DNA from: Raillietiella orientalis | Lineage: Eukaryota | Reading direction: 5' to 3' | Length of the DNA: 64,000 bases | Assembly: GCA_036172245.1 (NCBI GenBank) | Contig: JAYWIR010000054.1 | Location: 558,001 to 622,000, forward strand | The notes under the pieces: model-generated | Database searches by the model: none | Told to the model about the DNA's origin: nothing | What the model saw: only the letters and a program-made list of their open reading frames with translations | Part shown: piece after piece, positions 1 through 64,000 of the stretch | How positions within the stretch are numbered: the first letter of the stretch is position 1 | Layout: each line of letters opens with the position of its first letter | Made by a program: the position numbers and the translations under genes

Positions 1-3000
1 GAAGGTGTTTGCTACCTAAGAGACATCTCTCTCCCCCCTCCCCTCCTTGAAAAAAAAAAAAAGGAAAAAGGAAAATGCAAACTTTTCAAACCACGTAAGA
101 GTGTATGTGTCAGTGACTGGCAAAAAACAAAAAGTAAATATTCTTGAGCTTGCGCCATCCGTGCTGAGGGAAAACGAGGATCGGCTGATCTCTTCAACAA
201 GCACAGACTCGCTGCAGATGTCTTCATGAAACTTGAACACGCTGCCCGGTGCTTCTCCTCACCGGTCAAATGCATGGACACATGAAAGACCGTTTCAGCA
301 AAATGGAGCGCAACACCTTCTTGGATGCAGCAAATTCCGTTTCTCTGTGCTGCCGAAAAGACCAAGCCATTCGTTGTACAAATAATAATCGTTCTGTTCC
401 TGGAATGGGAGAGCGGGAAGCTGCACGTCAGACCCGGAACTCAGACGGCTCACCGAGGTCTGCAGAGGCCTGACTTTTACGGATTCCGGTGAAGCAGAGT
501 TGGTAAACAGCTGCGGTCGTTTGCTTTCCGGATGGAAAAATCTTTCGGAATTATCTTTGTTCACGCTTGTGTACGCGTGTGTGAGTGTGTGTACGCGCGC
601 GCGCGCGTGTGTGCGTGCACGCAAGGTTCCACACTTCAGAACGCGCGCCCGAAGCCACTGCGATCCCCCCCCCCCCCCCAACCCCATTCCGCAGGGGTTT
701 AAAATACGTCTAGGAGTTTCATGGTCACACTGCTGGCCTCTCTTCCCTCCTCCTCCGGTCTTTCGACGCAGCTGCTCCCCGGACCACAGCGGCACGCCGA
801 GGGAGCCGCTAAGGACGATCCACGTATTCGTAGCACGCCGGAATCCGATTTTAATATTTTAAAAAAACAAAGCCTGCAGGAGCGAAAATAGGAACTCCCA
901 TCGATGCATTTTAAAACATAATGCAATTTTCCAAATACGTCCTGATCTCCTGCAGAGATTGGCAATTCATTAGATAATGCGATTACCTGCTTTCCTCCCC
1001 CTCCCAAATACTTTCATTAGATAATTATATTTGCATTTTAAAGAAGGGGAAGTTGATTTCTCAATTGCATCGAATAATTTCGAGGTCTGCCGCATTTCCG
1101 TTTATTGGTTTTTGCGCATTCAAACAGAACGTGAGAGATCCTGGGAAGCTGCATCTGCAGAAATGTTTTCCGCGTGAGACGGAAAAAGGAAAGAAAAGGA
1201 AGAAAAAGGCCCCCAGAGTTAATTAAACATTATTTCCTTACTCAATCCTCATCTAATTTTTTATTTAGTCCTGCTAAAAATCTGTTTGAAACTGAAAAAC
1301 CAAATCGCCCTTAATAAATGAAATAGATGAATCCTTACTGCTTTCACAATACGAAGGGGAATAATTGCGCAAAAGATGAAGGTGAATCAAAAGAAAGGAA
1401 AAAAAAAAAAGAATAATTTATATCTCTTTCTTGGCCACGCTGTTTGCAGGTCACATCTGCCAGTTGGTTCTATTCTAGTCGACTCTCACTCTATGTGTCC
1501 ATGGAACCAGGCTGAGAAATCCATACGCAGCATCGAATAAAGAGCAGAGAGGAAAAGGAAAAGAAAACGCAAATGGAGTGTCCGAAAGCGATGCCAAATT
1601 TAACTTTGGTAGCATTCACGCATTCGTTTCGAAAAGCAACTGCCAATGGATGTCGAAACCACATGAGAACAGCGACTTCTTCGGTGCATCCAAGAGGAAC
1701 CTGGACAGATCAAAAAGGAGCAAATGCAATCACCAGACCGCGAAGGCGTCTCAGTGTTGAAAAGAAGGAATCTGCCATCTGAGAAAAGGACCGCTAGCAA
1801 ACGAAAATCGGACTTGGACTCACGAGAGGACCGTCTTCTCGAAGAGTCATCAAGAACATTCCCTTCAAGACAGATCACTGTGTTGATATGCCTACATATT
1901 GGAAGGTTTGTTGTGCTTAACATGGAATGTTCGCGTTACATTGCATCGTTCGAACAAACGATGCAATGCCAATGTTGATGTTCGGATATTAGAATAGTAC
2001 GAACACGATCGACACTTTTCGTGAAACGGATTTTTTCGATTTCATACCGTGTGGTAACGTAATGGCGAATTTTCTGCTCCTCTTCAGCAGCATTCGACCC
2101 ACAGTCTCTCATTGCCGTACTGAGCTGTTCCATGTTCCCAGCTCTGGGAGCAGCCTCGTGCCGTCCGCCCGCTAACTGCCGTGGGCGAGAAAAGAGGATT
2201 CCCGGGATATCTTCTTTCGTTTTCGCTGAGTAACCCGTGGTTCCACGTTTGAGGGCTCCACCTCGTTGGGTGCATCCGCATCGCATCTCGAAAGACACCA
2301 CATTACGTATTTGTCATGTAGGATCCATTTTGAGGAACAGCCGAGTGGCTGCATCGAAATCCACAGCAGCTGAAGACGTTCGCTCTCTCCACGTTACAGC
2401 AAACTAGCGTCGCTTCGTAACGCCCCATCGCAGCACGCGTGGGCTCTTAGCAGAGAGAGTCTCTGTAGCAGCCAAAGTCTGAAGCGTCTTTAGTAATTTG
2501 GATCTGAGCTCTATGATTTGGGCCAAAACGTCGATCCTGCTACGTCTGATGATTCGCTCTGGCCGCTTCCTGGGAGTCGAAAGTTGGAATTTCTTGGGTA
2601 GCTGGAACCAGTATACCATTTACTCGGTTCCACTCTTTACCAATAATCCTCCATCCTTTGAGACAATTTTCTACGTCTGGCTGCTCCAAATTCAAAAGAT
2701 GTTTGAATTTTCAAGCGGCGTCGAGAACAGTGACCTAGGGGACAGCAGCGACCTCTTTGCTTCAGCTGTTTCTGTGCTTTCCGGCCGGAGCTGCTGCGGT
2801 GTTCTACGTGGACACGTACATGAACACACGTGCATGCAGCTACGAGCGTGAATTTTATTCTCACAAAGTACTGCATCGCAAGTGACAGGAAAATAAGTCG
2901 TCATATGGACTGACTATGTACTCTTCATGGGTACACATGTACATATCCGTACTGATCGATTGACGTCATGATTGAAGTCGTACACATACATGCATGCACG

Positions 3001-6000
3001 TGTAACGTAATGCTTTTGATCTACACTTTCGTATACTCTGAATCCTCTTCTTCCATAAAGGAGAGCATGGAAAATCTTCCATGTTTATGTTTTAACTGGG
3101 TGGTTACCTCCAAGGTTGAGAAGGGTAACATTGTTCCTGTCTGGCGGAAGCGCAATCATCTGAACGTGCGGGGCAAATTTCTCGTTTTTCTTGGATGGAG
3201 ATGCTAGGTTCCTGGGAAGAATCGTCTTGAAGCAAGCGCAGCAAAACCATTCCACAGTTTCAGGAATCCAGCCATCATGGGAATCAATCTGCAAGTTTGA
3301 CTGGAAGCTGCGCTCGATTCCTGCGCAAAAACAAAGCTCCGAACCTCCGACCTCGGCGCGCTTTGCTGCGGCCAGCAAACTTACCAAAGACCGCGGGCAG
3401 TGCTGATTGAGCGATGCAAAGGGTTCCTCTGACGCAACGGAAACGGAGTGTACGGCAAACACTGAGGGGGATACAGAAAGTTGAATGGGACTCTATCAGA
3501 GCAACAGCAAGCAAATAGGAAGCTACATTCCATATGTTCTGGGATCTGCTGCACTCGAGACTCCATTGCCATGGGGACGTGGAAGGAATCGTAAATCGCT
3601 GCTGTAAATGAGTGCTGAATTTTGCTGTGAATCCTTCATTCCTTCCAATATCTCACAATGATCCGTTCCTCCAGACGACAACTGCATTAATCTGAGATTA
3701 ATTTTTAAAAGGGAGGACAGAAAAGCGCAATCTCGTGCCGAGCTTGTGGTCCAGCCTCGCATCGTGGAGCCTCTTCCATTGTTGGCGCTCAAATACGATT
3801 TTGATTGGCGAAGCCGCAAGAGATTCGAGAAGATTCTTGGAACGCGGAACCAAACTAAATGGAAGCGGGCGAAGGGGAGGTGGCTCCCGACGAGCTTCTC
3901 GCCCTCCGAGCATTCGCAGGTTTGATTCCTGACACCTTGAAAAAAGAGCGGGAAGGGAAGCATCTTTTCGAAAATTCGGTTTCCCTGGGACTGAGACGCA
4001 GGCAGGCACCGCAGAGACAAGCCGAAACGCAGGGAGCCACCTGAAAGTGCCCGTGAAACTGGCAAACGGTGGCACGAATGCGTGGCGGCCTGGGAGTGCA
4101 GACTTCGCACGGCCTGCAGAGTGCCAGTGCACGCGCACCCACGTTCCAGGAGCAGAATGGAAAAAGACTCTGGGATCGACTTGCCAGCAAGCTAAAGGTA
4201 GACCCTTAGAATCCATTCCCTTGAGGGCATGCGTGCATGCCAGGGGTGACGTCACTTGTTCCCGCGGAACCGTGAGGAAAAACTTGGGTGCGAAAACGGC
4301 TGGCACTTGAAAAATACGCGTACATCATCGGTGAGAGGTTACTGGGGATGCTCCGCTACCAGGAACTGCGATGTTTGATTCCGTCCACCCAGAGAATTCA
4401 ATCGTTTTTTCGTCGAGCCCCGCAGCTTCCCCCCTCACCTACCCCACGACTAGCCAGGGAAACGCCCAAGAACTGAGCTGCTGATAAGGGAGGGGGCGGA
4501 TCTCTTTGTACTCCCAACGTTCGCAGAGCAGCTCTCGAAGAGGTGAAGGAAGACGAGGTGGTGGTTGGCCGCTGTCCCCGTCCAAAGGCTCGCCATCGCC
4601 GCTCCTGCACTGGCGAGCAGTGGAGCACGGTCGCCTCGATTACGGAGAGGATGAAGATCGAAGCAAAGCCGGAAAAGGATCTCCCGCAGAGACGCTTGCT
4701 TCACCTCCCCTCATTCCTTCCTCCTTCCCCTCAATCCCTCCCGCAGTCCTGGCTCTTCCTGCTGGAAGTCCGCCCGTGTAGTGTTCCCCGCAGTGAGCGA
4801 GTTTGCTCTTCCCCGATGTCGGCCGGTTTACCACAGGGAACTTTCTGGGTGTGCGCTGCGGGAGTTTGCCTTGAGGCCACCTACTCGGTATAGGGAACGC
4901 CGCCGCCGTTTCCTTGTGATCGATGAAAGTGGCCGGAACGGCTGGTGTGGTGGGGAGAGGAACGCGTCTCTCGCTGGCAGCTCCTGGAAACGAGCACCTT
5001 CCGGAAAGGATCGAGGAACCCAACCAGCTCCCGGGCGAGGGAACTGCCTGGTTCCGTCCACATTCAGAAATTTCCTGCTTTCCTCATCTCCGCGTCCAGG
5101 GGGGAGCAGTCACTGTCTCCCTCCCTTTGGGCGTATTCTGGCTACCATGCGGGCGAGTGAGAGACCGTCGAGATGAATCGTGGGACCCTGCTGAGTGGGG
5201 CTGTCCGCCACGGAAGTGCAGCACGTGAAGATGTGTTTCCGCTCCGATTTTTTTCCCTATGGACCCACGCTGTTCCTTTTTCTTCCGGTCTTCCACTCTT
5301 CTTCCAATATCTCTTTGCAACCATCCGCAATATCGGCTGTTTCCTTTGGAAGATGCCCACGAGGTCCCATCATATGCTAGAGGAAGATCGGATTCGGACT
5401 GGGACGACGCACAGGACACATAGTTCCTCTCTCTACTCTCATTCCGATGGCTGTGCCTGTCCTTGCTTCCTCCCCAATTCATCTTCTAAGGGCTCACCCC
5501 CCTGCTCACCAGCCCTTATTTGGAGAGGACTCTAAAGGCGAAGGGTTGCTCTGCAAAGTCCTCCCACAGGGACTCTGCATATGTCGTACCGTGCGCACTT
5601 CGACCGAGTGGAGAAGAGCTCTGGTACATTTGGATGCTGCCTTGAGGAAAGAACAAGCGTCAAGTTATCCATGAAGCTGAGTCCGACAGGAAGGCAGCCA
5701 GCTGCAGCACGGATGCATATATCGGCGGTTATCGCTTCCTCCGAGCCTACGCCCTACCGTGACTTGCTGACAAACCCTAAGGCAGCCGCAGTAGGGACAG
5801 CAGAGTATGAAATGCGGTGAAATACAAAGATCAGCATAAAAGACGAAGACCTCAGTCGCAAGGCTTCCGTCCCCTCTTCCAAATTCGCTTCCTGAGCTAC
5901 CGTTAGTGGAATCCAGCAAACTCAAGGAGAACCTCGACGAAGATTCTACATCCTTGCGAGAAGCGCGTGGGTCCTTGCACGCTATCCCTTCCAGACCGTA

Positions 6001-7799
6001 CTCTGTCGGAAGCCGTTTGTCTGGCAGCGGTGCCGTGTGCTGCTGGTCGGAAGGGGAGCTTGGGAATCCTCGTTCTCATCTAGCTGCACTGTGGAACTCC
6101 TCCAAGCCTTTCCTACTGATGTTTCCAGAAAAGTTCCTATTCGGCGAAATAACCGTTCGAAGGTATCAGGAGGACGTCCAGAAGGAAAAAAGAATGAACT
6201 ATGCCTGAGGACCAATAGGGATCAGCAGGCGAATTCGAAAAGACTACTGGAGTCACGAAGTGCGGTGGAAGGACGTTTCCATTAGATGACGATCTGTTCT
6301 GCTGGATTGTGAGATTCTGAGCACGAGCTCCATGCGTGTGCTGAGCGAAGAATTGGGCGAGCATTGATCACCCTTCCTTGTGTGTCCTGGTAGCAGAATT
6401 CCCATTTGCATCCCTCAGATGTGGAACTACATCTTAGGGAGTACGTCATTCGGAGTACGATAAACGGAAGTCGAAACAGCTGTGGACCGCAGATGCGAGT
6501 ACGGCTGACGTATCTACAAAAATCTGAGGCACTGCGAATGATCATAGGGAATCCCAGCACCCTTACGAATGTGGTCCGATGACGCCCACATCCGTATGCG
6601 TGATGGTTTGGGCTCGATAAACACAGTTACTTAGAGGAGATCATGAAGGAGGCAAAATCGCCTACACGAAGGAGATTGTCTTTCATCGGTATGGTTCCAA
6701 TTGACGATTAATGAGCGAGCCGGAAGCATCGAAGTTGCCTCATCCGTGGATAAGGTTTTGAATTCAGGATGAGACCATGGATGCTCTTTCGTAAAAAACG
6801 GTCACCATGAGATTTCGTTTGATTGATTTGCGGACTTCGGCAGAGCGGAAATCTGTGGGGCTGAATTCTCGTTTTTTCTTATCTCTTCGATGTTTTTTGT
6901 GAGCTACAAGCTTCATCGAGGCAACAGCCTACTATAGCACCACTCTTCAAGGCAGAATCTCTCTGCGCTGCCGGAACGGTTGTGACGCATACTGAGACGC
7001 TACATGATGCTCTTTAACTGGGAAAATGCGGTGGGCGCTGTCGACAACGCTCATTTCCGAAAGGTGCACCAGAAGACTTGCCTTGCGGAAGAGGCGGTGG
7101 TAAAAACAGTGCTGTTACAAACTGTGGTCAGTTCTCTTCTAGGAGCTTTTGATGTTCTTTCTTTCAAAGCCGTGTGGAAAGCATGAAGAACTCCCTCAAG
7201 GAGCGGAGTGTCCTTATCGAACCGGTTGCTTCCTTGGCTGAATCTGGGAAACGAAATAACATCGAATTTTCGTGCCCGCTGAGCCTCAGAGACACCTCGC
7301 GACCTGCCGCGTAACCCGAGTGAAGGAGAGAAGTACTTGTCACGAGGAATATACCCTGAACAAGATGCTCACCTGCAATTTTCGGGAACAGGAGAGTTCT
7401 TGAAATCGGCAATCCATCTGGTTCACGGATCTATAGAGGTGCTGGTACTCCTGCGTGCATCTGAGAAGATAAGTTGTCGATCATTGGTTCTGGTTCGTGA
7501 AGCTGGAGGACAACATGAGCGACACCAAGCGGCGTTGCGTAACAGGAAGACGAAAGCACCTGAGGCTGAACTCTAGTGTTAGGAAAAGATCAAATTCTGG
7601 ATGAAGAAGCAACTGCAAGGAATTCTTACCTGGCTTTTTCGAAATTACTGTAGCATCCGGTGTATGAATCAACTCCACATCCTTGCTCTTATCTTGATCG
7701 ATTCCAGAGGCATTTACTGCTAAAAATCCTTCTTCATGAAAGTCGTTCCAGTGATGAGCTGATTCTCTGAGTGGAAAAGAGTGGAAAGGGGAGAACGTG

Positions 7800-8172
7800 G
7801 CAACGCGTAGTTTATGCAAATTTGGACAGACAAAGCGAGAAGACCTCTTCTCCTGGTGATCTGCGAAAGATGCATGCGGAGTCTAGAAGAAAGAATCCAA
7901 ACACCCAAGGCTTCGCTCGGCTCCCATACTGGGTGAGGACTTTGTTGGCCAAGACCATCTCTGCGGCTGCTTGCTCTCGGCTTCCTGCCAGGCAGCCGGA
8001 GGTTTCCTCCACTGGACCTATCTGCTTCTGGCTTGGGTTGCGGTGCTGTGCGTGTCTAAAGATGGATGGTCTTATTCTGGCGTCTCGACCGCGTAGGTCT
8101 GTGTCCCTCGTTCCAGTCGACGCTTTCAGTAGACGTCCCGTCTTTGATGGATTTGGACCATCACGCGTAGAG
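7800..8172 (-). mobile_element. Degenerate L1/Tx1-like ORF2 fragment directly downstream of the U2 fragment
   Basis: Translation ...CLAGSREQAAAEMVLANKVLTQY... resembles the post-RT 'LS.xGRxxLxNxxL...Y' segment, also seen near 16620. Heavily decayed; boundaries approximate. Confidence 0.45.
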
Positions 8173-8210
8173 GCTGCACTTTGATCCTAGCCAAAAGGCC
8201 GAGAAGCGAT
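8173..8210 (-). pseudogene. U2: U2 snRNA 5' fragment (nt 1-37/38)
   Basis: The minus strand reads ATCGCTTCTCGGCCTTTTGGCTAGGATCAAAGTGCAG(C). This matches the U2 5' end ATCGCTTCTCGGCCTTTTGGCTAAGATCAAAGTGTAGT with 3 transitions; similarity stops near the branch-site pairing sequence. Confidence 0.9.
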
Positions 8211-11200
8211 TGGAGTAGGGGCTAGGAATTTGCAGGTCTTCGCAAAGCATCGTCTCAATGCCAGAATTTCAAAGAACCGCTCTAAAGAAAACTCAAAAAA
8301 AAAAAAAAAACTGCTCTAACAGACGCTTGGGTTTCCCTCTTTCCCTCTGTGTGCCTTCTAGAATGCTGTCGCGTACCTTCTAATGGGAAGCACGCGCCGA
8401 ACGCAGGTAGTTTCCATTTCCTGCTTAAGGCTAGGTCAGTCCTCAATGAGGACTCTACCCTGGGGGTCGCTTGGACAGATCGCCTGCTGTGTCTTCTTGA
8501 GAACTCACTCTTAGATCTCTTCCCTGCAGCGTCCTCTGTTTGCAGGGAAACATGGATTCTGAGGGTGGTCCCTTTCAGAACTCACCACGTGTGACTCCAG
8601 ATCCACCTTCCTGAACTCTCGCGTCCAGTTATCTTAAGGAAAAAAGAAAAAATTCTCTTCCTCAAGCCCCCCGCTAGATGACCTCGTCAAATTAGGCAGA
8701 TTTTCAGCAGCGAAAACTCAATTCCTGGAACTTGTGGGGGAGGGGGAGGGGAGGGGAGATTTCCCCATTTGAACACCTTCGACACCACACCCACGCGCGA
8801 GGGAAGTTTCCGTGTCGCTCAGCAGCAATCCTTGGCCCGTCTTCTCAACAGCTTCGGTCGTCGTTTTCTTTGCTCGAGGACCCAATCCGCCATTTTCCGA
8901 CAGCATCCCTCGTTCCACAGTTTGTTTCGATAGCGCCATGGCCTCTTCCCAGCTTCCAAGTGAAGAGTTTGAAATCCGGCACGAGGACTTTTCCTTAGTA
9001 GGCATTCTCAGCTATTTCCTCCTCTCAAGCCCTACGGTAATTTTTCACGAAAACCTATTTTACAGAGTGTTTTCCATTTAATAAAAACAGAATCTCCGTT
9101 TCGCCATTCACGCTTGTGCTAAATGGAGTCAACACGCGTTGGAAACTTCAAAGTCAACACCCTTCGATTTCAGCCGATCATAGAAGGTGCGTCAAGCCTC
9201 ACTCTATTTACTAACATGAGAATCTCACATATCTATTAGCATTCCATACATTGATGGCACGCCTAGATAAAGCCTATCTAGAATTTTCAAATACATAAAT
9301 AAATACGGCTGTGTGATGTAAGCACACGGTAGGCCCGCGTATAAGTCGGGGGATACGAATCCTCATTATGCCCTATTAGCCCTATTCCTGGAGGAGGGCT
9401 GAGAAGGTTCAAAGACATTTGCCCCTTCCTTCCTATCTTGTTTGTTTTTATTATTTGTTTGTCATCCTCTCCACCCCGTTCCAGATTTCTAGAGGGACCG
9501 ACTCGCGTGCAGACAGACCCTCCCATTGAGCTTTTTTTTGTTTCTTGTTGGAAATTGCGTTCCCAACTTTTTTATTTTAACTGAATAAGCGCCTCGGCCT
9601 GATCGGCCTATGGATTATCTATCCATGGCCTATGGCCTGTGATTGTATTCATAAAGGATTCTAGACTTATCTTAAATATCAGCAGAATATTCATTATTTC
9701 ACTTCAAAAACAAAAAAGCCGTTCCTTATTGAGGTTAGAAGAAGAGGAAAAAGGGGACCTTTTCTCATTTCTTTGATGTCCAGTCAGTTCGAGCGATTCC
9801 ACACTCCTATCCTCCTCGTTGTCGAAAAAACATGTCTTCTTGCACTATTCTATTCACGGAAAGTTGAATGAGAGAGAGAGGGAGAGGGAAAAAATCAACT
9901 TGCTGAGGTCACACGTTCGTGTTCTTTGCACAGAAACAGCTGGGCCGAGGCTGTTACACAGAATTAAATTCACCACAGTCGTACGGTGCTGAGTTACCGC
10001 GCTATGCAGAGGCTGTCGCGATGTCTTCGCCGCGTTAAACGAATCCGCATGATACGGGGATGGACTGCATTTGATTTAGTAATGGATTAAATAGATATAT
10101 TCGTGTTGGATACAGATGACAGATGTTTTGATTAAATATTTACATAACTTTACATAGAGAGGGCGATTACCGCAAAATGGTTGTCAGAATTTCTCCCTCC
10201 TCGCCACGGGTGCTCAGGTTGATTTACCAGCTGTTTCCATCGTCCGTTTCACTGGTACTTCTTGACGCATAGCATTGGGCAGAAGAACGGATGTCTCTCG
10301 GGAGCTGTCTTCCTCTGTGCTGCAGCCACCACTACAGTGTGGCCCGTCGGTTCGAAGCAGGAAGAGAGAACGAACGTGGGTGCATGGGAGAGAAGAACTG
10401 TGGACTCCTTATCGAGTTTCCCACCAGACTGTCCATTGTCTTACGGCGTTGAAGCCTTAGGGAAAGAAGACGGTCAGCGGCCAAACTTCAGGGAACCTGC
10501 GTTGTTCGCTGGCGTTCCGGTATTCGGGCAAGAAGGAGAATCTTTCGCTCCTCTTGCAGGTGTCTGGTCCTTCGCTCCATCCGTCGGATCTCCGGCTCGC
10601 CCCAGGAAAGTCCAAGGGCGTCTGCGTTTCTTCTGGATGGAGAGGTTGTAAAATCACCGATGGCGGCGGAGGAGGACGCGTAAAGCTGCTCCTCTGTGGA
10701 CGCTCTTGCTATTGCAACTGTGGTGCGTTCCTCCTCCGCCGACTTGCGCGGATCTTCACACCGCTGCTTGGTGCCAGCTTGGCTGCGCTGACACTAGCTC
10801 CCAGTCCGCGTCTCCCAAAGGCCCTTTCGACTCCGCAGCTGCCTTGAACCCCCTGGACATCCTCTTTGCGGGGATACGCCTCCCCATCGATAGTAGAGCT
10901 GGTTCTGGAATGGACGATTCCCTTGCCCCTGCTTCCCGAACCAACCTACGCGGTTGTAGAGCAAGGAGGTGATGCGAGGGGGAGCAGCAGAAGGCGAAAG
11001 CTGCACCTTCGGCGCTCTCCGTGCACGGGTCGCTTCCGAGGGTAGAGTGCAAACTGCTCGCGCCCCAAGGGAAGAAGTTCCTCCTCACGCGAGGGTGGAC
11101 CGCACGCGGTACTGAGGGAACCAGTCAACAGGATCATCTCTGGAAGGATCACGAGAACGAGGAAGTGCAGCTCCTCGTGGGCGCGCGTCTCCCCCGGAAT

Positions 11201-11589
11201 GCGCATCCGAGTCTCAACTTACGTACTCTCGCACCTCGGAAGCTGTGGGCAAGCTGCGCATCTTCCAGCGTAATGCGTCGAGCACTTGGCGCTGGCATAC
11301 TCTCGTTTTCGAATACTCGTTTCCAATGCTCTCCGGAACCCCACGGTCACTCGCAGACCAGCCTCGAAGTGCTGAGACATCCCGCGAACATCGAGAAGGC
11401 GACCTTATCTGCCTGCCAACAGCACCGTCCCTCTTCTGGTCTCAGCAGCGGCGAGACCCACATGAAACAACCGCTCTCGGCCCGTGCAGCTACGGCTTCT
11501 CGACACTTCCTTAGGCGCCACTCTCGTTGCTAGGTGCTTCCTTCGGTACTCGGTTGCACGCCAGCATTTCTTGCAACTCCTAGAAACAA

Positions 11590-12850
11590 ACGTACAAGAA
11601 AAAAATAAGACTGAATGAAAGACTGCTGCTTAGGGCGGTAGGTCCTACCAGAGTTTGTGTGATCTGGTGAAAAGTCAGTTGACTTGCCGCTGAGGCCCAC
11701 CCCGGGGAATGAAGTGTACCGAGAAGAGAAATAAAAAACCTATTCAGCTGTCCATGTGGGAGGAAGGGAGGGTCATCGGTATTCCCCCAAGGTTTTCTCC
11801 ATCCTTTACAAGATGCTGGCAGAGATCTGCTCTCAAATCCACTAGGTGGGGTCATTCGCTGTCCTCTTAACTTCTTCTTGGTTCTGATTGTGATGGCATC
11901 CCTGTCGTACTGCTCTCTTTCGGCGGCACTTAGTGCTCCGACTGTGCGACAGAGGCAGGAGACACTTGCGACTGACAGGAGCGTGGCAGGAGACACTGCT
12001 TTGCACAAGAAGACTTTAACATGTCCATGGGATGGTCCCTCGGAAGCAGCAGGGCAATTGAGATACTCCTACACACCCGTCAGAGGGCAGCACAGTACTC
12101 TGTGCAGCCTCAGAGCTTTGTCCTTTCCGTGCTCTTTCACTCACTTTGCTTTCTAGCCGTGGGGTCTCCTCCACCCTACAGCTAGGAAGCACCTTGCTAC
12201 CTCTCTTGGCGCCCGGAGTCCAACGGCAGCAAGCAGGCAAGTCGAACAAAGAGGTCTTCAGCGGGATGCGCGCTTCGTCTTGTCTGGCAGCGGAGAAAAA
12301 TGTGACCGAATCTGGAGAGCATTCCGGAAGCGAAGCTTCTCCCATCTTTCATAAGCTTTCTCTTCTCGTTTTGAAAGATCTCGGAAGCTCTGTACCTTCA
12401 TGAAGGGGAAACATGATTCCACGACGTCGCTTCCTGCCTTCTTCGACTGCCTTCCCCTGCTGACGTCACCCCATAAAGGGTTATGATTGCCACAGAAACA
12501 GTCGCCGCTGCAGCGAGAAAGCAGGACGCTGTACATCCGGAGAGCCTTCGCCTCGGTCATTCGAGTTTCCTCGACGTGGACTCACCCAGGAAGACGATTC
12601 CTTGGCTCTGGTGGTACTGGACTGCACCTGCGGTCACTCTGAATGGAAAACTGCTTTACCCAATAAAGCACTCCCATCTCGAATGCAGCGGCAGCACTGG
12701 GACCACGGAGAAGAAGTCTGCTCCGAAAAGGTGGAATGCTCGCCGGGTCCAGAAGCGGGTCCAGGAGGGTCCTTCTTGGAAAGTCGGGGGAGGGAAGGGG
12801 AGATGTTCCCTCACTCTCTTGCTCTCCGTGAAGAATTTTTTCCCGCGGTC
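11590..12850 (-). mobile_element. Highly degenerate L1/Tx1-like 3' portion
   Basis: 11790-11865 aligns by eye with 13250-13325 (CATCCTTT..A.GATGC.GGCA...GGTGGGG.CAT). The minus-strand remnant LHRVLCC...NCPAASEGPSHGHV..FLC resembles the C-terminal Cys/His finger. Boundaries approximate. Confidence 0.5.
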
Positions 12851-13069
12851 GAATCATCCGGTCACTCTTTCACGGGGCCATCAGCGTCTCGTTGTGGATG
12901 TGGTCCATTTGAAACGCCCGTCTCGAGAAGATGACCTTCCTTTCCCAGTCGGGCAGCTCGCACCACCAGCAGGTTACGGTACTCGGTCCGCCGTGTCTGT
13001 CGGTTTACTTCCGCGTGTTCAGAGTCCAGGGACCCTCCTCCGGCTTCACCGGAAACCGGTTGCACCCAG

Positions 13070-14560
13070 GTGGTCACACCGGTTGTCCAATCACGTCCTT
13101 TCCGGTTCTAACCTGCCAGGTTACCGGTTCGCATATCGGTACACCACGGCAGCACTGGGAGAGAGGCGAGCAAAGAAAAAGAAAATAAAAATAAATAGAA
13201 AAACTTGGGAGGGGTACTGGAAGGGGTCGCGTCCTGATAAGGGCGGTCTTCTGCATCCTTTCGAGGATGCCGGCAAGTTCACACTGCATATGATCCAGGG
13301 TGGGGCCATCTCGTTGTCATCCCCGTGAATCGGACTGCAAAGTGGGTGTGGTATCCATGTTGCTGCGCCCTCCGGTGTCGCTCCACCCCCCCCCCCCCCC
13401 CCCCCACAATCCCGCGGATGCAACAAAGTGCTGCTGGGGATGCGGCAGGCATGAGAGCGTCGCTCAGGAAGATGCGCTTTAAAACGTCTCTGGCGTTGCC
13501 TCCAGGGGTACCAAGAGTCGCGACAAAGCGTCCCTAAAGGGGCGGAGGACAACACAGTCCATTAGCATGTGCGGAAGGGACTCCCGCTCCCTGCACCTTG
13601 CACAGTTTGGATCTACACACCCCTGTGTCGAATGATGCCGGAGGGCGTTGCACGGAAGGCACCAGTGCAGCAGCAGCAGCAGTAGCGACGACTCCTGCCA
13701 CTTCAAAGGGAGAGTGCGGCTGTCCGTGAGCACCGGGGGTCACTGCAGATCTTCCACCGGAAGTCCCAGTAGCTCGTCTCGTCGCAACAGTCCTCGAGGG
13801 ATGCACTCGGGGCTTCAACGTCCGTTAGCTGGCCCATCGTCCACTCACCTGGTCCTTTCCTCCTTCCATAGATTCCCATGGAGACCTCCCATCTAGCCGC
13901 GAGGCTGCTGCCCATTTCTTCCCTCAGGGAAGGCTGAGTTACGGCAAGAGAGGGTGATAACCCAGCCCACGCACATTTCAGCAGGTGTTCCAGGAGTTTT
14001 CCGGAGCGAGTAGTTGCCATGAGAACAGCTAAGCAAGCACTGCATCTGTTCCCCGGGCGTGGCTCCTCGTGCTGCGCCCACGTGTATAGGTTGCCCTGAA
14101 ACCAGTCGCCATCATCCGTGGGTCTGCAGGAGATGCAGCGGATGTTCCTCCTGGTGAGCGTGGCCATCTGCTGAAGCTGTGGTCCACAGTGGGAGAGGCT
14201 GCGGCGACGGCGCGCAAGGAAGGACACGAGTCCCGCTCTGGATGAGGATGCTGGCTCCAGGTGGTGCGGCAACCGGGAAGAGGGCTCCTCGTGAAGGTCC
14301 GGCCAGCTTCTGGATCGCTTATTGACCCCATCTGGGGTCTTCGGGCACGGACGCCGGGGCGACTGACTTGCCCACCCGCAGGGATTCCTGGAACTCATCG
14401 CTGATCGGGATTTTCCTGGAGCTTCACACGAATCCCTTAAAGAAGAGAGGCCACCCCGTTCCCCCTCCCGCTCCCTCCCACTTTCCCGAGCGATTCCATC
14501 AATCAGATGTGAACGGCTCTCCCAGGATGATCCATATCCTCGGTCGTCCCAAGCCCGGAG
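13070..14560 (-). mobile_element. Degenerate L1/Tx1-like non-LTR retrotransposon, RT C-terminus + zf-RVT finger + 3' UTR
   Basis: LLLHWCLPCNALRHH...DPNCARCRERESLPHMLMDC is a CxxC-E(S/T)xxH-C zf-RVT motif typical of L1-clade ORF2. Clear homology to 15500-16260, including a T-rich 3' UTR. Confidence 0.75.
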
Positions 14561-15467
14561 GGATCAATTATTAAAAAACCTCCCGTCGCAAGCGTCCCGC
14601 ATCAGTGGATGTTCCGACTGCAATCCCGGGAGGACAAGGGGGGGGGGGAGGGGAATGCTGGCGCTGTCTCCTCCTCGTTGGTGACGAACTCGACTCGGCG
14701 CTGGTTCGAATTGGCGCTCTCAGGGTGTTGCTACCTTCTTCCTCTTTTCCCCTGCCGACCTCCCTCCTTGCGGCCGGGAACATCGCGGCGCCGGGCTTGC
14801 CAGGTCGGCGGGAAGCAAAGGGAAGGGAAGAGGAACGCCGCCCCATACTACTGGCCGCTCCCGAGAGTCGGAGTGGCCCTTTCGAGCGGGATTTTCGCGC
14901 GGCTCAGGGAACGTTCGAAAGAGGAGGAGGGGGGGAATGCCGAGGGGCTTGCCGCTGAGCTTCGGCACCGGGAGGAACGGTGGGGGGCGACCGCCGCGAG
15001 GGTGAAAAATGCCTCTTGCAGGAGGGAGGGAGGGGAGCGTTGATGAAAGTGAAAGTGACCACGGGAGCGATATTGAGCGAGCACGCGACGGTAGATCTCG
15101 GGAGTCCGAATCCCATTCAGGAGGAGGAGGGAGGAAGGATAGAACGAAGGAAGAAGGGAGGAGGAAGGAAGGAGGAGCAGAAAGGAAGGAGGAGGGAAGA
15201 TGAGGAGGATTGATTGACCGCTGCAGCGCGTGGGTGAGCAGAAGTAGGGTGTGGGTACCCGTGGTCGAATCTCCGCGCCTCACTCCCCGCATCTTGCCCG
15301 GTGCATTTCGCACACGCGCGCGCGGGTTGGGGTGGGTGGGGACGCGCGAACAACGTAGAATTTTAACTACCTGCTCCTCCTCCTCTTCCCGCCCTCCTCG
15401 CGATGGGGGCCGGGGATCCTTGAAGCACATGCACACCGCTGCGTTTTCACTCGGGGACGCCTGGGGA

Positions 15468-17575
15468 ATTTATTTAAAGATTAAATAGACATTTATAGTT
15501 TGTGTGGTTGGACTGGTGGTCCAACCACGTTCTTCTGGTATACAACCTGCCGTGTTACTGGTTCGCAGATCAGTGAGGTCCACCGCGGCAGCAGAGAGGA
15601 GGGGCCAAACAAAAGGAAGAAGAAATAAACAAAACAGTTTGGAGGGAGGAGTACCGGGAAGGGATCACAGTCTGCTAGGGGCGGTCCTCTGCATCCTTTG
15701 GAGGATGCCGGCAAGCTTTGTATACATGTCCAAGTGGCGCCATCTGACCACTATCTGCAAAAAGCGAAGAGCGAAGTGGATGGCGTCGCTCCACGCCGCC
15801 TTGATCCCTCGGAGGCAGCAAACTGCTGCAAGGGCTGCGGCTGGCTGCAGGTTGTCACGCACAAAGAGTCGCACAACGTCCCTGGGATTGCCTCAAGGGA
15901 CTCCAAGCAAAGCGTTCCCAAAGGGACCGGAGGGCAACTTAGTCCACTAGCAGGTGCGGGAGGGATTCCCGCTCCCTGCACCTTGCACAGTTGGGGTCCA
16001 CACACCCTGTGCCCAGTAATGCCAGAGGGCATTGCACGGAAGGCCCCAGTGCAGCAGCAGCAGCAGTAGCGACGACTCCTGCCACTTCAAAGGGAGAGTG
16101 CGGCTGTCCGTGAGCACCGGGGGTCACTGCAGATCTTCCAATGAAAGAACCAGTAGCTCACCCCATCGCAGCAGTCCTCGATGGGGGGCAATTGGGGTCT
16201 CCGTGTCCGTTAGCTGGCCCGTCGTCCACCCTCCTCGTCTTTATTTCCTATCGGAGATTCCGGCACTGAACTCCGTTTTGTCGCTGCCTATTTGTACCTT
16301 AGGGAAGGCAGCGCTGCAGCGAGGGAAGTCCTGCCTGCCTCATGGAATATATACCGCACGCTCCAGGAGATATCTTCCGATATCTCCTGGAGATATCTTC
16401 CGATATCTCCTGGAGCGTGCAGTTGTTATGCGCGCAAAGGAAACGTCGCACCTTTTCCGCGCTTGGCTCTGGATCCTCGCCCGCGCGCGGATGGTTTCCC
16501 GCAACCAGGCGCTACCGTTTGCGGGGCGGCACGGGATAAGTACGCTATTCCTGGCCAGCGTGGCCGCCTGCCGAAGGCGCAGTCCGAGGCTGCATGTTAG
16601 CAAGCTGCACCCAAAGGTCACCATCCTGCTCCGTTAGCCGATCTCCGTGCTCGGCAGCGCTCCGGTCAGCTCTTCCGAGGTCAGTTCTTCGAGGAGAAAA
16701 GCCAGAACGGCTGGCCGCGCCCTGCACACTCGGAGGTCACATTTCGACCGCCCTGTAGCTGTAGTTGATCCAGCCGACGGACCGCGGTGTAGTCTATTGT
16801 TCTTGAAACGCTGTCCAATCCTCCCGAAGGCGCGTGCAACCCTTCAAGGTATAGGGGGCAATCCCGAAGGGATGACCCCATGGGTATCGAAAGGGCTCAG
16901 GAGGAAGGAGTGTTTGTTCCTCCTACGCTTGATGGGGGAACCCCGAAGGGAGTCCTCTCCCTGGTCGTCCCCGAGAAGGACCATCTCTTCCTGCTCTCTT
17001 CCTCCTACTTCTCCTTGTCCCTTCCTCCACCCTTCCTCTTCCTCCTGCTCTTCCTCATTCTTTCCAGAGGTAGGCGCTCCTCATTTCTTCCCCGGAGAGA
17101 GCTCCAGGAAAGGATCCGCACCTGGTTTCCTCCTCTGAAGAGAACCGCGAAGGGGCGCTTCCGAATTTCCCTGAGGGTCGCTCCCTGGAGGGAGCGGCGC
17201 GCTTCATGCACTCTGGAGAGGCAGTTCCTTGAGGAAGGGGGACAACCGACTCCATGGTACGCGATTGAGGGTAAATGGGGAAGCTTCATTTTCACGGACG
17301 GAGGCAACCCTGAGAGACTCCTCGATTCCTGGGTTGACCCCACAGGGTCAACTTCCAATCCCATCCAGTCAGCGGGATCATCTGGGGGGTTTCCGGCTTT
17401 TTCCAGTGCCGAATCCGAATGGACCAACCAGCGCCATCCTGAGGGGGGGCACCCAAAACCCACGACACACTCACATTATTTCCTCGCGGTCGACCCTTCC
17501 TTCCCCGGGAGGGATTCGAACCTGCGACGCCTAGTGGTACAGTGCGCGCAGACCGCGGCCGCCCGGCCGCCAGCG
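15468..17575 (-). mobile_element. ~2.1-kb L1/Tx1-like element: tRNA-like head, ORF1 N-terminal region, internal deletion, RT C-terminus, zf-RVT, 3' UTR ending near AATAAA
   Basis: B-box GGTTCGAATCCC at 17522-17511. The 5' body is shared with the copies at 27.4-28.06 kb, 32.5-32.7 kb and 35.05-35.47 kb. DPNCARCRERESLPHLLVD finger at ~15940-16010; minus-strand AATAAA near 15470. Confidence 0.7.
16356..16420. repeat. Palindrome with internal 23-nt tandem duplication
   Basis: GCACGCTCCAGGAGATATC ... GATATCTCCTGGAGCGTGC forms a perfect 19-bp stem; ATATCTTCCGATATCTCCTGGAG occurs twice in tandem. Confidence 0.95.
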
Positions 17576-18079
17576 AGTTGCTTCGGGAGCTCCTGAGGAT
17601 GCGGCAAGACCATTGCTGCGCGTCCCGGGGAGGCGTTGAACCCCTCGAATTTCTCTGCGCAAGGATGACACGCAAAATCGTGAAGCGTTCCACATTTTTT
17701 TGTACACGCTTCGGCTGTACATATACTAAAATTGGGAGGGAATGATCGCGACATTTTTCCTTCCGAGGGGAGGAGCTCCCCTCCTCCTCTTTTCCCTCCT
17801 CTCTTCCGGTCGCCTCCGCAAGGACGTGGAAGCAGCTCCGGAACGTGTCCGGGACAGGGGAGGGGGGCAGGCCGTCATGGCAACGGTAGGGGGAGGAAAG
17901 GATCGGCAGCGAGTCGCGGCGTTCCTGAACTCCGGTCCGCACCCAGTGGGCCCAACGTCGGGCTCGCTGACCATCGGGCCGAGTTCCGACCAAAAAGAAC
18001 TAGTCGCAAGTCACCCACGAACGGCCCCGCGTCGGAGGGAAGAGGGCACACAGTACCCCGGGAGAGCCTTGGAAGGATA

Positions 18080-19575
18080 GCGGGTGCTCGGCAGAACTGG
18101 CAGCTCCCCTGTCGCCGAAGACCACCACCTGCCCCTCAGCTTCAGCTGCTCAAGAAGACTCTGCCGAGAATTTACCTGCCGAGGGGCGTGGTAGGTGACC
18201 TCTCGGCAGAGGAAGACCCTCCCTCATCCTCTGGGCTCTTGTTCTGTGTTGGCACCTTCCGAGGAGGGGGCGAGGCGAACCTCTGTTGCCCGCCCGGCAC
18301 CGTCAGAATCCGCCTCGGGAGGACGCGAGCCCTCGTTATTGCCCGAGGGAAGCCCCTGGAATTCTCTCCTCGTGGAGATCACTCTCTCAGATGGGTCGCC
18401 TCGGTCTCACGGATCCAGCCGTGCTAGTAGGTCCCGCAAGATGGCCTCACGTTCAGAGTGCAGCGCCGCCGCTTCCTCCGCTTGGGGCTCTGGCATCAGT
18501 CTCTTGTGGAGTCGCCCAGACGGATCGCCCAGCAATCGGGGAGGCTAATTCTCCTCAGCCTCGCTGGAGACCCTTCGCCGGTGTGCGTCCATAGCCCCCG
18601 TTCAGGAGCGCGTCCAACACCGCCGGCTACCCCCCGTGGAGGCGCTGCTCCAGAAAAAGAGAGCGTTTCCGGAGCCACCCAGCATCCCCTGCAGGAGTGC
18701 GGTCGGGAAGGAACGAGTTCGCCGTCGGGACCCTGGGTGGCAGCTCCACGCCGTTTTCCGTTTCTCGCATCCCCTCCTCCACGAGAAAGACGGTTTCTCC
18801 TCAATGAGCGCGTGTGGCAACCCTGAGGGGAGTCTGGAGTCGCTTAATACCTGCTGAACGACGAAAAGCGAAGCGGCTGGAAGGCCCGGAGGCTCGCAAT
18901 TTCCCAGGAAGCGTTCGGGGCTCCCGGGGCTATCGCTAGCTCCGCTCTTGGGTCACGTTGCCATCCTGGAGACATCCTCGACTCCTCGGGTTGACTCCTG
19001 AGACGCGCGAGCGTGCAGCGTGGCCTCGCGCGGATCCCCCCTCCGGGAAGGGGGGCAATCGCGGAGGAACCCAGGGCATGGCTTTGCGGCGTCCTTCCTT
19101 TCGGAAAGGCGGGAGGACGGCGAAGCCCCAGCTGGATGACGCAAGAGAGGGAAGGAAAGGGGGGAGGCGGCTGCCTCCCGAAGGACGAGGGCGGAGGTTC
19201 TCTCTCGGACCATGGCAGCTCACTCCGAGTAGCGACGGGGCAGATGGTGGAAGCTGTCCTGACCTGAGCGAGCCGTGGGACCGAGCTCGCTATTCCTCGC
19301 GGAGGGACCCTCCCACCCAGCAGAAGTCGCCGCCATCTTGTGCCCCATCGAGGCACCTCGCTCAGGAGCGCATCTCTGCCGCCAGAGGGGAGGCGGCCTC
19401 GTAAGAACCAAGCGCCAGACGAGGACATCGCCTGCAGCGCTCGAGAACCCAGGAACCGAGGAACGGCAGCGCGGTGACCACCCTCCCCTTGACCTCCCAC
19501 ATCCCTTACCTTATTTTATTTTATTTTATTCTTTTTTCTGTCGCAGCCCCTTCTCGCTCCAGAGCTCTCTCTCCC
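18080..19575 (+). mobile_element. Degenerate L1/Tx1-like RT-to-3'UTR fragment
   Basis: The 3' part (19430-19540: CCC-rich, then TTATTTTATTTT) resembles the 3' UTR of the 13.2-kb copy read in its sense direction. Scattered RT-like peptide remnants lie upstream. Boundaries approximate. Confidence 0.45.
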
Positions 19576-19576
19576 C

Positions 19577-19613
19577 TCGCTTCTCGACCTTTTGGCTAAG
19601 ATCAAAGTGTAGT
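19577..19613 (+). pseudogene. U2: U2 snRNA 5' fragment (nt 2-38)
   Basis: TCGCTTCTCGACCTTTTGGCTAAGATCAAAGTGTAGT matches U2 nt 2-38 at 36/37 positions and ends at GTGTAGT. Confidence 0.92.
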
Positions 19614-20612
19614 CTCCCCTCTGAGAGCTCGATCTCAGCTCCCTCTGTGGGCATTTTACTTCATCTGCATCCCCTCGAGCACTCCGAGAAGACCTTCTCT
19701 TCGGGGAGACCTGAAACGACCCCAGACGGTGGATCCAGGACAGCGGCTGCTCTCCCTTAGCCGCTGCGCTGGACGGGACGAAAGCGGCAGCTGCCTGCAG
19801 GGAGGGCGGAACTTTTCCGGTCCCGTATCCGGAGTAACAAGACCCAGAGGCGGTGGGTGGTCGATGGGCCAGCATACCGACGCGCTTTGCCAGCAGTCCC
19901 TGGGACGGCTGGGAGAGGCTTCCGGACTCCCCATCCGCAGACCCACAGATCGCCTCCAGCATTTACAGGCAGATTCGTGCATCAGCAGCGCGCGGCGTCG
20001 CTCTTTCCGCGCTGGGAGGTTCCCTGGGAAACAAGTGTCGACATCCGCGGTCTTCGCTGGCCGAGGGGAGAGGGGAAACGGAGGTGCCCGCCTCTGGACT
20101 TGCGGCTTCCTCCAGAGCGATCGGCAGCAGCCGCTCGTCCCCTCCCTTCCCTTCCCGACAGCTTTGAGGGGCCTACTGCGGTGCTGGTGTCGACGCGCTT
20201 TCGCCTGCCTGCCCCGATGGCAACTCCCCCCCTTCCCCTTCTTCACGCTCGCGTGTCGGAAACCGGCCGGCGAAGACGGCAGGCCGTGCGACTCGCTCCC
20301 TCTATGATCGGGGAGGAGAATCGAACTGGTCCCCATCTGTAGCACCCGGCCGACCACTCAGACCGTCCTTTGGTCCTCCCTCACTGATTCACTTTTTATC
20401 GCGGGATAACTTCCCCCTCCTCTCCTTCACCCTACCTTTCTGGTCTTCTCGAGCAGCTGACCTGATAGTAGGTTGATTCGCTCCCTCCTTCCGGGATCCA
20501 AGCGTTGCCTAGGAAACAGCATCCTCTTTTGCGTGCTTTCCTGCGGTAAGCGTCCCGGCATGACCTTCCCAGCATCTTCGAGGTTGATACACATTTTTTT
20601 AATCAATAAAAC
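19614..20612 (+). mobile_element. 5'-truncated L1/Tx1-like 3' portion fused to the U2 fragment, ending at AATAAA
   Basis: Remnants ASSIYRQIR and LLRCWCRRAFACL...LACRKPAGED...CDSL fall in the order expected for an ORF2 C-terminus. A pyrimidine-rich tail ends at AATAAA 20605-20610. Confidence 0.5.
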
Positions 20613-23600
20613 CGTGCGGTGAGGAGAGAGTCGGGATGTGACATCCCTGAAGGAAAGGTATCCATCCTCATTGAGGACGCAACTAGGGAGGAAGGAGAAG
20701 AGGGAGGAGATCGAACATAGAATGAAAAAATAAGGATAGAGGTGGACCCACCTCGCGGTGCCGAGCGATCCTCGTGGGCCTGTGACTGGCAGGGAGAGGA
20801 GGGGGAAGAGGGGGTGCGCTTGCCTCCGGACTTCGAGATGGTCAGATCGCGACCGTCCCGAGACACCCTCGGAGCCGACCCCGGCCTGTACGGAACCCGT
20901 ATGCTGCCCCTGCGGCTGCCTCTTGGTGCCAGCAGGCCGCTAGAATGGAAACGGTTGGTAAGCGCGGAGGGGTGAGCGAGAAGAGGCCCCTGAGGGCGGC
21001 GGCATCGGCAACCCGGAGTGCCCCTGATGAGCTCCTGGGACATTCTGTCAGTACGTGAAGAGAAGCTGGTGGACGGCGGGCGCTCCCCTCGGGCACCCTC
21101 CCCTGCCCCATAGGGGCACGGCGACTTCCGGACTGCTCGCTTCACTCCCCAAGAGTGAGAGTCGACAGGGAATTCGTCCCCCTTCCCGCCAGCCCCAGAC
21201 GGCGACGGCGACCATCATGGCAGCTGGAGTGCTCTCGAAAGCCTTCCCGCCGTCTCCTAGCGCGCTTCTAGAAGTGGGTGGGCGGGAACCAGCGGCGGAA
21301 GGAAGAGGGCCTTAAGTGGCGCGCCGAAGGTCATCAGGGAGGACAACGCGCAAGTCTTCAGATGAAGCCGGCGCCTAAAGTCACTCATTGTTGCAGGGCT
21401 GCCGTCTAGATTCCTCCTTTCCCCCCCTTCTTCCTCCTCGTCCTCCTCCTCTCTTCCTTCCTTTTCTTCCTCTTTTCCTTCCTCTTCCTTCTCCTTTTTC
21501 CCTCCTCCTCCACCACTGCTTCCGAGGGTGGGGGTAGGGGGCAAGACTTCCGACGGGACCAGCATGATGGCAGTCTGCTGGTTGCCAAGGGGAAAAACAG
21601 GGACATCGACCAGCGCCCCCGAGATCTCGAAGTTTCCGCGGGAGGTGCCCTGTGGCCTGATCGGTGTCTTCAGCTTCCGGCCGAGGTCCTCAGACGTCTC
21701 GTCTCTCGCGTGCAGAGGCGCTCCGCACTGAGCGAAGAAGGGTCGGCGACACCTGCGGCCCGGTGGGTCACTCTCCCTTGTGGTTCCACTTCCAACCGAT
21801 GCGGGGGGGGATGCGCTCGGACGGTCCTAGAGTGCCGCCTCGCGCTTCGCAGAGTCCTCTCCGGAAGGGTAGGGGGATTCGCCCCACATTGTTTGTCTAT
21901 CCCTGCAGGCTCTGGACTAGTTCAGCCGTCGCGTCTTTGCTGGGTAAGCCTGGCCTCTTCGCCTCCAGGATTCCCTCCAGCCGCTAGGCCATCTCTGCTC
22001 GATGCGAGGCGGGCAAACCGGCCGACAGCGCCGCAGGTGACTGCAGAGGACGGCGACGGGGTGGAGCCGGGAGGGCCATGTCCACGGACGGGCGCGCCTC
22101 CCACAGTCCTCAGAGGTGGGCAGCAGCGCGAGAGACGGAAGCGGGGCGATCAATCTCCTCCCTCGGGACGAATTCCTCTCCAACCCCCTTCGCGAGCGCG
22201 CGAACCCCCGTCTTCCCTTCCGCCCCGATGGCGCCTCCGCTCGCCTCCTGCTCGAGGACCCTTCGGTCCGCCCTCTGTCCCGACACCATCCGGAGGGAGC
22301 GAGTTTCTCTTGACCCCGGCCGAGAACCGCCGACCGGAGCGCACAGCCCAGAATGGGACGGCTGGACGGCTCCCGTCCCTCGGGAAAACCCGGTCCCCGC
22401 ATTGCGGACCGCCACGGAGACGAACGGGGTTCCTTGGCCGGGGTGACCATGAAAACAACTTGCGAAAGGGAAAGGAATGGGTGAAGGGCAGTTGGTCAGC
22501 TTCCTCCCGCAGTCCAGCAGGACGCGGCCCCGGGCGCTTCCTTGGATACTAGGGGTTCCAACTGCCCCTCGGCGCCAGCAGCCCAAGTTTGCCGGTGGGC
22601 GTCTTTCTTTCCACTCAAGAGCTTCCGGCCTCCTCCCGGCGCCTGCGCCTGCGCCGGACGGTCTCCCCCCTCATCCCGGAGGATGCGGCGACGTCACGTC
22701 TCTCTCTGGAAGGGGGAGAAAGAAGGAGAGACTGAAAGATCAAACAAGGGCGGGAAGAAAGCCTCCAAAGGCTCCAGCGGTACTATTGGCCAGTCCCCCT
22801 GCGCTTACGAGGACCACTCGCTCCCCCTTTTTCTCGTGAGGGCATCTCAGACATCAGACTAAGAAATCAGGACAGCGGGGGAAGGGTGGACGGTGGCCCG
22901 CGCACTGGGCCGGCTAACCGCTGGAGGTGGCCCTTACGGCTAGCCAGTCGTCGGCTGTCTCAGTCTTTGCCGGGCCGGGACGGATGGGGAGGCCTGGGAG
23001 AAGCCAGTGGCCCTGGCTGCGCCTGGTCGCGTGGGCATCCTCCTCTTCCCTGATGCCTCCGCCGCCGGCGGGTCGTGGAGGGCCTCGGGCGCGTCGCGCG
23101 AACCAGGAAGACAGTGGGGATGTCGCGACCTGGAACCAGGAGCACCCGTCCGCTCGTGCCTGCCGCAACAGGGGAAGGTTTCCAGGACCCATCGTCTGGT
23201 CCGCTCCCACGACGCACGAGGGAGGACTTCCTCCTGCCTTCCTCCGTCCGTGAGCTGCATAATTCCTAACGCACCTTCCCTCAGCAACCAGAGATGACAC
23301 CCGCGTAGGTACAACCATGGCTTCCGGCTGTCGAGCAGGAAACGGCAGCGGCACCCTCCATTCGTGTAAACCTAAGCCGATCAAAAGCACCCACCTCTAA
23401 GAACAGAGAATTTCCAGAGCCTCTGGGCACTACTGTTCGTGCAACACCCATTCGCGAAGTTCCATCTGCAGCACGATCACTCATGGGGTAACCATGCCAC
23501 TGTCGTCGGAACCACGGCTCCTACAAGCGATTACCAAACCACAAGAAACAGTTCACGACCCTTCCACCCATCTCAATTAACCCTCGGAGCGCTACGGACT

Positions 23601-23649
23601 CATCGAAGCGGCCGGCGAAAACCCCCAGCGTGCGCCATGGATGCGTCTG

Positions 23650-24160
23650 TGGGTTCTGCGAAAATTATCGGCGTGGACCGTGGACTCGCATGTGGGCTTG
23701 GCAAATGTATCTACCTTGTACACGCTACATAAGTTTACACTATCCATGCTGGGAATGGACGCATACACTTAAGTTCCTATAGTTACCTTAGCAACGGCAG
23801 TAATCAAAACTCTATTTATATCGTCTGACTGTTCTCGGTTTCTCTCGGTGTCGTACAGAATTTATTGTATGGTATTTCACCTCTGTGATATCCTAAAAAT
23901 GTGAATGATTTATTCAAATTATAACGATCGATTTGAAATAAATAACGTATGTGTTTCGGAGAAAGCAAACGATTCTATCCAATGTGGTGTGAATAAACAA
24001 TTACAATGGCAACTTGAATCAGCACTTTAGAAAGTCGCTCGGTGCCTCTGATAGAGCGCGCGAAAGATCATTCGGTCCACGGAGGTCGCGGCTGCGACCT
24101 GCGTGCCGTCGACGCAGAAGAGTTTCAGTCTGACGAGCCCCGCACCCAAAGGGTTAACGA
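23650..24160. repeat. Left arm of a ~500-bp inverted repeat (partner 31976-32470)
   Basis: Direct reverse-complement alignment; the core 23830-24125 is nearly identical and the outer part is more diverged. Confidence 0.9.
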
Positions 24161-24315
24161 TACTCTCCTTACTTCTGGCAACAGCATAAACATAAAACGC
24201 TTCTTTATCCATCTCGCATATTCCCAAGTATTAGACCACAACTAACAAAGCTACCTGTAAAAGACATCCCACAAATAATAATAATAAACATTTGCATTCC
24301 TCAATGAATATTACG

Positions 24316-24491
24316 CCTTTCCAGCCTACTAATCACTCTTCTTACATCAGCTCTATTCCAGCATGCCACCCACAACCAACCCCATTATATCACAGCAAAG
24401 CCAAAACAACCTACTGTACCACAAGCTGTCGTCATTCCCGTTAAAATATCTCGGCACCTATACATAGCCATTTCCATACCAACCACCCTTG
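24316..24491. repeat. Left arm of a 176-bp inverted repeat (partner 25463-25638)
   Basis: Reverse-complement match with only two mismatches seen. Confidence 0.95.
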
Positions 24492-25462
24492 CTGAAGATG
24501 CAAAGATAACATCAAACTTCCACCCACCTCCCCATGCCCCCCTTCTTCAAACCCACCCACGAGTCATCAACTGTTGCATGTCTCTTCCTCCCGCTTCGCA
24601 GTTGCCTCTAACGGATGGGTTAACAATGCCTCTATTAGGATTGCGTCAACAATGAACGATTGTTGCCAAGCAGCCCCTCCATTGTTGACCCTATTCCAGT
24701 CGAGGGAGAAACCCCGCGCGCACAAAAAAGCCAAAAGAGGGAAGGGGAGGAACGGTTAGAAAAAAAAAAAAAAACGCGCAATTACAAATCTCCTCCCCCC
24801 GCCTAATGGGGCGCCGACCGATTGGATTGCAGCGGGGCGCAGGCTGGGGAAGGCATGAGAGGCATGAAACTTGCCATGATCGCTGCGAGAAGGGAGAGCT
24901 CTTCCCCTCCTCCTCCTCCTCTCCCCTTGGAGCACGTCGTCCCTCTTCTCCCAGCCGAAGACCCGCAGCCACGAGCGCGGGCATCGCGATCGCACTGCTC
25001 CTTCGACGACCACGACCGCCCAGACGGGCCCGCGCAGCACGGTCGAACGGCTCCTCATAGGCTACGGTGCGATGTGCCGGGACTCAGCGAGAGGCGGCAC
25101 TCCGGACGTGCACTCTGCTTGTGCTCCCTGAGGTTCCCCTTCCCTGGTATCCCGCGATTAGGGCGCGAGATGGATGGAAGCTGCCACGACGGCAGACCGC
25201 CAAATGATGGCACGGCGCGGAAGGCATCCGGCACGTCCTCCAAAGACGCAGGTAGGGGTTTCAGGGGTGGGGCGGGGTGGAGATGCGGAGGAGGAGAAAC
25301 TTTCGTTTCTTTGCCCTTCCGAGAGGGGCTCATTGCCCTCTTCCTCCTCTCTCTTTCCCTCTCTCGGAGCTGGCGGGACCCTGGGGGGTTTCTCGGTGTG
25401 TCGCGCTCCTCGGAAAGTTTAACCCGAGGCATTCGGAGAGGGACGTTCGCAAGGGACGTCAT

Positions 25463-25638
25463 CAAGGGTGGTTGGTATGGAAATGGCTATGTATAGGTGC
25501 CGGGATAGTTTAACGGGAATGACGACAGCTTGTGGTACAGTAGGTTGTTTTGGCTTTGCTGTGATATAATGGGGTTGGTTGTGGGTGGCATGCTGGAATA
25601 GAGCTGATGTAAGAAGAGTGATTAGTAGGCTGGAAAGG
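25463..25638. repeat. Right arm of the 176-bp inverted repeat (partner 24316-24491)
   Basis: Reverse complement of 24316-24491. Confidence 0.95.
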
Positions 25639-26399
25639 TCCCATCTCTGGGAGCGAGGAAACTCCCCTCCTTGCTTTCGGCGCGGCTGAATCCTCCCGAG
25701 GGAGGGGGCCAGGGAAGTAGGTGCAGAGGCCGCGTTGGATCCGGAGCTCGCGGTTTCCCGAGATGCGACCACCCGAGGAAATTCGCCTTCCGGGACGCGT
25801 CATTCCCGTCAGCATCCCTGAGATCTTCCAGACCGTCAAGGAGAAGGTGTGAATGCATTCACGGAGGATCGACCACGCATATTCTCCTTCCTCATCCCTC
25901 CCGACTCCCCAGCCTCAGTTTCGGGGGTTGCTACCCATGCGCAGTTGCCGCTGTAATTTTGTTGCTGTTGCCACGGTTATTTTTTATTTCGGAAGGGGAG
26001 GAGCAGGGCAGGATCCGGGAGCAACAGGAACTTCGAAAGCCTTATGGTGCCAGCGCGTGCAGCTACGGCGTCCTGAACTTGCGGGTGAAGCGAGAGTGGC
26101 GTGTCGTAGCCGCATCTTCCATCTCCATGCGTGAAGATGATCTCTAGCTTGGGGAGGTGGCGTTTCCGCAGTAGCGCCGTCGCACCGTCAGAGCACTGGA
26201 GGAAACCCTTCTTCCTTCCTCCTCCTCTTCTTTTCCTTCCTTCACCTTCTTCCTCTCCCTTCCTCTTTCTTTCTCTTCCTTTTTTTCTCTCCTCTTCTTA
26301 CTTCTTTCGTTCTTTCTTTCCTTCCTCTCCCTTCCCTTCCCGTTCTTCTTGTTGTTGTCCCTCTTCTTTTCCCACTTAAGATCCCTCGGAGGAACGTGA

Positions 26400-28060
26400 C
26401 CTGCCTCAGGAGCAACCCTTTCCCTCCCTCTGCGGCACGCCGTCGGAGGCTCTTCCGGATGCGACGTGAGGAGATGGTGCGACGAACTCGTGGGTTTCCT
26501 GCGACCCCGAGGTCGGAGGAGGAAAGACGGGGAAGGAGGAAGGTGTCCCTCCAGAAGGGGATCCCTCAGTGGACCCTGGGTGGTGCGTCGACCTTCCGAG
26601 AAAGTGCCGATTGCTCTAGACCACGGTTCGTTTTCCGATCTACACCCAGGACGTGGTTTCCCTCGGAAACGCCCCCCGGTTAGCTTACCGGCCGCTTCCC
26701 TGAGAGGAGGAGAACAATCCGGGGAGTTTCTTCCTCGAGACCAGATGCGCATTCCCATCTCGAATCGGGTGCGCCTAAAGCAAGTGCGACGGCCGTCCGG
26801 GGACCATGCGGCTTCCTTCATGGACCGATGGACAACGCTCGAGATCATCCGCGTGCATCCCTCGGTTGCGTCCACGGTGACGGTGGTGTCGAAACGGAGG
26901 CGCTACAGAGCTCACCCAGGCGTGAGCGATGGGAGTCACTGCAGAGGACTGTGGCTGAAACCTCCGCTGTCGTTTGGGATGGCACGAGCGAGCCCAGAGG
27001 CAAGGAAAGTAGTCGCTGAAACCCCGTCGGGTGCTGCAGTTCTGCACTCCGGACCACCGCGTAGGAGTCCCCCACTAGGGCTGCCGCTCGGCGCCGACCA
27101 CGAGGAGGCTGTCCTGTCCGCGGAGGGACATGCTTGAGTCCTGCTTCCCCTTTCGTCCTTTCCCGGGCACCCTGAGGATCTGGGAGCAGCCTGGTGAGTC
27201 CAGTTGCATTCCATTTCCGTTGCGACGACCGTCGCTTCCTGTCTACTTCGAGGCGCGAACTTCTCCGGCGCGGTTTCCTTTTCCTTCAGTCTTACCATAC
27301 GCAGGCTTCCCTTGCCCAGGGAACCCGAGACTTCAGGGCGCGCGTAGAGGAGCCGCCGCTTGGCGCTCCCGTCGGTTCCTGTGGCCGGCCGCCGCCCCGA
27401 CCCCGCGCGCTCCATCTCCCTGGACAGCATCCTCCCGGAAGTTAAACTCACACAGAAGAGGATGACATCGGGGCGTGGCAGGCGAGTCCGGGCGCCGCCT
27501 CCGGGGCGCAGGCCTTCGGTTAGGGGGCGACACCGCAGGGACCACCCTACGAATCCGGGAAGGCTCCTGAGGAAGGGGTGTCCTCTCCTTAAAGCTTCGG
27601 AGGGGCACCTCCGCTCTGATTGCCCCCGAGTTAAATCCCGGATGGAGACTCGCCCTTATTCTCTCCGGATGGGGTCGCTCCTCGTTTCCTCTCCGGAGGG
27701 ACTCCTGCTTCTCCTGGTTCCCCTCCGCTGAAGGGAACCCCGAAGCCGGTTTCTTTGAAGGGTCGCTCCCAACAGTCTGGAGGGGTGGTCTCCAGAAGAA
27801 GGCATCAACGCAACAGAGGGTCTACCTCCCTTCCTTCCCGAGGGGGAAGGGGACCCGGTCAGTGAACGGGGGCTATCCGGCTTCCCTCTAGTACAGCATC
27901 CGAATGGGACAACCAGCACCATCCTGCGGGGGGGGAATCGAAACTTCGACGATGGCGCATCCTTCGTTCTTGGAGTTGGTCCTCCCTTCACCTGGTGGGA
28001 TTCGAACCCGCAACGGTCGGGCGCGCGGAGTCTGCGGCTGCCAACGCAGCCCACTGGGGA
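26400..28060 (-). mobile_element. L1/Tx1-like 5' portion: tRNA-like head + decayed ORF1
   Basis: B-box at 28008-27997; shared body with 17575-16760. Near 26805-26770, CCCGGACGGCCG(T)CGCACTTGCTTTAGGCGC gives PGRP-RTCFR(C/R) with one frameshift, resembling the 'PGQPRTCFRC' zinc-knuckle entry of L1/Tx1 ORF1. Confidence 0.6.
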
Positions 28061-28229
28061 GTGGGTCCCGATGTCCCCCCTCCCCAGTTTGCATGTGCGA
28101 CTACTTCCTCTACCGATGAATCTCCAATCGTCTCTCGGCCGGCAACGTCATCTCTTCTGGATCTGGAGATGCGGCCAGCCTCCAAGGAAAACCGCATTAC
28201 TCTTGAGAAGAGGCGGCTCCTGGATTCCG

Positions 28230-28420
28230 GGAACAATCATGGAGTCAGCCGGCGGGCGTCCACCAGTGCCGCACCCGAAGCCCACAGTCCAAGCAGCTCC
28301 ATCCCGCAGGGGAAACTCGGAACCCACGACGATCCACCCGTTCCTCGGCGTCGGTCCCCTCCCCCGGGCGGGATTCGAATCCGCGACGCCTGGTGATACC
28401 GCGCGGCCGCCAGCCCGAGT
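28230..28420 (-). mobile_element. Isolated tRNA-like head of the same repeat family
   Basis: CTGGCGGCCGCGCGG...CCAGGCGTCGCGGATTCGAATCCCGCCCGGGGGAGGGGACCGACGCCGAG aligns with the heads at 17.5, 28.0 and 35.4 kb. Confidence 0.7.
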
Positions 28421-28429
28421 ATTTGACCG

Positions 28430-29340
28430 TGGTCCTCCCGGCATGCCTCCCGCGGAGCCGCTGGAAGGCGACGGGCGCTCGCTCCCAAGGTGACGCGCCT
28501 CCTTCCCCCCATCCCGACCACCGACCGCCGACCTTCGGCGGGAGCGTCTGGAACGCGCGTGGAGGTCCGGGAAGGAGATCTCGGGAGGGAACTGTCGCCG
28601 AAGGAGTGGGGCTGGTTTGCGAGACTCTCCCTTCGTAGAGGAATATAAGGCGAGGGAACGCTCGGCGTCGATTCTCAGCGGAGTCCCCGCCGGACGCCGG
28701 TGACCGGTCGCATAGCATCAAGCAGTAGGGCACTCGGGAAGTGAGGCGGAGAGCTGCCACCCCCTCAGGGAGGAAAACCCGCCGAACGGAAGGGATCTGC
28801 AGTTCCCGGAAGCGAATCTTACAGGAAGGAGATCTTGGTCTTCCGGGTCGTGCCTGCCCTCGAGCGCCGGGGTCCCTTGGCATTTCTGCCTCGGGATGAA
28901 GGTTTCCCACCCTTGGACCCGGTGGTTCCTTTCGTTTCGGCGCAGCAGCCGCTGCCTCGTGGTGCGCCGACGGACCACGCGAGGAGCGCGAGGCTTTGTG
29001 GCATCCCCACTTTTCCTCCCTGCTGACCCTTCGAAGCTGCCCAAGGACTCCCAGCCTTCTTTTCTGGAAGCAAGCGCCGGGCAGGGGGACGGGACGTAGC
29101 CAACGCTGCCACTGCTTCGGGCGTTCTGCGTGCCTCCGTGGGATGGGACGCAGCGCAAGCAAACCCGCACGCGTCAGGGGACGCGTGTCCGGGTAACCCA
29201 GCAACCCATCCGGGATGGCGTGTCTTTCCTTTCCGGGGCTGCAAATCAGCACCTTCTGGCTGTTCACAAGGTGTGGAAATAGCGTGGACCGCCGCTGAGA
29301 TTCCCAGGAAGCGGTGCCCATCCAAATACCGAGCAATCAC
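28430..29340 (-). mobile_element. Degenerate L1/Tx1-like RT C-terminal fragment
   Basis: Remnants ARYLDG/LGIW and CFQKRRLGVLGQL correspond to the 'KYLG' and 'PxxxGGLG' landmarks. There is an abrupt junction with AT-rich DNA at ~29340. Confidence 0.5.
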
Positions 29341-29519
29341 AAGGAATAATACATATGCGCATTATTCATATCAATTACATATACATATCAAGTATAATCT
29401 ATGGATTACGTTATATCAGGAAGTTTAGTATAAAAAGTAAATACCTTAAGTATTTAAATTGTTTATAAATATTGATGTGTATAATAGGCACATGCATTTA
29501 TTTTTTACAATCTTGTATG

Positions 29520-29543
29520 TATATATATATATATATATATATA
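29520..29543. repeat. (TA)n microsatellite in an AT-rich block
   Basis: Perfect TA run. Confidence 0.9.
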
Positions 29544-31975
29544 AAATATGATCAACAACTTATTGATTATATTAATAAGATGTGAATAAGTACATCTATT
29601 CTCAGGATATTGCTGTTTATAATAAGTTGATATTTATCAATAACTCTGTGTGTTCAAATGAATCTGCATATTCGTCTGTGTAGAATAAACACATTTGCTT
29701 ATTTTTTGTCATCTTTATCATATACATTAATTTACCTATACATAAATAGGTACGTGAATGTATATATAGATAAGAATGCGTATTTAGTTTTAATAATCTT
29801 TAATGTATACAAATCAAGAATATAGTCAGCAACTTACCGATAATATTAATGAATTGTATTTCAAAAAAACCGTCGTAAGCATATCTGTTCTAATGATATT
29901 ACAGTATATAATATGTGTGTTAGCAGATCTGGATGACTAGGTACATTAAAATAAATTGGCACACATTAATCTGTGTAGAATAAACACACACGTGTTCATT
30001 TTTCATGGTCGTTCGGGATTTTGCACCGGAAAATGCTAAGAGCTTAACGATAGGGAAAAAAAAAAAACTAAGAGCATTCTAAAAATCGATGAACTTTAGA
30101 GAGAACGCTGCCCGGCATTCTAAAAGCGGCTAAACTCCAAGGAAAATGCCAACGTACAGAAGTAAACACCACATGGATGTAGTAATCGTTACTATGCACG
30201 TGCCAACTGATAGAAAGCGCGTATCCTGAGGGCAGCAGGAGATGACATGCACCTCTTAGGCTTCCAAAGCCGTGGTCACCCGGTCATGGACGTGGGACCT
30301 TCCGAGGCCAGAATTGGGCGTCTCCCTTTCGGAAGGTAAGGGAAGACTCGGGAAGGCGCCGATTTTGTTCGCGTGGAAATGCAAGAGGCACCATTCAAGT
30401 GCTTCGAGGCAGATCTGGAAGGGCCAGACCACGCATCGACCACGCATCCCAACGCGTGCACCGCGCATCGCTAAAGCAAAAAGTGGAATCCCAGAGAAGA
30501 GAAACAAAGAACGATCGTTCTGTGAGGCCTCGCGCTTGGGTGGGGACCTTCCATGGCAACCGCACGCGTGTCCCGTTCGTGCTGGGCTGCCAAGAACAGA
30601 CAGCACCGAAACTGCAAGACAGCCCTCAAGAAGCGAGCGGGGCGGCTGTTTCTCTGAGCCCGAAGAGAGGCGTTACGAGGAACGTCGTCCACCAATTCCT
30701 CCAGAGCACCTGCGAGTCCCTAGCGAGCTGACCCTTCGTTGCCTTGGGTCTCGCCAGCGACCCCGCGCGAGCGCCACCCCCACTCAGGAAATTCGCGCCA
30801 ACGAACTGCGTTCTGCCTTCACGTGAACGCCGCCCCTCCTAGTTCTTCCCTCGCTCTGCCGAAGCTCCTGGATTCCGACCCCCCCAAAGTCGCCCTCTGG
30901 GACCCCGCGTGCATGCAACGGAAGCAACTCGTCTCGTGATTCACCCCGCTGACCGGTCGTTTATCCGCAGCGATTAGGACGGCACACTCGATTTGTTTCA
31001 GATCGGTTTGACCGACCTCTCTGCATGTCCGCGTATTTGTTTCTCGGTCGTATGTATCCCTGTGGGAGATGAAGGATGAGGGTGATTGGCTCTGGAAAAA
31101 GAGATATACGGATGCATGCTATGAGGAGGAAAAAAAAGAGAGAGAGAAAAAAAAAAAAAGAATACATGCATCTTCTTAGCCAAACTTAGCTATGAGCGAT
31201 TTTATTTACGTGGAAATTCAAGCGGACCATCATGCCATGCTTCGAGACGGATCGGGGAAGCTGCAGCCTGAGCGGTCTTTCCGTGCGGGTCCACGGGACT
31301 TTCTTGGAGCCGGAATTGACGGGCCTGCAGATTCTCTCCGAGATTTTTGATCTTTCTTTCTTTCTCTTCCTCTGTCGTCACTTGGCTGGCTGCTCCGTAG
31401 GCGCGACCGTTTCTTGAGGAGAGGAGCCGAACGCGCCCCAACGAAGGGCCCACTTTGCTGCCCACCTTCCTCCCAAGTCCACCTCCAGTGCTGGCAACTC
31501 AGCTGATAGTTCGAACAGGCTGAGAAATTCAACGGCATTCACGTGACCAAGAGGAAAGGAGAAATGAAACAAACAAAAAAGAATCTGTCATCCCTTGCTC
31601 ACGGAATCGCGAGCCGCATCAAGTCTCGGGAGCGGCCACCGAGGCTGAAGGAATCCCTTCGTGGCTTCCAGAATCTTGAGAGACGCTTGCCCCCTGACAT
31701 CGCGCTTTCCTGGAAAAGCGACGAGCGGGAGCAGCATCCGAATCCAGCGCCCACGCGGAGCATCCTTCACGCGCTGTAGAGACTTCGGAAACACGACGTA
31801 GCGTTCCCGGGAATCCCATTTTTTTCTCCGACCTCCGGTTCCGTCCACAGTTTGCCGACCCGGAAAGCTCCGATCTGCTTCAAATGCCCCAGAAGACTCT
31901 GCCGCGCCACGGCGGAGAGACTCTTTGGCACTCGTCTCAGCCGCCACGCGCAGGATCCTCATATAATGCGAAATC

Positions 31976-32470
31976 ATCCTTAACTCTTTGGGTGCGGAGC
32001 TCATCAGATTGAAACTCTTCTGCGTCGACGGCACGCAGGTCGCAGCCGCGACCTCCGTGGACCGAACGCTCTTTCGCGCGCTCTATCAGAGGCACCGACC
32101 GACTTTCTAAAGTGCTGATTCAATTTGCCATTGTAATTGTTTATTCACACCACATTGGATAGAATCGTTTGCTTTCTCCGAAACACATACGTTATTTTTT
32201 TCAAATCGATCGTTATAATTTGAATAAATCATTCACATTTTTAGGATATCACAGAGGTGAAATACCATACAATAAATTCTGTACGACACCGAGAGAAACC
32301 GAGAACAGTTAGGCGATATAATTAGAATTTTGTTTACTGCCGTTGCTAAGTGGATTATAAGAACGTAAGTGTAAGCGTCCATCTCAAACATTGACTTTTG
32401 GCGCGTGTACAATGTAAAAACAATTTGCCAAGCCCTCATGTGAGTCGATGCCGAGAATTTTCGCCGAACA
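31976..32470. repeat. Right arm of the ~500-bp inverted repeat (partner 23650-24160)
   Basis: Reverse complement of 23650-24160. Confidence 0.9.
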
Positions 32471-32504
32471 CATTTGTCCAGAGTAAAGGACATTCTGCAT
32501 CTCG

Positions 32505-32690
32505 AGTTATAGGGGGTGCCCCGGGAAGGAACCACCTATGAATCCAGGAAGGCTCCCAAGGAAGGAGTCCGTTTCTCTCACGCTTGGGAGGCAACCCGAA
32601 GGGAGTCTCTACCTTACTCTCCCCGGAGGGACTCTTGGTAAGGATCCGCTCCTTGTTTCCTCTCCTGAAGAGAACCCCGAAGCCTCCCGG
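32505..32690 (-). mobile_element. Fragment of the shared ORF1 N-terminal body of the tRNA-headed family
   Basis: AAGGATCCGC.CCT.GTTTCCTC..CTGAAGAGAACC.CGAAG is shared with 17110-17152, 27700-27745 and 35118-35160. Confidence 0.65.
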
Positions 32691-34198
32691 ACTGCTGGGC
32701 GGCGCCGAGGAAGGCCAGTGTGCGTGCCTCAGGAGCACTTTCGCGGCGGCTTCGAGGACTGCGCGGGAGGGTAGGACGAGCCTCTGGGCTGCGGGGCTCC
32801 TCCGAGTGCTGCAACCTGCGGTGCATCGGCAAAGCAAGGTCAGGCGACCGGAGGGACGATCGAGGAGGCCGCCTGAGAGCGCGCGTTCCCCGGTAGGGAG
32901 ACTGCGGTGGCCGGGATTCGGTCCTCACCCGCTCCCTCCTCCCCTCTCGCCGTGGATGAGCGGACTGAGCGAAAAGAACCGGTCGCCCCTGAGAAAAGGA
33001 AAAGAAACGGGCCGAGGTAGGTTCTGGATCGTAATTAGCCACCACCGGCTTCAGGACGAGCTGCGCCCCTCTCCCACTGCTTTCCGTGGGCTGTAGTCGG
33101 AACCTCCCCTTCATGACAGGGGACCCAACAGCCGAGGAGAAGATCAGAGACCCCCGTGCGAGGGAGCCGTTCCGACTCCTCTTCTAAGGTCCACCAGGGG
33201 AAGACTCTGCGGATCGTGTGCGGCGGCGTAGCTGCGGATGCAGGAGGGAAGGGGGGGAGCACGGTCGACGTAATCGGAGAGGCGATCGATCCGCTCACGG
33301 CCTGCACGTTCCCCTCGACTCGCGCGCAAGCATCTCACCGCGTTCACAGGTTCGGTGTGACCTTTCCCACCGCCGTGGAGGCTCCGGTCCTCACCGGGCG
33401 TCGCCCCGAGGCGGAGACGCAGGGAAACCGCTGGAGGGCCGGGCAGGAGAACTGCTCCCTCCCGAGAGACGGGGCTGCTTCGCGTGCTGCCACACAGGGA
33501 TTCCAGGGAGCCCTTCGGCGGTGGCAGCTGCTGAAATCCTTAAAATCCTCCCACGCAGAGATGCCGGATGCCTCCGGCACGCGGGGCGCGAGCTCTTCCT
33601 GATGCCGCTGCCGCCACCGCATGGAAGCCGGGCAGGCCTCGATCCACCTGCCAGCAGATCCGGCTGGAGGGGTCGGCAGCACAACGAACCCGGGAACTTG
33701 GCAGCAGGGGCTGCTGCATGAGGAGTCGTGCCCCGCCCGTCCGTCGTGGAAGATGCGTTCCGATCCAGTTCGCCCCCGCGGATCCTTCCGGGTCAGGGAG
33801 CGTTCCTTCCTCAGAGAGGGATGAGAAGGGTTCGAACGCAAGCGGCCGCGATTCCAGAAGGGTTCATCCCTTTCTCCTTCTCTGGAAAAGGAAGCGCGGG
33901 AAAGGGAATGTTAGTTCCACTCCAGAACCACTCCCAGCGAAGGACACTGAGCTGGCACCTCACACGGTGCCTCGCTGCAGTTTTGCGCACCGTCTACGCC
34001 TGGAATGCAAAGGGTGAGCCTCACGGACGGCGCCACCGGCACCCACGTTCAAGGGAGAGTCGCACGCGCGCGCTCGGCTTCGTGACACGCGGCACGCTAA
34101 CGGCTCCGGGGTCAACGCGCTCCCCACGAAATGGGGATCACGCTCCCTTTCCCACTTCCCGAGAGGACAGCCCTAACGCTCGTTCCTTCCAAGTTCAG

Positions 34199-37100
34199 AT
34201 GCTCTTCGTGGACGGCAGCAGCTCCGCGAACGGCAAGCAGAGGAGCGCGGACCAGCAAAAGATGAAGCAGAGGCGCAGCCGCACCAACTTCACCATCGAG
34301 CAGCTGCAAGAGCTGGAAAAGTTGTTCGACGAGACCCACTACCCGGATGCCTTCATGAGAGAGGACCTCAGCCAGAGGCTAGGACTTAGCGAAGGGAGAG
34401 TGCAGGTGAGCTCGAATCCTCTCTTTACCTCCTCCTCCTCCTCCTCTTCGTCTTCTTTTCGAATAGTTCCCACGACCCCCGCCACAGGTCGCTGCGCGCT
34501 CTGACCTCGCCCTTCGATGGCGGGCTCTGAGACCACCGAAATCCTCTCCCGCGGAGCACGCACTCGTTCTGGCTGTCGCTCTCGAGGAGCCCCGGAACCT
34601 CGAGGGAGCACGGGTGGCTGCATCTGCGAGGAGTTCCAAAGCGAGCAGCACCCTTTGCACCTCGGTGGATGGGAGACGAGGCCCGTCGCTCCGGAGACGG
34701 CGGCGCCGGAAGAGTGGACGTGAGGAGGAACCCGACCGCGCGCCCGCGCTGCCGGACGTTTTTCGAGTGGTGGATTCGCGTGCGTCGAGGTGGAACAAGC
34801 CAGTGACGCACGCGCGCGGCGGTGCCGGTACGACGTGCCCGTGGGGCGCGCCGACGGCCCAGCCCCTCCAGAGTGCGCCGCTTCTGCGCTCGGAGAGTGG
34901 GAGGCCTCCGTCCTCCCTTTGAGGTTCTTCGGTTTTCGCTCCTTTCCTTCTAGCTTGTTTCTTATTTTTGGTTCTCAAAGTGCTGAAGAACCGTCTGCCC
35001 CCTTCAGGGGGACTCACGAAGCTCTTTAAAACTGCCCACGCCACCCGGCGTAGCTCTTCAAGTTAGGCGGTGAACCTGAAGGGAAACACCTCTTCCTTAT
35101 TCTCTCCGGACCCCGGAAAGGATCCGGTCCTGGTTTCCTCCTCCGAAGAGAACCCTGAAGGGATGCTTCCTAATTTTCTCCTAAGGAAGCTCCCCGGAGG
35201 GAGCAGCGCTATTCTTGCACTCTGGAGGGGCAACTCCGGAGGGAACCGGCGCTCCTTTATTCACGGAAGGACCCCGGAGGGTCCACTTCCCGGGCAGTCA
35301 ACGAGGACATCCAAAGCCTGTAGACCAGCCTGGAGTCATCTTGCGGGGGTGACTCAAAACCCATGACGCAACATCTCTCGGCGTCGGTCCTTCCCCCGGT
35401 GGGATTCGAACCAGCAACGCCTGGTGGTGTCGCGCGCAGAGACCGCAACCTCAGGCCCGCAGCCAACGCGGGCTGTTTGTAGGTGGCGGGTTAGGGCCGG
35501 GACATTCTCAAACCCTTACCCAGCTACGGTGATGCTGGGATAACTAACTCGCAGCAGATCTTTAGAGCATCAATCACGTGTACACGTACAACTGTGTACT
35601 ATTCAAGGTCATGCATTCACCAAGCGAAGGACGACGTCCTGTATGGTCAGCGCAGGACCCGCCGTGCAAGCCCGAAATCCATCCGCTGGTTAACCAGCGT
35701 TGTGACCGAACCGGCCCGACTGAACCCGTTTCTTCTAAAGCTCTTCCACAGGCAGAGAGGGCAGGGGTGCCAGACGCACACGGGTCGGCGCGCCGAAAGG
35801 AACTCGCGGGGAGACTGCGGGCTCGCAAAGATCTGGGACTCGCGAGGATCCGAACATCCTTGGTTCCCCTGGGAAAGTACCACCGGGGGAGGCTCACTCT
35901 GAACCTTATTGCACAATGCACAATTGCACAATTAAACTAAGAATGGAAACCTTAGGAATCCACGTGGCTTTGCCAGGCGGCTTCCCTGGGAAGGGAAGGG
36001 GGGGAGAGAGAGAAGGTCACCTTGCTCTGGGTTTCCCCCTCGGCGCCGCTGTCCGCGACGAGAGGAGCGCGAGAGCGCGCGGTCACGTGATTGCTCCTGC
36101 CTTGGTCCAGAAAGTAGCTTCTCTCTCGCGCGCGCACGCGCGAGTAGGGGTGCCCTTAATTGACGAACAGGGCCGCGCGCATCTCCCCGCGGAAGGTCCC
36201 CCTCTCGTCTCTTTCCCCCACTGCGCCCCATTATTTCATATTTTGTTCCTCCCTCATCCCGGATCGGCCTCCCATATTTCACGTTGTCCCGCACTAAGCA
36301 ACGCGGTCCTGGCGATTCATCAAAACGCTCCGCTTAATGCGATTAAACTGCGGGGATTGAATTATGCAGAGCATAAAACAGTGATTTAGTGCTGAGGATG
36401 CGACCATCGCTAACTTGTTTATCCCTTGGGATGAAAATGACTCCATCGCAAATACGATTTTAAGCTGCAGAGGGCAGGAGCAGTTACGCCGGCGCGCGAG
36501 TTCGCGCTCTCCCCTGCGCACGGATGCTGCCGCTAGACAGAGGACGGACCGCTTCGTCCTTCCGTCTCCTCGCGGAGCACGCGGGGGCGGGAAAGATTCC
36601 TCCTCTCCCCACCCAACTTCTCCTCCTCCTCCTCCTTCCTCTCTTCCTCCTTCCTCCTTCTTCCTCCTCTTCCTCCCCCTTCCGTGGTTTCCGTCGCGTC
36701 TCTCGTGGCCCTAACTCTCCAGATCCCGACCGGGTCGCTCGCTCGGAGTCGGTAGCTCCAGGAGAGATTCCCCCGTCCCTCGTGTGCCTGGAAATGGAAG
36801 GGCCGCGCCTGTAAACCAGGGAGGGAAGCAGCCTCCCTCCGGCACGCGCGGTCCCCGGAGACCAGGTCCGTGTTTCTTGACCGTCTGCGGAAGGAATGCG
36901 ACAGCCTGGAAGCCCTCATTTGGCGGCCCGGTCAGCGGAAGCCTCACCCGAAGGGGCGCACCGGGAGCTGGCCGAGAGAATGAAGCCCCGCCCGCCTGTC
37001 CGCTCCAGGGGGCACTCATCTTCGGGGAGTTTGCTTGGAAGACGAGCAGCCAGCCTGAGGGAGGCTCCATCGACTGCGGAGGTTGCTGCAAAGCCAGACT

Positions 37101-40100
37101 ACGTGGGGATGCGACTGGGTCCTATACCGCTTCACAGGTCCATCAGTTCCAGCTTCCAGGATGCCTCAGAGGCTCGATCGTCGATGAACTTCCCACAGTA
37201 GTTCCTTCTTCGGTCCCACGTAAGGTTTTCTAAGAGACAAAGCTCCAGAGTTAGAAGAAGAAGAGTGAAAGTGGAAAACGACGGTCGAGAAGAACCTCTG
37301 TAGCCACTGACAGCGGCTCGCGACCACCGCCTGCCCCGCCCTCGAAACTGGTGCAGGCGCCTGGGAGATGACGGGTCTCAAATATCTTTCCGAGCGCGCC
37401 GAGCTGACGGCCTTTCTCTCGCCCTCTCATCTCGACTTGCTGTGACTCCGTTCCCCTCTCGTTCTCGAGCCCATCCCTGGCAGGGATAGGCGAAGTTTGT
37501 CAAGCTGCGTCTTCTCCCCCCATAAGATCCTTCCGTGACCGATTCACCTCTCCCGGGCCGCTCTCCAGGGCAACAGAGATGGAAGGGAGGAAGGCGAGGA
37601 GGAGCAACAGGCGAGAAGAGGAAGGTGGCTCCGGCCCACCCGAGCGGACCGCCTCCACAGTGCGGGAATTCTCCCTGATAGGTAGCAAAAGTCGGGATAC
37701 GCTGGCGTCCGCCCACGGGGATCACCCAGCGCCTCCTCCGCGAGAGAGAGCGCGTGCGCGTGCGCTCACCGATCTTCCTCAGGCGCTTATCCATCTTCCC
37801 TTCCTCTGGGATGGACACCGGCTTTTGCTGCCGTCACTGCTTTCGCCTTCTCGTTTCGTTGCCGACCTCTTTGGTTCTTCCGGTTTTATTCTTCCTGCGC
37901 TCTGATGACAGGCCCCAAACGCCCGGCGTGCCGCTTCTTTGATGCCCGTCCACCCCACCCACGCTCCTGACCGAGTCCGAAAGCTCCCTAGGAACATCCG
38001 GATGGCTGCGGGCCGGGAGAAGAAAGAAGACCCGCGGCTGAGCCCAGGAACAGGAGTGAGGATCCCGTTCGAAGTCCTCCCGGCTCCCTCTTCTCCCGAT
38101 GCCTCCGCGGCTCGTGGCTCCGTCGTACCCTGTCCTGGGCGCAAGGGAGACAGCGTCATTGCCGGCGAGCTCGCAGAAACCACAGGGAAAACAAAAACCT
38201 CGCGCATGCGCTCGTAGCCAAGCGTCCGCGGACGCGAAGCCGCGGCGAATGCTCGCGGCCACGTGCGATGCAGTCAGGAGCCGAAAACGCCCTCCTGCCG
38301 GGATGCCTGCAGCGAACCGAGCATCCTTCCGCTCTCCGATGCCGTGGCATCCTAGCAATGCACCCAACGAAAGGGATCCCATTGGTTTCCCTTGAGGCTC
38401 CACACTGAGTGCTCCATGGCAATTGGTCCACAATGAGCGACGATAGCAAAGTGCTCCTTGTCAAAGTATCTCGACAAAATGCTCACTTCAGTGTACCGTG
38501 AAGACGCGCTCATTTCAGGGAACCCACGGCAAGGTGCTTGCTGCAGGGTACGATGAGGAAGCACTCACCTCAGGGAACCCATGGCAACGTGCTTGCTGCA
38601 GGGTACCATGGCAATGAGAACGCGAGCAGTGTAATGCCAACGCATCTGTGGCGAGCTTCCAGAATGGTGGGGTGGCGATAATCGGCGGGTTTGCGTCGCA
38701 GACTGTAAGGCAGACGTCCGCCCAGCCTCGGCGGTTTCCTTCCTCCCAGAATGGTGGGGCGAGGGTGGAGAGCCAAGAAGGCGAGCCACGTGAGGCGGCG
38801 CACACTCGGGTGTCCGCTGCGCCCAGATGGATGGCTTCTTTGTCACGGGAGCAGCTCAGGGAATTGGGTTCCAACAGAGACGGCTGCTGCAGCATCAGGA
38901 GCAGTTCTCGTTTAGTGCTCGGGAGGATGTGAGCACGCTTCTTCCGCTGCAAGAAGCGGCGCGGTTCGGTAGGGCGTCAAAGGGGAGGGGGTGAAGAGAA
39001 CAGTGGGAAGGTAGCCGAGGGCTCTTCATGCTGCCTCACTTCTACTTCTGCCTCCTCACGTGCCTGTTCGATGTGTGTTGCAGGTGTGGTTCCAGAACAG
39101 AAGAGCCAAATGCCGCAAGCATGAGATGCAGGTTCAGAAAGGTAACATCCTCCGCCTCCTCTTCTGCTTGTTTGCTTGTCTTGTCTGTGCCCCCTGACGG
39201 GAAGCAGATCGCAAGCGGGACGGGGTGGGTCCGCTGAGGTAGCGCCGAGGGAATCGGCGCCAAACGCAAGAAAAAACGAAATCCCTTGTCGCGTGCGCAT
39301 GACTCTGATGGGGAGGAGATGGAACAGAGTGGGTGGGTCGACGGAAAGGGTGAACGCGCGCATGGCGCCCTTGCATCCCGTCTCTGCTCTGCCCTGACCC
39401 CTCTGAAGACCCTGCAAGAGCGCTCGAAACGTTTGGCGCTGTTTGCTTTTTCCAGAAGCCGCCATGCATCACAAATCCACCGTCTCCCTCTCCAGGGAAG
39501 GTGCCTACCCATATCTCAACCCTGCCTCCAGCAAGGACTTCCCGGCTTACGACCCCTGGCATTCCTACTTCCCTTACGTCTACGATCCGATGCTGGCCGC
39601 GAGGCAGGTAAGGAGAAGAGGTCCACGCCGAGTGTTTCTTCCGGCCCCGGGGGAAGGTCCTCCTTGGAAGAACGAGCTGGTCGAGACCATCCAGAGGACC
39701 ATCTCCCTGACACCTCATTTGACCTTCCTCCTCAATCTTCGGCCTCTCTCGTTGCGAGGAAGCCTTTGCGGGACATTCGGTCTCTGTAGGTCTTCCTCCC
39801 CTCCTGGTCCGCACGGCAGCGAGACGAGCCTGGACTTTCGATCCTCCGTAGAGATGGGAGGGGACCTCGACGTGGATTGACTTTGAGGGGCTGGGAGACA
39901 GGGAGAGGCTCGGGTCTGGGAGGGTCAAGGAGAAAGGACGAAGACGAAGCTGGGGTTTCCTGGGAGCTGTCGACTACCGCCGGGAGCCTCGAGGAAGTTC
40001 CACCGACTTGAAACAGAAATCTCCCGAGGAACGCAGCTTCCTTGCACTCAGGCTCGAGCGGGGAAACTCCGGGATGGGTGGGATGCCACGACCTTTCCAG

Positions 40101-43100
40101 TGAGACTGCGTGAGCGCTCTCTGGAGAAAGGCTCCAGGGCTATCCAGCTAGCATGCCGAGGGGCACCCTTGTCCGTCGAATGGGGCCGATGGTAGGGATG
40201 GACGCAGCTTTGTCTCATGTTTACAGGATCGGGACCGATGCTATCCGCGTCTTTGGTTAGAGTCGGGGTGTGGGTGGGAGGCGAGGGGTGAGGTCACGTG
40301 GGTGCGTGTGATGGGGATGGCTCCCGACCAGGTGCGCATGCGAACTAGACTCTAGTTGACCTCTTCACTCACGTGAGACGCGATCCCCGCCACCACCCAA
40401 TCGAGCAGCCTCCCAAGCTCGTCGTGCTCGTGCAAGCTTTGCAAGCGAGCACGCGCCCCTGAAACAAACATCGCTTCCCACCGTGCTCCTGGCTTCGTCA
40501 CCAGCTCCTCGTATCGAGATCCCCGCAGGTGCACGCACATGTAGAGAATTACTGCCGTATTACGCAGCGCTTGCACGAGGGGGCAGATGAATGCTAGCTC
40601 GTAGGCGCTAGGCCTCCTCAATCACCGAATCACCACCTACGGATGCTTCCCAAGCCACATCGGAAAGAACCTCAAGCCACCCACTCTCGGCAGCTCATGT
40701 GGTCACGGTATGTCGTTCCCAGGGATGCCGCCACCAGCGAAGCGGCAACAAACGAATCCTAGGCAACCGCCTTGCCAGCCTCCCTCCAGTACCACAGGCT
40801 CATGAAGCGATCCTCCCTACATTGCCGTCTGCCGTATTCTTGCGTTCTCATGTACGTACATTCCAGGATCCACCATCACCTTCCGAGTTCATTCGCGACT
40901 CGCAGCAAATGCGAGCGATAAGATGGTGATTTTTAGCCATTCCATAGTACTCAATTAGGCGCAGACGTGTCATCAAGTGATGCAGATGCGCCATTTCTGC
41001 TGAAATTGTTATCAGCATATCGCGGCAGTGGATGCGATGAGGCGGAGTGGTGGTAAAGAGGGGAGGGTGAAGGGTTCGAATGGAGAGAAAACGGAGTTTG
41101 TCGTGGCCGTTTTGTTACTGAATGGTCGGTGGTGGTGGTAGGTGATTGTCATGCTGAAAGGCAGATTAGGATGGTGAAACGAAAAAAGGAGCCATTATGT
41201 GGGCATTAAATGGGAAAATGAATGGACCGACTTCAGGATTTGATGCGGCAATTATAACTTGACAAGTCATTGGCATTTTTTTTTCAACTAAAATTCCAGT
41301 GGTTCGTTAGGGTGATGAAGTCGTGGGGGTTGATGGAGTTGAATCTGGATGGGGCGTGACTCTGCGATTGATGCCACGGATTTCGGGGCATTGGTCGGAT
41401 TGAATTCCTGGTTGTTCCAGGATGAATGGTTGTTACGGGGGCAGCATCAACTGTGGTTCCTAGGTCGCGTGGATACTTCACGAGCGGGGAGAGCATCCGA
41501 GGATGTTGCTTAACACCTGATTATGTATTTTTCGTGCACTGCGGCGCGCTTTAGGTTGAATTGCTTGTTCGTTATCTAATGAAATACATTTACACCTGAT
41601 ATAAAATATAATATTCATAATATCTCTGCGGAACAGTTGAGAACACGCCTTAATTTATGGACACGTATGGATGCTCAGAGTATTCGTGAGCACCTTGCAG
41701 CAATTTAGTGAGGTTGATGGAAAATATTTTAAAAAAAAAATGCAACTGATCAAAACCGCAACCACTTACATTCTCACGACAGCCAGCCCCATACGTCATT
41801 CCACCGTCCTTGACGTATGCGAAACCACGGCGGAACTGTTACCACCTCTCCCGAAAGAAACTCTTCTGTGCAGCAGAGTGATCCCGTCAGAGCGTTGGCG
41901 AGTCCGCGGACCCCCCAGGGAATCAACCAACTGCATCCAGCGATCGGACGCGCATCATCTACGTGAGAAGAACAGCGCGCCCATCAAAAGCAAGGCTATC
42001 ACTGCTTTCACAGGGAATTGGGAGATCACCGTGGAGATCTCCCTACTTGGAAGAATAGGTTTCGGAAAAGGAAAAAAAAACGCCTCCTTCCTGATTGGGA
42101 TCGCGGTGACTCCCTGATCGAGGCCGTCGCCACGAGGCCACGAGAGCATCTTTGCTGCAGGCTGCATCCTTTTGGGGGGGAAACTCTGCTCCTCGGAGCC
42201 AGGCCAGACGCCGTGACCTGTGGCCCTTCAGCTGTCCACGCGAGAAGACGGTTGCGCGTTCCTCGATGCATCCTTCGATGGCCGGCACCCTCGCCCACAA
42301 CAGCGGGCCGGTGCCCTTCTCCGCTTCCGAGATCGTCTCGAGATCTCTGGCCTTCGTCCACAGCGGTGGACATTTCTCGCATGGAAGCATGAAAGGTACC
42401 CCGCTCGACCTTTCATGCTTCACCAGAGTAGTTATGGCCTTCCGGTCCTGTTTTCTCACACCCTCGGCACTGTCGGTTCGGCCAGCCCCCTACGGCCAAG
42501 GAATCCAGAGATTCCCACGGTGTACGCCGGCGCGTGACCCCTGACGGCATCCAGTAATGTCCCTTGTTGAGTCTTGGCGCGTTTCCTCGACCGGGTCGCT
42601 CTCGGAAACGCATTGCTGCGCGGTGTAGGAACCTTCCGAGCAGCCCCAGCGGCCTCCGTGCAGCCTCGCAACCAGGGCACGTTCCTCTCCGAGAATTCCA
42701 GGGGCTTTGCCAAGGCGGATTCCCCCGACCCCCGTTGGGATTCCGGGCTTCACGCGATTCCTGGAACTGGTGCGTTTTCCCCGGGACTCCTCGCCATTCG
42801 CTTCCGACGGGGGATTTCGCGTGCCTTGAATTGCCGCGCGAAACGTCCGACTCGCCGGCGCTCGGCTTCGTTGCGGACTGCCCGTCCACTCGTGATGCAG
42901 ACGTTCGGAGGCGACTTTTCGTCACGCCGAGTTCTGATTGGCTCTCGCCGCGGGGCGCTTCGAGCACCGGAAAGCGGCTATTGGCCACGTGGCGTCGGTC
43001 CCCTCGGCTGCCACACTCCTGCTGGAAGCAGCTTCTCCGGGAGCTCGCAAGGGGTGCGCCGCGTTCGCACGGTTCGAGTGGGAGGCATTCCAGTGAGGAG

Positions 43101-45427
43101 CTTGAAGAGCAGCAAAGAACCAGTCTTTCGTGGCGAAAGACGTCGAAGCACCCGCTGCATCTGAGGTCGGCCCCCCTCAGCTGCAACGGCAGCCTTCCCT
43201 CCGTGAAGCATGCGAACTGAGGTGTCAGAAGAGCAGCGACCCTGAGCGAGCAGAAAGGGAAGAAAGGAAAGGCTTCCTGGAGGGCGCTCCAGCCGCCGGT
43301 CACCTCTTCCCGCCTGAAAAAGAGCAGGACTTCCTTCGCAAGTGGTTTCCATACATGACGAATGCATCAAGGCTCTGAAGCAACAGGCTGCCAGGAGGAT
43401 AGCCGGGGAGTCTGCTGATGGAATTCCTTGCGTTCTCATGTACATTGCGAGTTTCAGAATCTCGCTACGTGCATGAGAACTGAGAATGCATCGCTATAGT
43501 ATGAGGGGAGTCGTTTCGTGTTCCTATGGTCGTGGCGGGAGAAGGCAGGCGGTTGCCAAGGATTCGTTTGCTGTTGCTTAGCGCGCGGAGGAATCGTTGG
43601 GAACCGAACTTGCAGAGAGAAGCGAACCTTCTCTTACCTATTCCTGCTTGGTGAAGGGGCGTCCCCGGGCAAAGTGCTCTCTCAGATGGGAGGAAAATGG
43701 TACAGGCTCGTGCTCTTCCTCTTCTCCCCGTGCCCTCAGTGGAGCGCGCGTGGGAGGGAGGGAGTTTCCGAAGTGGTGGAGTTTCCCGCTGTCCGCTGGA
43801 GGCGTTCTTCGGCTGGGACCTTCCCCCGGAAAACAAAAGGTCAAAAGCCCTTTGAGATCATCTGCCTCCGGAACGCACCGCAGGCTCTCTTCCTGCCTCC
43901 TCCTCTTCATCCTCTTCCTTCTCCTCCTCCTGTGTGGAACCGAGCCAGTTTTTGCCCGGCACAGAGAGCAGCGTTTCTCCACCCCCCCGCGCGCCAGGAG
44001 ATGACGAATCTGAAGATGTGCGCCCCGGGATAAATGGCCAACCTCAGATGGAATGGCACTTCACATAAGATTTCAGATTGACGATGCATAACTTATTATG
44101 ATGTGTGAAATTTTATGTATGATCATACACGATTACGCAGTGTGAAAATTTTATATAATTTAATGCATTTACTTTTTCGTAGAGGGTTGTGTATGTCTCG
44201 CATTACTCGTGAGCGCGTATCAATTATTTATGTACACACACGTACGTGCTCGCGGTGAATTCCATGCAGGTGCGCATCTAATCATAAATGTACGCATGCA
44301 CGTCCGTGTACGCATGTGCACGCAGATGCACACACATGCACACAATTCAAGTCACACACACGTGTACGTAATTATGCATACGTGCGCGTAGACGCAAGTC
44401 TGTGCACATGAGAGTATGTGTGCATTTATGTACATGAACCTTTGTGCATTAACGATACTGTGTGCTCACTTGCACGCAGGTGTACAAGTGCAAGTACATG
44501 TATACGTTTGCATGCTTAAATCTATGTACGTGTATACATGCGTATATGTGTGTGTGAGTGTATGTATATATGCGCACAGGAACATACATGTGTACACATG
44601 CACATTTTGTATACACATCTTCATGTGGCACGTGTACTCACACATGCATATGTATGTGCGTGAGTGCGCATTGTACATGCACACAGATACATGCATGTAT
44701 GATGCACATGCACACGTGTATGTGATTGATGTGCACTTGCACACAGATGCACACATTCATGTATATGTATAAGTGTACGGGCAAAAACTCAGTTGTACGA
44801 ATGTGTGCATCCATGTACTTATGCAGGTGTACAGACGCTCATGTACATACTGCGTACTTTCATTTGCACACATATGTGTGTGTGCATATGTGTATATTAG
44901 CGGCGAGTACGCGTAAGTGTTCACTCGCACACTTGCATACATGTGTGCACGTATGCATCGAACACTATACGTATGTGCACGGATATAAATGTACGCGCGC
45001 ACAACCGCATCCACATGCATACATGCGATTCTCATTTGCATGTATACATGCAGGCGTGCACATGTGTAGTGTGTGCATGCATGTGTGCAGTCATTGAGCG
45101 GAACCCGGGCTGGCCGACTAGCCCCGCCGGGGAGTGGAGGCCCAGCCCCGAATGTCCAGCGCCTGGAAACGACATCAGCGCAACCACTTCCAGTATGCGA
45201 TAGCTGCAACGGTCCTGAGGATGCGGCCCGTGGTCCACCCGGCGAGCACTGTCGTGTGCCCCTCACCCTTGCCTCACTGCTTCAGTGCAGGTGCCCTTTC
45301 CACTGCGGAGCTGGACATCCTGAAGAGGAAGAACAGCAGCGTTGCTGGCCTGCACGACAGGAGCAAGAAGCAGGCGACGAAGGCCGCGGCGACAGCGACG
45401 ACGACAGCAGCGGTCTTGGAATTGTAG
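34199..45427 (+). CDS. Shox: Shox-family (short stature homeobox) paired-like homeodomain transcription factor. Coding exons 34199-34405, 39084-39141, 39456-39607, 45194-45427; a further 5' exon may exist but was not found
   Basis: Spliced homeodomain [61 protein letters not shown] is nearly identical to the SHOX/SHOX2 homeodomain. All introns are GT-AG with consistent phases (0,1,0), including the typical Q|V homeobox intron and a 58-nt exon. The last exon encodes OAR-like [16 protein letters not shown] and ends at TAG 45425-45427. Confidence 0.92.
34500..35470 (-). mobile_element. tRNA-headed L1/Tx1-like derivative inside the first observed Shox intron (antisense)
   Basis: B-box at 35412-35401 and shared body 35070-35340. 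A downstream remnant [15 protein letters not shown] resembles the zf-RVT finger. Confidence 0.6.
36335..36345. promoter_or_regulatory. P3-type paired-class homeodomain dimer site TAATGCGATTA in a Shox intron
   Basis: Matches TAATNNNATTA and sits in a TAAT/ATTA-rich, apparently non-repeat island at ~36150-36470. Function not shown. Confidence 0.35.
38508..38610. repeat. Two-copy tandem repeat, period 55 nt
   Basis: TCAGGGAACCCA(C/T)GGCAA(G/C)GTGCTTGCTGCAGGGTAC starts at 38515 and at 38570. Confidence 0.85.
44190..45090. repeat. Cryptic alternating purine-pyrimidine (CA/TG/TA/CG) low-complexity tract
   Basis: About 900 bp dominated by TACA, TGCA, CACA, TGTG and TACG words. Confidence 0.9.
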
Positions 45428-47334
45428 GCGGCCTCGCGCCGAGACACACGGTGAGCCGGGAGAGGGCTGAGTAGGTTAGGCCTCCTGGGGCCACGCCTCC
45501 TGGAGCGTGAGTGAAGGGCGAACTTTCCGTTGCAGCTCTGGATACCGGTAGAGGGGCTCGTGGACACGGCGAAGGGAGCTTCTGCCCAACGAAATTCCCC
45601 CTTCTATGCGGTCTTCTTATCCACGGAGGATCATCGATCAGTTTGCAGTCAGGGGGGGAAGGAGGGAGGGGGACATCTGACTGGGCGCAACATGAGAATA
45701 AAATCTTATTTTTGTGTGTCTTCCTCTTATGCGAGGTGTGGTTTCTCATCCTCAGATGCAAGAGCGTTCCACGCTGGGGCCTGACGGCATTTGATTCCTT
45801 CCAGCCTGTCTGATTTTTTTTTTTTAAAAAAGAAGGGGGGATGAGGGGAGGAGGCGCAATGCAGCGTTTACTCATTTCAAAGAGGATCCGTGGGCAACTC
45901 CCATCCTTATCGGTTGGATCCCTCCTCGGTTTCGAGACTTGGTCTCAAACCTCCGACCGAATTCAAGTTCCTTCTTTGGTCTTCGATTGGACAGACCGGA
46001 GGAAAGCATTGCTTCAAAGAAGCGAGGAAACCCATGTACCCTGAATCATGGAAGAGACAGCGAACTGAGCAAGCACTTCTTCAATGGTCACCGTTTTGCA
46101 TTCACTGTAATTATATAGTTGAGACGGTGGTATCCCTGCTGTGGAGCGGATCCCTCCCATTTCCTTCGCGTAATCTGCATGCTTTTGCCCGGACGTGGTA
46201 CGCAACAATACTACGTCAGCGGCGGCGCGGCTGTAGCAGCGCAAGCGTTTCGCATGGTTGCCCCTGTTTCCTGGAGTTGCCGCCTCGCTGGTCTATGCTG
46301 TGAATCACACAAGACTTGAAGCAGCCGGATATTCCTTCCTCCTGATGTTAATTGAAATGATCGAGTGAAGCGTTCCACCATGTTTCTGTGTACAACAGGT
46401 TTTGCCGGCGGAGCAGGTTGCGTCTTCACAAAGCATATTTTACGTTTGCAGTCAAGCAGATCATAAGTATTGCTCTTCCCCGTGAAACATGGAGACCCTT
46501 GAATATCTAAATATCGTCAAGTTCATCGATTGACCACTCACGGAGGGAACAAATTTCAACCGAATCGTGCATTCGAAGTTCCGTTTTTTCATTCCGCCCC
46601 CCTGATCTTTTTCTCGAATGCAGTGTTTTGAAATGTGGGTTCTAATTTGCTTACCAGTTCGACAGTGCAGATCCAGTTCCGACTGCCCTTCATGAAATGA
46701 GTGAATGGTGATTTTGTGAAGCAATTTCACAGGGTGTGGTGCGTCCCCACAACAGCGAGAAGCCTCTGCATTGTGGCCACAGAATCTGGAGTTGGTCTAA
46801 GAGTGCATCATTCCGTTCTGTTCGGAGGCGAATGTGCAACTGATAGGGTCTTAGTTGTGTGTAGCACCAAAAACAGGTGGTGTGGAAGAATCTCTCCTGG
46901 CTGAAATTATGTACTACTCAAATCCACCTCACCGAAGTCCTTCAGTGTTAAGAAAAATGCATGTTTTACCTTTAAATTTGGGAAATTTTTGTGTTCTGTT
47001 TTTAAAAAAGTGCTTCCTGCCTATTTTTTGACGAAAGGATTTTCCATGTGTCGCCTTCCAAGAAGTATGCTTCCTGTACAAATGAGACATGCCCGACTCC
47101 TGCCATGTACAGAGGCAATAATGATGCCAGTAACTCCTGTTTAATTAGTATCGTGGACCATGTCATCCCACTTCCGAAGTTGCACACAAGAAGCATACAG
47201 AACAGACAACAGCAAAGCATTTCGAAAAAAACAAAAACAAAAAAAAAGCAGATTTTTCATTCACGAAGGCATTCTGAAAAGCAGTCGGTTTTTGAATTTT
47301 CGACATGCAGATCCTTCTCCCCCATCCACCCAAC

Positions 47335-47342
<8 letters not shown>

Positions 47343-47381
<39 letters not shown>
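47343..47381. repeat. (CA)n microsatellite
   Basis: About 19 perfect CA units. Confidence 0.95.
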
Positions 47382-47384
<3 letters not shown>

Positions 47385-50082
47385 CAAAGTACCAAAGTCC
47401 TCAAACTTCTAGGACTGGCTGCATAATTGTACATGCAAGATGGCTTCGCACCTTTGCTGATTTGTTCGAAACAGCCTCTTCTGCATGATATGCGGTTTTC
47501 TTTTCCGAAGGTCTAATCAGCTCTGGAAACTCGCAGTATCTCCGGAAGCAGGATGCTGTGAGTTTCCCTTGTCCAGCTGCCTATTAGGCTCCCGTGTTAG
47601 TGTATCGGTGCTGCTTCTATTGCTGGTTCAGCAGTAGGGGTAGGGAATGTTCACACGGATATGAGAAATACGGAATAGAGATCGGCAAGAAGTGTATTGG
47701 ACAAGACTCATTATACGGAAGACCGTGCAGGAAGGTGAGCCATCTACTCGATACCAAAGCCCGCCTGACGAGAATTTCTCAAAATTGAGCGTTAGGAAGA
47801 GGTAGACAGTTTGGCCAGCAGCGGCAAATTCCGTTCCACATTGCATCTCTACGGCAGAAAAAATCTACACTGCTTGTTGTCGTCTGGGACGAGAACAAAC
47901 TTTTTTACTCTAAAGGCAGTGGATCCTTTTACTGTTGCTTTGCCGTTTTGCTGGATGGTCACGATAGCATGGATGAGGTTTCATCCTCGACGATAATGTA
48001 GGAGGTAGGTGTCACACGCACTCTTCTGCAAGCTTCTGGAATGCAGGTTTCTTGTCCCTCTTGATTTGGCCAGGATGTCAAGACAGGGGTCAGGAGGTTC
48101 CGCTTATGTTGAACTCTTCTATTGACATCGAAAAGCAATGCGGGCAACGTATTTTACTTGGTGCACGCGAGCACTGTCCTCAGCCATGTGAACCCGGGGT
48201 AATGGAGAGAGCTATCTGATCTGGCATGTTCTTCAGCCTCCTCTCTTCCACTGTACCGCTCAGAATTACGCGACGATGAAAACTCTGTATCCTGATATCC
48301 TTGCCGTAACCGGTGGTGACGTCTGAATTAGATCCAGCGAACATTTGAATAGTTGCTGGATTTAGATTCTTTGTCCCTTACATCTCGTAGGTCAACTGAA
48401 TGTGACGGTGATGCGCGGTCATAAACAAGCATGGTGATGACTTCGTCTATCCTCGTCGGAACAGACTTATCAAAATGTACACCCATAGACACGAAAGTTG
48501 TGTCCATTTACTGTTTCTATCCCGGAATTCCCTGCGCATAATTAATCCATGTTCTTTAGAACCGGTGCCTCGAAATCAAAAAAGGTTTGGGTGGTCAACT
48601 TGAAAAATTTTGATCATTACAGTGAACATACGTGCTTAAAGCTGGAACGTGCCTATATAGTAGATTGATTGGTTATGTACTTACTTGAATATAAAATAGA
48701 AAAACCTTTCTACGGCTCCAAAACTAAGATTGTGAGAGATAGCAACTGTTTGATGAGAAAGGAGAATAATGATACTTTTGTTTGTCGATTTTCGTTAAAT
48801 CAGCAAAATAGAGATAAAGAAAAATCAGATCGATCAATCGCAGAAGAACTAACAGAAAAGGAAAGACCAGCCCGTCTAAGTAAAGTGAAGACACAAACAG
48901 GAAAAAGCGATAATGAAGAGCGTGCCCTTCACCATCGTTTTAGAGGTCAGTGCCTCAAGACTGGGGAGCATTCCGTATGATATCGTGAGGCAGTCCTAGT
49001 AAATCAAGGAAGCAAAACATAAGATCATAATGATAGATTTCAAAGACGGAAAGCAGAGCTTCATTATGTGGAACTGACCTGGTTCCACGTTGTTGTTAAT
49101 TGTCAACCGTAAAGCAGTCGGCATTCCGAAGCCACAGTCAAAAATGGATAGTATACGAAGCTAAGAAAGATTCAAGTAGACGTAATAGTGAGCATCTGCT
49201 CAGAATCGATTGTGACAGTTCCTTGTTGCTTGAGTAAAAAATGGCGAACACAAAAACTGACTGAAAGTGTATTAGTGATTAATGACGCCGTTATTTCTGT
49301 ACCCGCACCCTGGAGAAGCGAGGTGGCGTTCTTGCCCTCCGAGCTCGGTACTACGTAACGAATCTCGAAATTTGTCGAGAATGAGTCAGTAACCCCACAC
49401 AATCTTCTAGACAGTAAATAGGGTGCGTGCATCATGGGGTCGGGAGTTCGAACTGCGAGTCCCTCACGTTGAGGGACGACGGTATGCACCCGGCAGGCTT
49501 TTTTTCTTTTTTTTCCTGCTAGGCGAGGGGCACCACGGCTGCAACACTCCTTTTAACCTTCAGAGTTGATCATCCGCTGCCGAGGTCAAGCGGTTGCTGT
49601 GCCTGCTTGCGGCCCCGGCAACAAGAAGCTTGGAGCTCTCCACTCGATGATGCTGGGCTGTAGCTCCAGCGGTGCATCCAGGCCAAGATAACGTTTCGAG
49701 CGCGAGCTTGCCACGTGCTTTCTGCCTTCTGTGCTCCTCTTGTAAGTCGTCGGCAGTTTCCAAATGCCCCATGGCAAGCCGTGGCCGGCATCCGTATTTC
49801 GGTGATGTTGCTGGTGTTGAGTGTTCACGTGTTGGGTGTGTGGATAATTTTTGCAATATGGGATGTTTGGCACCCCTTCCCCTTTTTCCTTTCTCTCTCT
49901 CTCTCTCTCCCCCCCCCCCCCCCATCCGTTGTACACTTGTGCATTTTGCAGAGTACGACAGTGCATGTAGCAGGGAAATGAACTCCACGTGATCCACACC
50001 ACTGCGTAGGTGAGGGTGTCGGAGTTGATGAAATTCGGCCAGTTTGGAAGAGGTTGAGTGGTTCACCCGTCTGCCCTTCAAA

Positions 50083-51328
50083 ATGCAGCCAGATGAACCA
50101 ACCAAGGCCATAACGATATCAGTAGTGTCAATATTTGGAGCATGTTGCCTGAACGTTGCCCTCTTAGAAATGCTGATTAAGTAGGTATTGGACTGTTCCA
50201 TGTTAGTGTACATTTACTTTCAAGAGAGGCTCCCGGAAGTGCAAACATTATTACATTTTCTCAGTTCCTATTTGTAGCGTTACATGGATTTATTTTTACA
50301 AGTAAATTTGAAACATTCCAACCAAAAATTGCACGCAAGTGAGGAAATCATTGTTTTGCCTGATGTAGTTTTCACGTTTTCCCTAGAGAATATTTGCGTC
50401 TCATTTGCTTATATTTCTTGGTTAGTGTGTCCAATAATTATGCCCTTACATTTGACATTCCGATGCCTCTGCATATGATCTTCAAGTCGGTAAGCCATTG
50501 ACGCAATGAATCAATGAGAAGCTTTTAGGGATCTCTTGTGGCCAATCTAATCCTTGGAGTTATTTTGCTGAAGAACAGATATTCTTGGAACAAATATTTC
50601 GGTGTTATCATGATAACATCAGGAGTGATAGTCTGCACTATAGCTTCCACAGCACAGAAATCTATCACGCAACATGATCAAAGACCAGTAGATGTTCTTA
50701 GCTGGGCAGCAGGTAGGCAGCTGAAAATGAAAAAGCTCTCAAAAGCAACTAGGTATCTTTCTGATGACTTTTGCTCTTTTTTTGGGTTCATATATGGGTA
50801 TTTGTCAGGAAACTATGTATAAAAAGCATGGTAAACATTCTGAGGAGGCATTATATTATACGGTGAGTCCTTGTTGAGTCCTTAACTTCTGTTCCATTTT
50901 TTTTTTTTTCCAGCACCTTCTTCCCCTACCGGGCTTTTTTCTGCTCTACCAAGATATTTGGAATCATGTTCTCATCTTCAATGCTTCCTCTCCTGTCTTA
51001 AAATCATTTGTTCCATATCTGTGGCTGCTGTTATTGTTCAATGTGATAACTCAGTAAGAAGCCATGTTTTAATCATCACTATATCTGTATTTTCTCCAGA
51101 TACATTTGTGTTTCGTCAGTTTTTCGACTGTCTACTTTAGTGTCATCTTTGTCAGTTAATTTGGTGGTCACGTTGAGGAAATTTATTAGTTTGATGCTGT
51201 CAGTTCTTTATTTTGGGAATGCATTCACAATGCAGCATTGGTTTGGTACAGCTCTAGTATTCTTTGGTACATTTATATACCTACATCCTGGAAAACCTCC
51301 ATCACCAGTACATATCAAGAAGCATTAA
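50083..51328 (+). CDS. SLC35B4: UDP-xylose/UDP-GlcNAc nucleotide-sugar transporter (SLC35B4/YEA4 family), 325 aa. Exons 50083-50180, 50225-50338, 50387-50489, 50529-50712, 50753-50862, 50914-51053, 51100-51328
   Basis: The splice gives one open frame with family motifs GACCLNV, NIITFSQFLFV, VSNNYAL..DIPMPLHMIFKSGSLVANLILG, MGICQETMYKKHGKHSEEALYY.HLLPLPGF and LVVTLRKFISL..SVLYFGNAFT.QHWFGT. All six introns are GT-AG. Confidence 0.95.
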
Positions 51329-54300
51329 GATGGGATTCTTGTTGTTACTGTTGACAATACTGGTGTGAACAATTTGGTTATTAGGAAGGCGTTTGTTTAA
51401 GTCATTTAGTATGTGATTTTGCCAGATCAGAGGCATAAATAATCTGATAATACGGGTTGTGTGTATCATGATGTGTATCAGTAATAAAGAAAATCCATTT
51501 GTAAGTTTAAAATTTAGATTTCCACATGCAAGCATAAGCCATGACTGGCAAATCAATTCAGTTTACTCTGTTCCAAGTTCTGTACAGTTTTATCATGGTT
51601 CAAGAACCATGCATAAATGTGGATAACCTAGCTGAAGCCAGCAAGGCCAGATGCTACTAGCAGACAAATTTCTCAAATATTGTGGACTGTGATTTGCTGA
51701 GATGTCAGCAAAATATGTGAATTGTGTGGTTTGATGAATAAGCATGTCAGAAAGGGTAGGGTGACCCGTTGGTAAGCTGAGCACATTGGAAGGAATGCTT
51801 CATATGTGCTTAGTAACGTGTGATCTGGTTTTTTGTTCCTTGAGGAAAGTTCTTTGAGGAATTTCCACATGTGCACACAATATAAGATGGTCTAAGTTTG
51901 ATGGAACAGGTTTGGAAAAATGCAAGCAACCATTCAAGCCATCCGAATATCCAGAATCATGCGAGGCTCTCGATTGTTTTTCTTCATTTCTTGTAGTGCT
52001 TTTGTTGGAAATCTCGACGACACCCAAAAATAAAGAAGATATTCCAAAACCGGTTGAAAATTCAAGTGGGGATGGTCAGTGCAACCTAAAAAGCACCAGA
52101 TGCTGAATACAAAGACATTGAAGATACGGTGTTCGTACATATGAGATTATGGAATTGTAAAGTGTTTGTGAAATTTGCAAGTCCCAGGGCATCGCGTAAC
52201 ACAGGAAAGGCCATAATGTGCATCGTGTAATAATAATACACCAAAATGTTGGGATGGAGTTCTATGTGTACAGGTCTTGTATGCTGCAGTGCATAATTGA
52301 GGGCCCTATCAGAGAGTGGTGCATGAAATTCGCAGCCATAAAACATAGTTAGTGGAAAATTGCATCGTAATGGAAAATATCAATCAATTTGAGGCAGTGG
52401 GCAATTTCTGATGCAAACACATCCCTGAAGCTAGAACCAAATGTGCTTTTTCTGGGGTGAAATGCTTAGGAGCTTTCACGGGTGTCCTTGAATTTTTATT
52501 AAGTAATAAACGACTTTGAACGATTTCAGTTGAGCCGGAAAAAGCTGTTCTAGCGATCACAAAGCAGAATTAAAAACAACAACATTACTTAAAAGATGCC
52601 TTTCAAGGAAGGCAGTGAACGGGTGTTTTCACGTTAGCATGGTTTCCCAGTTGACTTGATTTCAAATTACCGAGTGCTTCAAAACCCTCCGAAGCAACCG
52701 AAAGTGCGTTGACAGATGCGATGCGAAAGTGTTTAGAGGAAATTCCCGTGGTTACTTTGCGGGAGAAGAACTCCAGGGATTAAAGCCAAAGCTGACAAAT
52801 TGGTACAACCACTGGCATTCGCGCAGGTTGTTCGTGATGGTCACCTTGGAGACATCGCCATCGGTCTTCTGTAAGCGTGCCGTGTAGGTACAGATGCTTC
52901 TTTCGGAGCAACGTCTTTCGCTGCTCTGCTGTAGAGACCGGCGCCATTCCATTGCTTGTTCCTCACAGACGTTCCCATGATTTTCTTAGCGGAGAACCTT
53001 TTCAAATCTTGGAAATCCTTGATCTCCTCTTTGAGCTCTCTCTTTTTTTTTCCCCTCCGTGGGACTTCGGAGAGGAAAATAAGTAAGTATATCTCGCAAT
53101 GCTGTTCATCATGCATTCATCTCAGGGTTGTCACTGATGCCGCTGCATTTTTCTTTTCCCCGGGTCTCCTCATCATTTGTGAATTTTTCTCTCTCTTTCT
53201 GTATTCAGCCTGCACTCAACTGCCCGACTGCCCGGTCTTCCCACAGCTGGTCCTTCCAAGACCAGTGTGTGATCTACTGGCCTCCTCCAGAAGACATCCC
53301 GAGAGGAGTTCTGTGTGCAGTCGTGCCCGCGACTGGTTTCCGGGAGCTCATCAGCCCCGATCTTTGCGGTTCTCTCGAGGGGACGGTTTCCGTAACTTTC
53401 TGCTGGTCCTTCTGCATCCGTGCGACCTGACAGAAGAGGGTGAAATTTTCGACTCGGTTATCTTCGCAAACTTCCCTGGAGTTGGCTTCCTCTTTCTCTG
53501 ACTTTTTGAAGCCCTCGAAAAATTGACTGCCTCTCCTGACACCCTCAAGATACGAAAAAACTGCAAAACGATACCATAGGATTCACATCGGCTGCTTCCC
53601 GCCAAGTAGCAGAGTTACCAAACACACAGCAACGCGTTATGGTGGTACAAAGTTCTGTTTTGTTTTTAAGGTTGCAGAAAACCTCTCATACCGAGGACAG
53701 TCAGATGCTTCAGAAATCAAGGCAAATATGTTTGCATCTCCCAGGTGCAAAATCGGAGGGGAGGCACGCACGCGTGCTGCTTATTACAAGTACGACCACG
53801 GTTGCAAAATGAGCTTATGGGTCTGTGACTTGTTCTTCGAAGAATCTGCTCGCATGTGAAGCACAAAACATCCACTTCAAATAGTTAATTGAGCTTGACT
53901 TGCCATGAAACCAAGTCAAAATGAATGGGAATACCTATGGGGACCGATGACATGTCTAAGCAGCTCGATGATTATGAGATAACGAAGGCCTTTTTGTGAT
54001 GCAGATGCATTTTCTAAACCCCGTTGCATTGTGTTCGGTAAGCGTCACTATCGGAATACTTTGGAGATTGGCATTGCAGAATAGAAGAGCTTCCGTTCCA
54101 ATAACAAATAATTCCAATTACAGTGCTCCTCGATTAGGAATCGGTGCAAACTGGCGGAATGCATCCTTCTATCCTCGTCGTCGAAAAAATACATCCCCTC
54201 GTCCTGGAAAAATACAAGAAATCCTGTTGAAACAGTATTTCCTGAAAGAACACCTGACTATCATGCAAATGCACCTTTCTCTAACTTTAGATGTTACCTC

Positions 54301-55155
54301 AAACTACAAAAGTCAAAGTTACCAATGGGGGGGGGGCACCGCTTCACGCTAATTTATCCAAATAATCTCCGATGTTGCACGAGGTCAGAAACGTCTCCTC
54401 GAGCATAACTGGGATGATATTGATGCATGGCTTAAGAGATGATGTGCGATTCTGAAGTTAAGAAGATACAGGTCAAAAGTGTTATCAAGTTAAAAAGATC
54501 AGGTTATGGAACACGGATTTTTTTGTCGGCACGAATTTCATAAAAGTAGGTATGTGCATTCGTGCGTCCTCATGAGAAAGGACACGTCTCCAGGGTCGGT
54601 CAGCACCGAGGGTGGGGGACGCACTGCTTCTGGTCCACTCAGCGCTTCCATCGCGTAGAGGGAAAAAAAGTGCAGCCCAACTGTTGGTCAAACAGATTTT
54701 TTCGAGAAATTATTTTGAGCTCCAACTCATCTGGTAAGCTTGGCCGGAATTGAGTAGGTGTCCCCCTGCATAATGCGACGAGGAAATTGAGACAGCCGTC
54801 GTTTAACGCGGAAGATCAGCTCCGAGGATCCGACTCCGCGGACAGATTTTGATCCTATGGAACAGTTTTCAAGAACACCGTGATCGTAGGAGTTTGGCTT
54901 CCATTTTATTCACATTCTCTGGGTGAAATAGCGCAGTAAGATGCGTTTTTCGACAACGAGAATGACAGGGCCGAGAACGGAGGTTGATTGTGGCATTACT
55001 TGGGTTTTGGCTAAAAACCAACGAAGTTTTCTAAAAGCTTTGTTTCTTTCCTTTTCACCTTACGTCAAACAGCGAACGAGCGCTTTCAACTTTGTTTTCA
55101 TTTTGAAGTGAGATAATGAATATTCCGCTGTTTTTCACCCGAATGCGCCGGGGCG

Positions 55156-55870
55156 TTTATTGCTAAACTATCCGAGGACAAAAGTTCCCAGACAAAGGGT
55201 ACGGAGGTACGGAGGAAAGGATTCCCGACACGCAGGTCTGTAAAACCGGAACGGGAGGGAGGGGACCACAAATACATATATAAAAAAGGATATGGTGGTG
55301 GTGTGTGTGGGGGGGGGGGGTTGGCGACAGGAATCTTTGGCTTCGGATGTTCCTTCCTTTCAGAACTGGCGTTGGATGTCGAAAACCCCTTTTCTCACTT
55401 CTTCTTGAAGATGAAGCTACCTGGCGGCCGTCGTCATGTCGTCGGCTAAACCGATGACCTCTCGAAAAATCGCCTGCAACTCCAACTGGAGGCGGGTCTT
55501 GTCGATGGCGCGGATGCAACAGATCGTTGCGACAACCACACCTAACAACAGGTCGCCTGGCGTGAAGAAGCGGCGCATGAAATCCCCTGCGGTGTCCCCC
55601 TGGAGCAGGAGAGCTGAGGCCATCCTCCGTCACAGTCTTTGGAGGGCACTGCAGTCCAGGAGCAGGTGCGGGAGCGTTTCTGCTTCTCCGCACCTTTTAC
55701 AGTTCGGGGAGGAAACTCCCCCGGAAACAGCGTTGCTACGCTGGTTGCAATGGAAACCCCAATGCACCAGCAAGAGCACGTCCTGCCCCCATGGAAGGGG
55801 GAACACAGAAGTGTCCACGCACGAGGGAGGGACAACAAGTTCTTCGGGGGAGCACACTCTTATTCCGCTG
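55156..55870 (-). mobile_element. L1/Tx1-like ORF2 C-terminus + 3' UTR
   Basis: LLLVHWGFHCNQRSNAVSGGVSSPNCKRCGEAETLPHLLLDC is a clear zf-RVT finger, followed by an in-frame TGA, continued coding-like sequence, a UTR and minus-strand AATAAA near 55160. Confidence 0.8.
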
Positions 55871-56333
55871 TCATGATGTTTAAGATACATCGTACGTCTT
55901 TTACAGATACCATCGTACTTATCCGTGAACAACCCTTAGGGTTCATATAACGCAGATTCGTAAAAGTGGAATGACTCCCCCGCATTAAACGGGAGCCTCT
56001 TGTGTTTTCGCGGACCACGAATCAGAAAATTCAAAGATTGAAGATAACTATGTGGTTAACACGCACATTAGCGTTTGCATGTTATAAATGCTGGAAAGAA
56101 AGCAGCACGAGTGGGAATCCCTTTGTTCCATATTTTCGTTTCAAATCCATCGAGAGTAAGAGGCAAAGCATCGTTTCTGCACATTCCTTCCTGCAACGAC
56201 ACGCTATGAGGATATTCCTACTGATGGTGACAACGAAATGATTATCTGAAATGGATTCTGGCAGAGCAACGCGTCGCGGAGCGGTGGCTGAGCTCTAACA
56301 GCTGACCGAGCAGTTGGGAACGTCCATTAACGC

Positions 56334-56903
56334 CTAAAATCCGGAGGTTGCACTGCCGAAAGAGCACAGTTGAGCACGGAATGAGTTCCCGGATGCCAGA
56401 AACGATGAGCCACCCGGCCGCTGTCTCAACCCTACCCAGCTGCAGCTGATGAAACCGTCCAGCTGGAAGCCGAGTTGCAGCCCAGCGTGTGTAAGAGGGA
56501 GAGTGGACGCGAGGAGAAACAGCACGACATACAGGGAGAACGCAAGGATGCGACCCCTGCGTGCTTCCCGGTCTCTGAGACTCGCTCGTCTTCGATATGG
56601 GGTCGTCCTTGAGAGAGGAGTAGGTGCCTCGTTTGTGGGCGCAGCTCCTTGCGAGGACGTACCTTCTCCGCGGTGGTCTTTCCTTGGGTTCTCAGGTAGC
56701 AGGGTGCATCCGGTCAGAAACCTCGCGTGACCACTCCACCTGGAGTGGGGACACCCTTTCACAAGTCGAGGATAGCATTGGCAGGAATCTGGAGGTAACA
56801 CGGTGGAGTATGACGTATTGAAGGGATGGAGAGATGATTCCCTAAGACCACGGAAGAGAGGGATGGCAGGATCCTGTTGCCAGGTGGCACAAAGACGTGG
56901 CAA
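56334..56903 (-). mobile_element. Decayed L1-type reverse transcriptase core
   Basis: One frame retains the RT landmarks in order: LVKGCPHS (QGCPLS), ILAFSLYVVLFL (LAYADDVVLFL, catalytic DD lost), HAGLQLG (ASGLxLN). Confidence 0.55.
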
Positions 56904-58410
56904 AATAGGTGGGGATTACGTGTAAGAATGACGTTTTCCATATGAAGATCCGTACGTCGAATCCTAAATTGGACAAAACGTCAGTAACCTTCTCACACCT
57001 TGCATTCACTGTGCAGGGAAGCTGAAAATTGTCAGCTGTTGGCCTTTGGGAGCACGAATGATGGAATTGCAAATACCGTCAGGAGAGCTTAATTGGGAGA
57101 GCTATAGAGGATAGGACGGAGTAGCGGAAGAGCACGCAATGTTAATTAATCAATTATTAATTGCATTGCATCCTCAGCAACGGATGCGACCAATGGAAGT
57201 GTCTGTTCTAATTATCACAGGGGCAATGCGGGTGGCAACAGTAAATTAAGCTCGAGGAGATCAGCAAATAAGTGTCTGTGGCATTCAAGTCAGCAACACT
57301 TAAGCTGTCTGAGAAGTGCGCCTAATTAAAAAAAAGTTCAGAGACAAAAAAAAAAATATGGCCGGAAGTGTGCTTTCTTTTACTGAAAATTGGGCGGAAC
57401 TCTTCACCTTCCAATGCGACTGCCACGCATGGCAAAAAGCCATTCATCTGCAGCGTCCGAATTATTGGGGGGGAACCGAACTTTTCAGTTGGTTACTGAC
57501 TGCTTCCACCGCAGCCCCTCTCTTGCACGAGGAAGCGGGAATAACGGATGCTCCCGACCTCGCGCCTTCAGTGCTTGAGAGCAGATTCACCCACGGGCAC
57601 ATCACGCCGAAGATTCTCTCTACCCCACAAGAACAGTCGCGGGAACACCTCCAAGAGCTGCCCGCCAACGATCCGGGACTGATTGGGAACGCAAAGTCCC
57701 GGGATGAAAACAGCTCGCAGCTGGATCCAGACGACGTGATTCCCGACGCCGGCTTTCGCGTGAAACGGGAGCATCAGAGGACTGCGAATTTCCAGGGGTG
57801 CCACACTGTTAACGGGCCGTACTCCGGACAGGCCTTCCAGAAGGTGAGCTCGGTGTTCCAACTCGCCCCCCTCCCCCATCAATGTGCTTGCAGCACGAAA
57901 TCAGGCCGATTACTTTCGTGCCCCTCTAAAGTGATGGGGTGCATATTCTGCACCGTTCGTTTTTGGCCCTTCACGATACCAAACACATGAATTGAACCCA
58001 AGCGTTCCTTCAATGAAAGGCAGTTCCCTTCGGTGGACCATTTCAAGCTACAGGACTGGCGGCCTACATGCATCAGATGTTTGATGGTAGCATTTCTTGA
58101 TGGGAGAGGAGGAGGGGCACAAACCGAGGCAATAAAGTGCAACATGGTACTTCAAACGGAAGTGTATTTCAATTATTCAGCTACAAGCATAGTATATGCA
58201 AACAGAAAGCAGTGTAAACGACTTCCAGCTGATTATAAAAGGTTAATGTCAACGGAAATTCGTCAGTTTGCACAAGAAAAAGATCCTTTTTTTTTTTTTT
58301 TGGTTTTCCCTCCTACTCCCTCCAGCCCTCCAGCTGGATGCCTCTGGTTCCAGCTTCACTTGTGAACACGATTCAGAAACTGAAAAGCTACTGTCAGATA
58401 ACATTGAAAA

Positions 58411-60226
58411 CTACTTTGTATGGATTGAATACTGGTATGCATGAAATGGGCTGGAGTAAGGAGACAAGTGCCATCGATCTCCAAATAATTTCCGGAAACT
58501 GGAGCGATTCGATATTCAAATTTCAAATGCAATTTCTACATACAATGTGCGGATGCCGGATTCCGATCGTTTCCAGGGGGCATCATCTGGTTCTCTGGGC
58601 AAAGGCCCCTGCACAGCTGCTTCGACTTCACCAAGCACAGGCGACTCACCACTGCTGACATGAGAAACAACCCTCAAAAGTGTCCGACTTCTCACTGGCT
58701 TGTCTCCTGAGACTGGAAACGTTCCAAATCCTCTTGCAGTTCCTGAACACCCAGTTCACTTGGATGCTCTTGAATGATATCTCGAAGTTCATCAAAGGAA
58801 AAGCAAGTTTGTTCTGCATCAGCAGGATTCTGATCTCTCTTCACAGGAGTGAATCCCTAATCCAACACTGAAGAGTTTTGACACACAGCATTTACTGACC
58901 TGATTTTGTATCACATCCTCCCTATCCTTGTGCAACAAGCTAAGTTCTTTGTTCAAAAGGTGGCACTGGTGAATCTGCTGCTGCAGTTGAAGTTGTAAAG
59001 CAGCTTTCTCTTCAATGAGTATCTTGGCTTGATTCTGAAAGATTTGTTTCTTGCGTCTTATCTCTTGCTTCTGTTGAATGCACTCAGACAAACTCAGCTG
59101 CAACTGAATATGGCTGTCAGGCAAAAATTCGATTCCTGTGTTCATCCCAATGCAAGCAGGAATGGGATGAGCCATCATTGCGAGGACAACTTACATTCTC
59201 AATAGCTGAAGTTTGCTGCTCTATCTGTTCCTCCAATTTATGAATTTGCTCCCTCTGCCGTTCTCCAGAAATTTGCAAGTGGACCAGGGCTTCCATATCC
59301 ACATCCCTATAGTGAACTTCTGTAGCATAGAGCTTTGCCACATGCTACAGCATCGAACCTTGACTTTGGCCCTTCCTTTCTTCCAGTTCCTGAAGCAACT
59401 TCCTATTCTCAGTCTGGAGCTTCTCCATTATGGCCATTAAATCTTGGGTCTCTTTTTTCCAGTTTTCCTCCAAGCTGTCCAATTCCTATCACCAGAACTG
59501 TGAAAATCTCACCAGTCCTATCAACAATCAACAACATGAATGATCCTTAATCATTCATATTGTTGACAATTCACATTTTTCTTTGGATTAACAATATCGG
59601 ATAGACAGGATTTACAGCAGCACGTCCTTGAAATTCTAAAATTTATTAAAGAAAAGGGCTTTCACAGCAATCATTTGACTTTAAAGTGAAAACTCTTACG
59701 TATCACTGCGCTAGAGAAAAATAAAACCTGGAAAATCCACGGACGTTTCGATTTCTGGAGCACAACCTCTCCAGGAATTTCAAACAATTCTGTAATAATA
59801 GCATTTCAAAACCACTTTCGATCTACAATGTGATTATAGTTACGTTACACCGCCTACAGAATGCAATTTACAACTGATGTACACAACATCCATAACTGTT
59901 TGACCAAGCATGAATTCAATTAAAAAGGTATTACTAACCTTCTCAAGTCGTTTACACGTTTCCGTTTTTTCATCCTTTTCCTGCTGAACCCTCGACAACT
60001 TTGTTGTAAGTTCTTGGACAAAATAGTCTTCTTTTTCGTGAAATATTGCAAATGATTCCAACTGCTCCAAAATAAGAATAACTTTGGGCATGAGGTTTTT
60101 TATGCATGTTTCTCCATTCTCCTCTATCATAAAAACGATATCTTTGCCTATATCGGCTGCAATATCGTACACGTTTGCTACTGTTACATGAGGGTACAAC
60201 TGTGACTGATCCAGCAGCACTTCCAT
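58411..60226 (-). CDS. RILPL: RILP-like protein (Rab effector/dynein adaptor), 367 aa. Exons 60226-59939, 59485-59359, 59319-59195, 59103-58900, 58856-58696, 58654-58544, 58498-58411
   Basis: RH1 motif VTVANVYDIAADIGKD...G...IKNLMPKVILILEQLE, then coiled coil ELDSLEENWKKETQDL and RH2-like FSFDELRDIIQE. The C-terminus VQGPLPREPDDAPWKRSESGIRTFFRKLF resembles arthropod Rilpl. GT-AG introns with consistent phases. Confidence 0.92.
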
Positions 60227-63200
60227 GGAGGTGCAGGTCAACTTTATGGATGTACGGGTCAAACTAAACGCACGGCCTTGGGCTGTGATCACCAGGATTT
60301 CAGAAAGCACATCACACTGCACCCATAATCATCGTGGTGATTTCTACTGCACAAATCATCAAAGAGGACACCGGTGAACTGTGGGCCGCCTTTACTCTTC
60401 GTAATTTGAAAAACTGCTCCATACACTTCGAGAACACTTGCAGATGCCAGAAAGCATCCAAAAACCTGGTTGACTGCAATGCAGGAGTGACCACGCGCCT
60501 CTGCAGCCACTTGGACTCTTCCCCGTTGCTGAGGGCCTCCTGATCAACGCTGGACCCGAATCTCAGGGTGGCCAACTTCGCAGGCAGACCTCTAAAGGAA
60601 TGACTCAAATCATCGAGCGCGATGCAGATGCTTCCGTCTGCAGATGGCACTCGGCGATTTATCCAGACAAAACAAACAAACAAACACACGCGCAGGGAAA
60701 AAAGGAAAAAAGGGCATTCCGTCATGTTATCTCGGTTTCCGCAGCTTGACAAAGAACTGAAGGAAACGCATGTGGGCAACACCCACCACTTTACAAAAAA
60801 GGCCTTTTGGTCTATACAACTTCGGGGCTGTTAGCCAGACGAGTGACTCATTGCTGTACCGTGGCCCTCTCTTCAATCTTGCTCAGCAGACATTCACAAC
60901 ACGGATGTACATACAGGAATATACATTTTCGATTATTGTTCTATTGTGTACAGTCGTTTTTACCTAGCCTGGTCGCGCTCAAACTCGACTTCTTCAGGAA
61001 GGGAATTCTTTGCCCGGACAAGTGTTCGAGATGAACACTCAAGTTGCTGCAGAAACGTAAAACCAGAGAGATCGGCTGTTCTTGCATGCATAATCGATTG
61101 AGTTGTTATCTGGTTAAATTTCGCGCCGTTCACAGAAAATTTCAGCGGACCGAAGATTTTGTTTTATTCAGTTGATTAATCTCGTTGCTGAAGGGACGGA
61201 TTTCAAAATGAAATCGAATGAAATAAAACGAAGCAGAAATGTATCGATACCACTGAATTTTGCTGATTTTTTTTTTTTTTCCTCTTCCAAGCTGCTTGCT
61301 GACTTTTTTGAAGCGGTTGCGAACCTAAAAAATTTGGAATACAAAATGCACATCTTTTAGCACTCCATGAAACAAATGAGTGCGTTCAAGAAATCGTCCT
61401 TGCTACCTGGGTGCATTTAAGACCGAGCATCCATTAACATAAATTTCGATTCATTTTGCTAAAGGGTGTGGTCATCATCTTTTGCACTCAGAAAATGTTT
61501 AGATTTATCATTCTGCACTCCTCCCAACACCTGGTGCATAAATTGAAAGCACAATGCAGGATATAGTTGTCGGCGATGATGTTTTTTTTTTCCTTCTCTG
61601 GATGCGACCGGTCTTCCCTTTTCCTTACGTCCTGATTTAATTTTCATTTACGCAGCTGTTGGTTTTCGTTCATGAAAAAGATTTCTTCATCCTGAGGAAT
61701 TTTCGTTCCTTTGAAGATAAGTCGACACCCATCGCCCTAAATATTAACACGGACATTTTGTTGGACTACTGCCGTGAAATCCAGAGTTGGCGATCGCAAT
61801 GAAGTTGCCATTCGAGTAGATGATGACGGATAAAAAAAAATTGCAAGATCTTTTATACTATATTAAAAACCAAAGCTCATATAAAGGTTGCAAACAGCCT
61901 GGCATGTCCGATGCTCGTCTCCTCCGAACAGGCAGAAAAGCAACGGATAAAAGGCAGCCATTTCGGTGTTTAACGTTCCCTCGAAAACCGTTCGTTCTTG
62001 ATGTCTTTTTCGTCGAAATGTAGATCGGAAATTTCTATTTGAGGGATTTTTTTTTTCCCCAGAAATATAAATTTTCAAGTAGCCGATTCTGCCTTTCTTT
62101 CTTTGCGTCTTCAGCCATTGAACTTTCGTCCAAACAGTATGAAGGAGGTGACACAGCAGAGCTCGAGGGACGTTTCCAAGAGGCGGGCGGTTCTCGAGTC
62201 TCTTAGCGAGCCCAAAGGGGATTTCAATTAAAAAAAAAAAAAAAAGTTTAAATGCGTACACCGACTTTTAATGTGAAATTCTCACATCGTTTTGCAGATT
62301 TACACCGAGAACTCTTATTTTTCAAGTCTTACACGAGATGTTTCGGAATTCGCATCAAGCTCTTCTATTCCTTCTTCGTTCCAATCTCAACACGTGAAAA
62401 ATCAACCTCTCAGCTCGGCCGTAGTTTTCACAAAGGTTTCTTCCACACGTACATTCTTCCATTTTGCCGTTTTCCTCAGCAGCAGGTGTTGCTGGAGTCT
62501 GAGCGATTGCCATTAATCGAATTCTGCAGTTCCGTGTACCCCATGTCATGGGAGCGCCTCGTGACACGGGAGCCCATCGGACTCATTACCACCAACCCCA
62601 TTTTCTTGCTCGAATGATGTGCTTTTGTGCTAATTCCTTCCTAAGGTGCTGAGCTGATTTTCAGCCGGACCGTGGGGTCACTGAGAAACGGAAGAAAATT
62701 ATCCCACCGTGGACGACTCTGCATGGGAAAGGGATGATGGCCAGTGAGAAAAGCTAAGAACCTTCCACGACGCAGAGGTCACGCATCTCATTTTTGCACT
62801 CGGAAGCACCCTCGTGGCAACGCAAACTCCAACACACCTCCGTACTTCTCAAGGTAGAAGACTTGGAATTCGAAATTCACTTTATCGCTTCCAAGTGATT
62901 TCCTGTCAGCGGATCAATCCACCCCCGCCTCATCTCACGTATCCAAGAATTTCTCGGCCGATTTTCTAAACAGAGACCTCTGCGACTTCAACACCAACAC
63001 TGAGTGATTAAGAACTTGAAGAAGGGGCTGAAAAGCCGTTACGAAGAAACTTGCTCAGTAAATAAGATGCAAGCGGGTCCATTTTCTTTCACGCTGCTGC
63101 CCAGTTCTCACCCGAATTATGTTGCTCTGTACATTCTCGCAGTTTCTGTTCAAATAGCGCGTTCCAAAAGAACCTATATGCCCATTAGCTGGGAACATGC

Positions 63201-63329
63201 AGGAATCTTCTTGCCTGGATGGCCACAAATCAACTGCACGAGGACTTCACGAAGCCAGTAAAACTGCAGGCAGGAAAAGGACACTTTTTTTTTCTCTTTG
63301 AGGGGAAGGTGTGCATTTCTTGCCTTTTA

Positions 63330-63640
63330 TGGATGCCCCCGCGAGCTGCGGATGAATGCTCATTGGATCGGACGTCGGCTGCGCCTGCTGCTCGCCGAGC
63401 ACGTGAGAAATGCTCTTCAGCAGACGCGGATGTCCGGAACCGGCGAAGAGCGAATGCCGATCCCTCGCCCACACCTCCTCCACTGGTCTCTCTGGGAGCC
63501 GGGAGGGAACGGCGTCGCGCGGGTTGGGGAGCGCCAGTGCACGCGTGCCGGCGGCGGGTTCTGGAGACGGGAGTGGATCGGGATGAGCCGACGGGAAGAG
63601 GAAGACGATTTTCGCACGGTTGCGGGGACAATCAAACCGT
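63330..63640 (+). mobile_element. Possible degenerate L1-like RT C-terminal fragment
   Basis: HWSLWEPGGNGVARVGERQCTRAGGGFW resembles 'FLW....RVA...L..P...GGLG'. Confidence 0.35.
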
Positions 63641-64000
63641 AAAGGGATTCATTGAAATTTAATTATTCCCAAAGAAAGCCTCGCGCCGCCGCCAGGTGGG
63701 CGTCAAGAGCGAGGAGGTGATTTGGTTTTCACCCGGGATCGCCGGGACGTTCGTTTAAACAAACTCTCGTTGGGTGGCTACTGGCCTTCGGATGATGGAG
63801 TTCCTTTTTGGGTTTTCTTTTTTTTGCCTTCGCTGTTTTCCTTCCAGCTTTTTCTTTCAGGTTTTCATTTTTCTTGGTTCGCCAAGTTCCTCAAGAACTG
63901 TCTCGCGCCTGGCGGCTCACGCAGCTCTTTAACGCCGTTCCATCCACCCGAGTGAGCGTGTAATTCTTCAAGATAGAGGGTACACCGGGAGATGACCATC

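Follow-up and report, generated by a model that had tools for sequence, protein, structure and literature searches.

Two short pieces of the U2 snRNA, copies A and B, lie on opposite strands of the window, by which we mean the whole 64,000-nucleotide stretch of DNA analysed here. A probe made of the first 23 nucleotides of U2 has two matches in it at up to 3 mismatches, compared with none in 100 dinucleotide shuffles: one at 8188-8210 (-) with no mismatch (copy A), the other at 19576-19598 (+) with 2 mismatches (copy B). The same two places are the sole matches in the window of a second 23-mer probe (U2 nt 15-36). With the Rfam U2 model, searched at E<=10, the pieces reach 30.4 bits (E 0.013) and 32.1 bits (E 0.0053), the gathering score of the model being 46; at gathering thresholds, Rfam has no match in the whole window. 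The features of the two loci are the following.

8176-8210, minus strand: copy A, U2 nt 1-34 (35 nt with the AAA-type extra A), from probe match, Rfam and sequence.
8215-8223, minus strand: upstream direct repeat of copy A, AGCCCCTAC, followed by the 4-nt filler TCCA (8214-8211) and then by U2 nt 1.
8167-8175, minus strand: downstream direct repeat of copy A, AGCCTCTAC, overlapping U2 nt 35-43 (5 of 9 positions agree) and representing either target or microhomology.
19579-19612, plus strand: copy B, unambiguous U2 nt 4-36 (G12>A), from probe match, Rfam and sequence.
19570-19578, plus strand: upstream direct repeat of copy B, TCTCCCCTC, whose last 2-3 bases equal U2 nt 2-3.
19613-19621, plus strand: downstream direct repeat of copy B, TCTCCCCTC, overlapping U2 nt 37-45 (5 of 9 positions agree).
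19562-19630, plus strand: 8-bp perfect inverted repeat around copy B, GAGCTCTC (19562-19569) and GAGAGCTC (19623-19630), adjoining both direct repeats.
7981-8010, minus strand, and 19776-19804, plus strand: patch of ~30 nt with ~77% identity, at +200 from both U2 starts, with small palindromes (GGAGGAAACCTCC; CTGCCTGGCAG / GGCAGCTGCC).

Copy A begins with the very first nucleotide of the snRNA. Its 5' end is ATCGCTTCTCGGCCTTTTGGCTA, with U2 nt 1 exactly at 8210 (-), and the minus strand read from there downward is ATCGCTTCTCGGCCTTTTGGCTAGGATCAAAGTGCAGCCTC; the exact start given in the preliminary description is thus borne out by a stretch of 23 nt without mismatch that no shuffled sequence (0 of 100) reproduces. 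In copy B the 5' end falls at U2 nt 2-4 (19576-19579), a nearly complete snRNA 5' end, and the U2-like stretch extends over 19576-19616 when the bases shared with the repeats are included. The pieces differ from the consensus at just 1-2 of ~35 positions, those of copy A being nt 24 (A>G) and nt 34 (U>C) of the Rfam consensus.

On the 3' side, U2 likeness is lost at nt 34-41 in both copies, and both read [C/T]CTC there; the earlier observation that similarity ends at the same place in each, with CTC after it, holds as well. According to the structure line of the Rfam U2 consensus, both breakpoints are located inside the unpaired stretch that follows stem-loop I. Nucleotide A38 is missing from copies A and B, which have C instead, and this places the U2 break no later than nt 37. 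The sequences right after the U2 pieces, CCTCTACGCG… and TCTCCCCTCTG…, are without an A-rich tail.

Both copies read GATCAAAGTG, with one A beyond the Rfam consensus. S1 Fig of PMC4640811 shows GATCAAAGTG in the U2 of fruit fly and C. elegans as well, and GATCAAGTG in the sequences from Acanthamoeba, Phytophthora and crocodilians. As the extra A is native in fruit-fly and C. elegans U2, it offers no evidence for a mutant master copy common to both pieces, and we rejected it as a sign of one mutant source. Most simply, the extra A would belong to the normal U2 of this species, and judging from the sequence a U2 of the GATCAAAGTG type hints at an invertebrate host. A 16-mer and a 13-mer around the extra A had no match in a full-text literature search.

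The window also holds a permuted U6 at 17648-17735 (+), in which the 3' part (~nt 58 to the end, with the T run) comes first and is followed, with no spacer, by U6 nt 1-34 (GTACACGCTTCGGCTGTACATATACTAAAATTGG). Its 3' part (…CGCAAAATCGTGAAGCGTTCCACA), which we take to be of the invertebrate type, scores 39.2 bits with Rfam U6 (E 1.2e-6; gathering score 44), and the stem of its 5' part presumably carries compensatory changes relative to vertebrate U6. Such a junction of a U6 3' end with a U6 5' end would result if, during reverse transcription, the enzyme made an end-to-end template jump from one U6 RNA to another. No clear repeat flanks the permuted U6: we found only GGGAGG, 20 nt away.

When the window is compared with itself, the loci of copies A and B are alike over 46 bp only, 8170-8215 against 19571-19616, at 87% identity; these shared heads have CTCC before and [C/T]CTC after. 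Local alignment of the 400 nt upstream gives a score of 20 (null 18.7+-2.3; reached by 69 of 200 shuffles), and with nothing in common there, the copies do not appear to share a promoter element. The 800 nt downstream score 23 against a null of 20.8+-2.1, a value attained in 39 of 200 shuffles. The second-best ungapped match between the downstream kilobases falls on the main diagonal (rank 2 of ~1560 diagonals), at +200..+221 from U2 nt 1, where a 100-nt window has 43% identity and the background 25+-4.6%. This is the +200 patch listed above. It has no further occurrence in the window and probably arose by chance, and it is the sole observation favouring a shared body.

That observation bears on one reading of the two heads, in which ~40 nt of U2 would belong to a non-autonomous, SINEU-like retroposon and be followed by a fast-evolving body. 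The weak collinear similarity at equal distance from the U2 start speaks in its favour, as do the identical ends of the two heads and the crocodilian precedent described in the cited part of PMC4494074. However, the heads are 88% identical while the bodies are not significantly alike, a combination that neutral decay would not give. A tail and an outer target-site duplication (TSD) are lacking, other copies of the patch do not occur in the window, and the inner 9-bp repeats would be left unexplained. We therefore consider a SINEU-like family highly improbable.

These inner repeats would set the limits of what was inserted. Each U2 piece is bracketed by a 9-bp direct repeat of its own, exact in copy B and agreeing at 8 of 9 bp in copy A; between those of copy B lies GCTTCTCG…GTGTAG, which is U2 nt 4-36. 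Of the 18,244 positions with the same geometry in a window-wide null, 0.23% have an exact 9-mer and 2.4% one with 1 mismatch. Dinucleotide shuffles of the local 60-nt flanks reach the observed repeat in 9 of 5000 cases for copy B and in 50 of 5000 for copy A, p-values that are optimistic, the search windows having been set post hoc with the repeats already seen. The shortness of the repeats and the C/T-rich DNA around them further limit these statistics, which are supportive, short of decisive.

The repeats agree with U2 nt 35-45 at 4-5 of 9 positions, of which only 1-2 nt are contiguous at the 3' junction, a point that tells against the reading favoured below. The presumed cleavage sites are TTCCT/AGCCCC in copy A and CTCTC/TCTCCC in copy B, unlike the TT/AAAA type of L1. 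We rejected the 'CTC' common to both copies as part of one element, since it is accounted for more readily if two C/T-rich target repeats of similar sequence begin there.

In copy B, the inverted repeat adjoining the direct repeats is informative about the state before insertion: with the insert removed, the flanks make one small palindromic site with the duplicated 9-mer in its loop. We infer from this split palindrome that the DNA up- and downstream of copy B was formerly continuous. An 8-bp inverted repeat between the upstream flank and the head of copy A was dropped, being close to chance expectation in 111 nt.

As the flanks are unrelated and a separate direct repeat brackets each copy, the two pieces reflect independent events. 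A recurrent mechanism, which the preliminary description had argued for, is upheld on these grounds; what finds no support is its proposed product, a LINE capped with U2(1-37/38), for protein-level searches gave no LINE homology, and neither an A-tail nor an outer repeat was found within 7-8 kb.

The LINE assignment had rested on the DNA downstream, with 7800-8172 taken as LINE-like and a LINE zinc finger placed after the copy at 19.6 kb. Neither was recovered. Pfam detects no family at E<=1 in the three read-through frames each of 6671-8172 (-) and 19614-23005 (+). In the 145 window ORFs of at least 130 aa, it finds no reverse transcriptase (RT), endonuclease or LINE zinc finger; apart from one sub-threshold hit, its only matches are to a homeodomain and an RH1 domain. 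Among the proteins of 68-233 residues that were searched, no relatives at E<=0.01 emerged for ORF 7484-7882 (-), with 8 word-sharing candidates, or for ORF 7815-8186 (-), with 11. For the 235-aa ORF 19600-20304 (+), 1,835,955,588 representatives yielded 0 hits at E<=0.001. These tests work at the protein level and are blind to untranslated (UTR-only) parts of a LINE, and some frames only were set against large databases.

Signs of a longer insertion are absent at the DNA level too. The 8 kb that follow copy A contain no A-run of 8 or longer, and the DNA downstream of copy B contains a single one, A15 at 24760, 5.2 kb away. We rejected this A15 as the tail of a U2-headed LINE, given that the two arms of a separate 180-bp inverted repeat enclose it and that it comes with no outer repeat. 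No outer direct repeat (at least 10 exact, or at least 12 with 1 mismatch) starting from either upstream flank was found within 7 kb downstream, and, T-run hits aside, no flank of either copy has a second occurrence in the window.

The U2 pieces themselves are so little changed that a coding LINE segment inserted together with them should still be readable. In addition, the 9-bp repeats hug the ~35-40-nt U2 piece itself, which argues that the DNA downstream is pre-existing target. Most likely, then, what lies beyond each U2 piece is old target, with no co-inserted LINE. The proposed junction with a variable LINE breakpoint gives way to what looks like an ordinary truncated U2 retropseudogene, the contrary case that the preliminary description had itself named.

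Two readings nevertheless place a retrotransposon downstream. In the first, the RT of a LINE, while copying a LINE, SINE or mRNA template, would have switched onto U2 at nt ~37-40 and run to its 5' end; the downstream DNA would be a 5'-truncated retro-copy with too poor a coding signal to be recognised. Template-switch chimeras of U6 with L1 and of U5 with L1 (Group IV) have reportedly been described by Buzdin (2002/2003) and Garcia-Perez (2007). As in these, the snRNA 5' end is joined here, from nt 1, to unrelated sequence.

Internal template switching is documented for U5 and U3, with 3'-truncated products and some switches at positions 36-48, in the relevant part of PMC4476161, and crocodilian SINEU and Tx1-Mar elements are described in PMC4494074 as having repeatedly gained short U2 heads, and U1 heads too. 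The tail-to-head junction of the permuted U6, 1.9 kb upstream of copy B, suggests that template jumping does take place in this genome, and fragments consisting of UTR alone would be invisible to protein tests. Against this, neither LINE nor RT homology turned up in the Pfam and ORF relative searches, and 7-8 kb of downstream DNA yielded no A-tail and no direct repeat enclosing a larger insert. Neither downstream piece recurs elsewhere in the window, and with the U2 pieces changed at so few positions a coding LINE piece should have stayed readable. Unlike in Group IV, no downstream LINE, SINE or processed mRNA is recognisable, and the repeats flank the snRNA piece alone. A Group IV origin strikes us as rather improbable.

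In the second, true U2 genes would have been broken at nt 38/39 by Utopia (in arthropods) or Keno (elsewhere), elements variably truncated at their 5' end. A fixed U2 breakpoint combined with a variable LINE breakpoint is the signature expected of them, and a U2 of the AAA type suits an ecdysozoan host. According to the account of these elements in PMC4640811, the downstream U2 begins at nt 39 and nt 1-38 are left upstream; the U2 break seen here is 1-4 nt from that insertion site. The same account gives arthropod Utopia no TSD and variable 5' junctions, so that 9-bp flanking repeats would be unexpected. Several further findings disagree with such an origin: U2 nt 39 to the end is found nowhere in the window even at E<=10 (Rfam, 1-30000 and 29000-64000), the downstream DNA shows no Pfam domain, RT included, A38 is lost, and the upstream 400 nt do not appear to hold a common promoter element. 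Within the window this reading is largely refuted, and we regard it as extremely unlikely.

We favour, with moderate confidence, the view that copies A and B each represent an independent, 3'-truncated tailless (Group III) U2 retropseudogene that arose by internal priming. Their anatomy fits that of heavily 3'-truncated processed pseudogenes of snRNAs: they begin at the cap site and break off in an unpaired region, with no tail and with short duplications. A reverse transcriptase, likeliest one derived from a LINE, would have acted at a staggered chromosomal nick, priming inside mature U2 and away from its 3' end. The cDNA would start in the single-stranded stretch after stem-loop I, at nt ~34-41, in the branch-point-recognition region, perhaps aided by a few bases of pairing between U2 RNA and the nicked target. 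The enzyme would then run to the capped 5' end of U2, the resulting ~35-40-nt cDNA would be sealed into the target, and fill-in of the stagger would produce a 9-bp target-site duplication on either side. The same breakpoint would recur as only the stretch at nt ~34-41 of U2 is accessible for priming, and internal priming thereby accounts for the fixed U2 breakpoint without a special junction mechanism.

The works of Denison and Weiner (1982) and of Schmitz (2004) are reportedly those cited for the snRNA pseudogene class and for the name 'tailless retropseudogenes'. In the sections that define them, Group III processed pseudogenes of snRNAs (the old Class IV) are equated with these 'tailless retropseudogenes' (Doucet 2015, PMC4476161; Noll 2015, PMC5322556). 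Their truncations are described as "grouped in specific short segments", nearly all of them single-stranded, with flanking TSDs and complementarity at the 3' junction, and human U2 copies as mostly of Group III, U2 being the snRNA commonest in that form (as stated in the corresponding passages of PMC4476161). Likewise, the text of PMC5322556 on the subject has tailless retropseudogenes cut off at defined positions that coincide with single-stranded regions. The copies in the window share with this class the complete or nearly complete 5' end, the single-stranded 3' cut, the missing A-tail, the short duplications and the recurrent breakpoint; some similarity between target and RNA at the 3' junction (4-5 of 9 positions, only 1-2 contiguous) may be a further common trait.

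They depart from it in two respects, which together make them unusual: their target sites are C/T-rich and not of the L1 type, and their host is probably an invertebrate. The sites here (…CCT/AGCCCC, …CTC/TCTCCC) contrast with the TT/AAAA type of L1 in the published sets. A cleavage site of this kind lowers the case for an L1-like enzyme as the maker and leaves internal priming untouched. As to hosts, the U2 here is of the fruit-fly and C. elegans type (GATCAAAGTG), whereas PMC5322556, where it treats the distribution of the class, lists it only from therians, the anole and maize (eight copies derived from U2), with none found in chicken or platypus. The two comparisons made above also have their limits: no retrotransposon, U2 3' part or common upstream promoter is found here that would recall Utopia or Keno, and although SINEU and Tx1-Mar (in the crocodilian cases presented in PMC4494074) resemble our copies in a short U2-derived head on unrelated sequence, repeatedly gained, ours have no shared body or poly(A) tail and belong to another host group.

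The unusual target sites also speak for a route without a LINE endonuclease, in which break repair captured a short U2 cDNA or RNA and the repeats came from microhomology repair. The 4 filler bases in copy A suit it, as does the place of copy B in the loop of a small, possibly fragile palindrome. Two events with equal 9-bp repeats and similar CCCCT-containing targets look more like the staggered cut of one enzyme, though no evidence here separates these routes. Break repair is, in our estimate, distinctly improbable.

It is possible, if unlikely, that a non-L1 retrotransposon with CCCCT-type targets makes tail-less, internally primed snRNA copies in an invertebrate, having produced the two U2 copies and a template-jumped U6. 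In what they report on non-L1 LINEs, Doucet et al. (PMC4476161) saw only chimeras and no Group III copies, which also tells against the favoured reading. A bolder variant would make the U2 heads the mark of a SINEU-like family of U2-capped retroposons. Tail-less snRNA retro-copies have served as a marker of "relaxed" L1 activity; if true, the non-L1 reading would extend such 'relaxed' template choice beyond the therian and anole L1 lineages.

As genomic fossils, U2 retro-copies truncated at recurrent breakpoints are well described, and the present case is by itself of small importance. The main gain is a negative one, namely that the "U2-capped LINE" junction represents no new mechanism of chimera formation. 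Some value would be left to the non-L1 target sites should the host, which is probably not a mammal, prove to be an invertebrate; another LINE clade or break repair could then be the maker.

Several further features were recorded in the window. A run of A16 at 8295-8310 (within 8279-8319, +) is situated 85 nt upstream of the U2 start of copy A; the bases AGAAAACTC that precede it and the run itself have GCTCTAA at either end, and 8279-8319 may represent an opposite-strand poly(A) retro-insertion with severe 5' truncation. A near-perfect long palindrome occupies 16352-16424 (+) and is built of GGAGATATC/GATATCTCC units; its match to mir-M7 (34.3 bits, gathering score 91) was set aside as due to chance.

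Three repeat pairs were found, none with a protein domain: an inverted pair of 180 bp with 98% identity (24316-24495 / 25459-25638), ~1 kb apart and foldback or MITE-like; an inverted pair of 513 bp with 89% identity (23650-24161 / 31976-32472); and a direct pair of ~810 bp with 73% identity (13070-13876 / 15504-16261). A repeat with GGGATTCGAACCTGCGAC is found at 17480-17560 (-), with related pieces at 27868-28015, 28300-28405 and 35337-35446. ARAGORN detects no tRNA genes in the window. We take GGGATTCGAACCTGCGAC to resemble the reverse complement of a tRNA T-arm, and the repeat at 17480-17560 could be a tRNA-derived SINE.

Two exons with recognisable protein domains were identified, and their domains, RH1 and homeodomain, mark the window as DNA of an animal. 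That at 59843-60328 (-) encodes an RH1 (RILP homology 1) domain (Pfam E 5e-17); a word-indexed search gave it no relatives among longer proteins, and its neighbours in the ESM Atlas are RH1 clusters from Chordata and Arthropoda. The other, at 33722-34501 (+), encodes a homeodomain (Pfam Homeodomain, E 3.9e-15) that appears SHOX-like by reading of its residues. It ends at the usual intron position and lies inside a block of 55-63% GC that spans ~10-44 kb.

Follow-up and report, generated by a model that had tools for sequence, protein, structure and literature searches.

Putative targeting of a tRNA-headed SINE-like repeat by at least two L1/Tx1-type LINE families in Raillietiella orientalis

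Introduction

Known insertion targets of LINEs with target specificity include arrays of rRNA, snRNA and tRNA, microsatellites and certain DNA and LTR transposons. Among crocodilian Tx1 elements, Tx1-Mar inserts into Mariner-N4_AMi in antisense at nt ~240 and in sense at nt ~830, with different families at the two sites, other families enter LTR and Harbinger elements, and there are Tx1 families with U1 or U2 heads (Kojima 2015, PMC4494074, in its sections on these families). Keno, a member of the Tx1 clade, and Utopia insert between nt 38 and nt 39 of U2, leaving U2 nt 1–38 before the element (PMC4640811, in its account of U2 targets).

The LINEs analyzed here resemble the crocodilian Tx1 elements, as described in those sections of PMC4494074, in several respects. 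They are APE-type non-LTR elements that prefer another dispersed repeat; two sites in the target are used in opposite orientations by different families, as by Tx1-Mar; tandem copies sandwich a target duplication; and 5′-truncated copies show independence. That study names DNA transposons, LTR elements, microsatellites and snRNA or 5S genes as targets; the target here is a tRNA-headed SINE-like repeat.

The starting point was a 64,000-nt stretch of R. orientalis DNA (the window; JAYWIR010000054.1, positions 558,001 to 622,000, on our contig C54), which was compared with the 210 Mb of genome searched. Coordinates below are those of the window. An earlier note, made from the letters alone, had read four minus-strand tRNA-like heads as the 5′ end of a LINE with a captured tRNA-derived promoter or, alternatively, as a tRNA- or SINE-targeting Tx1 family that co-mobilizes its target. 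Sequence comparison identifies the heads as parts of a SINE-like repeat into which two or more target-specific L1/Tx1-type LINE families appear to insert, using it as their landing pad.

A tRNA-headed SINE-like family

Counts throughout refer to the best-scoring 20–40 matches per search. With the head as query, all 40 scored places in the genome matched (the best 40 of 148 candidates), and the body returned 2,008 candidates. Fragments of the repeat were present in 5 of 30 tRNA-gene loci (92 kb) and at 6 places in the window, a density that suggests, as a rough estimate, on the order of ten thousand fragments in the genome.

Alignments of 12 and 20 copies gave a non-coding unit of ~0.9 kb. It opens with a 74-nt tRNA-like head carrying an A box and a B box, continues with a non-coding body containing sub-repeats of 42–45 nt and an A-rich linker that ends at nt 852 in CATCATCC, and closes with ~58 nt ending in a T-run and then an A-run, which are missing from many truncated copies. 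A 2.2-kb 'SINE with long LINE tail', obtained from the 20-copy alignment, was discarded after copy-by-copy mapping of junctions. The 5′ edge is sharp. Of 99 distinct heads, 68 begin no later than nt 12, and the upstream flanks of 67 heads have no sequence in common. The earlier note had asked whether head-only copies possess their own tails. They do: at four distinct loci the whole unit runs through its own T-run/A-run tail with nothing inserted, and three more loci show this in part.

Against 49 tRNAs of the same genome, the head scored 57, compared to a maximum of 49 in 200 full shuffles. The signal comes from the T arm (5′ part alone, p 0.095), and the best scores were to Arg(CCT), Asp(GTC) and Arg(TCT), with Leu(TAG) lower in this incomplete set of 49 with one Leu. 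Candidate target duplications around the SINE reached a score of at least 8 in 2 of 15 cases (permutation p 0.17), in copies that are ~18% diverged. No run of four T occurs in consensus nt 1–852, which is compatible with Pol III transcription. The A/B-box head, non-coding body, A-rich 3′ end, sharp 5′ edge and thousands of dispersed copies are shared with tRNA-derived SINEs (SINE2); typical members differ in size, ~0.9 kb being long for a SINE. We call the repeat SINE-like on its structure, and it was probably transcribed by Pol III and copied by LINE machinery.

The four minus-strand B-box/T-arm motifs in the window are real and start at 35412, 28381 (a GATTCG variant), 28008 and 17522, ending about where the earlier note had placed them. 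The A-box-like start and downstream body common to all four were borne out by alignment to the family consensus, to which the copies are 65–82% identical. ARAGORN called no tRNA in the 64 kb, and Rfam gave no tRNA match to E 1. The most complete of the four copies (34916–35471, minus strand) covers family nt 2–839, breaks off ~12 nt short of the target site of LINE family S1 (defined below) and has no LINE behind it. The copy at 16807–17575 (minus) covers nt 5–512 and 547–708 and likewise stops short of this site. At 28.0 kb lies a decayed, 3′-truncated copy (27519–28060, minus; B box 28008–27998) comprising nt 21–212 and 403–667, directly upstream of which is a second, shorter copy (28256–28430, minus; B box 28381–28371), aligned over nt 31–180 with weaker similarity further on. 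None of the four carries a LINE at a target site; they are ordinary dead, truncated and unoccupied SINEs. The window also holds a headless body fragment (32510–32682, minus; nt 477–665) and a SINE 3′ part (63735–63998, minus; nt 641–852) that includes the S1 target site and continues for ~15 nt beyond it. The latter is followed by a LINE-like 3′ end, a 30–40-nt scrap of LINE 3′-terminal motif (63735–63790, minus) ~20 nt past the S1 site.

The earlier note had further proposed that the body at 28.06–26.4 kb runs on into ORF1-like sequence with a PGRP-RTCFR zinc-knuckle remnant. The family match stops at 27519, which corresponds to consensus nt 667, and the adjoining 26350–27480 (minus) is a single-copy GC-rich flank distinct from ORF1 of the LINEs of this genome. 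As DNA it matched itself only (one candidate, in a search from which diverged copies may escape), and two of its minus-strand frames searched as protein against the genome likewise returned only themselves (25 and 21 candidates scored). Of the window's 177 long frames, 100 were run against Pfam, among them every one in the 26.4–27.5-kb region, and no zinc knuckle was found; tblastn with five intact ORF1 proteins from R. orientalis yielded no hit below E 4 in this region. A profile built from 48 ORF1 pieces scored −0.7 bits on the stretch, whereas two decayed ORF1 sequences used as controls reached 129 and 229 bits. The PGRP and RTCFR strings occupy different frames with one Cys and lack the CxxC-x-GH-x4-C knuckle present in real ORF1s of this genome. 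By DNA, protein, Pfam, tblastn, profile and knuckle tests alike, the proposed ORF1 was thus rejected.

Sense insertions of LINE family S1

Elsewhere in the genome, many copies of the SINE continue 3′ into the C-terminal part of an L1/Tx1-type ORF2 and a 3′ untranslated region (UTR), followed by the same 58-nt tail. We refer to this LINE family as S1. On the SINE side, the junction has a constant position at nt ~852 (proposed cut region nt ~846–858), while the LINE side varies: 45 junctions, three of which represent one locus fetched twice and a segmental duplicate, gave 32 distinct LINE start points spread over 1.36 kb, and some truncation points recur. Copies start at the 5′ UTR of the LINE itself (L190, L206, L214, L216 and L226/227), at the start of ORF2 (L211 and L220) or within the 3′ UTR. 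In L190, SINE body is followed by ORF1, endonuclease and reverse transcriptase (RT), and the full-length S1 copy matches both ORFs; in L226/227 the whole SINE head and body precede ORF1.

The association was also examined from the LINE side. In a set of 30 loci, counting the query locus and retrieved with a query that held ~20–40 nt of SINE linker, the SINE lay directly before the LINE in 25, with 24 of these at nt ~850. The remainder comprised one full-length element at the same site, one locus with the SINE tail behind the LINE and one in which other insertions separate the LINE from a SINE piece 6 kb upstream; no SINE link was found at two loci (L138 and L147), which look like other families. 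In a second set of 30 loci, which has a 3′-side bias and four loci in common with the first, 24 LINEs abut the SINE, three run off the locus and three do not abut. Random insertion within 10 nt of the S1 site would be expected in <0.1% of cases, as estimated from fragment density.

Target duplications were scored after dropping eight refetched or duplicated loci. At the 5′ junction, 16 of 42 copies continue into at least four of the six bases of TAGGCC (chance 3.8%, p 1e-12), and at the 3′ end, 44 of 50 LINEs are followed by at least five of the seven bases of ATCATCC. The S1 target duplication is thus 7–13 bp, ATCATCC(TAGGCC). Between the tandem S1 copies of L246, the short motif stands alone, with no SINE tail.

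The two parts of the composites differ in divergence and in descent. Identity to consensus was 86.3% for LINE parts compared to 81.6% for SINE parts, and the LINE part was the less diverged one in 45 of 47 pairs, a count that contains duplicates. A SINE consensus that mixes subfamilies, as this one may, would exaggerate the apparent age of the SINE. The sharing of derived changes between copies was uncorrelated between SINE and LINE parts (rho −0.03, p 0.41), which argues that the composites are not the offspring of master copies. Amplification of composites from master copies was considered and dropped: pairs with the same junction share 5–31% of derived changes, against a background of 10–12%, segmental duplicates excepted. 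SINEU and the U1/U2-headed Tx1 families likewise have small-RNA-like sequence before LINE sequence, with the difference that the head there, as described in the relevant sections of PMC4494074, is part of the mobile unit, whereas here it has no co-descent with the LINE. The earlier note had asked whether full-length copies carry head, ORF1 and ORF2 within a single pair of target duplications; head and LINE show no co-descent, and duplications around the SINE–LINE composites were not significant (p 0.15). These arrangements are nested insertions. Of the earlier note's alternative, a Tx1-like family that targets the SINE, the targeting finds support across the genome, none of it from the four copies in the window, and co-mobilization of the target is unsupported for want of shared derived changes.

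The same data bear on an autonomous LINE whose 850-nt 5′ UTR opens with a captured tRNA-type Pol III promoter and whose short forms are internal deletions. Layouts of head, body, 5′ UTR and ORF1, with or without ORF2, do occur (L226/227 and L190), and U1 and U2 heads are found on some crocodilian Tx1 families (PMC4494074, in the sections cited above). In such an element, 5′ truncation should lose the head first. Here the head is kept, the left breakpoint is fixed and the LINE start varies over kilobases. The target duplication, a second family lying antisense within the same SINE (below), sister LINEs that open at the same short 5′ UTR motif without the head, and the lack of ORF1 in the window copy all speak against it, as do six runs of at least four T in the LINE 3′ UTR, since such runs would stop Pol III. 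A captured promoter is unsupported because the head belongs to a self-contained, tailed SINE, the adjacent LINE start differs in nearly every copy and the ORF1 similarity in the window fails, which is the outcome that the earlier note itself had set against it. We regard this explanation as largely refuted and extremely improbable.

A SINE tail follows the LINE at 29 of 50 filled sites, and at 11 of 25 in a less biased set. The missing tail was not found downstream of the broken sites within the 8-kb stretches of L113, L121, L122, L124, L125 and L126, and many LINE-free SINE copies likewise end at nt 852. Plain insertion does not explain this asymmetry of tails or the LINE-free stops at nt 852. 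Tail loss could reflect re-cutting with one-sided deletion, exchange between copies or internal priming. In L148/L155 and L237/L241, the LINE parts are almost the same, with 95% and 81% of their derived changes in common, and are attached to different SINE copies and junctions; these are inverted pairs, 23 and 67 kb apart, and may record gene conversion or exchange between insertions. At L017:963, the S1 target site is the exact point where two inverted SINE copies join.

The truncated flanks raise the question of how much sequence is recognized. If the LINEs recognized or primed on a 7–13-nt motif alone, the composites or motif-cut SINEs would have been moved or rearranged later. In keeping with this, only the first ~7 nt of the target are kept in about half of the S1 3′ flanks and in 5 of 20 flanks of the second family, and the two pairs above indicate that exchange between copies occurs. 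By our estimate, a chance 7-mer would be about as frequent as the SINE site, but in 25 of 30 loci it is SINE that borders the LINE on its 5′ side; SINE and LINE parts, moreover, show no co-descent. Just 1 of 67 heads has the motif ahead of it, and composites were therefore not inserted whole into motif sites. This account differs from target-primed insertion into the SINE only in the length of the recognized sequence, and we consider it decidedly improbable.

Antisense insertions of LINE family S2

A second LINE family, S2, occupies the SINE in the opposite orientation at nt ~177. Its full-length 5′ ends (n = 5; L207, L208, L213, L215 and L222) abut reverse-complemented SINE body ending at nt ~154–160, and L218 is a tandem S2. 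An S2 3′ end used as query gave 39 matches besides itself, and the 3′ flanks of the first 20 were examined: 14 of the 20 are antisense SINE beginning at nt 167–177, 11 of them exactly at 177. With three duplicates removed, antisense SINE was present in 12 of 18. Five of the six remaining flanks keep GTCAACC only.

The antisense orientation of S2 also weighs against template-switch chimeras, in which the 58-nt 3′ tail would be common to SINE and LINE and the RT would jump from LINE RNA to SINE RNA, as in U6–L1 chimeras. Such chimeric retrocopies are known (PMC4494074, in the passages on chimeras), and the same 58-nt end stands behind empty SINEs and many LINE copies. A jump of this kind should leave a SINE tail between the two parts, which was never seen, neither there nor between tandem S1 copies, and would need to occur in ~80% of copies. 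Related LINE families, moreover, all end at a homologous CCGGGTG motif just ahead of the tail. Template switching thus appears very improbable.

Related LINE families

Young intact relatives of these LINEs encode an ORF2 of ~1,170–1,220 aa with APE endonuclease, RT and zf-RVT domains (Pfam) and an ORF1 that resembles a ZCCHC3-type RNA-binding domain with zf-CCHC. The nearest solved structure to ORF2 is human L1 ORF2p (E 5e-46, compared to 3e-15 for R2), and in the RT, identity to any database protein does not exceed 34%. S1 and young family A come out as sisters with 99/99 support; S2 took no stable place in the tree, in which branches are long. By domain content and trees that held no named Tx1 elements (Tx1L, Keno, Kibi or Dewa), S1, S2 and their relatives are classed as L1/Tx1-type. 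No SINE match was found near young intact relatives in the 14 stretches fetched.

Among 56 LINE 3′ ends, other families too have family-specific flanks. One family has seven of seven ends at the same RT-coding motif of other LINEs (ORF2 aa ~575–582, KAFD-like region), six antisense and one sense (L023, L137, L181, L195, L201 and L204), and seems to target LINE RT genes. Pairs of other families end at ORF2 aa ~66, ~165, ~305 and ~1064. Young ORF2s with open frames of up to 1,217 aa (3,182 candidates) were located on contigs C136, C187, C32, C22 and C13, in dense nests ~4.4–5 kb apart that often lie on small contigs or near contig ends.

In the window, a 5′-truncated ORF2 C terminus with 3′ UTR (15444–16651, minus) belongs to a related L1/Tx1-type LINE that is neither S1 nor S2. 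It lies ~150 nt behind the 17.5-kb SINE copy, which we report as adjacency alone, with no claim of targeted insertion. A second 5′-truncated ORF2 C-terminal fragment (13110–14287, minus) is 68% like it. Further decayed ORF2 C-terminal fragments were located at 55504–55857 and 11760–12096 (both minus), and a near-perfect palindrome of 23-bp units (16352–16424) lies within the first LINE fragment.

Other features of the window

Two U2 snRNA pieces, each covering ~nt 1–38, were detected at 19576–19613 (plus) and 8210–8173 (minus), and U2 sequence from nt 39 onward stands behind a LINE-like 3′ end at locus L236. An open frame at L130 resembles the C terminus of a restriction-like endonuclease, suggesting a Utopia-like family. 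Because the window pieces end at the Keno/Utopia cut site and the LINE-like end in L236 precedes U2 nt 39, they are probably target flanks, a simpler reading than the recruited heads envisaged before. The likeness to Keno and Utopia (PMC4640811, in the account cited above) is that a target flank mimics a small-RNA head, here with both U2 pieces ending at nt 38; the target of the SINE-associated LINEs differs.

A U6 snRNA 3′ half with a T-run (17648–17699, plus; Rfam E 3e-6) lies a short distance upstream of the 17.5-kb SINE head in the opposite orientation, followed by a short piece similar to the U6 5′ part. The window further contains a homeodomain exon (33722–34504, plus; Pfam E 4e-15), ~0.4 kb from the 35.4-kb SINE copy, and a RILP RH1 exon (59840–60328, minus; E 5e-17). 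Two inverted repeat pairs were recorded, one of 513 bp with 89% identity (23650–24161 and 32472–31976) and one of 180 bp with 98% identity (24316–24495 and 25638–25459); the latter pair could be the ends of a DNA transposon-like element.

Discussion

Target-primed reverse transcription (TPRT) at a fixed sequence in pre-existing SINE copies, combined with random 5′ truncation, very probably accounts for the observed architecture, fixed sites, variable truncation, duplication, empty sites and independence of copies. In the proposed sequence of events, a long non-coding tRNA-headed SINE would first have spread, probably as a Pol III unit copied by LINE machinery, and L1/Tx1-type LINEs would then have evolved a sequence preference for it. 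S1 would cut at SINE nt ~846–858, insert in sense by TPRT and duplicate ATCATCC(TAGGCC), and S2 would insert antisense at nt ~177. Random 5′ truncation would leave head and body joined to any length of LINE, mimicking a tRNA-headed LINE. By analogy with the Tx1 and R1 clades (PMC4640811, in its treatment of target specificity), the endonuclease would carry the site specificity; which LINE moved the SINE is something we infer.

A more far-reaching proposal is a closed SINE–LINE dependency, in which S1-type machinery both copies the SINE at ATCATCC and lands in its copies, within a radiation of at least seven sister families whose retargeted APE endonucleases are aimed at the SINE or at each other's conserved coding motifs. 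Priming at ATCATCC would explain the many copies that stop at nt 852. We consider this dependency unlikely; if true, it would offer a natural panel for how APE endonucleases change specificity.

A search of mostly open-access literature, outside which Repbase reports or the supplements of PMC4494074 may hold an example, found no paper on a LINE that targets a tRNA-derived SINE. The habit of targeting a dispersed repeat is known, and the landing pad, a tRNA-headed SINE, is of a new kind. For genome annotation, the SINE–LINE nests are a warning, as they yield a false 2-kb 'tRNA-headed LINE' consensus. Young intact relatives with other apparent targets in the same genome allow the determinants of APE-endonuclease specificity to be compared directly. 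With one SINE, two fixed sites and two LINE families, the R. orientalis system adds a class to the targets of these elements, in which one genomic parasite appears to use another as a harmless, self-renewing landing pad.
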